Source: Rhodosorus marinus CCMP1338
Lineage: Eukaryota; Plantae; Rhodophyta
Assembly (NCBI GenBank): GCA_029953675.1
Contig: JAMWBK010000005.1
Location: 248,001-312,000, forward strand
Reading direction: 5' to 3'
Length of the DNA stretch: 64,000 nt
Part shown: in pieces, positions 1 through 64,000 of the stretch
Numbering within the stretch: position 1 is the stretch's first letter
Layout of the letters: the number at the start of each line of letters is the position of its first letter
Translations under genes and position numbers: made by a program
Notes under the pieces: generated by a model
Told to the model about the DNA's origin: nothing
The model's database searches: none
The model's input: only the letters and a program-made list of their open reading frames with translations

Positions 1-546
1 GGAATTTTGAGTGGGCCCCCAAGAGCTGGTGGATCGCTTTATCTGTCACTGGCACTCAATCGCCGTTGCCGACTCGGTTCAATGCTATTGTCACAATTTC
101 AAGCTTGCACCTCCAGGGAAGACTTCGGACTGCCCTACCGAACGACGTGTCCTCTGTAAGATTTGCTTTTTGTGACAAGCCGGACCTAACCTTCAAAACG
201 TCTTTCCAGCTCAATTGGGGACGACTTCCTGTACCAGTAAGGGTGTCCATCGAATCCACGGTACGTTTTCAAAAAAAACACCCTTCCTTTTTTGATGTGG
301 CGCAAGGCCAAAAGCACACAGTTCACAGTGACATTATATATGATGCCACCAACCGATTCCGTCCAACAGGTTGAAGCCGCAATCGACGCTTTCATCCAAA
401 CCAAGCTTCTCCTGCCGAACTCTTATTGGGTCGTCATGCGTAGAAAACGATCTTTCAAGGTAAACGACCAGGAAATGTTGGTTGCCATCAAGTCAGCCCA
501 GCGGGCGAGGGAGTTCTTGTCTCCACCGCCGACACCGGTGCAATAG
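1..546 (+). CDS. 3' part of an SMP-domain (Mmm1/TEX2-like) lipid-transfer protein; 5' end is outside the window
   Basis: Open frame 3..260, intron 261-369 (GTACGT...CAG), exon 370-546. Spliced product ...VTISSLHLQGRLRTALPNDVSSVRFAFCDKPDLTF...IEST|VEAAIDAFIQTKLLLPNSYW resembles the SMP C-terminal pattern (strand-G-x-L, F-x-F...P, helix...LPN). Confidence 0.55.
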
Positions 547-853
547 GAATGAGCCCCAAGCAATGTGCGCTTCTTGAGAACTATTGTGAATACAACCAGA
601 AGCACCACCAAGAAGCTATTCCGGATTCGCAAAGCTGGTTTATGTGGCTGAGGCGCTGGGTACCCTGAGGAAGCTCTGGGCATTGAATCTTTTATCGCTG
701 AGGTTTGGCTTGTCGGAGGATGCAGGGCACTCGAGTCCACGGGGAAAGGGTTCCTGGGATAAGGTCCGGCCGATCCATGTTCACTAGCAGGAGGTTGCTT
801 CGATACGCGTACGAAATGCCGGAGCTCAACGAACAGCACAATTCAACTCATCC

Positions 854-900
854 AGCGCACTCGCTGAGCGCACTCGCTGAGTACGCTCAGCGAGTGCGCT
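854..900. repeat. Tandem 13-mer plus a perfect 15-bp hairpin
   Basis: AGCGCACTCGCTG x2 (854-866, 867-879). 867-881 is the exact reverse complement of 886-900, with a TACG loop. Confidence 0.9.
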
Positions 901-1188
901 ACGCTCTCGTCGATTAACGCTCAGCCCCATGAATGGTTGGAGAGGCCCCACATCGGGTGAGATGCGGCAAATAATAGATTTCTTTATTACGTTCGTCCAA
1001 TAAATCTGAACCCAAAAAATTGTCGAAAAGGTCTAATAAATTCCACGTTACAGCGAAATTCGGTTTGAGTTCCTAGTAAGTCCGTGAAACAGGCTCATGT
1101 GAGTCACGGGACGCCCATGTTGTTCCAAGCACTATAGAATGCGCTCCAAGCAGAGCGCCAGCACTGGAACGCATGGAATACGGAACAT

Positions 1189-3399
1189 CTAGAGGTTTCT
1201 TTTCTTTGTCGGCGTTGGCAAAGGAGCTTTCCATTCCCAAACATCGCAAGGTACATTGTACACCTTTTTCGGCCCGCTCTTCAATATTCTAGTGTCATAG
1301 CTCATTTTCAACTCGACTAGAGCCCACAGCTTCGTTTTCATCGCTTGATTCTCCTTGTCTAAGAGATCGTCGCGCAAGTGAGTATCCACGATGAACGCCT
1401 GATTTGCGCGGCCATCGTCAAAAGCTATCCTCGCCTCTTGCAAGAGTTCGAGCGCCTGTGGGAACGCAAACGTTTCCTTTTCGTTAACACAAGGATTCGA
1501 CAACAAGTAGCAGTAGCCGTTCAGGCTTTCTGGCAAACACACCTCTTTGTAAATTTCGTCCACTCGCTTCCAGCGATAGCGCATAGTCGAGATCATTACG
1601 GTCATGGTCGTTACGACCACAATCGCAAGCACGAAGCACGCTACCCACAGCTTGTGATTCCACAAGAACATTCTGAAGGCGCACAGTAGATATTGTCGCG
1701 GGCTCATCGACTGATACAAAAGCTTGCGACAATCTGTGCAGTTGTCTGTTCCCTTCGTCGTGAAGCTGACGGACACGTCCGATAACGAGCTTACATATTG
1801 AAGGGCCTTCTCGAAAGCAACGCTGAATTTTTCAGAGCTCGCGTTCAACTGAATCCAATGACGAGTTGCGGGTTCAGCAAATAGCATCAGACAACGTAAG
1901 TCACAGCAACAACTGCCCAAGTTCTATTTATCCCCGGGCAGTTCATTGCAGCGCGTTAGCACGGATCGAATTCGTTTTCATTACCTTGGGGTTCCTCAGT
2001 TCCAGCTCCGCAATGAGCTCTTCGGACGTAAGCATGTCAGATTCCAGTTCACCGCATAGTTTCTTTCCAGCAGCGGTGTCTAGTATACTTTTGATGTCAC
2101 GAAGCAGGGCAGCAGCATGCACTTGTATTTCTCTGTCCTCAACACAACTCGCTCGCCTCGGCACGTATCCTTTATCACACGTCAACGCTCCATCCTTACA
2201 AGTGCCATGCTCGGGGCATGGTCTGCAGCGCTTTGCGAAAGGGCGTCCTGAGATGTCCGACCAGAAAATTTTCGTCTATTTCAGTACGCCAGGCGATTCA
2301 TCATCATGCGCAGAGCCGCACGACAGATCGTTGCTTTTCAAAGTCAACAACAAGCGCTGATAAGGAGGCGGTAGCTTACGCTCTCCTCCGTCACAAAAAG
2401 GAAGCCGTTCAAACCACATCCAAACCGAGATCAAACCCGCCACGAGAGCAAGGAGTACGGAAACTCCAATCACAGTCCTCAAAACCTTCCTGACGAACAG
2501 CTTCTTGGCCTGAGACCGTGAAGTTATGTCTACGTGCGATGAACGGGGATAAACAAAACCCACAACCAAGGAAGAGCGAAAACTATCAAGGTCAGCAACA
2601 AGCTTAGCATACCCCCACAATACCCAAGGATCTTGCTAGGGGCAGTCATACTTGGGTTTGCCTTGTCATCAGGTCTTGAAGAGCGCGCCGCTGATTTCCT
2701 CATTAGCTGGTGGTGAGCGTTTGCGAGAGCCACCAGTTCAGCTTTCTTTGCTCTGGGTTCGTACGGAATCATCAACTTGGATAAGTGCTGTTTCAACTCC
2801 TTGACCGTGGACTGATTGAAGTCCAGTTCCACTATAGTGCGCTCCTCCGGTTCTCCATCGGAGGACCAGTCTGAGACGAACTCTTCGCCAGAAGCGCCTG
2901 AAGGGGAGAGAACCTCCTCTTTGACTTCGGGCGACGAGATGCTTCCACGTCCGAAGTCCACTTGACGGCGAACCTTCTCAGGGGATTGGAAATCAGGAAC
3001 GATCTGAATCTCCTGCTTTTCTGGCGACCCCATTGATTTTTCTATCGTTCCTAGCAACCCCGGCTCTATCCAGACCGATAACCGTCGGCGTGATCGTGAT
3101 GTTCCAGACTTTGGACTTGGTGTCGTCGTATCAACTGAGCCCTTTTTCCCATCCTTGGATTTCTCGACCGACGATTGGAAAGGGTTTATTTCCCGTTCGG
3201 GGGTTCGCGCGCTTGGCCCACCTCTCCGCGTCAAGTCATAGTTCTCGCGGACCTCTAAGGCCGTTCTGAGCAAGTCCTTTTTAACCGGGCGTGGCGTTCG
3301 TCCTGTGGAAGTAATTTCCGACAAAGGAACTTCTTGTCGCTCGAGAAATTCTCTCAGCTCGGAGACGGTCATCTCCTGTATCTCCTGCACACTTTCCAT
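1189..3399 (-). CDS. Man1/Src1/Heh-like inner nuclear membrane protein (HeH/LEM-like motifs, two TM helices, MSC C-terminal domain); multi-exon
   Basis: ATG at 3399. HeH-like motifs MTVSELREFLERQEV and TVKELKQHLSKLMIPYEPRAKKAELVAL; TM1 VIGVSVLLALVAGLISVWMWF; luminal CRPCPEHGTCKDGALTCDKGY; TM2; MSC-type HLRDDLL...LWALVE...DVWEWK. Confidence 0.8.
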
Positions 3400-4138
3400 G
3401 ATACCGATGTCCAACGGCCGTCTCGGCGTAACAGTTGTGAAGAAGCCGCAACGTTGAGTCTCACAATGAGGCTAAAACGAAAAACTCTTCCTCCCTAACC
3501 TGCAGCTCGAGGGCCTACAAGAGGGTACTTGAGGCGAGCGCAAGAAACAGGATCAGCCGCAAAATACAGCTGAACCTGATATATGCTCCTCTCGACTGCA
3601 CGTCCTCTCAATTCAGCTCTTCCACAGCACTCTCGCCAGAATTGAGCAGTAACCTCTGCAACCCGGTACCGGCAAGAAACCCGGTCGACTTGGGTAGACA
3701 ATCGAGAATTTCCCCCGACAACAACCTATAAATCAGTAAATTTCCGGTACAACATCAACAGACTCCTGTTCAAGCACCCACACAAACCTCTAGGACTACC
3801 GTCATCCTCGTCCTCCTTAAGTCCGAAGAAGTCTCGCCAGCCTACCTACCATCATACCGGCGAGCTTTTTGAACATTGCGGGCTCGCGCGCTTCTTTTAA
3901 ATAGCTTTCAAGGAAAATTCTCAAAGATTTTCTTCGAATTAGTATTAAAAAACAAAGACAAAAGGAACCATTGGTTTCCAAAGAAAATTGCTCATCATTA
4001 ATTGGACTCTAAATTCAGATTCGACAGGTGGAGTAAAATAAGTTGGTAAACGATTACTTTATTTCTATGAAACTTGCAGCTTTCTTACAGTTCTGCTTAA
4101 CCCCCTCTTGGACGTGCTGTACGTCATCCATTGGCGTA

Positions 4139-4156
4139 CTAGTTACTAGTAACTAG
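4139..4156. repeat. Perfect 18-bp palindrome CTAGTTACTAGTAACTAG
   Basis: The sequence equals its own reverse complement. A second 9-bp hairpin (TCGTTACTG-GAA-CAGTAACGA) lies at 4253-4273. Confidence 0.9.
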
Positions 4157-4353
4157 GATTCGTACATAACAAATTTTATGGATCCCACTCTTACCCGGTG
4201 CGGACTCATGTTTGCTGAGCGTTCACTTGTGCACTCGCCGAACCATCGAGTGTCGTTACTGGAACAGTAACGAGCTCTTACGACAATAGAGGCCTTGTAC
4301 GTGGATTCTGGGAATATCTATGCATGGATCAGAACAAGTTGAGGGTTCTATGC

Positions 4354-6706
4354 CTATAAACATATCCGGGCTATTGCCTGTGGGTTGTGAGCACATTGCT
4401 CGAGAATCGTAATCGAACCCGCGAGCTTTGCGGACGGCCAGTCACCCGGATTTTGAGGTATTAAGGAATCCTTTGATCTCAGGATCAGTGCCAGAAGGCT
4501 GCCAACCTCGTGCTGCTTCCGTAGGTATTGGGGATTCCTCAATAACTCGCGAAAAGGAACAAACAATACCTGGAAATCTTCGTTCCTGAATTCTCTTAGC
4601 CAATTGGATATCCCCCTTGCCCATCTAGGATGCGTTCGCGGAGTTCAAAGGAGAAACAGTCAGAGACTCTTCGTTGTCAGGGCCTTGGTAGTACTCACGC
4701 TAAGTGACTTTGGCGACTACATCGCGAATTGGTTTCTTCTCACCTTCCCACCTTGAAAAGCATACCCAAGAGCCAATCTCCTGGCAACTACCGATGTCGT
4801 CCTTCCCCAGACTGCAGACAACAGCTGTGGGTTCGTTGCTTTAAGCAACCTCAGAAACTGGAATGCTGCCTGCGCCATGCCAGAGGAGGTTCCACTAGGA
4901 TGTGACCTGCTCACGAGGAACGCGTACGCGACTTCCGCGTACCGGTCAAACGCATAGGCATTCTGTCCATCATCACCTATTTGATGTTGCATTCGTTCAC
5001 AGATCGCATTCAAAACGTCGTTATATCGAACGCATCCAGGTGCACGTTAGAAGCGCACCTCCTTCGTAATCCAGAGTAACAATGACGTGGTTCGGGTGCC
5101 CAAGAGTTCCCGGGGTGTCCAGCGGGATCCTTCTAGTCACACGAAACCCGTCTCCTTCAATTAAGTCCCCAGTCCTCTGCTGATCACGATATGCTTGTCT
5201 TCCAAGCTTCCAACAATCCGCAAACCACACAAAGGACAGGCCAGAGTCGGTCCAAACATGGTTGTTCCCGGAATAATCACCTTCCCCGGCCGTCCGGCCT
5301 ACTATCAGAGCAGGTCCCCTTCCGGGGAGGGTTGCTATTCCCTTCGGAGCAATGGTTCCCCGCGTCATGACTGCACTCCGCAAAAGCAGGTCTTGTGTAC
5401 CCCTGGGTGATCGACAGGAGAGGTAGGACCGCTAAGATCTCTCAATGGTTCGTTGTTTGTCCCTGGCATGAGGAGATTAAGAAAGTAGGGTGACATACGC
5501 AAGAGCTCGGGACAACAAAACTGTAACAGCATCTCGAAACGACTCAGTATTGAAACAGTCACAAAACACCAGATCCGCTTTCCTGACGAAGTAGAACCCT
5601 GTTTGCTCGTGTGCTAGGACCTGCCGTCCGGCTTGCCGTGTCAGCGTTTGGCTTTTGGTGAGGCCTGCTGCGGCGTACACAGTAATCTGAGGTTCACCTT
5701 GTCGAGAGAGAAAATGTACTAGAAATTTTGAGCTTTTTTCTTTTGATACTCGCACGCTTGGGAAAGATCAAGCCTCTATTGCTCGAGACCTGTGCGTGGT
5801 CACTTACCAGAGTCATCTTCGTCTAGGGGCTTTAGCATCATGTTCATGAAAACAAAAAGCAGCGGATGATCGACGACGACTCTAACTCGCGTTCTAATTC
5901 GACTCAGCGAGAATACATAGCCATCTAGCACGTACTTGTGATCCAACCTCTGGAGGTAACCGTAAACGATTTCTTTCCACAGCATGTCCTTAACGTGGCC
6001 AGGGCCGCGAAAACATTTGGGCTGTTCCGCATACGCACGGAAATGCCGAACGAGACTGCTCATTTGAGTCAAAACGGCAAGGGAAATGCGTCACCGTGCG
6101 TTTTAGGTGCCGTTCCAAATCACCTGACGAGTATCATATTCATCGAACTTCATTGCCCGCATAGAAGTGATGTTGCTTGTTGTCCTGTAGGGGTTTCTGA
6201 TCCGCGATTGGGAAATATCGACAGCTGCAACTTGTGGAGAGTATACTGACCCCACTTCTTCAGGGCCTGCTCGGTAATCATCCCCATCGTGCATTGCCCG
6301 CGACTTCTCCGAGGCTGACTCCGGCATGTCGTGCGCGCGTTTGAAGTATTTGGCTTGCGGGGCGACTGCAGTGGTGATCGGGCCATTCCTGCGAAAATTC
6401 TAAAAACGATGTCATTTTTCGAGACGAAAACATGGTTGTTATCCCGTTTCAGGCTATAGTCGATCCTCCCGTTTTATCCGTCAAAGAGTGGTAGGAATGT
6501 TCGTGTAGCACCTCTTTCCTCGTCCGCTTGACCTGTCTTCCCGCGCTAATCCAGTCTTGATACTCGGATTCAGTTAGCTTCTTCGGAGCGAAGATGGATC
6601 GCACTTTGGCCCTTCCACTGTTTCTGCTTTCACGTTGGCGGGGAGCCTTGATAGAACTCACAGAGCCGTTCCATCGCCTTGCAATCCACCTCACAGGAGA
6701 AGACAT
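4354..6706 (-). CDS. Multi-exon hypothetical protein, no recognisable domain
   Basis: A chain of protein-like ORF segments bounded by GT/AG sites. The last junction reads in frame (RRLALG|WARGISNWLREF...RICL*). The Arg-rich N-terminus from ATG 6706 resembles a transit peptide. Internal exon limits and the start are uncertain. Confidence 0.55.
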
Positions 6707-7482
6707 CACGATATATCCTTTTTTTTTGCTCCTAGAACCATCCTGTTCGTGCAGAATTGGCAATCGGCTCGGTGAAAACACTGGCGACGTCAAATTCACT
6801 GCAGATCATGTTCGCAACCGGTAACCAGCCAACTCCGCATTACGCCATCGGCATGAAAGCTACAGTGTTTTCAGCGATATTCACGGCAAACCTGCTTTAA
6901 CTGGAATCCCAGAAATCCATTTTAAGCGCAGCTCGCGAAGTGGGTTTCCCATGCGAATCACCTTCGGTATGCGGTAGGCGGAATGCCCCATGTTGCAAAG
7001 GAGTGCTCACCAACTGTTGCCATAAAATGGGAGCCTTTATCATTGTATCATCCCTGTCCGCGACTCTGTAGATTTCCTGCGAGCGAATCGCTCTGTGGGC
7101 CAAAGTGCAATTAGGGATCACTCATAGAGAGAGAAGAGTTCTGCTTCGGAGAACTGTTGGAAGAGCTTGCAATGGGTTTCATTCAAAACGAGTATATCCG
7201 CGAGCTAATTCACACATACGGAATACACGCAGATGCTGGAGATTCGAAAATCCCCCAGCCACGGGGAGGTTCTGTGAATGGGAAGCGGGGAGTCCGATGA
7301 CGGTTTCCACTAGCAATGCGATTGTCGATGATCGAAGCTTCTTCATCCACATAAAAGGGCATCGGCTTTCTGTGAAACTGTTACACCTTCCGAGCAACCG
7401 GCATCCTTCAAAACAGAATAGTTTATTACAGTTTGTCACAAGAGTACATGCTCACGGTTCGAGCCGCGTCAACTCCTAGAGC

Positions 7483-9339
7483 TTAAGACAAGCGCATTTC
7501 GAGATGCTTGATATATGCTTGTTGTAATTGACACCTAAGGAGGAGATTGCTTGGTCGCACTTGAACCCGAAATTCCAATGATGGGCACGTTTCGCCACTG
7601 CCGATAGACCTCAGAGAGCGCAGGTCGCCCATGGTACAAAATCTGTTCCTACCCCATGAGTCGCCTCGACGAAACCTTGCCGTGTTCCTAAAACTGAAGT
7701 TGTGAACTGGAGCGCCGAGCAGTTCAACGCTGTACTCGAACTGGACCTCTTCCAAGTCAACCGTAGACTCCGAGAGAGTTAGGAACACCCCAAATGGTAG
7801 CTTGCTATCTGAACCATCATCAGACAGATAGTACTGCACGCGGAAAAACAGAGAGAGACGAATAAGTACTAGCGGCCAGGGGGCTGTCGTATTAGTCGGC
7901 TCGGCATAGGTAATCCTTCGACCCGCAAGATGGGAATCGAACGCATTCCTGACGTACCCTGATCCTCAACCGCCATTCAAGTCCGAAAACCATAAGCGGT
8001 TCGGACAGAATGGACTTCTCCATCCCATCGGGAGAAGATGAGTCCAATCGCATTGTAAAAGTCTTGGAAACAAATGACTGGAACATTCCTTCCTGGTAGG
8101 TGTCGAAGCTAGTGGCCAGAGTTTCCGTGTTGGCTTTTGCAGTTGCCTACGGAAAAGCATAGCTGTTCAGCGCGGTTCTCCCTAAGAGAAAAGTTGGAAA
8201 CCTCTTCAAAGCAACGCTTTGCGCTGTGACGGACCTTCACTTTGGACAGGATTTCGGCAAGATTTTCTCGAATATCTGCCTCTGAGCTACCCAGATCCAC
8301 TTCGACGCCTGATTCAACGTCGTACTTGATCATGCTGATGCTGTTCGTAGCCCATGCGTTCAGGTAATTGAGATCCTGATCCTGGGTTCTAAGCGAGGTC
8401 GTGTACTCCTCATGGTCTCTTGATATTTGAGAACCAATTACCTCTGTCGTCTGCTCGATGCCATCCAGAGAGTTGATCTAAATAACGCAAATAACGCACC
8501 TTGAGAAGTAGTGATCGGGTCCTTGAATGTGAAAACCAACATGCTTTTGCTCGACACCTACCAAGACCTTGTCAGATTTTTGTCTAATACCTCTGAGCTG
8601 TGACTTCCACGATTCAATCCAGAAGTCGATCTCCTCAAGCGTGGATTGAATTTCCTTCCTCAGCTCTGCCTTCAACTGGCCAACTGAAAGTTGCCGGAGG
8701 AGCGCTCGTTCAGCAAGAGACTCCCACTTGAAGGAGAGGAGAGCAAAGGGAACGCTTTACCCTTGCGGAACACATGACCTCTTCTTTCAGGACAGAGTAG
8801 TGCGCACTCGGGGCACACGAAAGAACAGTCCGTTTCATCATAATAACTGCGCGTCAATGAAGAGGTCAAGCCCACCAGGCAAATAGTAGTCAATACGCTG
8901 CGCTTTTCTGAGTCTAGCAAGCATCACGCAGGAGGCTTGAGCTGATGCCGAAGTGGCGGATACCTTATCTCAAGGTTGTGTTTCGTGCATCTACTCTCAG
9001 GTTCTGACAGTAGTCTCTTGATTTTCTGCGTGACCTAGAGTACGTTCGTAACGAATTCAAAAGTCGCTCAAAACCCACATCATAAAAAAAAGAGCAGGCT
9101 CCTATGTGAAGAATCTGTACCTCCTCGATCAGACGTCCACTTCCCAGATTCTGCAGGACCACCGGTGCTCTGCACAGCGGACATGACGACTTTTGCTCTA
9201 GCCATTTCTCAACACAAGCCCTGCAGAAACATGTCCCGCATGCAGTACACAACTTCGGCTCCACAACCCCATCAAAGCATATCACACACTGGAACAAACC
9301 CTGGAGGATCTCATCTGCAGGCTCGTCCTTCTCGGCCAT
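7483..9339 (-). CDS. TRIM37: TRIM37-like E3 ubiquitin ligase (RING, B-box, coiled coil, MATH); multi-exon
   Basis: RING FQCVICFDGVVEPKLCTACGTCFCRACVEKWLEQKSSCPLCRAP; B-box CTKHNLEI|YYDETDCSFVCPECAL; MATH SEPLMVFGLEWRLRI...GVFLTLS...FEYSVEL...SWGRNRF; tail EFRVQVRPSNL...QAYIKHLE. The RING-B-box-CC-MATH order is diagnostic of TRIM37. Confidence 0.85.
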
Positions 9340-10708
9340 CCCATCATCGCGGTACACCAAGACCCACCGGAAATTCAATATCAACTCGTCATGCTTTCCT
9401 TCATCTCATTTCATATTCAAGCGGGGCAGACCTCAAAAGCCATATAGCCTTCAAATCCTTATGCTCCCCACAAGCATACATACCTCCAAAAGCTAAAGCA
9501 ATCAACCCCTTCCTCAACGCAAATCCTTCGTAGATGACCGACAATCCCCCAACATTGTCCTCATAAAACCAAAACAATTTCAAAGCATGAAACCTTTACC
9601 TACCCCAAACGTACCTCCAACACCCCCCCCCTTCCCTGTTCCAAAATTTCCCACCCCCCCTCAATAAAAAGTCTTTCAAATATATAACAGCCGGTCAATC
9701 TTTTCCATGTCCCCGTCCAATGTTACCACAGCTGAAAAAAAGTTTCTACTCGTCGTAATTTACACAGGAAAACTTTGTTTTTCTCCTGATTTTCCTGGCT
9801 CGGGATTTTTCGCATGTCTCGGTAAAGTTATTGTTTGAGACTACTGAAAATTTAATGAAATTTTCATCCTTACGAGAGATTTTCCACAGTTCTCATCCAA
9901 AAATTGGATGTGCGAACTGGATTTCTCGATCTTTTCCCCTTTTCTTGTTGCATTGGTCATATGTTAAGAATTGACCCTTTTTGGGAGGAAGACGTGGCCG
10001 GGGGATTAGAGGGGGATAAGGGGGCATGGGGTCACCACCTCGTGCGCTGTTTTAGGGGTCGGTTATTAGTTGCTACTCACAGCGTATCATATTGTTTGAG
10101 GGGGAAGAACTATCTCTGTGTGATACTTCCCTTCGAGAATTCGCCTATGAGGCTTGACGGTTGGTGTCTCCCACCCACAAGAGGCGTTATCTGAAAACGC
10201 AGTCCAGTCTCCGCAAGGGGAGTTGCGATTTTATTTTCAAGTTTTTATCAATCCGCGCGAGATGTTGGTTTTAGCTCTACTATCCGGTTGACGTTTTTGG
10301 GTTGCGCGACGGCCCGATTGATCATATGTAGCAGACGCTTTGCTTTGAGTGGGGGTTCCTTCCTATGATGATGTTGGTATCCGAGTAAAAAAATGTGGTT
10401 GTTCAAACATTCGAGCGTGTCTGTCAAGGCTTTCTTCATATGGGGTGATAACTCGTGCACAAAAAAAAAAGCACGTTCGCTTATGTATTCCAGTTAGAAT
10501 ATGGTTCAGTTAGCTAAAAGTTTTCCTAAAAGCAATTTCTGACTATGATACAATCCCTGCGTCAGGTATCTGTGCTTATTTGGTCGCACAGCCCTGGCAG
10601 GGTTTTGACGCGGTTCAAGCAAGAAGATAAGGTAAAACGGAGACCTATGGCCAGTTTCTGACTATCTATTGCATGGTCCTTGCTGCCTGAGCATGACCAA
10701 ATGGGTAC

Positions 10709-11452
10709 CTATTCCTGGACGGGCGTGTTGGGAAGAATAATAGGCGCTTCGGGGTCAACTTCATCCGTCAACCCAAGCCTCTTCAGCAGCTTATAGAACT
10801 GATCCTCGGTGATACCTTCTTCGAGATCATCACAACCAGCCTCACTCATCATGCTTTCTATCTATGATTTGGAAAAATACGGAATAAATTCAGCTTATGC
10901 GAATTAATGGTAACGCTATCCAACCCAACAAGAACTGTTTCGAGAATGGCGGGTTCTCGGTGAAGCACAAGACGCAGGAAAAAAAAAAAATTCTCTCGCA
11001 TACTCTGCAACTCTCACCTCGAGCTCACAGACGTCCTCCCCGATCGCGCTCATGACCTTCGCGATGTCGTCTTTGCTTACGGTGTTTGTATTTGACCTGT
11101 CGAAGATATTGAAGCAATCCGAAGCAAACGGAGTGACATCCTTATGCTTCTTGTAATAGCCCGATATCATGGACAAGAACTCTGCAAACTCTAACTCCTC
11201 ACTATCCTCCTTGCAATAAGCTTTCATCATGCTTTCCGCTAGACCGGAAGCGTCCCCATCCTCAAGCACCGACAGAAGTCCTTTCAGCTCGTCAATTCCC
11301 ATAGTCCCGCCATCGTCGCGGTCGAAATAATTGAAAACGTATCGCAGCTTTCTCTGAATATCTCTGCTCACTCCCAAACCTCCTTTCCTCGCGGAGTTCG
11401 CCGAAGACGACGGAATCGACTTCTCCGATCCACGATCACCAAACGAGTTCAT
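10709..11452 (-). CDS. Calmodulin/centrin-like EF-hand protein; 2 exons (11452-11018, 10861-10709)
   Basis: EF1 FDRDDGGTMGIDEL and EF3 FDRSNTNTVSKDDI. An in-frame GTGAG...TAG intron joins to IESMMSEAG...PVQE*. Confidence 0.85.
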
Positions 11453-12304
11453 TGCACCAGATTCTCTCTCTCCTAACCAATTCTACAACCTACACTGATA
11501 AATACCCAAAGACAAAATGCTCCTACCAGTGCACCTCAAATACCCTAACTACCTTTTCAAGCTTGCTACTCTCAACCCTTGTCCGCACCTTCCCTCATGA
11601 CACCAGCTCCAATTCTGCTACCAGTTCCCAAATGTCATTCTTCTTGGCAATGAAAGATAACTGCATCAGCAAGAACGCAAAATGGTGGGGGGATACAGTA
11701 CCAACAAATAAATACGAAAACGCCCAATATCCATTCTTGATATGAAATTCCAACTTTTGCAGTCCTTTTTTCCCCAAAGCAAATTGTGATTGAGGGGTGG
11801 GTTCAACAGGTCCAAATGTTTCCTTTCTTATGGGAATTGGTTTCTCCCCATAGAATTTTATCATAATATACGTTTTTACGCCTGTTCTTCAGAACAACAC
11901 GTCGATTGGCTGGTGAACTGAGAGTACGCTAAGAACAAGCCTATTCTACCAATTAAAAGTCTTAAGTATTCTTGCGCTTTACATAACGGAGTTTGGTTCG
12001 ATGCCGATTCCAAGCTGGCCAATGATAGTACTTAAAAATTTGGGAGTTATATGATTGGTTAGAAGGATTCTTACCACTAACATGTGTTGGATGCAATGAA
12101 ATAAGACGAGGGGATTGGTTACGAACACAAAAATTAGCCAATTGCTATTTAGCAGACTCAACAAGAAGTTAATTTAATGAAATACGTGCTAAATTGCATA
12201 CGCTTTGCTCTCAGATACATGCGGCTGGCAAACTGCCAATTCTGCTGGGGTACATGCCGTCCGTGCTGTGAATCGGGTTATCGATCTGCGTGTGCCGTTG
12301 ATAC

Positions 12305-12968
12305 TTAAAGCCTAAGCTTTTCAACTTTTTCGTCCGCATCATCAAGCTGAGACTCGTCTTCAATCACTACGTCGCAGACTTCTGGGATACGATTTTGCAG
12401 ATATAGGGAAACACGGGCCAGCTGTTATAGAGAGACGGAACACCGTACAGGAGGATCCTTTGCGATCAGTAAGAACATCCGAGTTCGCTTTGTGTCGGCA
12501 GCTATCTAGCGCTTACCACGTCACTTTTTTTATGCCAGAATCTCCCGGTAAGCCTGAGAACCACGGTCACGCCGTCGAGCTCGGCAAGGCTTACATCCCT
12601 ATTCACAATGGTGAAGAGCACGATCTTTAGAACTACGGAGGTTCAAGAAGAACGCACGTTGAAGCAAGGAGGTCAGTCGCTTCCTTTGCTCTGGTGATAA
12701 CAAAAAAATAAAAACCCTACCCTGTGATCCCAACTTCTCGATTCTCTTCAGAGTTCCCAAAAATAGTCCCGAGCTTAGTTTTCGCTTCTTCCAGGACGAT
12801 GTTAACATTTTCTTCCGATAAATAGGTCGTGTCATCCTGGCACCGCACCACAACTCTCCGGCAACCCCGTGCCCTACTAGTTCGCAACAAACGAATTGAA
12901 GCCGGACTGCTTTGAGTTGCGTTCAGCAATCCACCACCGACAAAGCTATTGATAAAACCAACATCCAT
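12305..12968 (-). CDS. Plastid-targeted NFU/NifU-C-fold protein without the CxxC motif; 3 exons
   Basis: Transit peptide MDVGFINS...VVRC. Spliced core LSEENVNIVLEEAK...GITG|DVSLAELDGVTVVLRLTGRFWHKKSDV|LARVSLYLQNRIPEVCDVVIEDESQLDD. Confidence 0.8.
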
Positions 12969-13261
12969 TCTATGTCAACCCGATCAGTGTCCGTTCTCCA
13001 AAATTTAGATCGTAGGAACCCAAGCAAGCCGATTGCATCCCCGCGTGCAATCCAATCCCTCCTCTGAAGATTTCAATGAGAGAGAGCTTGTCGAGGGAAG
13101 TGCAATCCAGCCGCGCCCGAAGACACGTCAACACGCTATTTCCGGCGGGTTCGCTAAAGGGATGTTGAATTCTTACTGAAACGGGCTGCGCGTTCGATGC
13201 CAAAAGCTGCTCTGCTACAACGACTATGAGATTTCAGGTTCTAGCATTATCAAGAACGAGA

Positions 13262-15606
13262 CTACGCCTGTATGAGCTCCAGAATTGCTTCGGGCACTTC
13301 TGTCTTGTGGTCTTGACATTCGCCAATGAATCTACGGAGCATTTCAAGACCCTCGGCATCGTGTCTAAAAGAGCTTCGAACCTCCTCTTTGGAGATGAGA
13401 GCCAAGAAGGCCGATGCAAAGTCCCTCGAGTGTGGTGGGCCCTATTTAGACGAAGAGAAGGGGAATGTGAGCTATGCAGCCGGATCCAGCAGGACCACTA
13501 CTGTTCTCAAGAGTGAGGTTGAAAACTCCGCGTACCGCCAGACCCAACATTAGCTTGACGAAGTTCCTTAACAGGCTAATATCTTCGCTTGCCCAGTTCG
13601 AAACTACCTCGAGCACTGGTAACGCGATTCCGAGTCTCGAGATATCAATCAAGTGCTCCGTATAGATCTTCCTGATATCCAGCCATGTCAGCTCATCGAG
13701 CTCTGCTGATTTGCTGTCGAATGCTTTTGCAGTAACTTGAAGGACATCTTGACGCAGAAGTGGGTGAATCTCAGCGATTCTTGTCGATATGTTCAGATAG
13801 TAGGGAACGACAACCTTACGACAAGACAACATCCGATCCAAACTGCTCAGCGCGGGCATTCGATTAATCAAGTTGGTTCATCGTAGAAAGAAGAAGTTCC
13901 TCTGACTGGAGGAACGCTCATACCTTTAGGTCCATAGGCTTCGGGTTCTCGCACAATCCATGCTGGATCCAAATAAGCACTCCAGCGGAAACGCATGCAT
14001 GAACAATCTCCTGCTTGAGAGGGCCGAGAACGCGTCTGTGAAGGGCCGATCTCGGGACTCCCGAAGGATGGTTGGCGCAAAGTTCTGAAGTCTGCTTCAA
14101 GGAGCTAGAGGAAGAACCAGGGCAAGATACAAGTTAGAAAATGCCACTTACACTTTGACATAGAACCTTGGTGGCAACAACAGTCTCACTTTGACAAAGA
14201 TTCAGCCGTCGAACTTTCCGTAGATATAGACTTCGCGATGACCTCAGAGAGCAGCTCCCGACCCTTTGGGTCAGTTGCACCGTAACCCCCGGGCACAAAC
14301 AGAGCAAAGAGCAGCCTCTGCAAGACTTGAGGAAGACAAATTGGGTCCGACAGACCCTTCCCTCCCTTCTTCACGTAGCTTTTAAGCACTTCGATATCCT
14401 CTAATGTGGGAGTTCCAAACATCGTCTTCATGAGAGCATCGAGGATCTTTTCAACGTCATCTGGTGCATGTCGAATCGAAACGGGGTCAAGCGGGTTAGC
14501 CCTCTCGCGCTGTTGAATCGGACAGAAGTCTTTGCGAAAGACGGCAACCAGAAGCAAGCTAGTGATGAATGGGACAGTAACTTTCTCACCATTACCGTTC
14601 CAGGAGAATAGCAGAGCGATGCGGAGAACAAAGGCCAAACCCTGCTCTGATCCTGAACTCTGCTTTATGGCCTCTGCTTGTATCTCCTGAAGAATACGGC
14701 TTAGGAGCTTTTGTTTCTGCCCTGATGAGTTCCGTAACGCCTCGCTGAGCACCCTAGACGTATACACAAACGACCTGTTCGGTCGGACGGGATACGAGTT
14801 GCGTGAGTATCAAGTCTGTCCTTGCTCAATTCGAGGGATGTACGCTGAAGGTGAGGGCAAATTTACCGTTCGTCAAAGCAAGCGAGCTTCGCAAGTCTGT
14901 TCATTTCCGCTTGGAATTCTGCGTCAGTAGTCGCAGAAGTCGCCCCCAACACACCCTCAGTTAATAATGTAGTAAATACGTGAGGGTCCTCAAGGGCCGT
15001 GATGTTCATCCCATTGCCTGACGTTCCTCCAATATCTGAAACGCTGATCGCCATGTCCATCCTTCGGATAGCGTAATCAAGGACTGCGCTTGACTGATAA
15101 GGGGCAAAAGTAGGAGGAAGTGGACAGATTGAGGCATTAGATCATACATGCGTGAGTGAAGCAAGTGGAGCTTGCTGTGCCGTATTGGTGGCTTTGGCCG
15201 TGCTTGTGAATACCTTTGTGCCGCTGTTCAGTTTACGCAGTACAGAACACCAAAAAGGATCGCGGATCATACTCTCAAGCCAGTCTGGAGCCTTCCCAGT
15301 CTCCAGGAATATCTGATCCGCTAGTTTAGGATCGAATTTCTGTATCACAAGGTTTTCCAAGCACGAGTTTGCCACCTCATCCGATGCCTCACCAGAATCC
15401 TTCTTCAGCGCAGTTAGCCAGATGGACAGCTGTGCACAGGCTGCCTCATATCCTACGAAGCCATCCACAAGCGCTTGCCGCACGTTTTTCTCATCACCCC
15501 CACAACTCAAGTACTCCTCTACTAAACCAATCACACCTGGATGGCTGAGTCGATCCACACGCCTGAGCTCAACTAAGAGCTCTTCCGCCTTCTCAAGATC
15601 CCCCAT
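13262..15606 (-). CDS. NELFCD: Negative elongation factor C/D (TH1-like); multi-exon
   Basis: Colinear with TH1L as I recall it: EYLSCGG, QKFDPKLADQIFLETGKAPDWLESMIRDPFW, LDYAIRRM, IAEIHPLLRQDVLQ, ALPVLEVV, EDISLLRNFV, GPPHSRDFASAFL. ATG at 15606, stop at 13264-13262. Confidence 0.85.
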
Positions 15607-16576
15607 GACCCCAATCTCAAATTCGTCAACAAACCCAAATCCTAATCAATCGATGACTTTGGCAACCATCTATTGTATCCAGAAGTCACCACCTTGCCCT
15701 TTCCCAATTTAAGAAGAAGCGCAAGTTCAGTCCACCGGCGACTAGTCAAGTTGAACTGTTCCTTGCTGTCACTTTCTTTATCTCCCGCGATAACAAGGAC
15801 AAGAGCCTCCAAGAGCAGGATCGGCAGAGGAAAAGGCCAACGCGTAACATCTATGAGCCAACCCGCCCAATGTCGATGTCCTTTGCTGATAGATGCAAAG
15901 CGTTATGATGAGCTTTGCTATAGTAGCATGGACACAGTGGGGCGGTTGAACAACCTCGGAACGAATTCCGCCAAAAAAAAAATAGCTTGAGAATGAGGAA
16001 TGAGGAATGCAAGCTGGTGGTGTGGGTGGACATGCACCTTTGAAGCACATAGTTCCGCCGGAATATCTTGCAAGTCGAGGAAGAGCGTTCTTCACTTCCA
16101 TCTGTGACGCAGCCGTTCGGACTGTTCGTAACTATTGTTGATAGTTTTGCTAGGGAGGGACATTCATGAAAGAGACTGATTTCCAAAGTCAACTCGCATC
16201 AGCTGTACTGAACGTCCGAACTCCGAGTGTTGAAGGTCCCCCACAACAAACAATAGCTCGACGGTCCGGAAACACACAGAGTTGAGAGGGAAGATGCTGA
16301 TATATGCAAGTCAACTGCTCAACCGAAACGGCGCTCATACAATTTTGATTCGAACGCCAAGTACAGGCTCAAGTCCATCTCTTGTGCGGTCATTACAATC
16401 GTTATTCAGCAGTTAAAAAGCACCGATATTTACAAATCCTACAGTTGACCTCTACCCGTGGAGCTCCGGGTTTCTCTAAGGTCTTGCTCTACTCTATGTA
16501 CAGGTTTCTTCCTCACTGGATCATACAAAACTTATCTCCCGCATTATCATCAAGCTCTCAACGGCGCTGCGCATTT

Positions 16577-19500
16577 TCAGCTATCGTCAGGATCATCAAA
16601 CGCGCGGGCCAGGTCGATTGGAACCTGAGCATGAAGTGCTTCCGTCCTTCGTCTTGCAGCTACAGGATCCTTAAACTGGCCCTGGGATTTCCCGGGAATG
16701 ATGAGCGGTTGGTCTAAATCCAGCACAGCTCGAACCTTTGCACTTCCCTCGGGAACTCCGAAAGCGATTCCCAGCTTCTCGCGGATGAATGTCTTCAAAG
16801 CGTTCCTTCCGCTCTTCTTGCCAGATGATAGTATTTTGCTCACGAGCTCCTCGACGGATTGCGCAGAAACGTTCGAAGCATAAACGAGCCAGGACGCGGA
16901 TTGCTGTGGCGAACTAGTTATCACACTCAGCAGAACCGTAACCACACTCTCATGTACGGAATGAAGAGATGCCTTGCATAGCGCCTGCATACTAGCTTGC
17001 AGTACCGGTTCTGGCTGAAACAAGGCCATTCCCTGCAGTGCAAAAGCGTGAATATTAGTGGGCAAGGATGCAAACTTTTCTAATGTTGCGGTGGCACACC
17101 TTAAGAATTGTTTGGGACGCGCTCTCCGAAGCTTGCGAATCGAACGATGACATTGACTGTAGCAACAACGCTCGGAATCCCTCCGGAAAATGATCTTCAA
17201 GCCCTTCTCCCAATCTTCCCGCTGCGCGTAAAGCGGGTTCCCGAACGGCGTCCACGCAAGCTCTCTGCACAAGTCTCCAAGTGTGGTCCAACGCAATGCT
17301 CTCCGAGGTGCTCTCAACTGAATTCAATCTAGAAACGCCGTCAACGATCCTCGCCTGAATTCCGGTCACGGTGTTCACTAACGAAGCACAGAACGTCTCC
17401 CCGCAGGTGCGGAGGACCAGCCGCACCACTACACGAACAAACGAGTAGATGCTAACGGGCTCCAGAACAGAAACAGACTCTAGGACATTCGAGAACACCA
17501 TCTCCTGTACTATGAGACCGTCTGAAAGATTCTTTGAGCAAGCATTTGCAATGACCTCATAAGTAGAGTCGCGCAGTTTCCCAACGAACTGTTGTCTGGC
17601 AACGCTCGCTTCGTCTCCCAAAGTCACCCCCATCTGCTGCAATCGATCCATCGCGTCCTTTGAACCAGGAGCGGCCTCCAAGTTCAGGATCACAACTAGC
17701 TCTCGAGCAGTCGGTGGAGGATTTAACTCGTGAATCGATCGCATGAGCAGTACCATAGACTCCAGGACTGCCGGGAAAACTTTCCTGTTCAATGCACCTG
17801 TTCACCGGCGGAAGCTAAAGATTAGTCCGAAACCTTCCATGGTACAAGACGCTGCCAAAACCACTCACTTGTGCGAACGCCGTGTGAAGCGACTTCGCAG
17901 GTATGGACGACCTCAGACAAACGCTCCCTAGCAATGACATCCATACTCAGCGCGTTGAACTTGCTCAAGTTTTCAAGCACTCCGGCCGCTCTAAACTCGA
18001 CCAACATGTTCAAAGTTCCCTGCAACAGAGACTCAAGATACAACGACTGGTCCGCCAAGGATGAGAAGTGGTTGGAACCATGTGCAGCAGCCTCCAGTAG
18101 CTGCAAGCGCTCCTCATGCCTCAAGTCGTCCCCTAAACGAATACGGACAATGGGTTAAGACTCCCTGTTCAGCTTCCAACAGCGAGAATATCAATTTCGT
18201 CAACTCGGGTATCCGGCACTTACTGGAACTATCGAGCAGTGGAGTTATCCTAGGCAGAAGATGAGGTAGGAGAATTGCTAGATCCTCTTCCCCCAACCTG
18301 CGAGATACTCTCAGAAGAGAGACGGAGCTCCTCATTCTCACATTGCAAGTTCCCTCGGACAGTTGATCAACCGGCGTTGCTTTCTCTTCTGGCGCTCTAT
18401 ACATTGAGAGAGAAAGCAAAACCTGACGCAGCGGAAGAAGTCCGAAGCGATGGTGAGCCCTATGCTCTGGAATCCTCAAGCACTAAGCACGCTTGACACA
18501 AAGAGACTCATGACGAAACCACTGGATTGGACCGCCGAACGCCTTCTACCCCAGAATATCCGTTTCCGTTGCCTTACCTCGCTAGCTTCAAGCCAGGGGA
18601 GGCCAAGAGAGACCTTTAAGCATGCGAAAGCGGAAAGTGCGTGAGCGGCGAGTGCAACAAGTTCAACAGGGCAGCTGCTTTTTGCCACGGCTTGCATGTC
18701 CCAAAAAGCCTCTCTGAGGAACTCTCTTTCTGCCGAATCGACGTCCTGCAATGTGGTCACTACTCCATCCACGAGAACCGTGAGGCCTAGTAGGGCTGTC
18801 CAAAGATCTATCGTTAAACCAAGAGACTGGTTGCCCTCCTGTTCAAAGGAGAACCCCGAATTCGGGCGGGGGGATTGAAATTCCGAAGCTGCTCTGCTGT
18901 AAAGGATACATAGCCTCTTAAGTACCTGAGAAAAGGTTCAAGGTGCATAAGCAAAATGTAAGTCTCCAATGTGCTCTCCTCCGCTGACTGAGAAAAAAAG
19001 AAACAACTGATGACTCTCGATCGCGTTTTCCATTCGGCGACTGCAGTACCACTGTCTGTGAAACTTTGACTGCCGTTCTTGCACAATCTATCGCGGATGA
19101 TCGTGCCTTAACGAAGGCCGCGAGAATTTCCTCCGGCTGTTCTAAATCATCGGATAGTAGCAAGTTAATTTGTTTTCTGCCCGCTCTCTTTGCTCCCTCT
19201 ATTCGTGCGAGGTCATAAGCCATGACCTAGGAAAGGAATAAGAACATTTCCACAATGTTAGTCAGCATCACCTTTCTCCTCTCCAATGCAAGTACCACAG
19301 ACTATCACGTGGCGCCTGAGATTTCTGTCCATGCTTACAGAGACTAGCGCACTCGCCATGTCCGACATCAAGTTCCGATCTGAAAACGTAGTCCGCAGGT
19401 AAGCGTGCCAGAACGCGACTGCCTCGGAGACAACGGCCAGGCTTCTATGGCAGACCATGCGAAGCATCATCTCTAGAAATGGTAGCAATCCCGTACGGAT

Positions 19501-20925
19501 GTCATCGCTTGAAGCTCCAGAATGCTGCCCAAAGGCAGGTTCTAGGAACGACGTTCCTTGTCGAAGAAAATTCAAATAGGATGGAAATTCTTTAAGCACG
19601 CCTGCACTCGAAAGCCGGTTAAAGCTTGACATTTAGGCGTTGAAGCTGTACCACCAGTTGCGAAGATGTGACACAGACGCCTCTGAAACTCTGGATGGTC
19701 TTCGGCGTACGCAGCCTCAAGCGCGTGAAGGTCAATTATGGTCTTCATTAGCAGTGGAAAGTAGTTGTCACGAAGCAGCTTCTCGCAGTTTCTAGCAGAT
19801 GAACCTGATGCAGCAAGTTGCATGAAGAGAACGGTTACTGGTTCAAGTTGGTAAAGGAGCGAGTTTGCCCGTGTTTCTGGCATACCTCGTGTTGAGACTA
19901 GAATATCCAAGCAGTCCAAGGCAGAATCTCGAAGCTCTTCGTCCGCGAGGAGATGTACACAGGCCTCAAACACGTTGAACTCGAAGACGACGTAGAGCGG
20001 TGAAAAGTTCACTAAAGACTCTATTGCTGACAGAGCTGCGAGAAGGAGGTCCGCGTCGTGCTGCCCAGCTTGCCTGAAGATAGAACGAGGGGGGCCACGC
20101 ATTATCTGAGCTATTCAGCAGCCGCTGGGGAACCTTGGAAGACTCGGGGGTGGTCATCAGGGCAACCGTAGTGCAGAAGGCCCAGTCACTGCGTACCTTT
20201 TCGTATACTCCTGGGTGGCCAAGCCACAGAGGAAAGGGAAAATGGTCTGCAATGAGACGACAAGGGCCGCAGATATTTTCTGTTTTCTGCTGGCGACGAT
20301 TGTCTCCTGTGAGTTAACAACCTCGTCGCCCAGGAAACGGATTGCGGCGCATGCTATCTTTGCTTGGTCGTCCCCTGAACTACCAATCTCAACCTGCGAG
20401 TGTTTTTGAAGGCGTTGCCAGAGCGAGAATGTTGTTGATGTTCAAAATGAGTGCAACAAATGCAATGCAACGATCATCAGCAGCGGTGGAAACATTATCA
20501 CGAGAAGCAGATATCTCCAGACTAACCAGTTCATCAATGAACGTCGGCCACCTCTGAGGCCAATCTCTAACGGCAATGTCAGCAGCAACCAACGCAAGCG
20601 TTTCCGCCACGTTGCTTCTCCATCCGGGCTTTCTGAGGAGATTAAACAGTTGCGTTTTCGCTACGGATGCGGTGTGTTCATCCAGGGTCTGCCATTTCGT
20701 TTTGATGACGCCATCTCTCCAGAGATGCATGGCGATCAGTTTCGCTGCATCGCTGAACCCCGCACCGTTCAAAATCTCCACGGCTAGAGATATCAGCAAC
20801 TCCGGCGAAGACTCCTGCTTCAAGGATTCGAGGTACTCCTGGACCTGTTTGAGAACGCGCTCCTCTCCAGTACCAGATTCCAACAGCGATCCCGCCTCAG
20901 CGGTCCTCGCCAAATGTTCCTCCAT
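16577..20925 (-). CDS. XPO5: Exportin-5-like karyopherin-beta; many introns
   Basis: Importin-beta N-terminal helices, then the Xpo1-domain motif DIAVRDWPQRWPTFIDEL. HEAT-like helical exons run over 4.3 kb. The C-terminus KTFIREKLGIAFG fits XPO5 better than XPO1 or XPOT, but the paralog call is tentative. Confidence 0.7.
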
Positions 20926-21799
20926 AAACTTTCACATGATCAACAAAATTCACCAGACTGCGTTATGTTGCCACGTGTACATCAACCAAGGTTCTCTTAA
21001 GCAGGGCAAAATCTAACCTGACACATCCAGCAACCCCATCATCCCCTCCTCAAACAGAAAACCTAGACGCTTTCTAAAGTGCACCTCCAGAACCCCCCCA
21101 AACTGAACAAATATCCAAATCGAGCAATTAAATACAAACAAAACAAGGAAATTATGACTGAATCTAGTCATTATATATTCCAACCCCAATCGATTGGTCG
21201 AAATACACCAATCACCAAACCTAAGAAAAGCTTACACTCCTCCATATCGAATCAAACACGAAAAAAGATTGATGTCACATCCACAACGTCTAATTGGATA
21301 TCAGATTTTCTACCAATTAAATATCGCCATGTGTCCATAATGCATCAAAAGAATGCAGAAATTGAAACTGTTCTTATTTTATTTAAATATATTTGTTTTT
21401 TTGGTGGGGGGGGGAAGGGTTTGGATTGTAGTAGGGTGATTGGAATGACTGCCGCACCCCCTCAAAAACGCCAACAACACTCAGGAGGTGCCGAAGGCCG
21501 ATGACCTCGAGCGGTGACACACACAATAGTTGCATTGATTTAGGAGCAACGGTTGGGGTTGGGGAGGGTGGGAATTCTATGGGATCGATATTTTTCAAGC
21601 AGGGTGAGAATAGAGAACAGTAAGAGATTTTGATATTCTTTTGGTGATGCAAGACTGGTTTTTGGTGTGAGTGGATGGTTTGATGCTTGGGGGGGAGATT
21701 TAAAGAAAGGAGTGAGTTGTGGAGTTTTCTAGTGGGTGTGGTTGGATGGACTTGGTTTGAGTGGGGGAGGGGTTGGGGATTGTGTGAAGGTTGAGGAGA

Positions 21800-23278
21800 A
21801 TGGGGGTATTGGATGGAAAGGTTTATGGTGAAGTTGGGAGGTTGGGAGCTGCAGCCCGAGGAGCGGGGAGTGGAGTGGGGTTGGCGAGGCGGGCGAAGGG
21901 CTTGGTAGAATGTTACTTGAAACTTGGCAAGCACAAGCTCTCTGCGCTTGTAACGTACACGGGAGCGGTGGGGTATGTTCTAGCTTGTATGGATGACAGG
22001 GAGAGAGTGGCATGGCAACGACAAGAAGTTCTCAAGTCTTCGCTTTGTTCTTCCTTCCTCTAGGTTCATAATGGGATCAGCGTATTCCGCCAATGGACTT
22101 GTTGACTATGAAATGCTCGGTTGGACTAGCGTTGGCACCGCGTTCTGCGCTGCTTCGGCGAACTGCTTGAATCAAATTTACGAAATCAAGCGTGATGCAG
22201 TGATGTCCAGGACTAACGCGCGACCACTGCCTGCTGGAAGAGTTTCTAAACTGCATGCCCTCGGTTTTGCGGCCGTTACCGGCATATTAGGTACATCTGA
22301 AACTTGACCTGGACGATAGCTCTAATTTAGAGACTGGTATGTTGATTTGTATCGGTTGCTAATCCTCTGCCGCCAATTCTACTTAGGTTATGGAATTCTT
22401 GATAGGAAGACTGATAGAACAACTGCAAATCTGGGGCTAGCGAACATCGTTTTATATGCCGGAGTCTATACGCCGCTAAAGGTTATACATCCAATCAATA
22501 CGTAAGTCGGTTTTCTATTCGATCTGCGGAACGAACATTTTGCAAGTCTTGCTCACGCCTTTGTGCTACCATGCGCCGACGATAGATGGGTTGGTGCGGT
22601 AGTTGGTGCTATTCCCCCGCTCATGGGGTGGAGCGCTGCGAATGCGGGAGATCTCTCCCATACGAATGCATGGTTGCTGGGTGGGGCACTTTTTGTGTGG
22701 CAGATTCCGCACTTCCATGCCTTGGCTGCACTATACGCGAAGGACTACACCAAGGGCGGATACAAGATGCTAGCTCAGGTAGGCGACTTGAAAAACCTCA
22801 GCTGTGAATAATGCAAGCGGTTTTTGTGAGGATCCTGAACACCTGCTTGTCTCTATCTGCGGATCGCTTCAGTCGAACCCCAAGCTCAACGCCAGACTAG
22901 GCGCGTGGATGGCGTACACGCTTCTTCCGCTAGGTCCCTTAGCTGTGCACAGTCACATGACTTCCCCAGTGTTTGCGGTGAGATCAATTACAATAATCCT
23001 ATGGCCCGCGCTTCAACATGCCAGAATCTATTCACCGCGAAGCTGCTGACTTGTGTCATGAATCCATTTAGGTTGAATCACTGGGGCTTAATTTATGGAT
23101 GATTCGCAGCGCGGAGAAAATGCTGGAGAATCCCGTGTCCACAGCAGCAGCCAGATCGTGTTTCAGGGCCAGTATCACGTACCTCCCGCTTGTCCTGGCT
23201 GCCCTTGTGATTCACAAGAAAACACCAAAGGATGTGCAACAGCAAGAAGGCGAGGCAAAGCTGACAAGTTCGAGGTAG
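21800..23278 (+). CDS. COX10: Protoheme IX farnesyltransferase (heme O synthase); multi-exon; start uncertain
   Basis: UbiA-family motifs [65 protein letters not shown]...[18 protein letters not shown]. Confidence 0.93.
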
Positions 23279-24531
23279 CCATTGCGCTTCTTTCACTTCA
23301 CTGGCGCCTGCACTGTTTTTGAAACTAGCTCATTCATTCTGAATTCATTCTGAATTTGTTGTGGCAATTTCTCGGCCCGTCCGCTTTACCTAGGCCTCAA
23401 GCGTATACAACAGTCTTTGCTTCGTTTCCTCTACTGCCATGTCCGAGCTTTCTTATTCAGACGCCTGAGCAGAAGGGACTAGTGGCGGAAACGACGACAG
23501 AGTTGGAAAAGTAGGGAGAGTCGGTAATGGAGTTGCAGAATATGAACAGATAGCAGATTGCGCCCCACCGTCATCAATGTGAATACGCGGACCACTAAAC
23601 AGTAAATTAACTTAAGATTTTAACAGCTCTTGCGCACAGAGCGGGTGAGGGACTATGACAAGCTTAAAAGCTGGATTCATATTCCACGCCGTGATTCCGG
23701 CAGAAACCAATCATGGAGTTTTTCAACTCGTTCACTTTGATGCGTTTCAAGGGGTATGAACACTTTGTGTAGACTACACATCGATGGTGATTCCTATGGT
23801 CTACCTGTCATTGCTCCTGCGGGACTTGAAACATTCCAAGGGCGCATCAAATTCACCTCTTGTGATGACGGCTGCACAGCAGTGCGACACAAACAGAAAG
23901 TGACCGGGAACAACTTCTGCTAAAGACAAATCTGACACAATCCCACTCCTCATGGTTTTCATGACTCCCGAAAAACCCCGTGACAGCATTGAAAAAGTGT
24001 GTTTGGCAATACCAAAACCCGGAGCTTCATTCACGGTCAAGGTCAACTTCCCGCGAGCCCCTGAGACTCAATTCCCATACCTATTTCTACGAGGCATCCT
24101 TCCCAGATCCACATCATCCCTGAGGCTTCAAGATGTTGGTGGTCAACATTGACCAGCCTCTTCCTTATCGGTCCTTATCATTAGAGAAAGGACTCTATTG
24201 ATACCTAAAATGTCAATGTAGGCTACCCCGCTTCCAATCCAAAAGCGTGTCTGATATGATCAATTCGATAGAAACGAGATTACATCGGCGTAATTTGTTT
24301 TGGGAAACAAAAGATCTTGGGGAGATATTTTTAAGCATCCTCTCTAAGCTTTTTGATCCAAAGATCAGTTAGAGTTATTGGACGACGTCTCTGGATCGGG
24401 GTCTCGTATCCACGCTCTTTGGTGGATAGCGAGAGCGGAGTAGGGCTGAAGCTATCGCAGCGGAGTAGGATTGGACGAGGGACGGTGGTTTGGGATTGGA
24501 CTGACTCGGCAGCAGTCTGGTTGATATCAGG

Positions 24532-26520
24532 ATGGATGTTGGGTTCATTCTGAGCGTTGGGAAATCCACGGGGGTCGCGAGTCGTTCGGGACAAGCGAAA
24601 TGCTGCAGAAGACGAGGGTTGATTATGAGGGCTGAGGAGTCCGCAGCTGACATGAACAAGGAGCACGGGCCGCGTGGAAAGAAGGGGAAGAAGAAGAAGA
24701 AGAAGAGTCAGGCGGCTGAGGCGGAGCCCGTAACAGAGAAGCAGACGAAGCCCGTATCTGAGGAGAAAAAGGAGGCTGTCGCAGTTGAGAAGGAAGTGGA
24801 GCCCGTGGCTATTGAAAAGGAGGAACCCGTGGCTGAGGGAAGGGAGCCCGTGACCGAGGAAAACGAGGATCCCGTAGCTGAGGAGGAGAAAGAGCCCATA
24901 GCTGAGGAGAAGAAGGAACCCGTGGCTGAGGGAAAGGAGCCCGTGGCCGAGGAAAACGAGGATCCCGTAGCTGAGGAGGAGAAAGAGCCCATAGCTGAGG
25001 AGAAGAAGGAGCCAGAGGCCGAGGAGAAGAAGGAGCCCGTCGCTGAGGAGAAGGAGGTGGAGCCCGTCGCTGAGGAGAAGGAGGTGGAGCCCGTCGCTGA
25101 GGAGAAGGAGGTGGAGCCCGTCGCTGAGGAGAAGGAGGTGGAGCCCGTCGCTGAGGAGAAGAAAGAGGAGCCCATCGCTGAGGAGAAGGAGGTGGAGCCC
25201 GTCGCTGAGGAGAAGGAGCCCGTCGCCGAGGAGAAGGAGGTGGAGCCCGTCGCTGAGGAGAAGAAAGTGGAGCCCGTCGCTGAGGAGAAGAAAGTTGAGC
25301 CCGTCGCTGAGGAGAAGAAGGAGCCCGTCGCTGAGGAGAAGGAGGTGGAGCCCGTCGCTGAGGAGAAGAAAGTGGAGCCCGTCGCTGAGGAGAAGAAAGT
25401 GGAGCCCGTCGCTGAGGAGAAGAAAGTGGAGCCCATCGCTGAGGAGAAGAAAGTGGAGCCCGTCGCTGAGGAGAAGAAAGTGGAGCCCGTCGCTGAGGAG
25501 AAGAAAGTGGAGCCCGTCGCTGAGGAGAAGAAGGAGCCCGTAGAGGTTGAAAGGGAGGATCCCGTAGCTGAGGAGAAGAAGGAGCCCGTTGCGGTTGAAA
25601 GGGAGGATCCCGTAGCTGAGGAGAAGAAGGAACCCATCACCGTTGAGAGGAAGGAGCCCGTCGCCGTTGAGAAGAAGGAGCCCGTCGCTCAGAAAGAGGA
25701 GGCCGTGGCTTGGCAGATTAGCCAACCCGTTAGTTTCGAGACTAGTGAAATCGCGTCTGAGATGCAGGACCCCGTCTCTGAGAAGCACGACAGGGCTGCT
25801 GAGCGGGTCGAGCCGGATGTTATTACGTTGAGGTGAGCGTTTGTCATTCTGTCATCTGAGATAATGAGAGTGTTCTCTGACATCGCTGTGTATACACCAG
25901 ACCTTCGTACAAGCTGCAGTATGGAATCCTGGGTACGGCGGTTTGGCTGAAGGTGCTCGGAATCGACTCTGCGGCGATTCCCGTCGCTCTGCTGGGAGCT
26001 TTTCTGTTCTATCAAGTGCGTCGTTCAGAGCGCCCTCCCGCCTGCAGAGGAACTTTCAGTCCATTTTTTCTTCAATACTAACCATGACTTTGCTCATTAT
26101 GATCTGCTGCTCTCGCCCAGGCTAAAGCGGTTAAGTTCTCCTTCTCGCGCTCGAGCTTGATAGTTTCCAAACCTCAAAAGAAGGGCCCAGATGTGGTGGT
26201 TGGTGAATGGTAAGAGGTTTTCAAGGACAACCACCGTGATCCTCTGTCTAGTCGTATCAGATCTGAGTTTGAATATACATGCTTTTCTCCTTAGGGACTA
26301 TCTGACATGGTCAAACTGGGAAATGTGGTGGCCCAAAGTACCCATCTTGGTCTATTTTAAGGAAATCGGAAGCATCCATTTCTTTCCTATCATCTTCAAC
26401 CCTGATGAACTACTGTACTGCCTACAAACTCGCACGGGCCTGCCAAAGGTATCCTACCCAAGCAAAGACCTCCCCCCGGGCGCTTACAATAAGCAGGGAG
26501 ATAAGTCTCTCGATGAATGA
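24532..26520 (+). CDS. Plastid-targeted DUF3119-family membrane protein with a long EPVAEEK repeat region; 4 exons
   Basis: Exon 1 is 24532-25832, intron 25833-25900, exon 2 is 25901-26015, exon 3 starts at 26121, last exon ends at 26520. Spliced C-terminus TLRPSYKLQYGILG...LLGAFLFYQ|AKAVKFSF...W|DYLTWSNWEMWWPKVPILVYFKEIGSIHFFPIIF matches the DUF3119 pattern as I recall it. Confidence 0.85.
24724..25710 (+). repeat. Coding minisatellite, about 40 units of 21-27 nt (E/D-P-V/I-A-E-E-K-K/E-V)
   Basis: Core unit GAGCCCGTCGCTGAGGAGAAG(AAA/GAG)GTG. All units keep the frame. Higher-order 31-aa (x2) and 16-aa (x2) blocks flank a homogeneous core. Confidence 0.97.
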
Positions 26521-26712
26521 CAGTGCATGGCATAAAGTTATTAAGACAAATCTCTGGAGGAACTCGTGCTTGCCATGAACTCGACTCGATACTCAGTTGG
26601 CGTTTCTTCAAGAGCAATCCACACTCAAAGAAACCACCATAGACCCGATCCTCTCACAAAGCAAAGTTGACGCATCGAAAAATCGATCGCAAACTATTCA
26701 ACTTTCAGCAGT

Positions 26713-27770
26713 TCAAGCACCGACAATGTCCAACCGCAAGGAGCTGAGCCCAGTCGCCAAAATGGGCTCAAGTCTAATAACATCCTCAGCATCCTGCACA
26801 AAATACGAAAACTCGAGCTTCCTTCCGTCGGCGATCCCCATCACTTGACCAAGCTGCTCTCTTAGGCTCCTCACCCGACTCTCATCTAGCAGATCTTCGC
26901 TACCGTCGCTCACGTAGAGGCCTATGCACTCCAGGCTTGGACACTCGTCCTTGACGTACGTAATCAGCTCAGTCTCAGCACCAGCGACGGACAACGATGA
27001 CTCCAGCGATGACTGAGCAAGGGCTACTGAAACTTTCAACCGTCTACCATCCCGGTACCTCTTATTCTTCGACACTGAAGCGTTTAGTGCGTTTAGGACC
27101 TCAATATCGTGAACTCCTACAAGAAGGGATTGTTAAGGCGAAAGTTGTATGCCTAAGTTGCTTGTGTGCGGCTTCAAAACGGTTATGCAGTATTTCTTTT
27201 ACAAACCTTCAACGACTTCCAGGTTGAAAAGTCTGTCCACAAAGCTGGCAGCTGAAGTCCGACGTACGTTTACGACTCTCCAGCTAACATTTGTAGGAAG
27301 GTCTTTGTTGAAGCCTCGGGTCTGCAGCAGATTGGAGTGTCTGAAGTTCCGAATACCTGCGTCGTACAAGACCTGTTCATCCGAGAAAAAAAGGTGACCG
27401 GCCTCAGTTACCTATTCCGAGGCCAGCATATGTAATGGCTTCACACCTGCAGCTGCAGCCAGTGAGCATTCCTTGCTGAGGCTGAAATAGACGTCTTGAG
27501 ATCCCTTCTCCTGTGACGGTTTCCATTTGAAACAACCTCTACAATGTTTTCCAGTCTATCGGTTGTCTCCGTAAGTTCAGACACGTCAAAGTCAAGATCA
27601 TCAAAATCAACAGTCAAATCTTCCTCCAAACTCCTTGCAGCTACTTGACGTCGACCGGGTCTTCGTCTATTCAGCAGAACCTCCCTCCGTCCACTTCCGA
27701 TACGCGTGGCTACGACAAACAACGCCGATCGGAACGTCCCTTTGCTGTCACCAGCAGCGGTCGCCGCCAT
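26713..27770 (-). CDS. Divergent PLPBP/YggS/PROSC-like TIM-barrel protein with an organellar transit-like N-terminus; 3 exons (27770-27447, 27372-27207, 27116-26713)
   Basis: Spliced product follows the YggS motif order: LYDAGIRNF, LPTNVSW, NLEVVEGVHDIEVLNALN, RLKVSV, DECPSLECIGLY, LRSLREQL. Both introns are GT-AG and in frame. Confidence 0.75.
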
Positions 27771-28082
27771 AGCAGGAAAGCCACATCAAAACCCACGGCT
27801 TGCCTTACCTGCACTTACCGATTCCAACTCAGCACTGGCGCTCTCCGTCTATGCAACCTTTTGTACGCAGCAGTGGATGCTTCTGCTGAGGGTCTTCATA
27901 CCACTACTTGTCCTAGCGCGATCGGGGCGCGAAACAGGGAAGTTTTGATCGCGAACTTGACTTGCCAATGATTGGGAAACTGAAGACACTTTACATCTAA
28001 AAAAAAAATGTGCACGTACTTGACTTTACATATGTTACACCGTCATACATCTTCAGAAGAGTGCTGCAGAGACCACTCTCCG

Positions 28083-29408
28083 TTACACTAGTTCTACAAA
28101 TGCTTGTCCACTCCCTCCTTGAACACCGGTCACTTCCGTGCTGACCGTTGACTTCGTCGTGCGACTCGCTGAGCTCTTGTTCGAGGTTTCCTGCTTCGAG
28201 AGTGCGTAGGCACCCAACGAACCAGGATCCGCGACGAATTGACCCTTCACCAAGTTAACAACGGTCATCACAGTCACGTACAGAAAGGCTAAACAAGCTG
28301 CAATAATAAAAATGGTGGCAATCACTTCCCAGAAGAGGTTGTCCATTCCGAACGCAACTGCTGTCGCCGAAGCGGCAGCAGTTGAGGTAGGGAAAATCAC
28401 CGCCCAAAATGCCACGGCAAAAGGCTGTCTGGCGAATGACCTTGTAATCCTAATCACCATCAGGTAGAAGTAAAAGTCGATGAAAAAGAAGAACGATACG
28501 ACTGCGTCGTGGGGATTCTCAGAGCCAGAAGCAACGTTAATGAGCAGCCAAGCCACGGACGCCGCTGCCGGTGGAGCAATAAACAGCGCCAACGTAGGGT
28601 TCGGATTCTCGTGCATCGATTTGAAAGATTCCGAGAGTCTTAGGAACAACGCTACCACAACAATTATCCAGAACAGCAGCCCCACAAAGAACATCAGCTG
28701 GGGACCTTCAGTCTCACCCAGCGACGCTCCGTACGAGGCAACTAGAAAATTGCCGATTATGGACATCTGCTGAGTCGGGGATACCCACTTCAGCGAGAAA
28801 TTCTTGCCGAAAAGCCAATCCCCATAAACATATAAAGAAAGCCCAAGCTGGTAAGCCAGCAAACTATAGAACACGATCTCGCTCAGCGTATCGTTCGTTA
28901 GAAATCTAGGGGCATTCGAGGCTAGTCCCGTTGCAACAATCAGCGGCGAAAAGAAGAAGTTAACCAGCCGATTGCAAAAGAAGTCCCTCTTCAAGAGAGA
29001 CAAACTCATATAGGCTCGCGCAATGTACGCGAGCGTAGTCAGCGCAAACACTGTCAGCGTAATGAACCAAAACACCCAGGAAAGCTGAACCGGTACATCA
29101 AACCAACCAAAATTCCCGCTCACACTCTTCCACATTCCTGTGAACGCGCTCAACCCAAGCGAAGGACCATAATATGCGATGTTGAGTTGCGCTAGTGCAA
29201 GCTTCCAATTGCTTTGCTCCCCTAGTACATCATTCAATTCCTGGCTCAAAGGCGGCAAGTTCTTACAACCAGCGCAGGTGCACCTGCCATACATTGCCTG
29301 ATAGTCCGCCTGACCTGAAACGCCGTGTTCGGGTCTGATCCTCTCGCTCTGCTCGTCCGAGTCGGCGTCACCGGACCATCTTCTATTTGGAACCGTATCG
29401 TTGCCCAT
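28083..29408 (-). CDS. SLAC1/TDT (TehA-like) anion channel or transporter; intronless
   Basis: About 10 hydrophobic helices. Family motifs VNFFFSPLI, LFIAPPAAASVAW and FAVAFWAVIFP (the WxYTFP-like gate motif). Confidence 0.9.
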   Translation of the reverse strand: MGNDTVPNRRWSGDADSDEQSERIRPEHGVSGQADYQAMYGRCTCAGCKNLPPLSQELNDVLGEQSNWKLALAQLNIAYYGPSLGLSAFTGMWKSVSGNFGWFDVPVQLSWVFWFITLTVFALTTLAYIARAYMSLSLLKRDFFCNRLVNFFFSPLIVATGLASNAPRFLTNDTLSEIVFYSLLAYQLGLSLYVYGDWLFGKNFSLKWVSPTQQMSIIGNFLVASYGASLGETEGPQLMFFVGLLFWIIVVVALFLRLSESFKSMHENPNPTLALFIAPPAAASVAWLLINVASGSENPHDAVVSFFFFIDFYFYLMVIRITRSFARQPFAVAFWAVIFPTSTAAASATAVAFGMDNLFWEVIATIFIIAACLAFLYVTVMTVVNLVKGQFVADPGSLGAYALSKQETSNKSSASRTTKSTVSTEVTGVQGGSGQAFVELV

Positions 29409-31416
29409 ACCAATCCACAAATTTCACTAGCCAGGGCACTCCACACAAAGCTGCTAAGCATCCATCGTCGACCTTCGTTCCCCCAAACCTCTACAAAAGG
29501 GATCCCTCTTATCCGTTGTCCAGCAAGCAACCGAAGTTTCTCCAAATCTACAACAACAGGACGTACAATAAGGGGGATGCAGACTGCTCGCACGTTCTAC
29601 GCCGCGCGCCCTTCTGCTATTCCTCTTTCTCTTGTCTCACTTTCTGCGACCCAGAACTAGCCGAAACGAGCAACTAGCTTGCGGCTATAGGGCTGAGCAA
29701 CCGCAGGATTTCCAAACTTTTAAGGCAGCAATAAGTATCCTAGCTCCCGATACATAGAAATAGAAAAACCCTCCTTACTTCAAGGGGTCCTAAGCCAATA
29801 GATTCCTCACTGGATGACATCTCCTCCCAGACCTCAATGCCAAACGATGGTCGCTCAATTGACAAACGGTCCCAACACACCACCCCAAACGCCTACCAGG
29901 GCGCACTGAATTCTAAAGAGGAGAAAACGTGACCCTTCAATGTGTACCGCTCCGCAGCAACAAAAAAAAACAACTAGAAGCAGAAAAACTTGTGCCGTAT
30001 ACCCGAATCTGGTCCCCGGTTCTCGTCAGAAGGTTCTTTTTAACCAACATCCCCCCTCTTCCCCCCCCAATGAAGGCGCACGCTTGTCCATCCCTTCCGC
30101 TCTACACCTTCATATTCTCTTTCTCTACAGGAGAGAAACTCCGTTTAACCAGAGGAAGACTGTATCCCGAAGGACTCCACAGCTCACACACAACCAAACC
30201 CCACCATCCCACCCCTTCCCTCCCACGACAATATCGTTTTTCCCTAAGTCGCTCGTGGACCGCCCCGATCATAGCTGTTCCACCCCTCCCGTAGTACCCG
30301 CCCAAATTGTAAAACATGAACGCCTGTAGTTGCTAGATTCAGAAACACATTTGGAACTTCAGTGTGCGCCACCCCTTGGGAAAAATATATCAGACCACCC
30401 CGTCTCTCCTCCAACCCCCCTTCGTATGGAGTTGTATCTGTATTCCAGGGTTTCTCTCAAAACTGTACAGTAAAAAAGTTTCCGCATTTCAATAGATTGC
30501 TAACCACCGATTATTTTCTGCTTTTTTTGGACGTTTTACCCCCCTGCTTCAGGGTGGATTCGTACGTTAGTGCAGTCTCGTACCAAACAGAAAGAGCTTC
30601 TCCTGGGGGGTAAGCTTTCATCTAGAACCGATTCACTGCGGAAACATGCGAGGCTTGGGAGGACATAAAACAACAGAAATCCCCGACAATCCTTAACCCG
30701 CTGAGCACAAAAAATAGTTTTTCGGGAAAGTATTACCCCCCATAAAGAATATGTAGGTCCCTGTTCAATATCGATAGGGGGTACAAGAACAGAATAGTAG
30801 ATTAGTAGTTTCTTGTACAGGATGTGGCTTAATTGATTTAGAACAAGGAGAAACCTGTACGGCTTTCCACATGACCATCAAATTTTACCGCAGAACAGCT
30901 GCCCATGAAAATATTTCATTAATTAAGACCTTGTCAGCAGCTGAACTATCCCAATCCACAGTATTTCTACTTCGATATTTTTACTACGATGAAACCTGTA
31001 CTTGGACTAAGTTTTTTAATGAATATTCCTACATTCATGCACAGGAGAAATTACTCCAGAATTTTGACCAATAGCTCAACAGAAAATAGTTTCTTCCTGG
31101 TCAATCCATTAAATTTAATTATCAAAAAGTATCTGCGATATCATTCCATTGCTCGACACTTGGAGGTCTCCGTAGGCCAAAACTCGGAACAAAAGAACAA
31201 AGTCTTTTTTTCCACCCAAGTCGTCTTCTGGATTCCAATCCGTTTTTAATACAGAATCGTCCGACAAGAAGGGTAAAATAATTCGTTGTATGGAATGCGG
31301 CTGCTAGTAGTTAGTAGTGCTCAGTTGTACATGGTGAAAATGTGGCTTTTAGGGGTTTTTAGATTAAAAACTGTGAAGCCCTCGGGCTAGGATTTGTCTT
31401 TGGGGGCAAAGAACTG

Positions 31417-32485
31417 TTATCGGCACAAGTCGTGACTAGCGGGGTTCATATTGTCCAAGCTGGGCGTATGCAATACTCCTGACTCTGTCTGTAAATTCAG
31501 AGCTGATGTCTTTGCTGGGGTGTTGGGAGGTGACGGATGAGCTGGAGCCAGGCTTGAGCGGAGCCAGGCTTTTCGCCGCATTGGGTTGCGTAGCATGCCC
31601 CTCATCGCGGGTCGCGACGAGAATGATCGATTAGGGAGCTCCTTCCCAAGCGTCCCTGCTGTCGTTACGCTTGATCAGATCCAGGAAGGAGTTAGTGGGT
31701 AGGTAACGTGACTGGTCATTTTCCATCTGTTATTGGTCATAGGTACCGGAGCTCGTGATGTAGGAAGCAAGCCAACCACCCCAGACATTTCTCCCACAGG
31801 AGCCCATCGCATCTTCCAGAGAGGAATGGCCCCAGTCCACAACGAAGATGGCCACGTCGCGCTTGAATAGGGGTTTGCAGAAGGTTTGTTGGGGATTGGG
31901 CTAGAGGTTTCAATTCCTACACTGGAGAAAACCGTCTCTTGAATATGGTTCTTTCACCGCGCGTGTTCTGCATCATTTGAATGTTTGTCTCCACATACAC
32001 CCACGATCATGAGCAGCCCGCACGGATGAGTCCCAAAAGACATTATTTGAAGTCGTAACACTGGTTCTTCACTCTTCACTCGCCAGCCACAAACTGCTGG
32101 CCGTGAATTTCTAGCGCCGAAGAACAACAAATTCTTCGCTCTAACGCCTTTTTGAGAGAGAAAGGAACCCGATGAGAGGAAGAAGATTTTTCATCACCAA
32201 ACGGACGCCCGAAAGGCTTGGCGGATGGGACCTGCGTGGAGCTCCAATTCTTAAAATATCCGGGGTAAAAACCATTATTTGAAGTCGTACCGCGGGTTAT
32301 TCACTTGATAGCCAGCCACAAACCGCTGGCTGCGAGCTTCTAGTGCAAAGAAATTCTTCACTCCAAGGCCTTTTTGAGAGAAAGGAGCCCGTTGAGACGA
32401 GGAAGGTTATTCATCACCAAACGTACGGCCGAGAGGCTTGCGGATGGGACCGCGCGAAGCTCCAATTCTTAAAATATCCAGGGTA
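31417..32485 (-). pseudogene. Decayed coding relic of unknown family
   Basis: Protein-like minus frames broken by stops and frameshifts, e.g. PLFKRDVAIFVVDWGHSSLEDAMG...YDQ*QMENDQSRYLPTNSFLDLIK. PGYFKNWS appears in both tandem copies. Confidence 0.3.
32041..32485. repeat. Diverged tandem duplication (32041-32267 and 32273-32485)
   Basis: Shared colinear blocks CATTATTTGAAGTCGTA, GCCAGCCACAAAC, GCCTTTTTGAGAGA, TTCATCACCAAACG, GCGGATGGGACC, GCTCCAATTCTTAAAATATCC. Confidence 0.92.
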
Positions 32486-32651
32486 CAGGTCCACACCCCA
32501 CAGTTTCTTGTTTAGATTGTACATGCCTTTTTGAGCAAACCTAGCCTCTGCGAGGAAATTGCTGTATCTATGTGTGACTTAAAACTGTTATCCGCAGAAT
32601 CTGCATGAGGACTTTCACATGAGATCGAGGACCTGATTCCGCCATAGTGGC

Positions 32652-32691
32652 GAGAGCTCGTGGAACTTCCCTAGAAGTTCCACGAGCTCTC
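32652..32691. repeat. Perfect 18-bp inverted repeat with a 4-nt loop
   Basis: GAGAGCTCGTGGAACTTC-CCTA-GAAGTTCCACGAGCTCTC. Confidence 0.95.
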
Positions 32692-33465
32692 AACAAACCT
32701 GTTTAGCCGCTGCCGATGTGTGGGCTCTGAAAAAATTCTTCTAGTAGAGCTCAAGCTCACATACCCGCACTCATGTGCTCAGACGCCGAAGCCGATCCGA
32801 GTAAAACGCCCCGCACCAGTTAATCACGAGAGGTAGGCCGGCGGCAAGTGGAACGAGCTTTGGTCACGGACCAGGGGCTGTTACCTTTTTTGTTGATCTA
32901 TGTCTTGCCTACAGCTTGCGTACTCCGTTGCAACAAATCTAGAAGAAAAGCGCTGTACTAGACGGAGAAACACATTCTACTGTTCAAGTGCCAGTTTGGT
33001 ACGTTGGAAACTCCATGTTTTCTCGCATCAGAAGCAGATGTTGCCAGTTTCCTAATCCACTCTAGGACCCGCTTCTCAGCAACGACGTTGGCCTGGGTTT
33101 AAGAACCGCCCATTTCTGTACGTCCAATGTGTCGTTCGTTTCCGCATGGTGGATCCGGAGTCTTCGGAAACGCGCATGGTCCAAACCAGAAAATTGCAGT
33201 TGTGTAGATGTCGAGGCCCATTGGCATCCTTTGACCAACCTCTTGACGGGCAAGCATGTGCGGTTATTTGAGCATAGAGGACCTCCAGATACGCTCTTCA
33301 ATACAGCTTTATACCCGTCGACGAGATCTGATCCACTAAGTCAGAGTAGGAATGGGCTCTTCCACTCCGACAAGCACTTTGTTTCTTAAAAATCCTAATC
33401 AGCGCTGGGCAATCGTCGGCTGGTACGTCCAACGCCTCTGGGGCTGGATCTTTCGCTGCTTGTAG

Positions 33466-33537
33466 GGTTCTACAATTGCGCTGGTAGACAACTCTAACAT
33501 GTTGTGAGAGAACTTGGTTCGATTCCTATCTCAACTA
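33466..33537 (+). pseudogene. Possible decayed tRNA-derived sequence
   Basis: Exact B-box GGTTCGATTCC at 33516-33526 and TGGTAGA at 33482-33488, at tRNA-like spacing. Stems pair only partly, so it is not a functional tRNA. Confidence 0.25.
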
Positions 33538-34256
33538 GGAAACCATAGGAGCGAAGCTTCGACGCGCCACGACAACGGATCTGAAGTGAGCTAATGATTT
33601 GCAAGCCGGCTGTATCGCCGGATCAGCCCCGGACCATGGTCGCTATTGGGGAGGGAAACCTCGTCATCATCCTGTACATGCCCCGCTATTCTGAGCGGGC
33701 ACCTGCTCGAGTGTACGCCAACAGTCCCAAATTCTGATCACCCTACAGCTTTGCAAGATGGATGAAACCGTCTACACTGAACCAGGGAAGAAATCTCTAA
33801 CGAGCATCGTTGTTGTGCTCGCTCCACCTCTTCTGCTAAACTTAGAACGTAAAGCCCAGCAGCCATGATGAAACGCGAAGAGCCACCCCCTTTCAAGCGA
33901 TTTTAGGATGAAGGTGTTGCGGGGAAAGCGGTTCTGGCGAGCAACTCGAGGTCGTCGCGTTTAAGCAGTGTAGGCGACTTGGGTCGAGCAACTCACGCAT
34001 GCGCGACGAGGAAGTAATGATATTCGGACGTACGGTTGCACTTCACCCTGGGCCCCGTTTAGGGGAATTGCAAGCACAAATGGACCATCTATTTATTTCT
34101 TTAATTGATTGTAGCTTAACTGTGTGAAGGCCCCAAGACACTTTCGCTAGTTTCTTGCCCAAACTGCCTCCCTCCCAGAGACACGACAAATTCTTATACA
34201 TACAACAAAACTCTTCTTCGGGAGGCTCTACACGGGCACCAACTCAGTAGCCGAGC

Positions 34257-34554
34257 CTATTCACTGGTAGTAATCTTCTTGCTGTCCTGCGGGGTTTTCT
34301 CACCCAGCAACTTAGGTTTATCGCTCTGATCAAGCTCAGGCACTGCTTCCTGCCCATTCCTAGCCGTCCTCATGGAGGGGCTGTGTGAGGAAGACAGAAA
34401 AGAGATGTACTGCTGCTCGTATTCCTCCACCGAATCAGCCCTAACAAACACAATCAGGATACGAAACTGAATTTACAACAAGAACTCCTATTGGATCTCA
34501 GCGAAAGACTTACCATTCCTTCTCCTCCATCTCAGAAATCGTCCTCAAATCCAT
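34257..34554 (-). CDS. Small two-exon hypothetical protein (74 aa)
   Basis: ATG at 34554, exon 34554-34514, intron GTAAGTC...TGTTAG, exon 34440-34257. Spliced frame is open: MDLRTISEMEEKEWADSVEEYEQQY...ITTSE*. Confidence 0.5.
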
Positions 34555-35429
34555 TTCAGCGAGGCGACAGCGAACTAACCCTCAATCTTCAAATGTCAGA
34601 ACCCCCGAGATCTCAGCGGACGAACTGCTCACTCTTCTGTCAAAACGTCTACCTCGTCTAGTCTTATATCTCGAATAGGGTTGACTTTTCGAATGCCCAT
34701 CCTTCTGTGCGACCGCTAGTGTGGTCAAATACCGACAGACTGCGGCATATTAGGCTACGCAAGAAACCCACGACGTGTGCAAGTCTTCCCTGCCAGCCAA
34801 TCTTCCACTGTTCAAGTAACCTTCACTGATCCTTCCACGCAAAATTGCATTAATCAATCAATATACTTATGCTGGCTACTAATAAAGTCATATAAAAGGC
34901 CTTTTCAGTCAAAATAACCGCACGCGACAGCCTCGTTGACCTAGTGACACTTAACCAGTAACTTAGGCTGAGATATCGGTGTATCCTCCCAATCAAAATA
35001 CTTCCTTTTTCAGGGGTGGTCGGAGATGCTGAATAAATCTAACGATATTTAGGGCATCATGAGGCTGTGCGGATCAGTAATGATCATCTGAGGCAATCAA
35101 TATTGCCCGATATTTTCAATAAAGTTTTATGACCAAAACTAGGAAGTTTAAAATTATTGTCCAAAAGTGCTTATTTTAGTTTGTCTATCAGCTAATTTTT
35201 TGGAGCAATTTTTTAATATGCTTATATAGAAAGCTGAACTGGAGCGGTCCATTGATCAAAACCCACTTGATTGGCGGTCACGGTACGCTCGATTCCACTT
35301 GGCATTTGGATAAAGGCGTTTACCAAGCCTCTATCTGGTCTGCATCAGGCCTTTATCTATTTTGCTTTTGTGATTTGGTTGCTATTATAGGGAGGTAATG
35401 AGCACCCTGTCTCCCTCCACAGTGATTGG

Positions 35430-36500
35430 GTTTCGGCTGAAAGCCCTTAATGCAAGATGCGCTGCAGGCACTGGATGGCACGGGTGGGCTAGAGTTACCA
35501 AGTCCTTGGGACATGGGCTTCGTCAACTTGATTGGAACGCACTCCAAGCCGCGGGCTGTATCTGCCTGCGAATACCCCCAATACCCTGCGTTTCCAAAAA
35601 CTCTACCTGTAGATGCTAAAATTCTTTTCTTCGTACCCAATTATAGGCAATATGCGTTTATCGATGAATGATGTGCTATTAAGAGAGTATGAAGATGCTG
35701 ATAAAGTGTCAGAGCGTGCCCTGTGTTCCAGTTGGCTTCTTATTTTTGGAGTTCCTGCAACGGTTTTCGAACGGCGCACCTTCAGCGTATTCCATAAGAG
35801 CTCATTGTTGAGTTGGATATGGCGTCGTGACGCTCCCATTGCTTGCTTGCTAGACTTCGGTATGATCAGGAAAGAACGCAGGTGGTGAGTTCCACAAAGT
35901 TTTTCTTTCGCGGCCCATAACATGCTTGTTTTTGTAAGGCTTCGCTCTGTTCTTAGCTGTCGAGAAGGTGGGCATGCAAGCGCCAACCCGGCTTCTTCTC
36001 AACGTCGTATCGGGGAAGTCAGCAGTTCTTCAAGTTCCTGAATTTGGTTTGCTTTTTCACTCCTGACCGGCCTTGCTAAGCAGCGTATTTAATTTTGCAA
36101 CGACCACAAGCGTTCTTTGTAATTCGTCCGATTCATACGTTTGTACCAGGATTTACAGAGTCTGTCGATGATGCAAATGAGATGAAAGGGGCTCAAGCCT
36201 CAACCATTTCCGCAGTACACATCTCACCGTCAAAGCACCTGCGGGAAAACTCACCGCCTGGGTTTAATGCGGTCGTAACAGATCGTTGGCCTCGATCCGA
36301 TAAACCAAATGTTGGAGCATCAAGTCTCCCTGGTGGACGCGTCCAATTCTATGGAGATACGCTTGGTCATACTCACTCAGGTCAAGGGCCGTTGAAGTAG
36401 TATCACACACAAACGACTTCACGCCGTGACCTTTCGCAGCAAGATAGGCACTCCAACCAGACCGGCGATTTCTATCACCAGTAACCGCTGTTGTAGAGTT
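35430..36500 (-). pseudogene. Interrupted coding-like frame of unknown family
   Basis: Long minus-strand frame with sparse stops (LCKSWYKRMNRTNYKERLWSLQN*...NQIQELEELLTSPIRR*EEAGLALACPP...), plus an upstream segment DLSEYDQAYLHRIGRV. No family recognised. Confidence 0.25.
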
Positions 36501-36501
36501 T

Positions 36502-36588
36502 TGTGTAACTCATCCCGGACCTCAACATGCTCTTTGTAACCTAGACGCTCTTTGTACCCTAGAGCGGAGGGCTGGGATGAGTTACACA
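36502..36588. repeat. 15-bp perfect inverted repeat enclosing a 17-bp direct repeat
   Basis: TGTGTAACTCATCCC (36502-36516) and GGGATGAGTTACACA (36574-36588). Internal GCTCTTTGTA(A/C)CCTAGA x2. Confidence 0.85.
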
Positions 36589-38067
36589 CCAGGCTTATTC
36601 AGCATGGGCTTCTGACTACTCTGTTTACCGCGTCTACTCTGCAGCTCCTATCAGGGGTTCCCTCGAATGGAAGGATAGGGGGTGCCCATCAAAAACGTTG
36701 ATAGGATAGTCTAGTTGGATAGGAAGTGCTCATCAGAATCGTTGATAGGACAAACGTTTCAAAATTTTGCCCTACCTCCCAAAATTGCCTACGCACTCCA
36801 GCGAAATTAAGAGCAGAGAAATTTCTTGGTCTAGAGCTTCCAACGAATGACTTAATCCAATTGCGAAAAATTCAGTACATACACAGCGCATGAAGCTTGC
36901 CAGTTGAATCCTGACCTATTTTCCCTAAATTTAGAATGCGGTGCACCCAACAAGGGCTCCCTTCTTTCCACCCCCGTTGCTTCATCGGAAGAACGCCACC
37001 GATTCTTCCCTTCCAATCCCCAAGTACAGAAAATGAATCCTCCATCCAACCGGCAGGGGGTCGGGATTGGTGGCCGCGTGAGAGAGCGTGCCGGAAAGTC
37101 CGGAAAGCCAGGCAGGTATTGCCTTTCTGGAAATCTTGATGAAAAAGCTACTAGAACGAATAACTGACTTTCGTACTATATACACGATATAGTATTTTAT
37201 ATAATTCAATATAGTGATAAGATTTTCGTGTATAATATTAGAATTTACGAACAAAAACACAGAATCAAATATTGAGTTAAGACAGAAAGGAAAAGTGAGG
37301 GGGAGGGTGAATGAGGGAGGGGTTGCAAAGATGGGAAGACAGGAGGAAGTAATCAATCATCTGAAAGGCACATGACTGAAAACTGACCAAAAAACTACTG
37401 GAAATTTAAGTATAATGGAAGGGGGTGAGTCTTCTTTGATCGTGCGGGAGAATTTCGTGTTTTCTTCGTTTTTGTCCTTTTTTTGACGGTTGGACGTGTC
37501 AGATGTGTGCAATGGTTGTGTAGTATTCCGTAGTTTTGAAGGGGGTGGGGTGGGAACGAAGGGCCCTTGGAATGAACAGAGTTTGGGCTTTTTCGTGGTT
37601 GTACCAATACTGAAAATAGTGCATGTTCTTGTGTGACTTTTTCCTCGGATAAGAGGTTTTAAGAATGAGACTTGGAAAGGAAAGTATCGACGGAGCTTAC
37701 AAGTGGTACAGGGAATGGTACGATGTTTTAGTGTGTGAGGTAAGTGATTGTAGTCGGGTTTCTCTGGATGAGATTGCGGGTTCAAGGGGAAGCTTTTAAG
37801 TGTTCTGAGCAGGGCTTGAGAGCTTGTAGGTGCGGGGCTTGAGCGGGGTAGTTGGATGTTTAACGTTGGTTTTGGTAGCGTATGTTGATAGAGGGTGTCT
37901 GCTTTGGGGGTTTGTTTTGTTGAGTCTTTGAGGCCCCGGCGTGGGCCGCGTTTCGCAGTGACTGGAAAAGGCACGTACCCTTGGGTTGCTGCACTTTAAG
38001 GAGTTTGTACGTGAGTAGCTCCTCGCGCGGAAAGGGTTCCCATATTGGTTTGCAAGGAAAACCTATC

Positions 38068-40129
<2,062 letters not shown>

Positions 40130-40828
40130 GACCCCTGGGGCTAGCAAATTGATGGAAACGCTAAGCACCATGCGATTATGATGACTGTCATGAGTTCAAG
40201 AGAATTTTGAGTTCGTCAGACTGTCCCGGACACCTTGTCGTTGCCACATGGTACCACTTGCTGTCCTTCCCGTGCTGACGTAGTGCTTAAGAAGGCTCCC
40301 CAAGCGTATAAGGTGAATGAATAATGAATCGCTTTCGCGAAGCTGTGGCGTGGCGTCAATCCCTTCTATCTCTGGAATGGCCTCAGAAGAGTTCAGTTTT
40401 TTGGACGTAAGTGGAAGATCTTGTAAAGACCATATTTCAATTGACTGTTATCTTGATCGCCCTTTCGTGGACGGGAATCTCACCAACTATTAGCGGGTGG
40501 TAGCGAGCTTGCCATGCAATGGTAGAGTCACATCCTATCCCGAGCGCTACCGTTTCCTTCACAAATTATGAGACGGTTGAACACATCGAACTGGCCTTCT
40601 GCGAGTTGCACTCTCTTCACGTTCCGCAATGCGTGGCCGGTGGGAACTCTTTCGGTCGTCACAGCTGGGCATGGTATTTACCGTGTTCACTACGTGTGAG
40701 GGGTCTATCAAATATCACACACCGTTCCCTGCCGGGGTTTGGTGTTTCTTCTCAGAATCACACTTGGAGTCAATAACATAGAAAATCAACTACTACATGG
40801 CATTTTTTATTCCTCAACAAATGACACT

Positions 40829-42111
40829 TCACTCCTCAATACGTCCATAGAACACTCCCTTCAGGAGAATCTTCTTCGGGGCCTTTGCTCCCATGTCGGT
40901 ATCCGAAAGCTGCTCAGAAACGAAAACTCCAGCGATCTCTTTCGTGTCGGGGTCAATCTTGTTCACTGCCATCTCGATGGAACCGTCAGTGACGTCGAAC
41001 ACCTTGTTAGTCTCCTTGAAGAGCTCATCCTGTCCCTCCGCTCCGTCAGCTTCCCTCGCGGGAAGCGCGACGGCCATATCATATCCGGTTACTCCACCAC
41101 GTCCCTTCGGGTCAAGGAACAATCCAGTTCTGTAGGACGGAACGACGAAGTCTCCACCTAAAAAGGTCCAATCCAAAAGAAGGCACACACGTCTTAGACT
41201 CCTCAAATCCAAACAGATACATTTGATCTGAGGCCATTCATGGCTGGACTTCATTACCGAACTCAGTTGCGTTTGTGATGGTGTTTCCAGTTCCCTCCGA
41301 TGTGGCGACAAGCTCCTTGATCGTGAACAAGAACGGCACTCTCTCTCCTCCAGGCAGTTGGACAGTGGTCGCCGCATAGTCGATTCCGTCCTTCTCAGTG
41401 AAAGTGATCTTCCCGCCTTTGGCAACGAGATCACCCTCGACACCGGCCAAGGAGTAAGTTGCGCGAGTCATCAGCTTGGTGCTAACGAATTCTCTCTTCA
41501 CCTCGCCCTTCCTCGAGGTCTTCTCTTCCTCCACCTACAAGTGAGACGCGACGCGTCAGCGCCCAGCAGAACTCATCACCAGAGCTGAAGCCAACTGCTA
41601 TTAAAATCCAACCTACCTGGAAAGTCTTGGGCTCCAAGCACAGATCCACCAACTTGTAGACCTTGCCTTCTTCAAGCTTGATGTTTCCCTTCGATACTGC
41701 AATAACTTCCGGGCATCTGTTCGCGGTTCCTGTACCCTTGACCTGCATGTATGTCAGGTTCTGGATGTCACCTCTGGTAAGAGCAGTAGCTGCCACAGGC
41801 ACCATGAGGCTTCCAGCAATGGCTGCCAGCGCAGCTGCGTTGGCGACCTTCTTTGAGTCATCAGTAGCACGCTTGATAACGGTGTCAACGATGTTCGCGG
41901 AAACTTTGAAAGTCGAAAAGCAAAAAAAAAAGAAATAAGCGAGGATCTCTCATCCACAACCCCTCCTACATCTCGTCAGGGATACCCCAAACCAAATAAC
42001 CGAAAATGCCGCATGCCAAATGATAACAAGCTTACCAACCGTGCGCGACCGGCTGCTCACTGCCGCTCCCTGTCTCTTCGAAACCACTCCAGCTCCGTTA
42101 ACAAAAGCCAT
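40829..42111 (-). CDS. psbO: Photosystem II oxygen-evolving enhancer protein 1 (PsbO) with a bipartite stroma/lumen transit peptide; 4 exons
   Basis: [88 protein letters not shown]. The lumen signal ends in ATA. Confidence 0.97.
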
Positions 42112-42614
42112 CTTTCTAAGAAACCAAAAGGCGCTCCCTAAACAACGAACTCCACCCTTGATCCTCACCCACACGTGCTCAACACCTTCCCTGCGATCCC
42201 ATAACAAAACCGCGCGGTATGCCCGTTTTCAATCCCCGTCTACAAACAGGCTCAGATAAAACAAAAATCCTTGAAACCATTCCTGCAAGATGTTCCTCCG
42301 AGAAATCGTTGATTCTGACCCCTCAGAGTGCCCAGTCGATTTTTTTTGTAAATATTACCACGTCCGATCTCGGGCCTTGAGGCACTGCATCTCCCAGCTG
42401 GATCTCCGTGCGGAATTCCCCCCCCCTAACAAAATTCTCAGATACAAACAATCATCTAAACACAAAAATCTTACCCCCACCAGAACATCGAATCTAGTTC
42501 TTATCGTTGTTATCTCATTGGGGTAAAGCAAAGCAGAACAATATTTGACACACTCCCCTCAGAATATTTTCGCGAAGGACAACAGCACTTTAAAAGGAAA
42601 ATGGGAGGGGTACC

Positions 42615-43516
42615 AAAGAGTGGAGAGAAGAATGCAAAAGTAAGAACTGCTTATTTACCGCAAGTCCACAATTCTTGAGAAGGGGTTAAAAAGTTTCTTT
42701 GTTCATGATATTATCCTCCTAAAGAGGATTTCAGTCAAAGTCCCGAGCGGGGGCCCAACCGGGAAATCCTGTTTCTTTCTAAAAACCTGGTACCGCGGTG
42801 CAAGCGTAAGGATATTAGGGCTTGATGTCCACGTGATGGTTCGGTCCAGGGTTCCGTCCATTTTTAAATTAAAGAAAAGGAAGTGCCAAAGATTTCTATT
42901 TTGCCTGAGAAAGTACCGGCGATTTCGGATCAGGACGGGGCGCATATTGGTATCGGGCAGCAGAATGCGAGAGTTTGCAGATCCAAGGTCACTTGCGGAG
43001 TCTGGTAGTGGATCGACAGCTCCCCAACCCCAATCGGTGTGAGTCACTGATGACTAGTCGACTGTACAGTTGATGATCTGCTGTGTTCATGTTCAAGTGT
43101 CAAATCGATCTGCGGATCGGGGTGTTGGTTAGCAACCGCCTTAGGCATCGTTGCTGTCAGCCAACTAGTGTTTGAGTACGAAAACGAATCTATCCGTGGC
43201 GCTCTTTATGTAGATCTGGCAGCGTTGTCTGCTTGCGCTCTGTCAGCTCATCGAACTCGAGAACTTTTGCAAGAGAGAACCCCCACCTCTTTCTATAGGA
43301 GGGATCTAAAGAGTGGAGAGAAGATGCAAAAAGTAAGAACTGCTTATTTCCCGCAAGTCCACAATGCTTGATAGCTTGATTAATCTTCCGATTTCCCATC
43401 CCCAACGCAGGCCGTCTCTGTTGAGAATGCTGTTGCTGCTAGTACGAAAACGAATCTATCCGTGACACTCTTTATGTAGATCTGGCAGCGTTGTTGGCTT
43501 GCGCTCTGTCAGCTCA
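42615..43516. repeat. Interleaved local duplications A (42615-42678, 43308-43371) and B (43175-43250, 43441-43516)
   Basis: A = AAAGAGTGGAGAGAAG...CAAGTCCACAAT, near-identical copies. B = AGTACGAAAACGAATCTATCCGTG...GTCAGCTCA, 76 bp with 4 mismatches. Confidence 0.92.
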
Positions 43517-44799
43517 AGACGGGAATGCTTGGCGAGAAGGAGCAAGTCTCGCACGTCTGGGATCTTCCGCGGGCAGGAGAGATTCCCCGTACTCCCAGTC
43601 GGTTTGATGACGAGCAAACCAGTGCTGAACTTTTTGCCTCGCAAACCGGAAACCGTTTGCGCCCTATACCATCGATCCCTGGAGGACGCCCACCGGCTAA
43701 GCTTCTGCTCAGACCTCGAAGGCGGATGCGAGCTCAATCTGAGTTCAACTTGCATGCCCTAGCCTTCTTGCTTGTCCACCTTTTCTATGTCCGCAGTCCA
43801 ATGCACGGGGCAGACTTTGTTCTGCCTAGGGCGGTGGTCTGCGGAAAGCATCTACCGAGCTTTCCCGCAAGGTGGCCAGCAGTGAAAAAAACAGGAAGCG
43901 TATCAACAAGAGAATTCAATTTGTTTTGAAAAAGTGACATATTCGATCAGCAAACAAATCGCAAGCTTGCACGTGTTCGACAAACCATCTGGCGGCAAAT
44001 GATTTGACAACAGTCCTGTCGTTACCAATAGTATCGTTCCATTAGCGTAAAATTTTTCACTAGCTCATGTCCCGTCATACCTGCTTTTTTTTCTTCTCGA
44101 AAATAAATGGCTTTAGTGGTCGTCAAGTACATCCTTTCCCAAACTACCATAAAAAAGGACGCAGGGATGCTCACAGAAGCCTCAGAAAGGCAGGTGGTAT
44201 TCCAAAATCATCCAAACAAGAAAATATCCACATCAACGTTCTATTTTATATTAATAATAGAGAATTATTCACCAATGGAGATTGGTTTGCGCTTAAAAAA
44301 GGGTTAATTTTCATCTTTTGGACTATTGAATTGGATGGCAGAAATCCGTTGGAGGATTCCCTCTCAGACGAACACTAACCAGCCCAAATTTCTTGCAACT
44401 AGAAACGAATTAAAATTTTATATGCTTTTTACATGTATTTTTTGCGGGCGGGTTAGCAGTCATTGGGTCTGTCCGGGTTCTGCAGAAAGCTGGCTTTCTG
44501 GTCTGGTTTGAGGAATCCAAATTGGAATGGAGTGGGACACGACTATTGAGTGTCAACAGGTGAGTGAGGGAGTTTCATCTTATAGGGCGGTGGAGTGAGT
44601 GGGGAAGGATGGAAGAGGATGGGAGTTCAATGAGAATAGATAGGAGGGATTCTGTTTCATCTTCTACGGTTTGAGAATTAGTTACAATGAGCTATTTGTA
44701 TTCCGTGAAGTAGGGTGTAGTGTGGTGTGCTCACTGCCATTCTATACTGTTGTTTATCGTTTGTTCTCGGCAGAAAGGACGCTTTTGGTTTGTGTGGAG

Positions 44800-46992
44800 A
44801 TGGTGTCGGTAACTCTTATTCTGCTCGGTTTTTCAGCGGTTGGGCTTTGTTACGTGCTATGGTGTATTATTCAGACAAAGATGGAGTCTCGTCGGGATCT
44901 GAAGATTCCCAAGTCCTTCAAGTCTTCCAAAGAGACTGAAGCTGAAAAGGCGATTCGAGAAATGAAGGAATTTTGTCCTGAAGAGGATGGACGTACTCAG
45001 AACGTACTAGTAATATATGCGACAGAGTATGGGTTCTCGAAGGAGGTAGCTCGGAAGGTAGCCGAGGTGTTGGCGGACAGAATACCGGATGTCGCCCCGA
45101 GAATAATCAACGCTGTCCACTACAATTTTATTGATTTCTCCAAGGAGCAAATGTGCCTAGTATGTTGCTCAACAACAGGCGACGGGGTAATTCCGACGGA
45201 TTCGAAGGAATTTTATGATTTAATGAGTACCGAGCAGGACCGTTCTGCCCCCAACCTCAAATTTTCAGTATGCGCACTCGGCGACCGCGGATACCCGCAT
45301 TTCTGCCGCGGAGGCCACCTGTTCCATTCCGTTTTAGAATCATATACTGGTTCTAAACCTTTTGTCGAAATGAAGGAAATAGACCAAGAGGATTGGGAGG
45401 AGATTGAGGAGTGGGTTGAGCAGGTCGCAGGGCAGGTCGAAAGCATGTCCCTGGAAGAAGCTGATTCCGACTACCTTGAAGAAGCCATCAAGGAGGGACT
45501 TCACGATAGCGGAGACTCGAACTACTCTCTCGCGAACCCGCTGCACGCTCCTCTCCAGTGTAAACGTCCGTTGACAAAGGTAGAGTCGAGAGACGACAAG
45601 GAAACAATTCATGTAGAGTTTGATCTTTCAGGGAGTGGCTTGAAGTATACTTGTGGGGACGCACTTGGAATAATTGCATCCAACTGCCCAGATGAAGTCA
45701 ACGCACTTATCGAAGCTCTCAAGTGCGACCCGCAGACTCTGGTCAAAGCACCCGGTAATGACTTGTATCTGCCATTTGAGGAAATAGCCCTCAACTCTCT
45801 CGATCTGAAGGCGGTCAAGCCCGATTTTGTGAGTGCTCTTGCAAGCCGGACATATTCTAAAACGGCCTCATATCTGACAAACCTGGTTTTGGATTCTCTG
45901 AAAAGGTTGCTGCCGTGCTGGGGGCGATTACAAGCGAGGACGACAGGGTCTACGCGACAAAAATTTTCGGCAAAAGTACTCTGAGCGGAGATGTACATCA
46001 CTTGAAAGCCAACCCGGCCTTTCATAGCTTCGCCTCTGCGCGGTTCATGGTTGACGTCTTAAACAGTTTCCCTTCGGCAAAGGTTACTCCGAAAATTGTC
46101 GTTGAACACGCGAGGGCTTTGATTCCAAGGTAAGATCTCGGCCCACATACTGCCGCGCCGGCTGCGCGCCACAGGTACTTCCTGTGTCGGTCTGGCTGAC
46201 TGGTCTTGCACACATGGGTTATTCCGTCTTGCTCCTTTCGGCTTCAGGTTTTATTCGATATCCTCCAGCCCGAATCGAGACGAGAATGTTGTGAGCATTG
46301 CCGCGGCCGTTGTTCGCTACGAGCTCTTCGACGTCCCTAGAAGCGGTGTCGCGACTACCTACTTGGCAGATCGAGTCGACGAGCTTGATCTAGTAAAACT
46401 GTATATTCAGAAGAACAACAATTTCCGGCTGCCCACCGATGACGAAAAGCCAATCATAATGATTGGCGCTGGTACTGGAGTGGCTCCATATGTTGCCTTC
46501 CTCCAGGACAGGGAGATTCGGAGGGCGACTGGAGAGGCTGTCCTGTTCTTTGGATGTCGACACGAGGACAAGGACTTCTTGTACAAAACCGAGCTTCAGC
46601 AGTGGTCGGATGAAGGTATCGTAGAACTGTACACAGCTTTTTCGCGGGATACAGAGAAGAAAGTGTATATTCAACATCGAATGGAAGAACATGGAGACAG
46701 AGTCTGGAAGCTCATTGACTCCGGCGCCCACTTGTACGTTTGTGGGGATGCAAACCAAATGGCCAAGGATGTACATCAGGCCCTACGACGGTAGGTCCTT
46801 GCCAAATACCCAAACTGTCGACGTGAACGGAACGCACTACTAACTTGGCTTGTTTCAAACGCCGTCCTTGTTTGGTTCGGGTCCGACAGAATTATCAGCA
46901 CTGGAGCAGCGATCAGTGATAAGGAGGCGGATGCATATCTCGAGGATTTGGAGAAGAAGAGTCGATATCAAAGAGACGTCTGGCTTTCCTAG
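44800..46992 (+). CDS. Diflavin (FMN/FAD/NADPH) oxidoreductase with an N-terminal membrane anchor; 4 exons
   Basis: TM anchor VTLILLGFSAVGLCYVLWCII; flavodoxin YATEYGFSKEVA, STTGDG, ALGDRGYPHFC; RFYSISSS; IMIGAGTGVAP, LFFGCR, AFSR, YVCGDA; ends YQRDVWLS*. Confidence 0.92.
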
Positions 46993-47489
46993 TCCCGGAC
47001 CGTTATTGGCCTTAAAATGCCGGACTCATCACATTCACCGGAGCCCGTATCCGGATAGGCTGCATCTATTTCCTAACGGGACTCCTGCTGCTGAAACCTG
47101 TGCACGGTCGCGAGTTTAGTGATCACGAATACAGAAAAATTGTCATCTTAGTTATATGTGTCAAACTAACTGGAACAAATGAATAGTAAAAGTCATCAAC
47201 CGAGAATGCGGATGCACTTGAAAACTGCTCTTAAACTGCTGAAGTTTTGACCCAGCAAACCACTACCACGGGGGCACGAGCCTTCTTCTTTCGCGCTCCG
47301 CGTGAGTGCGAGCACTTCTCCTAAACCAGAAAGTGGTGGCTCGAAACTCAGTTTCTTCACATTATGGGTTCTGAGGGAAGCCGGAAGGTTCGTGCTGCTT
47401 CGAATCTGAATGACGGTTTGAGCATCGTTCGGGACACCGACGCCCTGAGTCTTTGGCGGCGAGAGCTAAGGCATTAGGGAGAGGTTCCA

Positions 47490-48468
47490 ATGAGATTAGC
47501 AGCTGGACTCTTGGAGCTGAGGGCTCGAAGCCTAGGCAATGGCCAGGCAATTCGTCATGTCAGCAAATGGGCACCATGGGAGGACCATTACACGCAGTTG
47601 GCGGTGCGTGAACGAATGCGCTCAAGGGCAGCCTACAAGCTGGCTCAGATGCAAAAATCCACTGGCATGCTTGGGAGACGTTCATTTGTGCTCGACCTCG
47701 GTGCAGCGCCAGGAGGATGGACTCTGGCAGCAAAGCGGTTCGTTGATACTGACCCATCCACTAGTTGGGATTCGAAAGCAGAAGCCTCGAGGGAGGGTAC
47801 AAGTGCGGGGGTGCGTGTTAACATCAACGACGCCTTGTTATCTCTTGATGAGCTGAGAGATAACCTCCTTCTTTACTCAGTATGGTAAAATCGTCGCCAT
47901 TGACCTCCTGAGAGTTGAAGAGATTCCGGGGGTGACTTTTATTCAGCAAGATTTACTCGACGCAGCAGCCGTTGAGCAGAAGATCAAGAACCTTCTACGT
48001 CATCGACAGCACTTCGACGTAGTGCTGAGCGATATGGCCCCTTCAACAACTGGTGACAAGCAACGGGATCACTTTAAAATAATAAGTAAGAATTCATATT
48101 GCCAACTCTTCTACCCCATGCAACGCAACACAACAGCTCAATGGCGAAACACGACCTCAACATTGCCAAGGACTCGTCGAATCTGCGCTGCAGATTGCCA
48201 TATCTTTTCTGCCCCCATCAGGAGGAGCGTTTCTGGCCAAGATATTCAGAGGTTCAGAAGAGAGAGATTTTCTTGACAAGTTGAGACGCTCCTTCACAAA
48301 GGTGAAAACGATTAAACCTCAGGCTTCACGGAAGCAAGCCAACGAGGTAGGAAGAGAGAAACGCTTGTCATGCGGCACACACCAAACTTGCGGCGGTCAC
48401 GTCGAGCTTCTGACACGTCCCTCCCTTCTTTCAAGATTTACGTTTACTGCGAAGGGCGAAAGCAATAG
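47490..48468 (+). CDS. FtsJ/RrmJ (RlmE/MRM2-like) rRNA 2'-O-methyltransferase, probably organellar; multi-exon
   Basis: RSRAAYKL, VLDLGAAPGGW, IVAIDL, DVVLSDMAP, FLAKIFRG, KPQASRKQANE|IY. The K-D-K-E tetrad is present. Confidence 0.9.
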
Positions 48469-48787
48469 TTGACCAAGCGGGAAAGCGATCACGGTCTATT
48501 CGAGCGAGGAAGCTCTTGCCGCTAAGAAAGTTGCCGCCATCGTGATTCTTGTAAACCGGACAGGATTTCAGGTACTGGGTGCCCACCGCCATCCAAGAGC
48601 AATTTTGAGACTGATTTTGTAAATAGTGTTAGTTCTTTAATACGCTCATCAGCATTTGAGCAAATCTATGCATCACCGAGGGCGCGATTCGTCGTTAGCG
48701 CAGGCAGCTTAGTTTAAACGGTTTCCGCCCGATATGGAGGATAGAAATTATGAATATACCGGTTGAGACTCTCGGGGGTCGGGGGGG

Positions 48788-50014
48788 TCATTGGCTCACA
48801 AGGTCACAGTCAGTAAGTTTTCGCTTAAATACAGTAGAGAGAGTGCTCGTTGATGTCGGATGCCACAAGTCAATCTGCGCCTCGAGGCCGGATCTCTTGC
48901 ATATAGGAGAAGACCTTCGCTTGTGCTCAAAACTTCCAACAATGTCGTCGCTGCTCAACGAGTTTCTCATGGGAATGCACAGAGAGCGCAGTCTAGGAGC
49001 TAGAACGTCTTCCTCCGCAGGTCTTGGACCCGAAAGCCATTTGTGCTCCAAAACATCACTCGCCGTTGCTCTGGTCAACGGGTTCTTGGTAAGCAGGCTG
49101 GATACTAGATGCTTTGCTTCGGGGCTGATATCCGCCCAAAAAGGATCGTCGAATAGACGGCCATTCGACAAGTCCTCGTCAGATGGAAACTTTCCAGAAA
49201 GCATGACGACGATCATTACCCCTAGGCTATACATGTCTACTGGTGTTCCAACCTTTGGGTTTCGACCAATCTCTCCAACAAGTTCCGGTGCGATATAGCC
49301 TCGAGTGCCAAGAACCGAACGCTTCTTTGCATCAATAGTCCTCCATGAGCAATATCCAAAGTCCCCCTGTGAGAGGTCATCGCGGCTGCTCGTTGACCGC
49401 CCCTTCCTCATCGGCAGGAACTCCGATATTCCAAAGTCGCATAGGTGCACTTTCAACTCTCTCGCAGACTCCTTCACAAGGACGTTCTCCAACTTCACAT
49501 CAAAATGTACGATACCCCGCTCGTGGAGGTAAGCTAGAGCCGAGCTCACTTGACTAACAACTGCTCGAGTACGCTGCTCTGATATGCGACGTGAGCCTCG
49601 CGACAGGTACTCAAATAGATCACCTCCAGATACAAATTCCATTACAATATCCAGGTTTGCGTTATCCGATGACTTGATTACGCTTTCAGCTTTAACAATA
49701 CTGGGATGGTTTACTCTGCGCAGGATTTCAACCTCAACATTCCGCTCGCAAGATATCCTTTTCACTGCCACCATTCTCCCGGATAGTTTTTCCTTTGCAA
49801 GCAATACCATGTCCATTCCAGTCCCCAAAACGTCTTCAAAGTCGAAAAACTCTTCCGTAACTCCGTCAACCACACAACAAGACTGTGCACCCTGTTCCGC
49901 CAGCATCCACTCTCTGTTCATTTCTGGAGGCAAGTCCTCCCAGAGCTCAAGCTCCTCCTCAGAGAGCCCGGAACAGATGCTCACATCCATACGCGGACAG
50001 CTAACCTCATCCAT
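48788..50014 (-). CDS. CAMK-like Ser/Thr protein kinase; intronless
   Basis: VAVKRI, VNHPSIV, MEFVSGGDLFEYL, HFDVKLEN, LCDFG, GTRGYIAPE, DMYSLGV, WADISPEAKHLVSSLL, HKW. Confidence 0.92.
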   Translation of the reverse strand: MDEVSCPRMDVSICSGLSEEELELWEDLPPEMNREWMLAEQGAQSCCVVDGVTEEFFDFEDVLGTGMDMVLLAKEKLSGRMVAVKRISCERNVEVEILRRVNHPSIVKAESVIKSSDNANLDIVMEFVSGGDLFEYLSRGSRRISEQRTRAVVSQVSSALAYLHERGIVHFDVKLENVLVKESARELKVHLCDFGISEFLPMRKGRSTSSRDDLSQGDFGYCSWRTIDAKKRSVLGTRGYIAPELVGEIGRNPKVGTPVDMYSLGVMIVVMLSGKFPSDEDLSNGRLFDDPFWADISPEAKHLVSSLLTKNPLTRATASDVLEHKWLSGPRPAEEDVLAPRLRSLCIPMRNSLSSDDIVGSFEHKRRSSPICKRSGLEAQIDLWHPTSTSTLSTVFKRKLTDCDLVSQ

Positions 50015-52151
50015 ATCTGTTCTGTTTTCCTAGACCCCTACCCCGAACAACAGAAACCCTCAGCAGACTTCCATACGTTTCATCGAATCCTGTTTTTTCC
50101 CAACCCGTCTCTTAAACCATAGAGTCCAAATAGTCCACGCCTCATCAACAAACAGCTAGATACCTAGCTTTTCTGCACTCTCAACCCAAGCCCTCTCTCG
50201 CTCAAACTAAAACCAGCATTTCATCTACCTTTATTAGAACGTAGCAACGTGCAAAACATTTCGCTTCTTCCCCCTCCCTCCTCTCCCTTATATGCTCAGC
50301 CTACTTCCCAGATCCGCTCACAGTATCATACTTTGTCAGAATCTCACGGTTTCACAGATCCAGCAGCCCCCCCCCCCTCCGACATCCCCGTTACACACCT
50401 CCCTCCCAGTCATAAAACTAGTAAAGACCCCTCCACTTCATCGACCACCGGTGTCACCCACCCCCTACAATGCACTTCAACCAAAACAACCCCCCCTCTC
50501 AGGGATCCGTCGTCAGAGCGTTTCAAGACTTAACCCCTGCCGGTTGTATTTTCAAAAAAATTATTCACTATTATCTAAAATATTTTTGGGGAACCCGTAA
50601 GGGCAAAGCATATTCCTGTACCCCTTATGTAGAAATCCTTTTGAGTTTCTATTTGAGATTTTGATAAGATTTCCGTTTGTGCTTCCTCCCCCTCCCCTCA
50701 GGCATCCTTTCCAAAGCTTCCTCCTTAACAATTTAAGTGCAAGTGGGATCAGGCAAGGAAACGACGACATTAGTTAAACTATTGAAGAGTAATTACTAAT
50801 TACTACACTTCAAATATATATTTCAAAAAGTTTAATCGACTTTATATTGTCGATAATATTAATTAAATATGCGGGATTATGTAACCCCTCAAGAACCGGC
50901 CATTAATAGCGCCCCGAAAAGCTAGTTGTGCTACTTTTGAGAGGTGTTCTAGAAGGGGAGGGAAAGATTCGATTTTTTTTGGAAAGTACTAATCGGCATT
51001 CATCGATAGGTCCCTTGCCGAGGCAGAGGCGAGGGGAGCAAGGGGGTTACTTATTGTACTCTTTGGAAACGAATTAAGACCAGGAATTTGTAAATTTCAT
51101 GAAACGGTTGTTTTTCGTTTGAATAGAAGGAGGGATATTGGACAAGAAGTTTGAGGTCTTGGGAATTCGAAGCAAAAACGCACCCAGCTTATACGAATAA
51201 AAGGGTCTCTTTCTATTTACTACCGCCAAACACTGTCAAGCGATTGAATTCCAAAATGATATAGGGTGCTGAGTAGAAGAGGATGGGCAGGGGTTTCAAG
51301 ATGGTTTCGATATTTTGATAAAAATTAAACAACCATTGGGGATATGCTGGGAGTAAAACGATTGTGGAGCAACGACAACTAGGCTACAGGTTTAGGTTGA
51401 GTTAGTGAAGTACGGGAGCCCTGCGCACCGTGCAATTCGTTTCATTATGAACAGCATCTAAGACCTCGACCTCTGGTTTTTGTCGGTTCAAAAACGCAGG
51501 ATTTTAGTTTACGGTTTGTATTGCTCTGTCGGATAGTGTTAACAACGCCTGGTTGGTCATTTGTGGGAGCTTCAAGACGAAACTCCCCGCGCGGAAGTGA
51601 TCACGAAAACAGAAGGACTACCGAGGCGTCATGAAACGCCTATTGGGGATGATCAGCAACGTTGCGCAAGCAATATCTGGCTGGAATACTTCGAGAGGTG
51701 GACTGCTGGTTGTTCTCTGGGAAAGAAGAATCGGCTGACTCCCTGTCGATTGGTTGGAACAGTCTGGCAACGTCCACCATCCTTTAAGCTGGACGTGGTT
51801 CTCATGTCAGGCAGCATGTTCCCCGCTCGAAATGGGAACAGCAAAGCTTCGGACAGTGCTTTGCTAGCGCTTACCAGCTGGTATCCAAGCAGGGGGAATG
51901 CTGTGGAAAAGTAGCTGGACAGTTCAAAGGTGGAAGGGATGTGCCCCGTCATTGAGGAAATCGCCTGTGCTTCGCAAAGCAACTTGATCCTGGCCCACGG
52001 AGCTTGTTTGGCTTCCGAAAGATGAACACTCATCAACTAGAGTGATGAATTCAGCTCATTGTGTTTGTCCCCTCATCCACACAGCGCTTTGCCACGACGC
52101 TGAACTGTGAAGTAGGTTTGGTCGTCTCGTCAAGTTTCTGAACCAAAGTAG

Positions 52152-52188
52152 TCTGCATACAGTAGTAGGCACTACAGTAGTATGCAGA
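52152..52188. repeat. Combined direct and inverted micro-repeat
   Basis: TCTGCATAC...GTATGCAGA arms (9 bp). TACAGTAGTA occurs twice (52158, 52173). Confidence 0.7.
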
Positions 52189-53646
52189 ACGAAAGCCTGG
52201 CCCAGTCGTTGGGGGTGTATTTATTCGCCAAGCGCCCCGCAATCTTGACATTCAGGGGCTTGAGGAATTCGATCCGCGACGTAGTACGCGTGGGATATTC
52301 TTCTTGTGCTACTCGGCAATGGGTATGTCTTGGAGTCTGCAGGACTTGACAGTTCCAATTGAATAGATCAAAAGAACAACCGCCCCCAGACGCAAGAACT
52401 AAATGCGACCAATTGCCAATCCTGTGTACTCGCGCCCTTTCCCTCTCCTCCTGATCGAGTGCGGCAGAGAGCAAACTCCCAAAGGACTTGCAGCTGCACA
52501 AAGTGGCTACTATGTGATAAAGCAGCCAGCCCGCCCATCGTCGGCCCCCAGGGATGTCACAGCGTATGAGAACAACCAAAAAAAAATTTGGTGGTTCGGA
52601 CACCAAATTGGAACCTGATCGTCAATGACGTCACAGGCGTATTTAATAATAGATCGGAGAACCGATCTAGAATACGATCGTTCCTCTTTTTTTTGCATTT
52701 GGAAGTTTTTCGTAATGGAAAAGCTTACAAAGCAAAAACATGATTGGTCGAACCTGTTTGCAATCCTCCAGCGGCTATTCTAGGAGGGTGAATGGCTCAA
52801 CGAATTGTCTTGTTATAAATTTCGGTAAACCCAAGAATAATTGGATGAGCTAGGACAACATTTCCATATAATTGCTTATAATTGGCTCTTAGATATCTCT
52901 TTAAGCCAATAGAATTCGGCTAAATCACTCTTGACTAGTTATTGATGGTATTGATGTATAAAAGTATGGATAATTGTTTTTACTACACAATAAAGCATCC
53001 CAACCGCCAATCAGTTAACTTTGCGGTTTTCAGATATGGAATATTTGTTTCCGTATTTCATTGGACTGACCAATGTTCTCGGCTCACTTCCGCCCAAAAG
53101 AAAGAAAGTGATTGACCGGCCGCAAGAGGGGGTTACATGGAGGCGGTTTCTGTTTTGTCAAACATTCGTGAAAGCTATATGGTCATCACTTCGGGTTGAC
53201 TTGTATTTCGATGAGGATACAATGTCCCCAATTATTGCTCGTGACATGCGATAAAGGATTCCATACTGATACATTCTGATACTACGCCTGCCTGCCCATT
53301 CAAGTCCACTACCGTTCGTGGGTCAGAGAGGGGGACATCAGCGCAAACGATTGACGCACAAGTGACCCGACTGAGCGAGGTCCGCTTCGTCAAAGACGAT
53401 TTTTCTATAGAGCATTCTTTAAAGATAGGTTCAATTACACATGCGCTCTCTCTAAGACATCAGGCGACGTGAATAAATCATAAATCTACAATCTTTGAAT
53501 TACAATACTTTGTGGGCTAGTCCGACTCTCATGCTGCATGTACTGCCTCTACACATCGCACAAAACAGACCCGTTCGGGTCGCGCTCACTTGCAGTACAA
53601 GCACACGTATGCCAACTACGCCTACTGAGACGTTGACACCACCCCG

Positions 53647-53973
53647 CTACGCATCCGTCTTCACAAAACGGCCCTTTACTCGCGGCCTACTTCTCGCAAT
53701 ATTTTTCCTCGATTCGTACCTGATCCTCTTCCCAAACTGCCTCCTCAGCCGTTTCTGCTTATACCTTTCAATGGCATCGCTGCGAAGGCGGCGGTGCGCC
53801 AAGCTTGACTTTTCAACACTCGGGGTGGTACTCTCTGTTCTAGTATCCGAGGAAATCTCACTTGTCGAGTTCGCGTCCCCACTGATAGTTGACATGTTCA
53901 TCAAAATTGAAACGACGAACGAGTCGTCCCGCTTCTGTCCCTCCTCCTCGCTGCTCTCCATCACCCCCGACAT
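53647..53973 (-). CDS. CCT-motif-only protein (108 aa; an upstream exon is possible)
   Basis: RSDAIERYKQKRLRRQFGKRIRYESRKNIARSRPRVKGRFVK is a textbook CCT motif. Confidence 0.85.
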   Translation of the reverse strand: MSGVMESSEEEGQKRDDSFVVSILMNMSTISGDANSTSEISSDTRTESTTPSVEKSSLAHRRLRSDAIERYKQKRLRRQFGKRIRYESRKNIARSRPRVKGRFVKTDA

Positions 53974-55608
53974 CCTTTCGCGCCAACACAGACAAACGAA
54001 TCCTAACACACAAAATCCAATCTCGACAAACCAAATCCAGTTAACCTCTTACTGCCACTACCAACGTCACCGCTTCTCGTAGACCTTCCCCATCCCGCAA
54101 CTGTGATTGCTCTAGCTACCTATATACCCAAAAGCCATGTACATGCTTCTACTCCCTCAACATTTGGACGTATCTATATGCCCTTTTCAGACGCGCACAC
54201 AAGAAAAAAAATCCACAATTTTTGCAAAAGCCGTCCCACCTCACCCCCCTCGTTTTCGCTTCCCACCCCCTCAAAAACTACAGTACTACTAAATACCAGA
54301 CACAGCTTTTTCCGCACAAAATAACGAGGCGACTCATTAGAGCCTCGAAAACGGAATGCTCTGAAACGGGTGCAAATCCCAACACTTTCCCCCTCAATCC
54401 AAAATTCCAACAGTTTTCAGTATCTCATGTTTTACCGCACTACCCCCTAACACACATGCATACTACTTCTTTTTTCCACCAAAATTTTCATATTTTAATT
54501 TTGCATAGACAGGAATTCACTAAGGGGGACCTCTGGTTTTGGGGAGATTGAAAAAGCTCAGCCGGGGGGAAAGTGGTGGATAAGGATTTTTAGATATTTC
54601 GCCCATAGCAAAGGGCCGAAAAAGGTAGGCTTCCGACTACCCAACCAGAGGCCGAGAAAATCCTCGATATTGAAATATCCAAAACAATAGACCAAGCACT
54701 CCGGAGGGGGTGGAGATGCATACTTAATATGAAAAGTACTTTTTTGCCCTATACGCACGATATGGACGAGCAGAATAACAAGAGTACATCGACAGTGAAT
54801 ATCCGGGGGTTCATGAATATCCCCACCTGGAAGAAAAAATGAAGATCCGGTCCCTAAAAAAGGCACCATACAAAACTTTGGGCAAAGCAGAACCTTGCGA
54901 TGGTTTTCGGCTAGCCAAAAGGAAGCAAATGACGTAAAACTAGATCTTTGTGCATTGAAAAGATAGAGGCGGAATAGAAAGGGGTAATAGGACAAAAAAT
55001 GTACCCCTATCGGCCGCCTGGACCCAGGACCAGTCCTCCTAGAGAATTGAATTGCTTAATTTTGATTTCTCGCCAGCGTTTTGACCAACGAGAACGTGTT
55101 TGTGTAATTAATATCGGCCGTCCTGACCGCTTCGATTACCAAGCAGAAAGGAGGGCGAAGTAAAATAACTGAAAAAGTACACTATAATCCGCCTCTAGCG
55201 TCCACATCCTATAGGAAATAGTATTGTTTAGACGAAATTTTTGGAATGTCAGATATTTTGAAAGCGCCTTCATCGGCCTTGAATAGCTATACTTTTTGTG
55301 CGAGTAGATATTTTTGATTTTCCTATCTTCAGCTCGGATCTGAGTTGGTGCCTGGGTTTGTCGTGGTGTCGTTTTTAGATGCGACCTATTAACTGGCACA
55401 ATTCATTGGAAAAACTTGATTTATGAATTGTTGGCGACAGCGTTCAGGGGGTTTGTGGGTTTTACGAAAAATCCCTTTGGTTGCAATCACTTTGCAAATC
55501 GGGTAAACCAATGAGGTGGTGGAGGGGAATGTTATTCGTATTATTAACATGGAAAGCGGTTTTAGTTTCATAATTCATGACGACATTAGTAAAACCAGAC
55601 CCCAGAGT

Positions 55609-56118
55609 TCACGCGATTGAAGCAGATCCAAACCGGTGAGATCCAAAACCCAATAACCAAAAAAAAACACAACACATATCCCGCTTGCTGGAGCGAGGAA
55701 CACATTTACAGGCCGAAAACAGGCGTCTGCCATCTTCACAAACCCGCCGCCATGAGGCGGTATCCTTCGTCAGTTGGCAGAGTGCAACTCTCCCTGCCCA
55801 AGAGAGAGCCAAGCGGAGGCAATCTTGTTTTTCGGTAGTTTTGGGGGCATCAAGGCGTCTAGAGGTTTTGCGGTGGCGGAATTTGGGGCTCTTGAATTGT
55901 TGAAATCTATTGAGCTGGAGCACACGTCCCGAATCCAGATGCTTTGCCAATGTCTGGAGAAGGTTTTGGGCGTGCGCTGAGAGACGGACTGCAGAACCTT
56001 GGAACTCAGCCCTTTTGGAACCATGTTTGTACGGAACTTTCAGAACTTGCTGGTGTGTATTGTGTAGTCCATGTGCATGCTCTTCCTCCTGGTTATCCAG
56101 AACAAGCTTCTGACCCAT
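55609..56118 (-). CDS. Hypothetical ORF (169 aa)
   Basis: ATG-initiated ORF divergent from the LIM gene. No domain recognised. Confidence 0.25.
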   Translation of the reverse strand: MGQKLVLDNQEEEHAHGLHNTHQQVLKVPYKHGSKRAEFQGSAVRLSAHAQNLLQTLAKHLDSGRVLQLNRFQQFKSPKFRHRKTSRRLDAPKTTEKQDCLRLALSWAGRVALCQLTKDTASWRRVCEDGRRLFSACKCVPRSSKRDMCCVFFWLLGFGSHRFGSASIA

Positions 56119-56394
56119 GACGTGTCAAGCAAATATTCTGCTGCAAAGCGACCGATAGTGCGGTTCCCCAGCTATGTAGAGCTCATTGCCTTCGGTTTAC
56201 GCCTTCTTTGCGCATTTGTTTAGTCAAGATCCATCCCTCCCGCCCCGGAGCAAGCAGATGGGGTTTGGATGGCTCGGCCGGGTAGCAAGGCGATTCATCT
56301 TATTTCGAGTGGCACTTAGCAGACTTCACAATTGAGGGAGATTGCTCTCAGAGGGGCCAATTAGCCGGCGGTCTTCTATCAGAAGAGCTTTTCG

Positions 56395-57793
56395 ATGGAG
56401 TGCAGTCGATGTGGAAAGCCTCTGAATGGGACAAGGCGTCGCAGCATCGGATATCAAGACTTCCACGTACCGTGCTTCAGTTGCGCGGGCTGTGGGAAGT
56501 TGCTAAGCGAGGAGCGTGCCCACATCCGAGACCAACTCCTCTGGTGCGAGAAGGACTACAGACGTCGGTTTTCGGAAATTTGCTGTTACTGTCACCAGCC
56601 CCTGACTGGTGAGCAGGTTACAGCGGGAGGCAAATCGTACCATCGGAAGGTAATTTAACGCATCTAGGCGCAACGCTGATGGGACCTCTAACGTTCTCTG
56701 GTTTATGATTGCGTCCCCCTCAGCATCTGAAATGCAACGCGTGCGGCAAATTGGTCGAGTCCGCGCACGCTGAAGTCAACGAACAGTTCTATTGCAAAGA
56801 TGAGAAGTGCTACGGGAAAGCCAGATTACTGTGTGAAGTTTGCGGCAAGGTTCTTCCCTCAAAGCATCGGATGACTCCGAGAGGGAATCGTCTCTGCTCG
56901 TCGCACGTGGGTGTTATCCCATGCTCAAGCTGTGGCAGGCCTGCTCGGACTCAAAAGTCCGGCAAACCCGAGAGTATTACGCTGTGCCCTGGTTGCCAAA
57001 AAAACAGGGTTGAAACTGGCCAGGCGCTTAAAGCCTGCGTCCGAAAGGTGCGACTTTGGACTGTCCCAGTGCAAGTTTGCTGCGGGTTAAAGGACGTCGC
57101 TCTGTTTAGGTATGCCGCGGAATGGAGCACCTCGGTTTCCCACTGGGTGCTAGAACAATCAAAGCCAGCCTAGCTGATGAGGAAGGAATCAGAAGGCATA
57201 TGGTGACACTCTCCGACAAGCTACCGTCGGCTCTGGTTGTCGGAAAAGCCAGCGGTTCGCAGGTGAGCATGCGCAGCCATTGCCTCCATGGCCTCAAACT
57301 AACCAAGGGGGTTACGGGATATGCGTCAGCTAACGCATAATTGCGTTGTGTTCATGTTGGAGTGGTCAGGAGATTTTGGTACTCGCGGGATTGAGCGAGG
57401 AGCACACGATGGCCTTGATATCTCATGAGTTGTTTCACATATGGCTGGTACGAAATCGAATTAAGGTCGACGAGCCGGTCCTGCTGGAGGGGCTGTGCGA
57501 GTATATGCAGGTGGGGTAACAGTACCGTTGCTGCGAAAATCCCAAGCGTGGTTGAAATGTTTCCGACTATTTTCTCGCATTCCTCGCAGTGGCTCTGGCT
57601 TCGAAGACGACACCACAAGGAAGACGCAAGATATCGATGCAAACAACTGGAGACGAACCCTGACGAAATTTACGGCGGTGGCTTTCGGAATTGTCGCTCA
57701 GCAGTTCAGCTTACCGGATCCTTTGGCTCCCTGATCGAGCACGTTCGAACGAACAAGAGCTTTCCACAGAAAGACACTGTGCGGATAACTTGA
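56395..57793 (+). CDS. DA1-like protein: two LIM domains, a LIM-like domain and a HExxH zinc metallopeptidase; multi-exon
   Basis: LIM1 CSRC...HVPCFSCAGC...CEKD; LIM2 CCYC...HRK|HLKCNAC...C; LIM-like LCSSH..CSSC...LCPGC; peptidase EILVLAGL...ISHELFHIW...LEGLCEY...PDEIYGGGFR...HVRTNKSFP. Confidence 0.85.
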
Positions 57794-58509
57794 CAGCACA
57801 CCAAAACAAGACAACAGTTCAGATAGTAAATTATGCGAGGGTGTGTTCAACCACTCCTCCAATTCCTGTCTAAGACAACATGCCTCCGCTGGATAACCAC
57901 CTGCCGAAACCCTACCGCAACCGTGGAAGCCATGCAAAACTTTAACCACCGTACAGAACGTTTTTCTGCACCAGCGTAGGAACACTTCGCCTGTAACAAT
58001 GTTGTGAACATTGCAAATTTTATTTAAGCAAATTTCGTGCTCCTCGCTCCTTCTTAAAGCGAGCAGAATGATTCCATCTTGACTAGCAAATTTCGACGCG
58101 TATTTAGAGTGATTTCTAATGGGATCGTTCATTTCAGTTTTTCGGTAAATTTGAAGTGGAATTCTCTCAAGATACGTCATTAAAACCCTGCAGCAGATCG
58201 GCTTATTTACATGTGTTCGTGAGCTGCAACCTCGTCCGCGGCATCGGTCAATAGAAGGAGCCTTGTTCACAGAGAGAGGTTCGAAGGTAACTAAAGAGAT
58301 GACTACTAATCTTACTGACGGTACGCAATTTCGTTCACAACTGAATGTTTACCTTCTAGTCAAGATTCATTGAAGTCGATGGCTCGGTTTGGTAACTTGG
58401 AACAGGATCCTTGAACTCCTTGGATATCTCCAAGAAAAGCACTTCGTATACGTCTATCGCGGAGAAGGGGCCGATCGTTGGCTTTCAAAGTCATGACGAT
58501 CCAGTTCGT

Positions 58510-59005
58510 ATGCCCTTGCCTCCATTTAGTGAAGAAACTGCTCTTCAAAAGGTATCGCGTCCGAGCTTCAGTCTCGAGTATATGTGACCGAGGCGTAAAG
58601 GGCTTCAATTGTATCTTGCTGATCGTCGAACTTGCTGTATAGGTGAAGGCAGCGGAGAATGCATGGAATACCAGGGATCCTGAAACGGTCTGCATGGCAT
58701 ACACCCCGGACACGGTTTGGAGGAACCGTGACCACATTTTCTGCGGCCGAGAGGAGGTCAAAAGATTCCTGTCCAACAAATGGGTGAAGGAGCAGGACTA
58801 CAAGCTTGTGAAGAACCTGTGGTGCTACAGCGGGAACCGAATTGGAGTCAGGTTCACTTACGAGTATCGACTTCAGGGGACTGATCAATGGTATCGCTGT
58901 CACGGAAATGAGCTGTGGGAGTTCGATGGCAGAGGGTATATGATGCACCGTGACATGAGCGGAAACGACATTCCAATAGACGAGAATGACCGCTTATACA
59001 AGTAA
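58510..59005 (+). CDS. DUF1348 (NTF2/SnoaL-like) protein; 2 exons (58510-58551, 58643-59005)
   Basis: MPLPPFSEETALQK|VKAAENAWNTRDP...AYTPDTVWRNR...KW...DYKLVKNLW...NRIGVRFTYE...WYRCHGNELWEFD. Confidence 0.9.
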
Positions 59006-59207
59006 AGTCGCCCCCTGTACCTTTGATAATTGAGACCGATGGCAGAGTATTTTTGGTTGAAGTACGGGATGTTGGACGCAGAAGAAAACCCGCTTATTTA
59101 CCGAGTCTAGACTTCGTGCTCGATCCGTTTGAGGAGACCCCGGGATGTCACTATCAAGGATCACGCTTAGTAGTTGGGGTATGCGAACGTACGAATCGTT
59201 CACCAAT

Positions 59208-59250
59208 GACCAGCGCAAAGCATTAACCCCGCATGCTTTTTGCGCTGGTC
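59208..59250. repeat. Near-perfect 16-bp hairpin
   Basis: GACCAGCGCAAAGCAT, a 9-nt loop, then ATGCTTTTTGCGCTGGTC (2-nt T bulge). Confidence 0.85.
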
Positions 59251-60807
59251 CTCATTAACATCGCAGGTAGTTGGCGAGACGGGCTTCGCTTCCCTCTTGA
59301 CAGGTAGCGACAGTAGATCCCACTGCAAGAATGCTTCTGTCTTTCCCTAAAAGGTTGGACTTCCGAGGATCCACGGAAGTTGTTGGTGGAGGCAACGCTT
59401 TTCGCTGTTGTGGTGAAGCAGGCGATGAAGGTCTGCTTTTATTCACAGTTCATGGATACCTCATTTGCACCAGAAGGAACGCAGACCTGGTAATTCTTCG
59501 AAAAGTATGGTCAGTCCAGTCATACAGAGAACATCATCCTTCAGTGGACTATAGAGCACTATATACGGCATCATGCGGGGACCAAAAAGTTCAATTTAAT
59601 TTATTTAAAGAACGAATCTAGGCCATTCAATAAAAAATGTCATCCCATTTAACAAAAATACATTCTCTAGGATTCGTCATTTTGAGTAAAAAACCTGCGC
59701 ACATCTTGTTTACCAATGACGACTCCCCAGACATAATAACTTCCATAATACAGTATTCTATTTATTGAAATATCAATGTTTTACCGGCTTGATCAGGACC
59801 AGCAGCCATTCACCGTAAAAATTACGTTTTTTCGAGATTGCTAGACGAATGATAATTTGAACCAGTATTGCTGGATTAAGTTTTCTCTAAGTTTTGCTCA
59901 AGATATATGTTTTTTATTCCAAATACATAGAGTTCGGAGTTGTACATTCGTACTTTATAGTAGCAAATTTTGAATTTATTAAATTTGGACATTCTTGGCC
60001 CAAGCAAGTTTTAGAAGTGCTGTCGTAGTCGTTTTCTAGTTTGATAAGAACTACTCAATTGCGCCTTGTCTTAATTCATGAAACTTTTTTTTTCTCTCTA
60101 ACCAGCAAAGTTTTTTTGTTTTGAGGAAAAGTCGGTCGATAGAAAAAAAAATATACGCAACCCCTTGGTACGAGAATGCGTGAAGAAAAATCCGGTCAAT
60201 ATCGAAGGGGTAAATTTGTTATTACCGTACTTAAAAGTTTTAAAACACGTAAATACCGGCTTGGATGTAGTCTTTATCCGGCACCAGGTTCTAGCCTAAA
60301 GTTTGATTTGGTTCCCTGGGTTGGGGGTATAGATAGGAATGGCAACTGACTAAGTCTCAAAATATAGTGCAATATGAGAGCTCTGAGTGTGTGGGATAGG
60401 AGCATTTGACGGGGTGTTTCGTACTGATTAGTAACAACGTTGTTTTTAGGGGAAAAAGGGAGGTTTTTTCCCTATTGATGTGATGTGGCTGGATGGAGTG
60501 CCTCCTGTTAGGTGATGTTGCTATTGGTAGCGTTTTGTATTAGGTTGGTAATTGAGCAGGTTGGGATCGCATGGGGCTTGTTTGGCTTTTGGCCAGCTCT
60601 GGAAGAACTTTGCAAGTAGAATAAGCTTGGGAGCGGTTCAAAGAGGTGTCTCCTTTCATTTTTGATATCGATCGTAGGTTAGAATCCTTGTTTTGGAGGT
60701 GGATTGGGCGATTGAATTCGCTGACTTGAATCGGAGTCGCGAGTTTTAGCGGAGTTTCGAGGTTCTTTCAAGTGGGTTGTGTGGGTTTCAAATCTTTCAG
60801 CTTTGGG

Positions 60808-62954
60808 ATGAGGGTGCTTTGGGCTTTGTGCGTGGTTCTTGCCGCGTTCGCTTTCGTCGAATCGGTGCAAGTCTCACAGAAGGATCTAAACGCGTTGCTT
60901 GAGCAGGATCCGACCATTGCGTCGATCATTGCAGCTCGTGTGGGAGAGGATGCAGAAGCCCCAGCATCGGAGGATGATACGAAAAAGCACGAAAAAGTCC
61001 CAGCAGAAAAGAGTGACGAGAAGGATCAGGATCCACTCCAGTATCTTCGCGTGGAATGTATTTCATGCGGCGAGAAAACATCTGACTACTACGCTGAGGA
61101 ATATGGTTTGGGAAAAATTCCTGTCTATACCTCAAGCGAACTTCAGGGCGACTGGAAAACGTGCACTGAGGCATCTGGCGATCTGACAAACAAGGAATGC
61201 TATGTGGACGACGAATTTGAAGGACAAATTCGATTTGATTTGATCATGGGCTTGTTTGGAAAATTTGACTTCCAGGGGAATACCGTCAGCGCGAGTGGAG
61301 GTAAGGGAAATAGTGAATAGTGCAACGCGCCCGCGGTTCAATGGGGGGGGCTCTTACATGAAAGAGCATTTCTATCTGACTCATGTTTCAGGCTCCGCTA
61401 ATCCAGTCCTGTATGTGCTTCCCGAGTTGGACGAGCTCACGTTGCATTTCCATATCGACTACAACTGCAAGCCTTCGAATCAGGAGACCTCTGAGCTCAC
61501 TCTGAAAGTACAGGTGGATGAAGATGACTTCATTACTTTCAAGTGGTTGAAGGTTTGCGGCCAGGGCAAGAATGACAAGATCCTCTTGCGCTACAAGGAG
61601 GAAACAGGTGAAAAGGCGGGCGAAATGGTACGTTTCAATTCAAGGATCAGCTCCGGTTCTCCCGGCTCAATCAGTTGTCTATTTTCTCCAATGTTGTCAT
61701 TTGCGCTCGGTAGGTTGCATTCTCAGAGAAGAATCTTGTTGTTGGCGAGGATGACGCAAGCACGCAACTCGAGCTGAAGCTGATCCCGCCGGTTCGGGAT
61801 CAACCGTACGAAGAGCCGAAGCTAGTATCCGACAACGAAGATATTGAAGTCAGCTTCAGACGCCGCAGCTCGGGCGAAGGTGGCATGGTGCTGTTTGGCC
61901 TGAGCTTACTGGTTGTCTACGGTTGTAAAGTTGACAAGAAAGCTGAGGCAACTATCACAATGACGATTCCGGTTCCGCCGTGGGATCCAGTGGTTGCTAC
62001 TTGGAAGAAGAAATGCAAACCGTCTACTCCTTCAGGTATGGAAAACTCCTGTTGACCAACACTGACGCCCTGGCGCTAATGTGCGGGAGAGCTCAATCAT
62101 GCCTGCTCCTTGGTTTTTCTAGAGTTAAACATTGGAACCAGCCTCGAGAAAGCTGACGTAATAGCTAATGGGGTTGTAGCGAAGGAGTTCAACATAGAAT
62201 ATGAATCTGGGCTGTCTTTCAAGAAGTCTCATTACCGAATAGACCTGTTCCGCCACAACCAGAAGTTCTACGTCTCCAACCAGGACAACGAAATCAACAT
62301 CCATGAGGTTATTATCGAAACTAAAGACAACTCGATCTTGGAGGTTCAGGTAGTAGTTCCAAAACGTGGTGCGGCGGATTACATACGAGAGGATGAGGTA
62401 AGGAAACAAACTTTTTGGCAAAGGCTCGATTGAGAACACCCCTGCTCGTCATCGTCGTGCATGGATTAGGGTTGCTAAGCGCAGATGCTGAACGTCTTAT
62501 TTGCCCAATGTTTAGACCCAGATAGGGGCCGGTCAAAGGAAGATACTCAATCTTCGGTTTATCTGCTTCCTGGAGGGCGAGACATCTGTTCTGGTGACAC
62601 TTTCAACAGCAAAGCATGGACCGATTGAGTTTGGATTCGTAAAGGCTTGCTATGCTGGTGTAAAGGTAGGTCAAGAACTGAATGAGCGTATGGGAGTCGC
62701 AGCCGTGCTGGGCGTTCGGTATGCGCGTGTGGCCTGCGGAGGTTTTCTGACCAACTATTTTGGCTCAATTTTGCGCGCAGGTAATCGGGAGCGGCTTCCT
62801 CCGCACCAGCGGGAGCCTTTTTTACATTTTCATTGCAGTTGGCGTTGTAGTTGCTGTGTCTATGCTATGGGGAATGCGAAAGTACGCGGGAAGTCTTCTC
62901 GCGTCCCGGAGGTCTTATGCTCCAGTTGCTCAAGCACGACCTGGAGGCTACTAG
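60808..62954 (+). CDS. Unknown type-I membrane protein: signal peptide, three Cys-bracketed beta-rich repeats, one TM helix, short tail; multi-exon
   Basis: Signal peptide MRVLWALCVVLAAFAFVES. Repeats YNC...FKWLKVC, YGC...ATWKKKC, FIC...FGFVKAC. TM LFYIFIAVGVVVAVSMLWGM. Introns are GT-AG and in frame where checked. Confidence 0.8.
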
Positions 62955-63669
62955 AGCGAGTTCCTCTTTTTAGAGACGATTTTACCACAACAATAGTTCG
63001 GGATTGAAAACTGCTAGAACGACCAGTGCGGCTATGACTTTGCAGAATACAGAGCGATATTTAGTTCAACGCTTTCGACGCACTCGACGTCCATAGGATC
63101 CCCGAAAACCAAGAACAAGGCAGAGGGAGATCAAGAACATCTAAGAAAAACTGATTTCTTTTGAGCAGCGAGCCAACCCCTGCAAGGAATCCGTTAACCG
63201 AACCCATTGGACCACCTAAAATGTCTCCCCGTCACTGTATTTTGATACCGCGCTCGTCCGAAACGCTTCTCTTGAGGACCACACGAAAAGGAACACAGCT
63301 GCATTGATTTTAAATCGCCAACGCTCAAATTCATAGAGAGCGCGAGCGAGACCAAAAATTACAGATATTCAAGAAACAATCTCCAAAGCTGACAGTACAA
63401 TATTGGTTAGTACCAGCATGGCACTATTCGTACGAAAGATAGTACATGTTTCTCGGGAGGAAGCTGTTTGTGGTCATAATTGATGACTTTTACAAAACCT
63501 CACAACTGATTCTAAAAATGGATTTTAGTAGGAGACACACGGTTTGGAGATGACCCTGTCCCATGCTGACGGGTGCGCTGCACCACGATCTTGTTGCTGT
63601 TGATAGAAAAAGGGTTTTGTCATGGGTGACCATCCGTAATTTTTTTTTCATGGATAGGCTATTGGAAAC

Positions 63670-64000
63670 AACTAGGAAACAAGGCTTGTCTGATTGAGAT
63701 TCTCGCAAAAGACAACGTCCCATTTTCTCGTCTGATAAACGGTCCGTCCGATGAACACAAAAACGCCTCTTATTCAATCGAGTAAAAGTCAATTCCTTGT
63801 TCAATCAGCGATTGTCTAAGAATCAATCGTCTCCTGTGTAGGAATTGATCCCTATTGCTTCATGATTGCTTCTCATCACGATAAGCTGTCACTCTCATGT
63901 AATGAATAACGATTATGTTCGCCTTCTGAAATCGAAACTAGGAAACAAGGCTTGTCTGATTGAGATTCTCGCAAAAGACAACGTCCCATTTTCTCGTCTG
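63670..64000. repeat. Identical direct repeat of at least 65 bp (63670-63734 and 63936-64000), cut by the window end
   Basis: AACTAGGAAACAAGGCTTGTCTGATTGAGATTCTCGCAAAAGACAACGTCCCATTTTCTCGTCTG, twice with no mismatch. Confidence 0.97.

Follow-up and report, generated by a model that had tools for sequence, protein, structure and literature searches.

Could a red alga keep NELF-dependent pausing that land plants lost? The question is raised by a gene in the stretch of DNA that we analysed as a whole (hereafter the window, 64 kb, positions 248001-312000 of contig JAMWBK010000005.1), in which a sequence-only reading had recognised the negative elongation factor subunit NELF-C/D (TH1) and had suggested that the lineage may have retained such pausing. 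That reading took the source for a probable red alga, and so it is: the window is identical to part of Rhodosorus marinus GCA_029953675.1, the contigs of which belong to the pseudo-chromosomal 31.2-Mb nuclear assembly of strain CCMP1338 (prefix JAMWBK) described by Lee et al. 2023 (PMC10250338).

According to the survey of Chivu et al., NELF-B and NELF-C/D are widespread in eukaryotes and probably formed a core already in the last common eukaryotic ancestor; yeasts, C. elegans and land plants lost them secondarily (PMC11482795). The phrase "scattered protist homologs" in the sequence-only reading understates how wide this distribution is. Homologues of NELF-A and NELF-C had also been found in Chlorella and Dictyostelium by Vos et al. 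2016, who proposed an early eukaryotic origin and later losses (PMC4940160). In the final NELF-C/D list of Chivu et al., 11 red algal species are represented by 18 sequences (PMC11482795), including the Rhodosorus orthologue, which is entered as CAMPEP_0113958460 with its Pfam TH1 match, and sequences from Bangiopsis sp. CCMP1999, Purpureofilum, Compsopogon, Rhodella, Madagascaria, Chondrus (XP_005713172.1), Eucheuma, Gracilaria, Hildenbrandia and Porphyra (OSX76596.1). Red algal NELF-C/D, that of Rhodosorus included, is already catalogued and the evolutionary inference is published, not new; our additions are modest, and consist of a corrected intron structure and evidence for a NELF-B in R. 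marinus.

Structure of the NELF-C/D gene

The coding sequence of NELF-C/D occupies positions 13262-15606 of the window on the minus strand (JAMWBK010000005.1:261262-263606 on the record), exactly the ends proposed by the sequence-only reading. In the corrected model it comprises seven exons separated by six GT-AG introns and encodes 571 amino acids. The gene of a sister strain of R. marinus is represented by three transcript contigs (L001-L003, IMG sample 3300017118), as well as by an MMETSP transcript and a UniProt entry. The features of the gene are listed here.

15607..15801, minus strand: 5' leader, transcribed over about 195 nt or more; the alignment of the sister-strain contigs runs from 15801 downwards
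15214..15606, minus strand: exon 1, 131 codons from the ATG at 15606, with most of the conserved N-terminal domain; exon 1/2 junction spliced in L001
14867..15093, minus strand: exon 2, 227 nt, ending in ...LACFDE/R; 92.1% identical to L001, gapless
14590..14774, minus strand: exon 3, 185 nt
14461..14589, minus strand: intron 3, 129 nt, GTGAGA...CACCAG; in frame and stop-free in strain CCMP1338
14190..14460, minus strand: exon 4, 271 nt; exon 4/5 junction spliced in L001
13924..14104, minus strand: exon 5, 181 nt
13536..13814, minus strand: exon 6, 279 nt, encoding ...DISLLRNFVKLMLGLA; exon 6/7 junction spliced in L001
13262..13441, minus strand: exon 7, starting with GPPHSRDF... and closed by the TAG stop at 13264-13262

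The predicted promoter of the gene is upstream of 15801. Scans of the 64-kb window against Rfam and for tRNA genes gave no matches.

A first model, derived from reading frames alone, had six exons and five introns and encoded 614 amino acids; it was dropped because 43 of its residues are missing from the transcript-derived protein of the sister strain. These surplus residues correspond exactly to the 129-nt GT...AG segment at 14589-14461, which is in frame. The 571-aa protein deduced from transcripts of R. marinus MMETSP0011 lacks the segment, and the alignment with that protein becomes gapless once the segment is excised. Because its counterpart in the sister strain is 132 nt long, is only 74.6% identical and contains in-frame stops, we conclude that the segment is an intron (intron 3). 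Being in frame and free of stops in CCMP1338, it would mislead ab initio annotation into adding 43 spurious residues. The intact spliced frame noticed in the sequence-only reading holds across the GT-AG introns, with their number corrected from five to six, and the conserved blocks that it quoted are all present in the translation: the N-terminal block KFDPKLADQIF...PDWLESMI lies within exon 1, and the C-terminal block DISLLRNFV...PPHSRDF straddles the last intron.

Expression and constraint

The NELF-C/D gene is expressed and under purifying selection. At the nucleotide level, the three transcript contigs of the sister strain are 89-93% identical to the window, and they are spliced at the predicted junctions of introns 1, 4 and 6 (three of the six), with introns 2, 3 and 5 retained; the MMETSP protein, which is fully spliced, covers all six junctions. 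This protein (CAMPEP_0113958460; EukProt EP00189_P001308) is transcript-derived, has 571 residues and is 94.9% identical to the window copy without gaps, from which it differs by 29 amino acids, the exons having diverged by about 6-8% at the nucleotide level. It covers the same Pfam TH1 span, and its score is given as 194.3 bits in the table of PMC11482795. The two copies differ in origin, since that of MMETSP0011 comes from a transcriptome and that of the window from a genome assembly, which provides the exon-intron structure. Two fragments of the sister-strain gene are found in UniProt (A0A7S3EE02 and A0A7S3ECI8), both under the name "Uncharacterized protein".

Between the strains, exons are 92-96% identical, with exon 6 the best conserved (96.4% nucleotide identity), and retained introns 75-85%. 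A Nei-Gojobori count for the window copy against the sister strain gave a dS of 0.208 and a dN of 0.024 (dN/dS 0.114). Transcription and purifying selection together indicate that the locus is not a pseudogene.

Family identity and relatives

Against the Pfam TH1 profile (PF04858), for which the cut-off is 24 bits, the corrected 571-aa protein reaches 197.8 bits (E 4.5e-58), and the full-length match extends from position 36 to 577 of the 579 in the profile. A missing TH1 match would have refuted the call by the terms of the sequence-only reading, and on this point the call clearly stands. The 614-aa first model matched the same profile positions (36-577 of 579) with 189.4 bits. Taken singly, exon 1 reaches 72.8 bits, the penultimate exon (exon 6) 40.5 and the last exon 15.9. 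Apart from TH1, no Pfam family came within range for this protein. Among solved structures, human NELF-C/D chains match at E 1.3e-39 (phmmer) along two colinear stretches, residues 3-247 and 388-599 in the numbering of the 614-aa model, the second of which becomes 345-556 without intron 3. Chance cannot account for similarity of this order. The regions matched by individual chains are the following.

15061..15600, minus strand, interrupted by intron 1: residues 3-142, phmmer match to 8jj6_D, E 6.9e-15
13310..14233, minus strand: residues 345-556 of the 571-aa protein, exons 4-7, phmmer match to 5l3x_B, E 4.3e-20

These are the best-conserved parts of the protein. The first is homologous to the NELF-C/D chain of 8JJ6, the structure of a NELF-BCE complex (PMC11881899), in which a 147-residue fragment was crystallised with NELF-B and NELF-E. 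The second has its homologue in the C-terminal portion of that region of human NELF-C which was crystallised with NELF-A in 5L3X, the NELF-AC structure (PMC4940160). No similarity to the human protein was detected in the middle third, either in the Pfam TH1 searches with single exons or in the phmmer search of the PDB. Human NELF-C/D (TH1L; PDB 6GML, 7YCX, 8RBX, 5L3X and 8JJ6) is of similar length and colinear with the algal protein, and the two share the blocks FDP..AD..F, P.WL..MI, DISL.R.FV and PP(Y/H)S..F, although their identity is only in the low 20s percent and the middle third cannot be aligned. The gene is the nuclear NELF-C/D (TH1) orthologue of Rhodosorus marinus (Stylonematophyceae), expressed and constrained.

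With exon 1 as the query, an exhaustive HMMER search of representative sequences gave 143 matches at E <= 0.001. Six of the matches were looked up: two are clusters named "negative elongation factor C/D" at the source, three carry no functional name, and the remaining cluster is the gene of the R. marinus sister strain, which is called "Uncharacterized protein" in UniProt. By BLASTP, identity to the window protein is 95% for the sister strain, 43% for Bangiopsis sp. CCMP1999 (E 2e-154) and 27% for Compsopogon, while the other eukaryotic homologues compared, including that of the red alga Chondrus (22%), are 22-25% identical. The other red algal NELF-C/D proteins belong to the same family as the Rhodosorus copy and their similarity to it broadly follows taxonomy. 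Because the close relatives track red algal classification, vertical descent with fast divergence seems the natural explanation. The florideophyte copy tested, that of Chondrus, is no nearer to Rhodosorus than homologues outside the red algae; NELF-C/D is thus fast-evolving within this group.

A divergent NELF-B homologue

The R. marinus genome encodes a divergent homologue of NELF-B (COBRA1), as judged from profile searches: a 462-aa "hypothetical protein [Rhodosorus marinus]" (NDN08_007764), found in a database search with a precomputed COBRA1 domain and located at JAMWBK010000002.1:1475173-1485235, in the assembly that also contains the window (GCA_029953675.1). It scores 31.0 bits against Pfam COBRA1 (PF06209; cut-off 22). 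In the PDB, a profile made from five red algal NELF-B-like sequences has human NELF-B as its sole match at E <= 1; the match reaches E 7e-15 and is colinear with residues 95-386. The human protein has 580 residues, compared with the 462 of the algal one, and the two can be aligned only over residues 95-386. Because tblastn of the NELF-B-like protein against the 64-kb window gave noise only, the gene must lie elsewhere in the genome.

The preliminary NELF-B alignment of Chivu et al. includes sequences from Rhodosorus (UTEX LB 2760), Compsopogon, Purpureofilum and Bangiopsis (PMC11482795), and fragments taken from it score 30.6 bits (Rhodosorus) and 39.5 bits (Compsopogon) against COBRA1, above the cut-off of 22; the PDB matches of the Rhodosorus fragment (UTEX LB 2760) are NELF-B chains only. 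The summary table of the same study has NELF-B absent from all species of Proteorhodophytina except one, and its final NELF-B file contains no Rhodosorus entry (PMC11482795). Since the table and the final file omit it, the NELF-B assignment made here rests on a modest Pfam score and a profile search. The presence of a NELF-B homologue in the R. marinus genome makes the published view that the subunit is nearly absent from red algae look too strict.

NELF-A, NELF-E and the pausing machinery

The sequence-only reading had proposed a genome search for the other subunits, for which the outcome is mixed: a NELF-B-like protein is encoded, whereas NELF-A and NELF-E were not found, as the NELF-A, NELF-A-like and NELF-E files of Chivu et al. 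include zero red algal sequences (PMC11482795). Both of these partners are present in human. Animal NELF-A has an HDAg-like region that binds Pol II and animal NELF-E an RNA-binding RRM; the HDAg-like domain has been found only in animals and Capsaspora, and strong evidence for NELF-E is limited to metazoans (PMC11482795). NELF-E also carries a DNA-contacting basic helix that is needed for inhibition by human NELF (PMC11881899). Because NELF-A and NELF-E are lacking among the red algal sequences of the survey, and inhibition by the human complex depends on the basic helix of NELF-E, a long-lived, regulated pause of the metazoan type is unlikely in Rhodosorus.

The supplement of Chivu et al. 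lists Spt4, Spt5 and Paf1 as present in Rhodosorus, and species that have core NELF only show raised pausing indexes in the same study (PMC11482795). The subunit complement of Rhodosorus matches such a "core NELF" (NELF-B and NELF-C/D, no NELF-E), known from unicellular eukaryotes of which Dictyostelium is an example (Chivu et al., PMC11482795). Dictyostelium, however, has a NELF-A-like protein and a PRO-seq profile, whereas the survey gives no NELF-A-like candidate for Rhodosorus; the literature that we searched contained no PRO-seq, NET-seq or depletion study of pausing in this alga.

A possible two-subunit NELF

How could these two proteins act? The N-terminal domain of the algal NELF-C/D could bind the NELF-B-like protein and thereby form a two-subunit "core NELF". 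Judging from human NELF, such a core would associate with RNA polymerase II during elongation, alongside Spt4/Spt5. It might then slow early elongation, with a weak or dispersed promoter-proximal pause as the outcome. The association of the two proteins is something that we infer only from the conservation of the domain homologous to 8JJ6. Taken as a whole, and with human NELF as the guide, a core NELF composed of NELF-C/D and the NELF-B-like protein that slows early elongation on Pol II with Spt4/Spt5 is the reading towards which we lean, with some reserve.

A true NELF-C/D orthologue could also have been kept for a job other than pausing, perhaps as a scaffold for different partners or at some other step in RNA metabolism, in which case NELF-dependent pausing of Pol II would not occur in this lineage. 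Such a role would suit a protein whose middle region has diverged past recognition, in a group of organisms for which the animal suppliers of Pol II and nucleic-acid binding, NELF-A and NELF-E, are without a sequence in the survey. It would also suit the published table, where NELF-B is largely absent from red algae and yet NELF-C/D occurs in 11 species, a pattern which suggests that NELF-C/D can persist without a recognisable NELF-B. However, the best-conserved part of the protein is the very domain that is homologous to the NELF-B-bound fragment of 8JJ6, and a NELF-B homologue does exist in the R. marinus genome, with relatives in Compsopogon, Purpureofilum and Bangiopsis. Core-NELF-only species also have raised pausing indexes (PMC11482795). 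We consider a non-pausing role the less likely reading. At the other extreme, Rhodosorus could possess a complete four-subunit NELF and metazoan-type pausing, with a NELF-A and a NELF-E too divergent for sequence searches. The near-omission of NELF-B from a careful survey, and its passing with a weak score only, indicate that divergent partners can escape detection. Conservation also extends to the counterpart of the C-terminal portion of NELF-C as bound to NELF-A in 5L3X (E 4.3e-20). Nevertheless, not even the "NELF-A-like" set of Chivu et al. has a red algal entry (PMC11482795), and a four-subunit complex strikes us as very improbable.

Both of these alternatives, like the two-subunit core, presuppose a functional host gene. 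The sole argument for a pseudogene, a contaminating sequence or a recent horizontal transfer is that database searches gave no NCBI-named protein for the NELF-C/D locus. But six canonical introns leave the frame intact, the sister strain transcribes the gene, dN/dS is 0.11, the locus sits in a 3.19-Mb nuclear contig surrounded by ordinary red algal genes, PsbO among them, and its nearest relatives are those of other Stylonematophyceae. Frame, transcripts, dN/dS, contig context and relatives effectively refute all three origins, to which we assign a negligible probability.

Returning to the core composed of NELF-C/D and the NELF-B-like protein, NELF-dependent pausing in the Rhodosorus lineage is plausible only in a reduced form. 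It is a tentative suggestion, and one that we would not yet favour, that Rhodosorus and probably Compsopogon, Purpureofilum and Bangiopsis keep a working core of NELF-C/D and a fast-evolving NELF-B, which would give a measurable NELF-dependent "proto-pause" in an archaeplastid lineage. If a functional two-subunit core were confirmed, R. marinus, a red alga whose 31-Mb genome is assembled to near chromosome level, would offer a photosynthetic test of ancestral NELF, that is, of what NELF did before NELF-A and NELF-E existed. Likewise, if both subunits cooperate, red algae would be suited to testing the two-subunit slowing of early elongation outside Amorphea, the supergroup of animals, fungi and amoebozoans.

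Neighbouring genes

Among the other genes of the window is one for nuclear PsbO, for which chain O of 7Y5E, presumably from Porphyridium, is the best-matching solved structure. It is followed by 8XR6 and 8WB4, presumably both from cryptophytes, and by 4YUU, presumably from Cyanidium; the other PsbO chains listed match much less well than 7Y5E. The PsbO presequence, which begins MAFV, lacks a signal peptide, in keeping with a primary red plastid. The window also contains a single-exon SLAC1 homologue, the 3326-nt locus of which, non-coding flanks included, exactly matches GCA_029953675.1, as well as a kinase ORF and an acidic repeat ORF.

NELF-B in Rhodosorus and other red algae

In a published survey of NELF subunits across eukaryotes, the summary table (Table S1) records NELF-B as absent in Proteorhodophytina species, with one exception, whereas in the preliminary alignment of the same study Rhodosorus, Compsopogon, Purpureofilum and Bangiopsis are each represented by NELF-B-like sequences (Chivu et al., PMC11482795). 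Sequences from two of these four genera, Rhodosorus and Compsopogon, were scanned by us, and both exceed the cut-off of Pfam COBRA1, the NELF-B family (22 bits). In Rhodosorus marinus CCMP1338 the gene lies outside the window:

L004 (JAMWBK010000002.1:1475173-1485235), 4001-6063: NDN08_007764, NELF-B-like protein

In the annotation its product has no name beyond 'hypothetical protein'; its UniRef label is 'Sister chromatid cohesion protein'. Compared with the MMETSP-derived Rhodosorus versions (P0163 and a fragment from UTEX LB 2760), the product has diverged by about 10%, against 5% between NELF-C/D and its sister-strain copy, so that the NELF-B-like protein appears to be evolving about twice as fast as NELF-C/D.

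Intron 3 and the 3' end of the NELF-C/D gene

Three minus-strand features concern the structure of the NELF-C/D gene and its downstream neighbour:

14461-14589, minus: intron 3 of NELF-C/D (129 nt)
12104-13441, minus: region where the sister-strain transcript contigs L001-L003 continue past the 3' end of NELF-C/D into the following same-strand gene
about 12500-12968, minus: downstream gene for a small protein, whose sister-strain version has 148 aa

Because intron 3 is in frame and free of stop codons, reading it as an open frame, or predicting the gene ab initio, would retain it as coding sequence and add 43 residues to the protein. The sister-strain transcript contigs also retain this intron, which there is 132 nt long and carries in-frame stops.

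The ATG of the downstream gene is at 12968, 294 nt past the NELF-C/D stop codon, and its first intron (12720 to 12599) is spliced in two of the three contigs. That NELF-C/D contigs reach this gene reflects either read-through transcription or overlapping UTRs that were merged by the assembler. The small protein matched nothing in Pfam at E <= 0.01; at its N-terminus it carries what resembles a plastid transit peptide (MDVGFINSF...).

Other genes in the window

The remaining features are as follows:

1189-3414: HeH/MAN1-type inner nuclear membrane protein
7483-9384: RING protein with a faint MATH match
10916-11452: EF-hand gene
16577-20925, minus: large multi-exon gene upstream of NELF-C/D, with Exportin-1-like (Xpo1) matches (2 exons)
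24532-25836, plus: acidic-repeat ORF, 434 aa
28083-29408, minus: SLAC1/TehA-type anion channel homologue, single exon, 441 aa (Pfam SLAC1, 95.6 bits)
39519-40115: protein kinase, first of two
about 40832-42100, minus: nuclear PsbO (manganese-stabilising protein), at least 3 introns, presequence MAFVNG...
44671-45984: flavodoxin/FAD reductase
48788-50014: protein kinase, second of two

The acidic-repeat ORF accounts for the spike in GC and skew at 24-26 kb. After a transit-peptide-like start (MDVGFILSV...), a 27-nt unit encoding the acidic repeat (K)EPVAEEKK(V) recurs in tandem about 26-30 times; the ORF matched no Pfam family, and the record contains no gene with an exactly identical product. 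The SLAC1/TehA-type homologue is the gene through which the assembly containing the window was recognised. Among solved structures, PsbO matches chain O of the Porphyridium entry 7Y5E (PDB) best.

Follow-up and report, generated by a model that had tools for sequence, protein, structure and literature searches.

Within the 64,000-nt stretch of DNA analyzed here (the window), the DUF3119 gene of the Rhodosorus lineage occupies positions 24532-26520 of the plus strand and comprises four exons encoding 576 aa. A neighboring gene, 86-88% identical to its best MMETSP matches, one of which is labeled Rhodosorus marinus, places the window in this lineage. The DUF3119 protein belongs to a known family and has undergone a low-complexity expansion specific to the lineage, which makes it a real and unusual variant. 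The window had initially been annotated as holding a spliced, plastid-type DUF3119 gene with a very long Glu/Lys/Pro/Val repeat, a description that is supported; its further designation as the best candidate for an undescribed system was overstated, as no new system is involved. We favor, with moderate confidence, the reading that this nuclear gene encodes a plastid-targeted DUF3119 protein whose disordered, acidic N-terminal tail would play a non-specific brush or spacer role, with the conserved job of the protein residing in the DUF3119 module.

The four exons sum to 1731 nt, corresponding to 576 codons and a stop, and all three introns (68, 105 and 85 nt) are bounded by GT..AG. The start ATG at 24532 is the first to follow an in-frame TGA located 30 nt upstream. 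Exon 1 (24532-25832), a 434-codon open reading frame that supplies aa 1-433 and two nucleotides of codon 434, encodes in order a presumed transit peptide, a poly-Lys patch, the repeat array, a unique linker and the first DUF3119 residues, and ends at the donor GTGAGC at 25833. Read-through of intron 1 (25833-25900, phase 2) in unspliced form leads to a TGA at 25834-25836. Exon 2 (25901-26015) encodes a predicted helical hairpin membrane anchor (aa ~438-452 and 456-475, from an AF2 model and hydropathy) and, following intron 2 (26016-26120), exon 3 (26121-26209) encodes the end of helix 2 and the first strands of a PH-like domain. Beyond intron 3 (26210-26294), exon 4 (26295-26520) encodes the conserved core NWEMWWPKVPILVYFKEIGSIHFFPIIF, the C-terminal helix and a short tail, closing with the stop TGA at 26518-26520. 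An MMETSP transcript from a relative, presumably Rhodosorus, retains intron 3: the transcript ORF P0001 (109 aa) equates to the window ORF at 26191-26520 read through this intron and is identical to the domain part of exon 4 at 58 of 58 residues. Against Pfam DUF3119, the spliced product scores 108.8 bits (cut-off 25; E 2.6e-31) and covers profile positions 1-112 of 114, and the splice model is validated because the full match arises only after splicing. Both the coordinates and the anatomy of the initial annotation (MDVGFI start, poly-Lys patch, spliced DUF3119 exons) proved correct, and its 25832/25901 junction is exact.

The presumed plastid transit peptide, which resembles the rhodophyte type, spans aa 1-33 (MDVGFILSVGKSTGVASRSGQAKCCRRRGLIMR; 24532-24630, plus strand, boundary approximate) and contains seven K/R and one acidic residue (D), with a Phe at position 5; in alignment, its end coincides with that of the presequence of a Bangiopsis orthologue (MAAFV...VVMRVEE), 'AVCSVRNRVVMRVEE'. 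A second gene in the window, NFU-like and located at 12968 on the minus strand, was said to begin with the same MDVGFI, and this was borne out, with two matches to the back-translated pattern where 0.03 are expected. The poly-Lys patch, KKGKKKKKK, can be read directly at aa 50-58 and is encoded by an (AAG)n microsatellite at 24679-24705 of the plus strand.

Between the poly-Lys patch and the domain lies an in-frame minisatellite (24724-25704, plus strand) that TRF and a table of its units resolve into 37 units of the form [ED]P[VI]AEEK(K/E)V, each 7-9 aa long, EPVAEEKKV-like and starting with [ED]P; the long array that had been claimed is thus present, at 327 aa where ~330 aa had been given, while the count of about 40 repeats was slightly high. 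TRF reports a period of 27 and 26-30 copies (score 757-828), and no other tandem repeat in the 64-kb window reaches a score of 80. The 36 regular units measure 27 nt (n = 17), 24 nt (n = 16) or 21 nt (n = 3). In the center of the array the units are nearly identical at the DNA level, with runs of identical 27-mers, which suggests that array growth was recent, and the flanks are diverged and contain higher-order repeats of 93 nt and 96 nt. Differences between units fall at codon positions 1, 2 and 3 in the proportion 13:13:45; 25 synonymous versus 31 non-synonymous copies were counted over ~4.3 synonymous and ~16.7 non-synonymous sites, and the rough pN/pS among units is 0.3-0.45. Because unit lengths are all multiples of three and differences are biased toward third positions, we infer that the array is translated and that moderate purifying selection maintains its frame. 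An open frame by itself is weak evidence here, since the repeat opens several: two minus-strand ORFs, at 24331-25788 (485 aa) and 24708-25640 (310 aa), lie antisense to it and were rejected as repeat artefacts, as the bias toward third positions agrees with the plus-strand frame and no other frame connects the transit peptide with DUF3119; the plus-strand frame continues without a stop into the conserved 'RVEPDVITLRPSY'. The remainder of exon 1 (25705-25832, plus strand) encodes a unique acidic linker (WQISQPVSFETSEIASEMQDPVSEKHDRAAE) and the conserved start of the domain, RVEPDVITLR, which aligns with 'RVEEPENVTLRPSY' in Bangiopsis.

In searches beyond the window, an exact look-up of the window's proteins in a collection of 15 billion proteins and the contigs encoding them returned no match, and DNA encoding EPVAEEK(K/E)VEPVAEEK was likewise not found in a metagenome scan. 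The transit peptide and tail together retrieved nothing but bacterial linkers of similar composition (FKBP, TerY-type VWA, HU and others), which were rejected as homologues; none carries DUF3119 and none is an MMETSP orthologue.

Membership in DUF3119 (Pfam PF11317), a family of cyanobacteria and plastid-bearing eukaryotes, is evident from the full-length domain, in which the family motifs G..L..Q, NWE.WWP, P.L.YFKE and HFFP are all present, together with 13 invariant columns common to the family (including G466, Q472, W510, W514, P518, E525, H530 and F531), and from the modeled helical hairpin followed by a beta domain; a putative plastid-type presequence recalls that of other eukaryotic members. 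A Pfam scan of the product at E<=0.1 found DUF3119 alone, and an NCBIfam scan of the domain found no family. Where this protein departs from the members examined is in the ~395 aa (poly-Lys patch, acidic repeat and linker) at its mature N-terminus. Among 251 DUF3119 representatives drawn from 1.84 billion proteins, the best 150 are 59-369 aa long, compared with 576 aa here, and an E/K repeat was found in none of the 18 sequences inspected, which included all those longer than ~280 aa among the best 150 of 251; the earlier statement that DUF3119 proteins elsewhere are small and without a tract of this kind holds. The usual size of the family (~120-250 aa, free of long low-complexity regions) does not describe this protein, but small size is typical and not defining, and membership stands. 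Red-algal orthologues are among the sequences inspected. Two Bangiopsis orthologues measure 161 and 177 aa, the latter being 56% identical over the whole domain, and the transit peptide is joined straight to the domain; the Porphyridium orthologue, at 230 aa, also lacks the tail. As the transit peptide abuts the domain in Bangiopsis, the ~395 aa were inserted at the mature N-terminus in the Rhodosorus lineage. A metagenome scan with the exon-4 peptide returned only distant relatives (<=52% identity).

On these comparisons, the 21/24/27-nt minisatellite has expanded in frame exactly at the mature N-terminus, between transit peptide and domain, adding an acidic, PEVK-like tail of ~400 residues in which the charges are well mixed. 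The same observations leave some room, at distinctly lower probability, for the tail being a near-neutral by-product of slippage or unequal exchange, tolerated and functionless, on a protein that works as the short DUF3119 proteins do and with a copy number that drifts between strains. Neither the Bangiopsis and Porphyridium orthologues nor any other family sequence inspected carries the tail, which implies that it is not essential to family function and could be selectively near-neutral; the expansion is recent, it sits at a mature N-terminus, where extensions are easily tolerated, and it may have been seeded from a native, unit-like junction motif, 'E[KR]VEP[VD]'. Set against this, the diverged flank units combine third-position bias and the pN/pS given above with mostly conservative changes (E/D, V/I, K/R), a pattern that argues for a degree of selection at the peptide level, if only against frameshifts, stop codons and shifts in composition. 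Moreover, a net charge of about -69 would probably have some physical effect on a membrane protein.

The physical character of the tail is that of a polyampholyte. Pro, Glu, Val and Lys make up 81% of it, 125 of 330 residues are acidic, and it has an FCR of 0.55, an NCPR of -0.21, a kappa of 0.09 and a pI of 4.4. An AF2 single-sequence model places no secondary structure in aa 1-435 (pLDDT 27-40), although such models are a poor test of disorder and the real domain scored low too. The tail (~400 residues) is accordingly predicted to be intrinsically disordered, and the initial description of a disordered polyampholyte is consistent with both its composition and this model. Polymer scaling puts its end-to-end distance at roughly 17-22 nm, with a contour length of ~144 nm. 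The PEVK region of titin, in which Pro, Glu, Val and Lys abound, is an entropic spring built of unstructured tandem short repeats. The tail resembles it in composition (the class is set at ~70% or more P+E+V+K), tandem repetition, predicted lack of structure and mixed charges, and extensible random-coil behavior would be expected from these properties. Unlike titin PEVK, its unit is 7-9 aa as opposed to ~28, and it is more acidic and anchored at one end, at a plastid membrane. Its PEVK membership is that of a compositional class and not of a homology family: in looking for PPAK/PEVK homology, Pfam gave no match besides DUF3119 and the tail search gave unrelated bacterial linkers only. Judging from composition, the most likely role of the tail would be a non-specific one, that of an entropic and electrostatic brush or spacer anchored to the membrane, and it would also bind cations weakly as a sink.

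A more specific role as a low-affinity, high-capacity Ca2+/Mg2+ buffer at the plastid membrane, comparable to the Glu/Lys-rich regions of PCaP1/PCaP2 (DREPP) or to calsequestrin-type acidic proteins, appears improbable. The acidic content favors it, as does the occurrence of AEEKK (16 times) and AEEKE (8 times), which resemble VEEKK, a Ca2+-binding motif reported for MDP25/PCaP1 (PMC6471457); like PCaP1/PCaP2, the protein is membrane-associated, Glu/Lys-rich and repetitive. The analogy, drawn in the initial annotation, is nevertheless weak: VEEKK itself does not occur in the tail, no DREPP/PCaP match was found in Pfam (E<=0.1), the N-terminus (MDVGF) lacks an MG myristoylation start, and the protein has a predicted transmembrane hairpin anchor and a presumed plastid location where PCaP1/PCaP2 are at the plasma membrane. 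The acidic residues are also largely paired with Lys, as the low kappa indicates, which would lower cation affinity, and the features in favor would fit generic binding of counter-ions, as by any acidic polymer, no less than specific binding. We consider it similarly doubtful that the 400 residues form a Rhodosorus-specific adaptive charged brush on plastid membranes, whether to set the spacing between membranes, to organize the interface between thylakoid or envelope and the stalked pyrenoid, or to control which partners reach a DUF3119/TGD-type machine that handles lipids.

There is little reason to suspect that the array is removed by an unrecognized intron or mis-sized in the assembly, such that the mature protein would be a normal short DUF3119. 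Repeats hold several frames open by construction, and no transcript spanning the array was found, the single related transcript ORF, P0001, covering exon 4 with its intron retained. However, the third-position bias lies in exactly the frame that connects transit peptide and domain, and the indels are all multiples of three; exon 1 contains no GTRAGY donor besides that at 25833, and the real introns are just 68-105 nt long. Separate initiation at the DUF3119 exons was rejected, as no in-frame ATG lies upstream of exon 2 before the stop at 25878. A long-read, chromosome-level assembly of R. marinus exists, not necessarily the one to which this window belongs (PMC10250338), and long reads bring a 1-kb array within reach of accurate assembly.

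The initially proposed role as a multivalent tether from thylakoid to phycobilisomes or to the pyrenoid Rubisco matrix is unsupported and the least probable of all: the protein does combine a membrane anchor with a long, repetitive, predicted disordered region, the pyrenoid proteins EPYC1, PYCO1, CsLinker and RBMP1/2 of green algae and diatoms are likewise disordered and repetitive (RBMP1/2 also being membrane-anchored), and R. marinus has a prominent, stalked pyrenoid, while a review names no red-algal Rubisco linker (PMC13655443), but those proteins carry recurring aromatic/basic Rubisco-binding stickers, whereas the 400-aa tail is strongly acidic and has two aromatic residues (one of them Trp) and no such recurring motif, and Bangiopsis and Porphyridium bear phycobilisomes yet lack the tail.

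In the reading that we favor, of a non-specific brush or spacer, the conserved function lies with the module to which the tail is attached. DUF3119 models as a membrane-anchoring hairpin of two helices, after which come a PH-like beta-sandwich and a C-terminal helix. The AF2 model of the module has a pLDDT of 88 (more than 94 over both hairpin helices) and a pTM of 0.78, and contains six strands of at least three residues, where a PH sandwich has seven, and a helix. Its top Foldseek matches are nearly all PH/PTB/FERM-F3 or bacterial PH domains (including 3dcx, 3hsa and 3b77; E 0.01-0.3, TM-scores 0.3-0.57), and a sequence-profile search of the PDB with the domain gave no meaningful match. The arrangement of two N-terminal membrane helices, a small PH-like sandwich and a C-terminal helix is like that of bacterial PH-domain membrane proteins (bPH/YdbT-like; 3dcx, 3hsa, 3b77), a resemblance confined to the fold (Foldseek E 0.04-0.24, 10-13% identity); Pfam gives no cross-match. 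The hairpin loop consists of ~4 uncharged residues and K/R occur on both flanks; tail and PH-like domain would project from the same face of the membrane, probably the stromal one, given a weak positive-inside signal.

A genome scan using a five-sequence alignment yielded 63 cyanobacterial loci in which DUF3119 lies in a cluster of the form MlaE-DUF3119-DUF3086-PlsY, with MlaE present at 57, DUF3086 at all 63 and PlsY at 56 of them; the genes are co-oriented and separated by roughly 100-130 nt. This neighborhood, of an MlaE/TGD1-type permease, DUF3086 and PlsY, points to membrane-lipid transport or biogenesis, by guilt by association in a sample formed by the best 80 tblastn matches and biased to Nostocales and Leptolyngbyaceae, hinting at a membrane-lipid function for DUF3119. 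In the literature DUF3119, PF11317 and DUF3086 are essentially unstudied, the sole lead being a correlation of metagenomic abundance between DUF3119 and MinC_C (PMC3597751). No MinC-like gene occurs among the conserved neighbor clusters of the 63 loci.

Taken together, the tail is a coding minisatellite that has built, in one genus, a large domain of predicted disorder onto a membrane protein conserved in an organelle. It is useful for studying the origin and tolerance of disordered regions, and may be of use in telling strains apart. Were it an adaptive brush, plastids would have an equivalent of PEVK or neurofilament-sidearm spacers, and the tail would offer a natural handle on the role of the DUF3119 family from cyanobacteria to plants. 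The results on DUF3119 itself matter more than the tail: what is new here is the model of a PH-like module and the MlaE-DUF3119-DUF3086-PlsY cluster, for a family conserved from cyanobacteria to plants. They yield a concrete hypothesis, that DUF3119 may act in the transport or biogenesis of membrane lipids in plastids and cyanobacteria.

The feature under study is a four-exon gene on the plus strand (24532-26520), opening with an ATG at 24532; the same frame has a TGA 30 nt before it. From this ATG, a 434-codon ORF runs to just beyond a GTGAGC donor at 25833. Joining exon 1 (24532-25832) to exons 2 (25901-26015), 3 (26121-26209) and 4 (26295-26520) across introns of 68, 105 and 85 nt, all three of which are bounded by GT..AG, gives a spliced CDS of 1731 nt that encodes 576 aa followed by a TGA. 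Its translation aligns with the Pfam profile DUF3119 (PF11317) from position 1 to 112 of 114 (E = 2.6e-31), and because so complete a match needs exactly these junctions, the splice model holds, including the 25832/25901 junction proposed in the initial annotation. An unspliced transcript would reach a stop at 25834-25836, and no in-frame ATG of their own was found for the DUF3119 exons ahead of a stop at 25878; these exons are therefore dependent on exon 1.

Between the presumed transit peptide and the DUF3119 domain lies an array (24724-25704, plus strand) of 37 units that each start with [ED]P, the commonest being EPVAEEKKV, EPVAEEKEV and EPVAEEKK. TRF assigned it a period of 27 and 26-30 copies, and it is the sole tandem repeat scoring at least 80 in the 64-kb window. 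The 36 regular units measure 27 nt (17 units), 24 nt (16) or 21 nt (3), multiples of three throughout. An open frame is by itself weak proof of coding here, since the repeat leaves several frames open; two Leu/Ser/Gly-rich minus-strand ORFs through the array (24331-25788, 485 aa; 24708-25640, 310 aa) were rejected as genes and regarded as by-products of the repeat. Only the plus-strand frame joins the transit peptide to the start of the conserved domain. Departures from the consensus codons number 13, 13 and 45 at codon positions 1, 2 and 3, and 25 synonymous and 31 non-synonymous copies were counted (pN/pS roughly 0.3-0.45). This codon-position bias and the unique linking frame speak for translation of the array under constraint. 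Runs of identical 27-mers at its centre indicate recent amplification there, while both ends are diverged and contain higher-order repeats of 93 nt and 96 nt. Immediately 5' of the acidic array is a basic block, the poly-Lys patch KKGKKKKKK (24679-24705), which is nearly pure AAG and thus an (AAG)n microsatellite.

A HMMER search with the DUF3119 part against 1.84 billion representative proteins returned 251 matches at E<=1e-3, and the best 150 of these span 59-369 aa. None of 18 proteins inspected among those 150, including every one longer than ~280 aa, contains an E/K repeat. The closest match among those listed (P0001) is an MMETSP transcript ORF of 109 aa, presumably from Rhodosorus. Its counterpart in the window is a 109-aa plus-strand ORF (26191-26520, 91% identity) whose start lies in exon 3 but in another frame, and which continues through intron 3 into exon 4; identity is 58/58 in the exon-4 domain part and ~74% in the intron-derived part. 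Judging from this match, the locus is transcribed, with intron 3 retained, in a relative that is presumably a Rhodosorus; the transcript is uninformative on the array.

The nearest complete orthologue among the matches listed comes from Bangiopsis sp. CCMP1999 (P0025/P0293, 161/177 aa) and shares 56% identity with the window protein throughout the mature domain. Its presequence end '...AVCSVRNRVVMRVEE' runs directly into 'PENVTLRPSY', and in the window protein 'AKCCRRRGLIMRAEE' (aa 22-36) and 'RVEPDVITLRPSY' (aa ~424-436) are separated by ~395 residues. Because Bangiopsis, Porphyridium purpureum (230 aa, repeat-free) and the other inspected family members are without the tract, these comparisons identify it as a lineage-specific insertion at the predicted mature N-terminus. 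As the native junction 'E[KR]VEP[VD]' resembles the repeat unit, slippage there may have seeded the array. Searching with the presequence and tail retrieved only unrelated low-complexity linkers of bacterial proteins, and searches of metagenome contigs found none encoding two consecutive array units and no close DUF3119 relatives.

The hexapeptide MDVGFI that starts the protein also starts an NFU-like gene (12369-12968, minus strand), whose Ser/Gly/Arg-rich presequence ends ...CRRVVVRCQDD, paralleled by ...CCRRRGLIMRAEE in the DUF3119 protein; this looks like a common presequence pattern of plastid proteins in this alga. The window also holds a diflavin NADPH oxidoreductase (44671-45984, plus strand), 86-88% identical to its two best matches, both MMETSP (one labelled Rhodosorus marinus, MMETSP0315, taxid 101924), and at most 50% identical to the next red-algal matches. 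These identities put the window in the Rhodosorus lineage (Stylonematophyceae), though in neither of the two MMETSP sources. The published long-read, chromosome-level assembly of R. marinus CCMP1338 (31.2 Mb, 8392 genes, 24,821 introns; PMC10250338) has an intron density in keeping with the DUF3119 gene. Further neighbours are a candidate inner-nuclear-membrane protein (1189-3414, minus) with a Man1-Src1p C-terminal domain match and a weak, sub-threshold HeH/LEM match, a SLAC1-family anion channel (28083-29420, minus), a Ser/Thr protein kinase (48788-50014, minus) and, from a second protein kinase domain, the C-terminal portion (39519-40115, plus).

The conserved module (exons 2-4, 25901-26520) was modelled confidently with AF2 from a 63-sequence alignment (model ma249a0333ded; pLDDT 88, pTM 0.78): a two-helix membrane hairpin (aa ~438-452 and ~456-475) leads into a sandwich of six to seven strands, and a helix closes the C-terminus. 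Foldseek matches in the PDB were nearly all PH, PTB and FERM-F3 domains (E 0.01-0.3), among them the bacterial PH-domain proteins 3dcx, 3hsa and 3b77, and a sequence-profile search of the PDB returned nothing; the Foldseek result is consistent with, though not strong support for, a PH-like fold of the sandwich. Since the inter-helix loop is short (~4 residues) and uncharged, with K/R on both flanks family-wide, the N-terminal tail is placed on the same membrane side as the PH-like domain; the positive-inside rule makes this probably the cytoplasmic or stromal one.

We scanned one genome per prokaryotic species and confirmed 557 DUF3119 loci, of which 80 were kept; all named records among these are cyanobacterial. 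The 63 best matches with full flanks, a sample skewed to Nostocales and Leptolyngbyaceae but also covering Microcoleus, Moorena, Cyanothece, Xenococcaceae, Lusitaniella and Synechococcales, share a same-strand order MlaE-DUF3119-DUF3086-PlsY (e.g. L001, a cyanobacterial locus, 3020-6491). An MlaE permease (PF02405; 57/63) ends ~100-130 nt upstream of DUF3119, DUF3086 (PF11285; 63/63) starts ~100 nt downstream, and the glycerol-3-phosphate acyltransferase PlsY (PF02660; 56/63) comes next. Upstream, the opposite strand carries SppA and chorismate mutase. The MlaE permease is the bacterial counterpart of plant TGD1. Because MlaE and PlsY cluster with DUF3119, guilt by association suggests a family role in membrane-lipid transport or biogenesis, which the predicted membrane-proximal PH-like domain would suit; our literature search found no functional account of DUF3119 or DUF3086. 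One database protein (P0100, 243 aa) joins a DUF3086-like N-part (…PDYYGPVWKFRRTFESIHADRINDWFFTQGGRG…) to a DUF3119 C-part; either the two neighbouring genes have fused naturally, or the protein is an assembly or gene-call chimera.

The repeat (aa 64-393) has 125 acidic and 57 basic residues, a charged fraction of 0.55 and a net charge per residue of -0.21. The tail is well mixed in charge (kappa 0.09), 81% P+E+V+K, with a pI of 4.4, one Trp, two aromatic residues and no Cys; the mature N-tail (aa 34-433) carries a net charge of ~ -69. Single-sequence AF2, itself weak evidence, gave pLDDT 27-40 and no predicted secondary structure over aa 1-435, consistent with disorder. Polymer scaling estimates are Rg ~7-9 nm, end-to-end distance ~17-22 nm and contour length ~144 nm. 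We propose that the tail would form a disordered polyampholyte brush, anchored in the membrane and facing the stroma, that acts non-specifically as an entropic/electrostatic spacer and counter-ion sink. The conserved function, possibly related to lipids, would fall to the DUF3119 module.

The strongest competing reading sees in the tail a tolerated, nearly neutral expansion, as the tailless sister genera and the very recent central amplification would favour; the codon-level constraint mildly opposes it. Specific Ca2+ buffering resembling that of PCaP is possible but unsupported: PCaP has a VEEKK motif (PMC6471457), whereas the Rhodosorus tail contains no VEEKK and has no DREPP homology, so the likeness drawn in the initial annotation is weak. 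Nothing we found speaks positively for a phycobilisome or pyrenoid tether: the tail is acidic, it lacks stickers, and Bangiopsis and Porphyridium do without it. A review that shows R. marinus among algae with a polysaccharide barrier around the pyrenoid names no red-algal Rubisco linker (PMC13655443), which leaves some room for a tether, if an unlikely one. An artefactual gene model or assembly behind the array is unlikely.

Judged by sequence, this is a plastid-type DUF3119 gene whose product carries, at the mature N-terminus, an acidic repeat that is in frame, under constraint and specific to the lineage. Of the first reading, the anatomy and family uniqueness stand, its functional part is speculative, and tethering and PCaP-type buffering are unsupported. 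Low-complexity expansions are common in eukaryotic proteins, so the tail is moderately surprising, and the protein is a variant of a known uncharacterised family rather than a separate new system. The more useful outcome is the PH-like fold together with the MlaE-DUF3119-DUF3086-PlsY synteny, since both open the function of this DUF, widely conserved in plastids and cyanobacteria, to testing.
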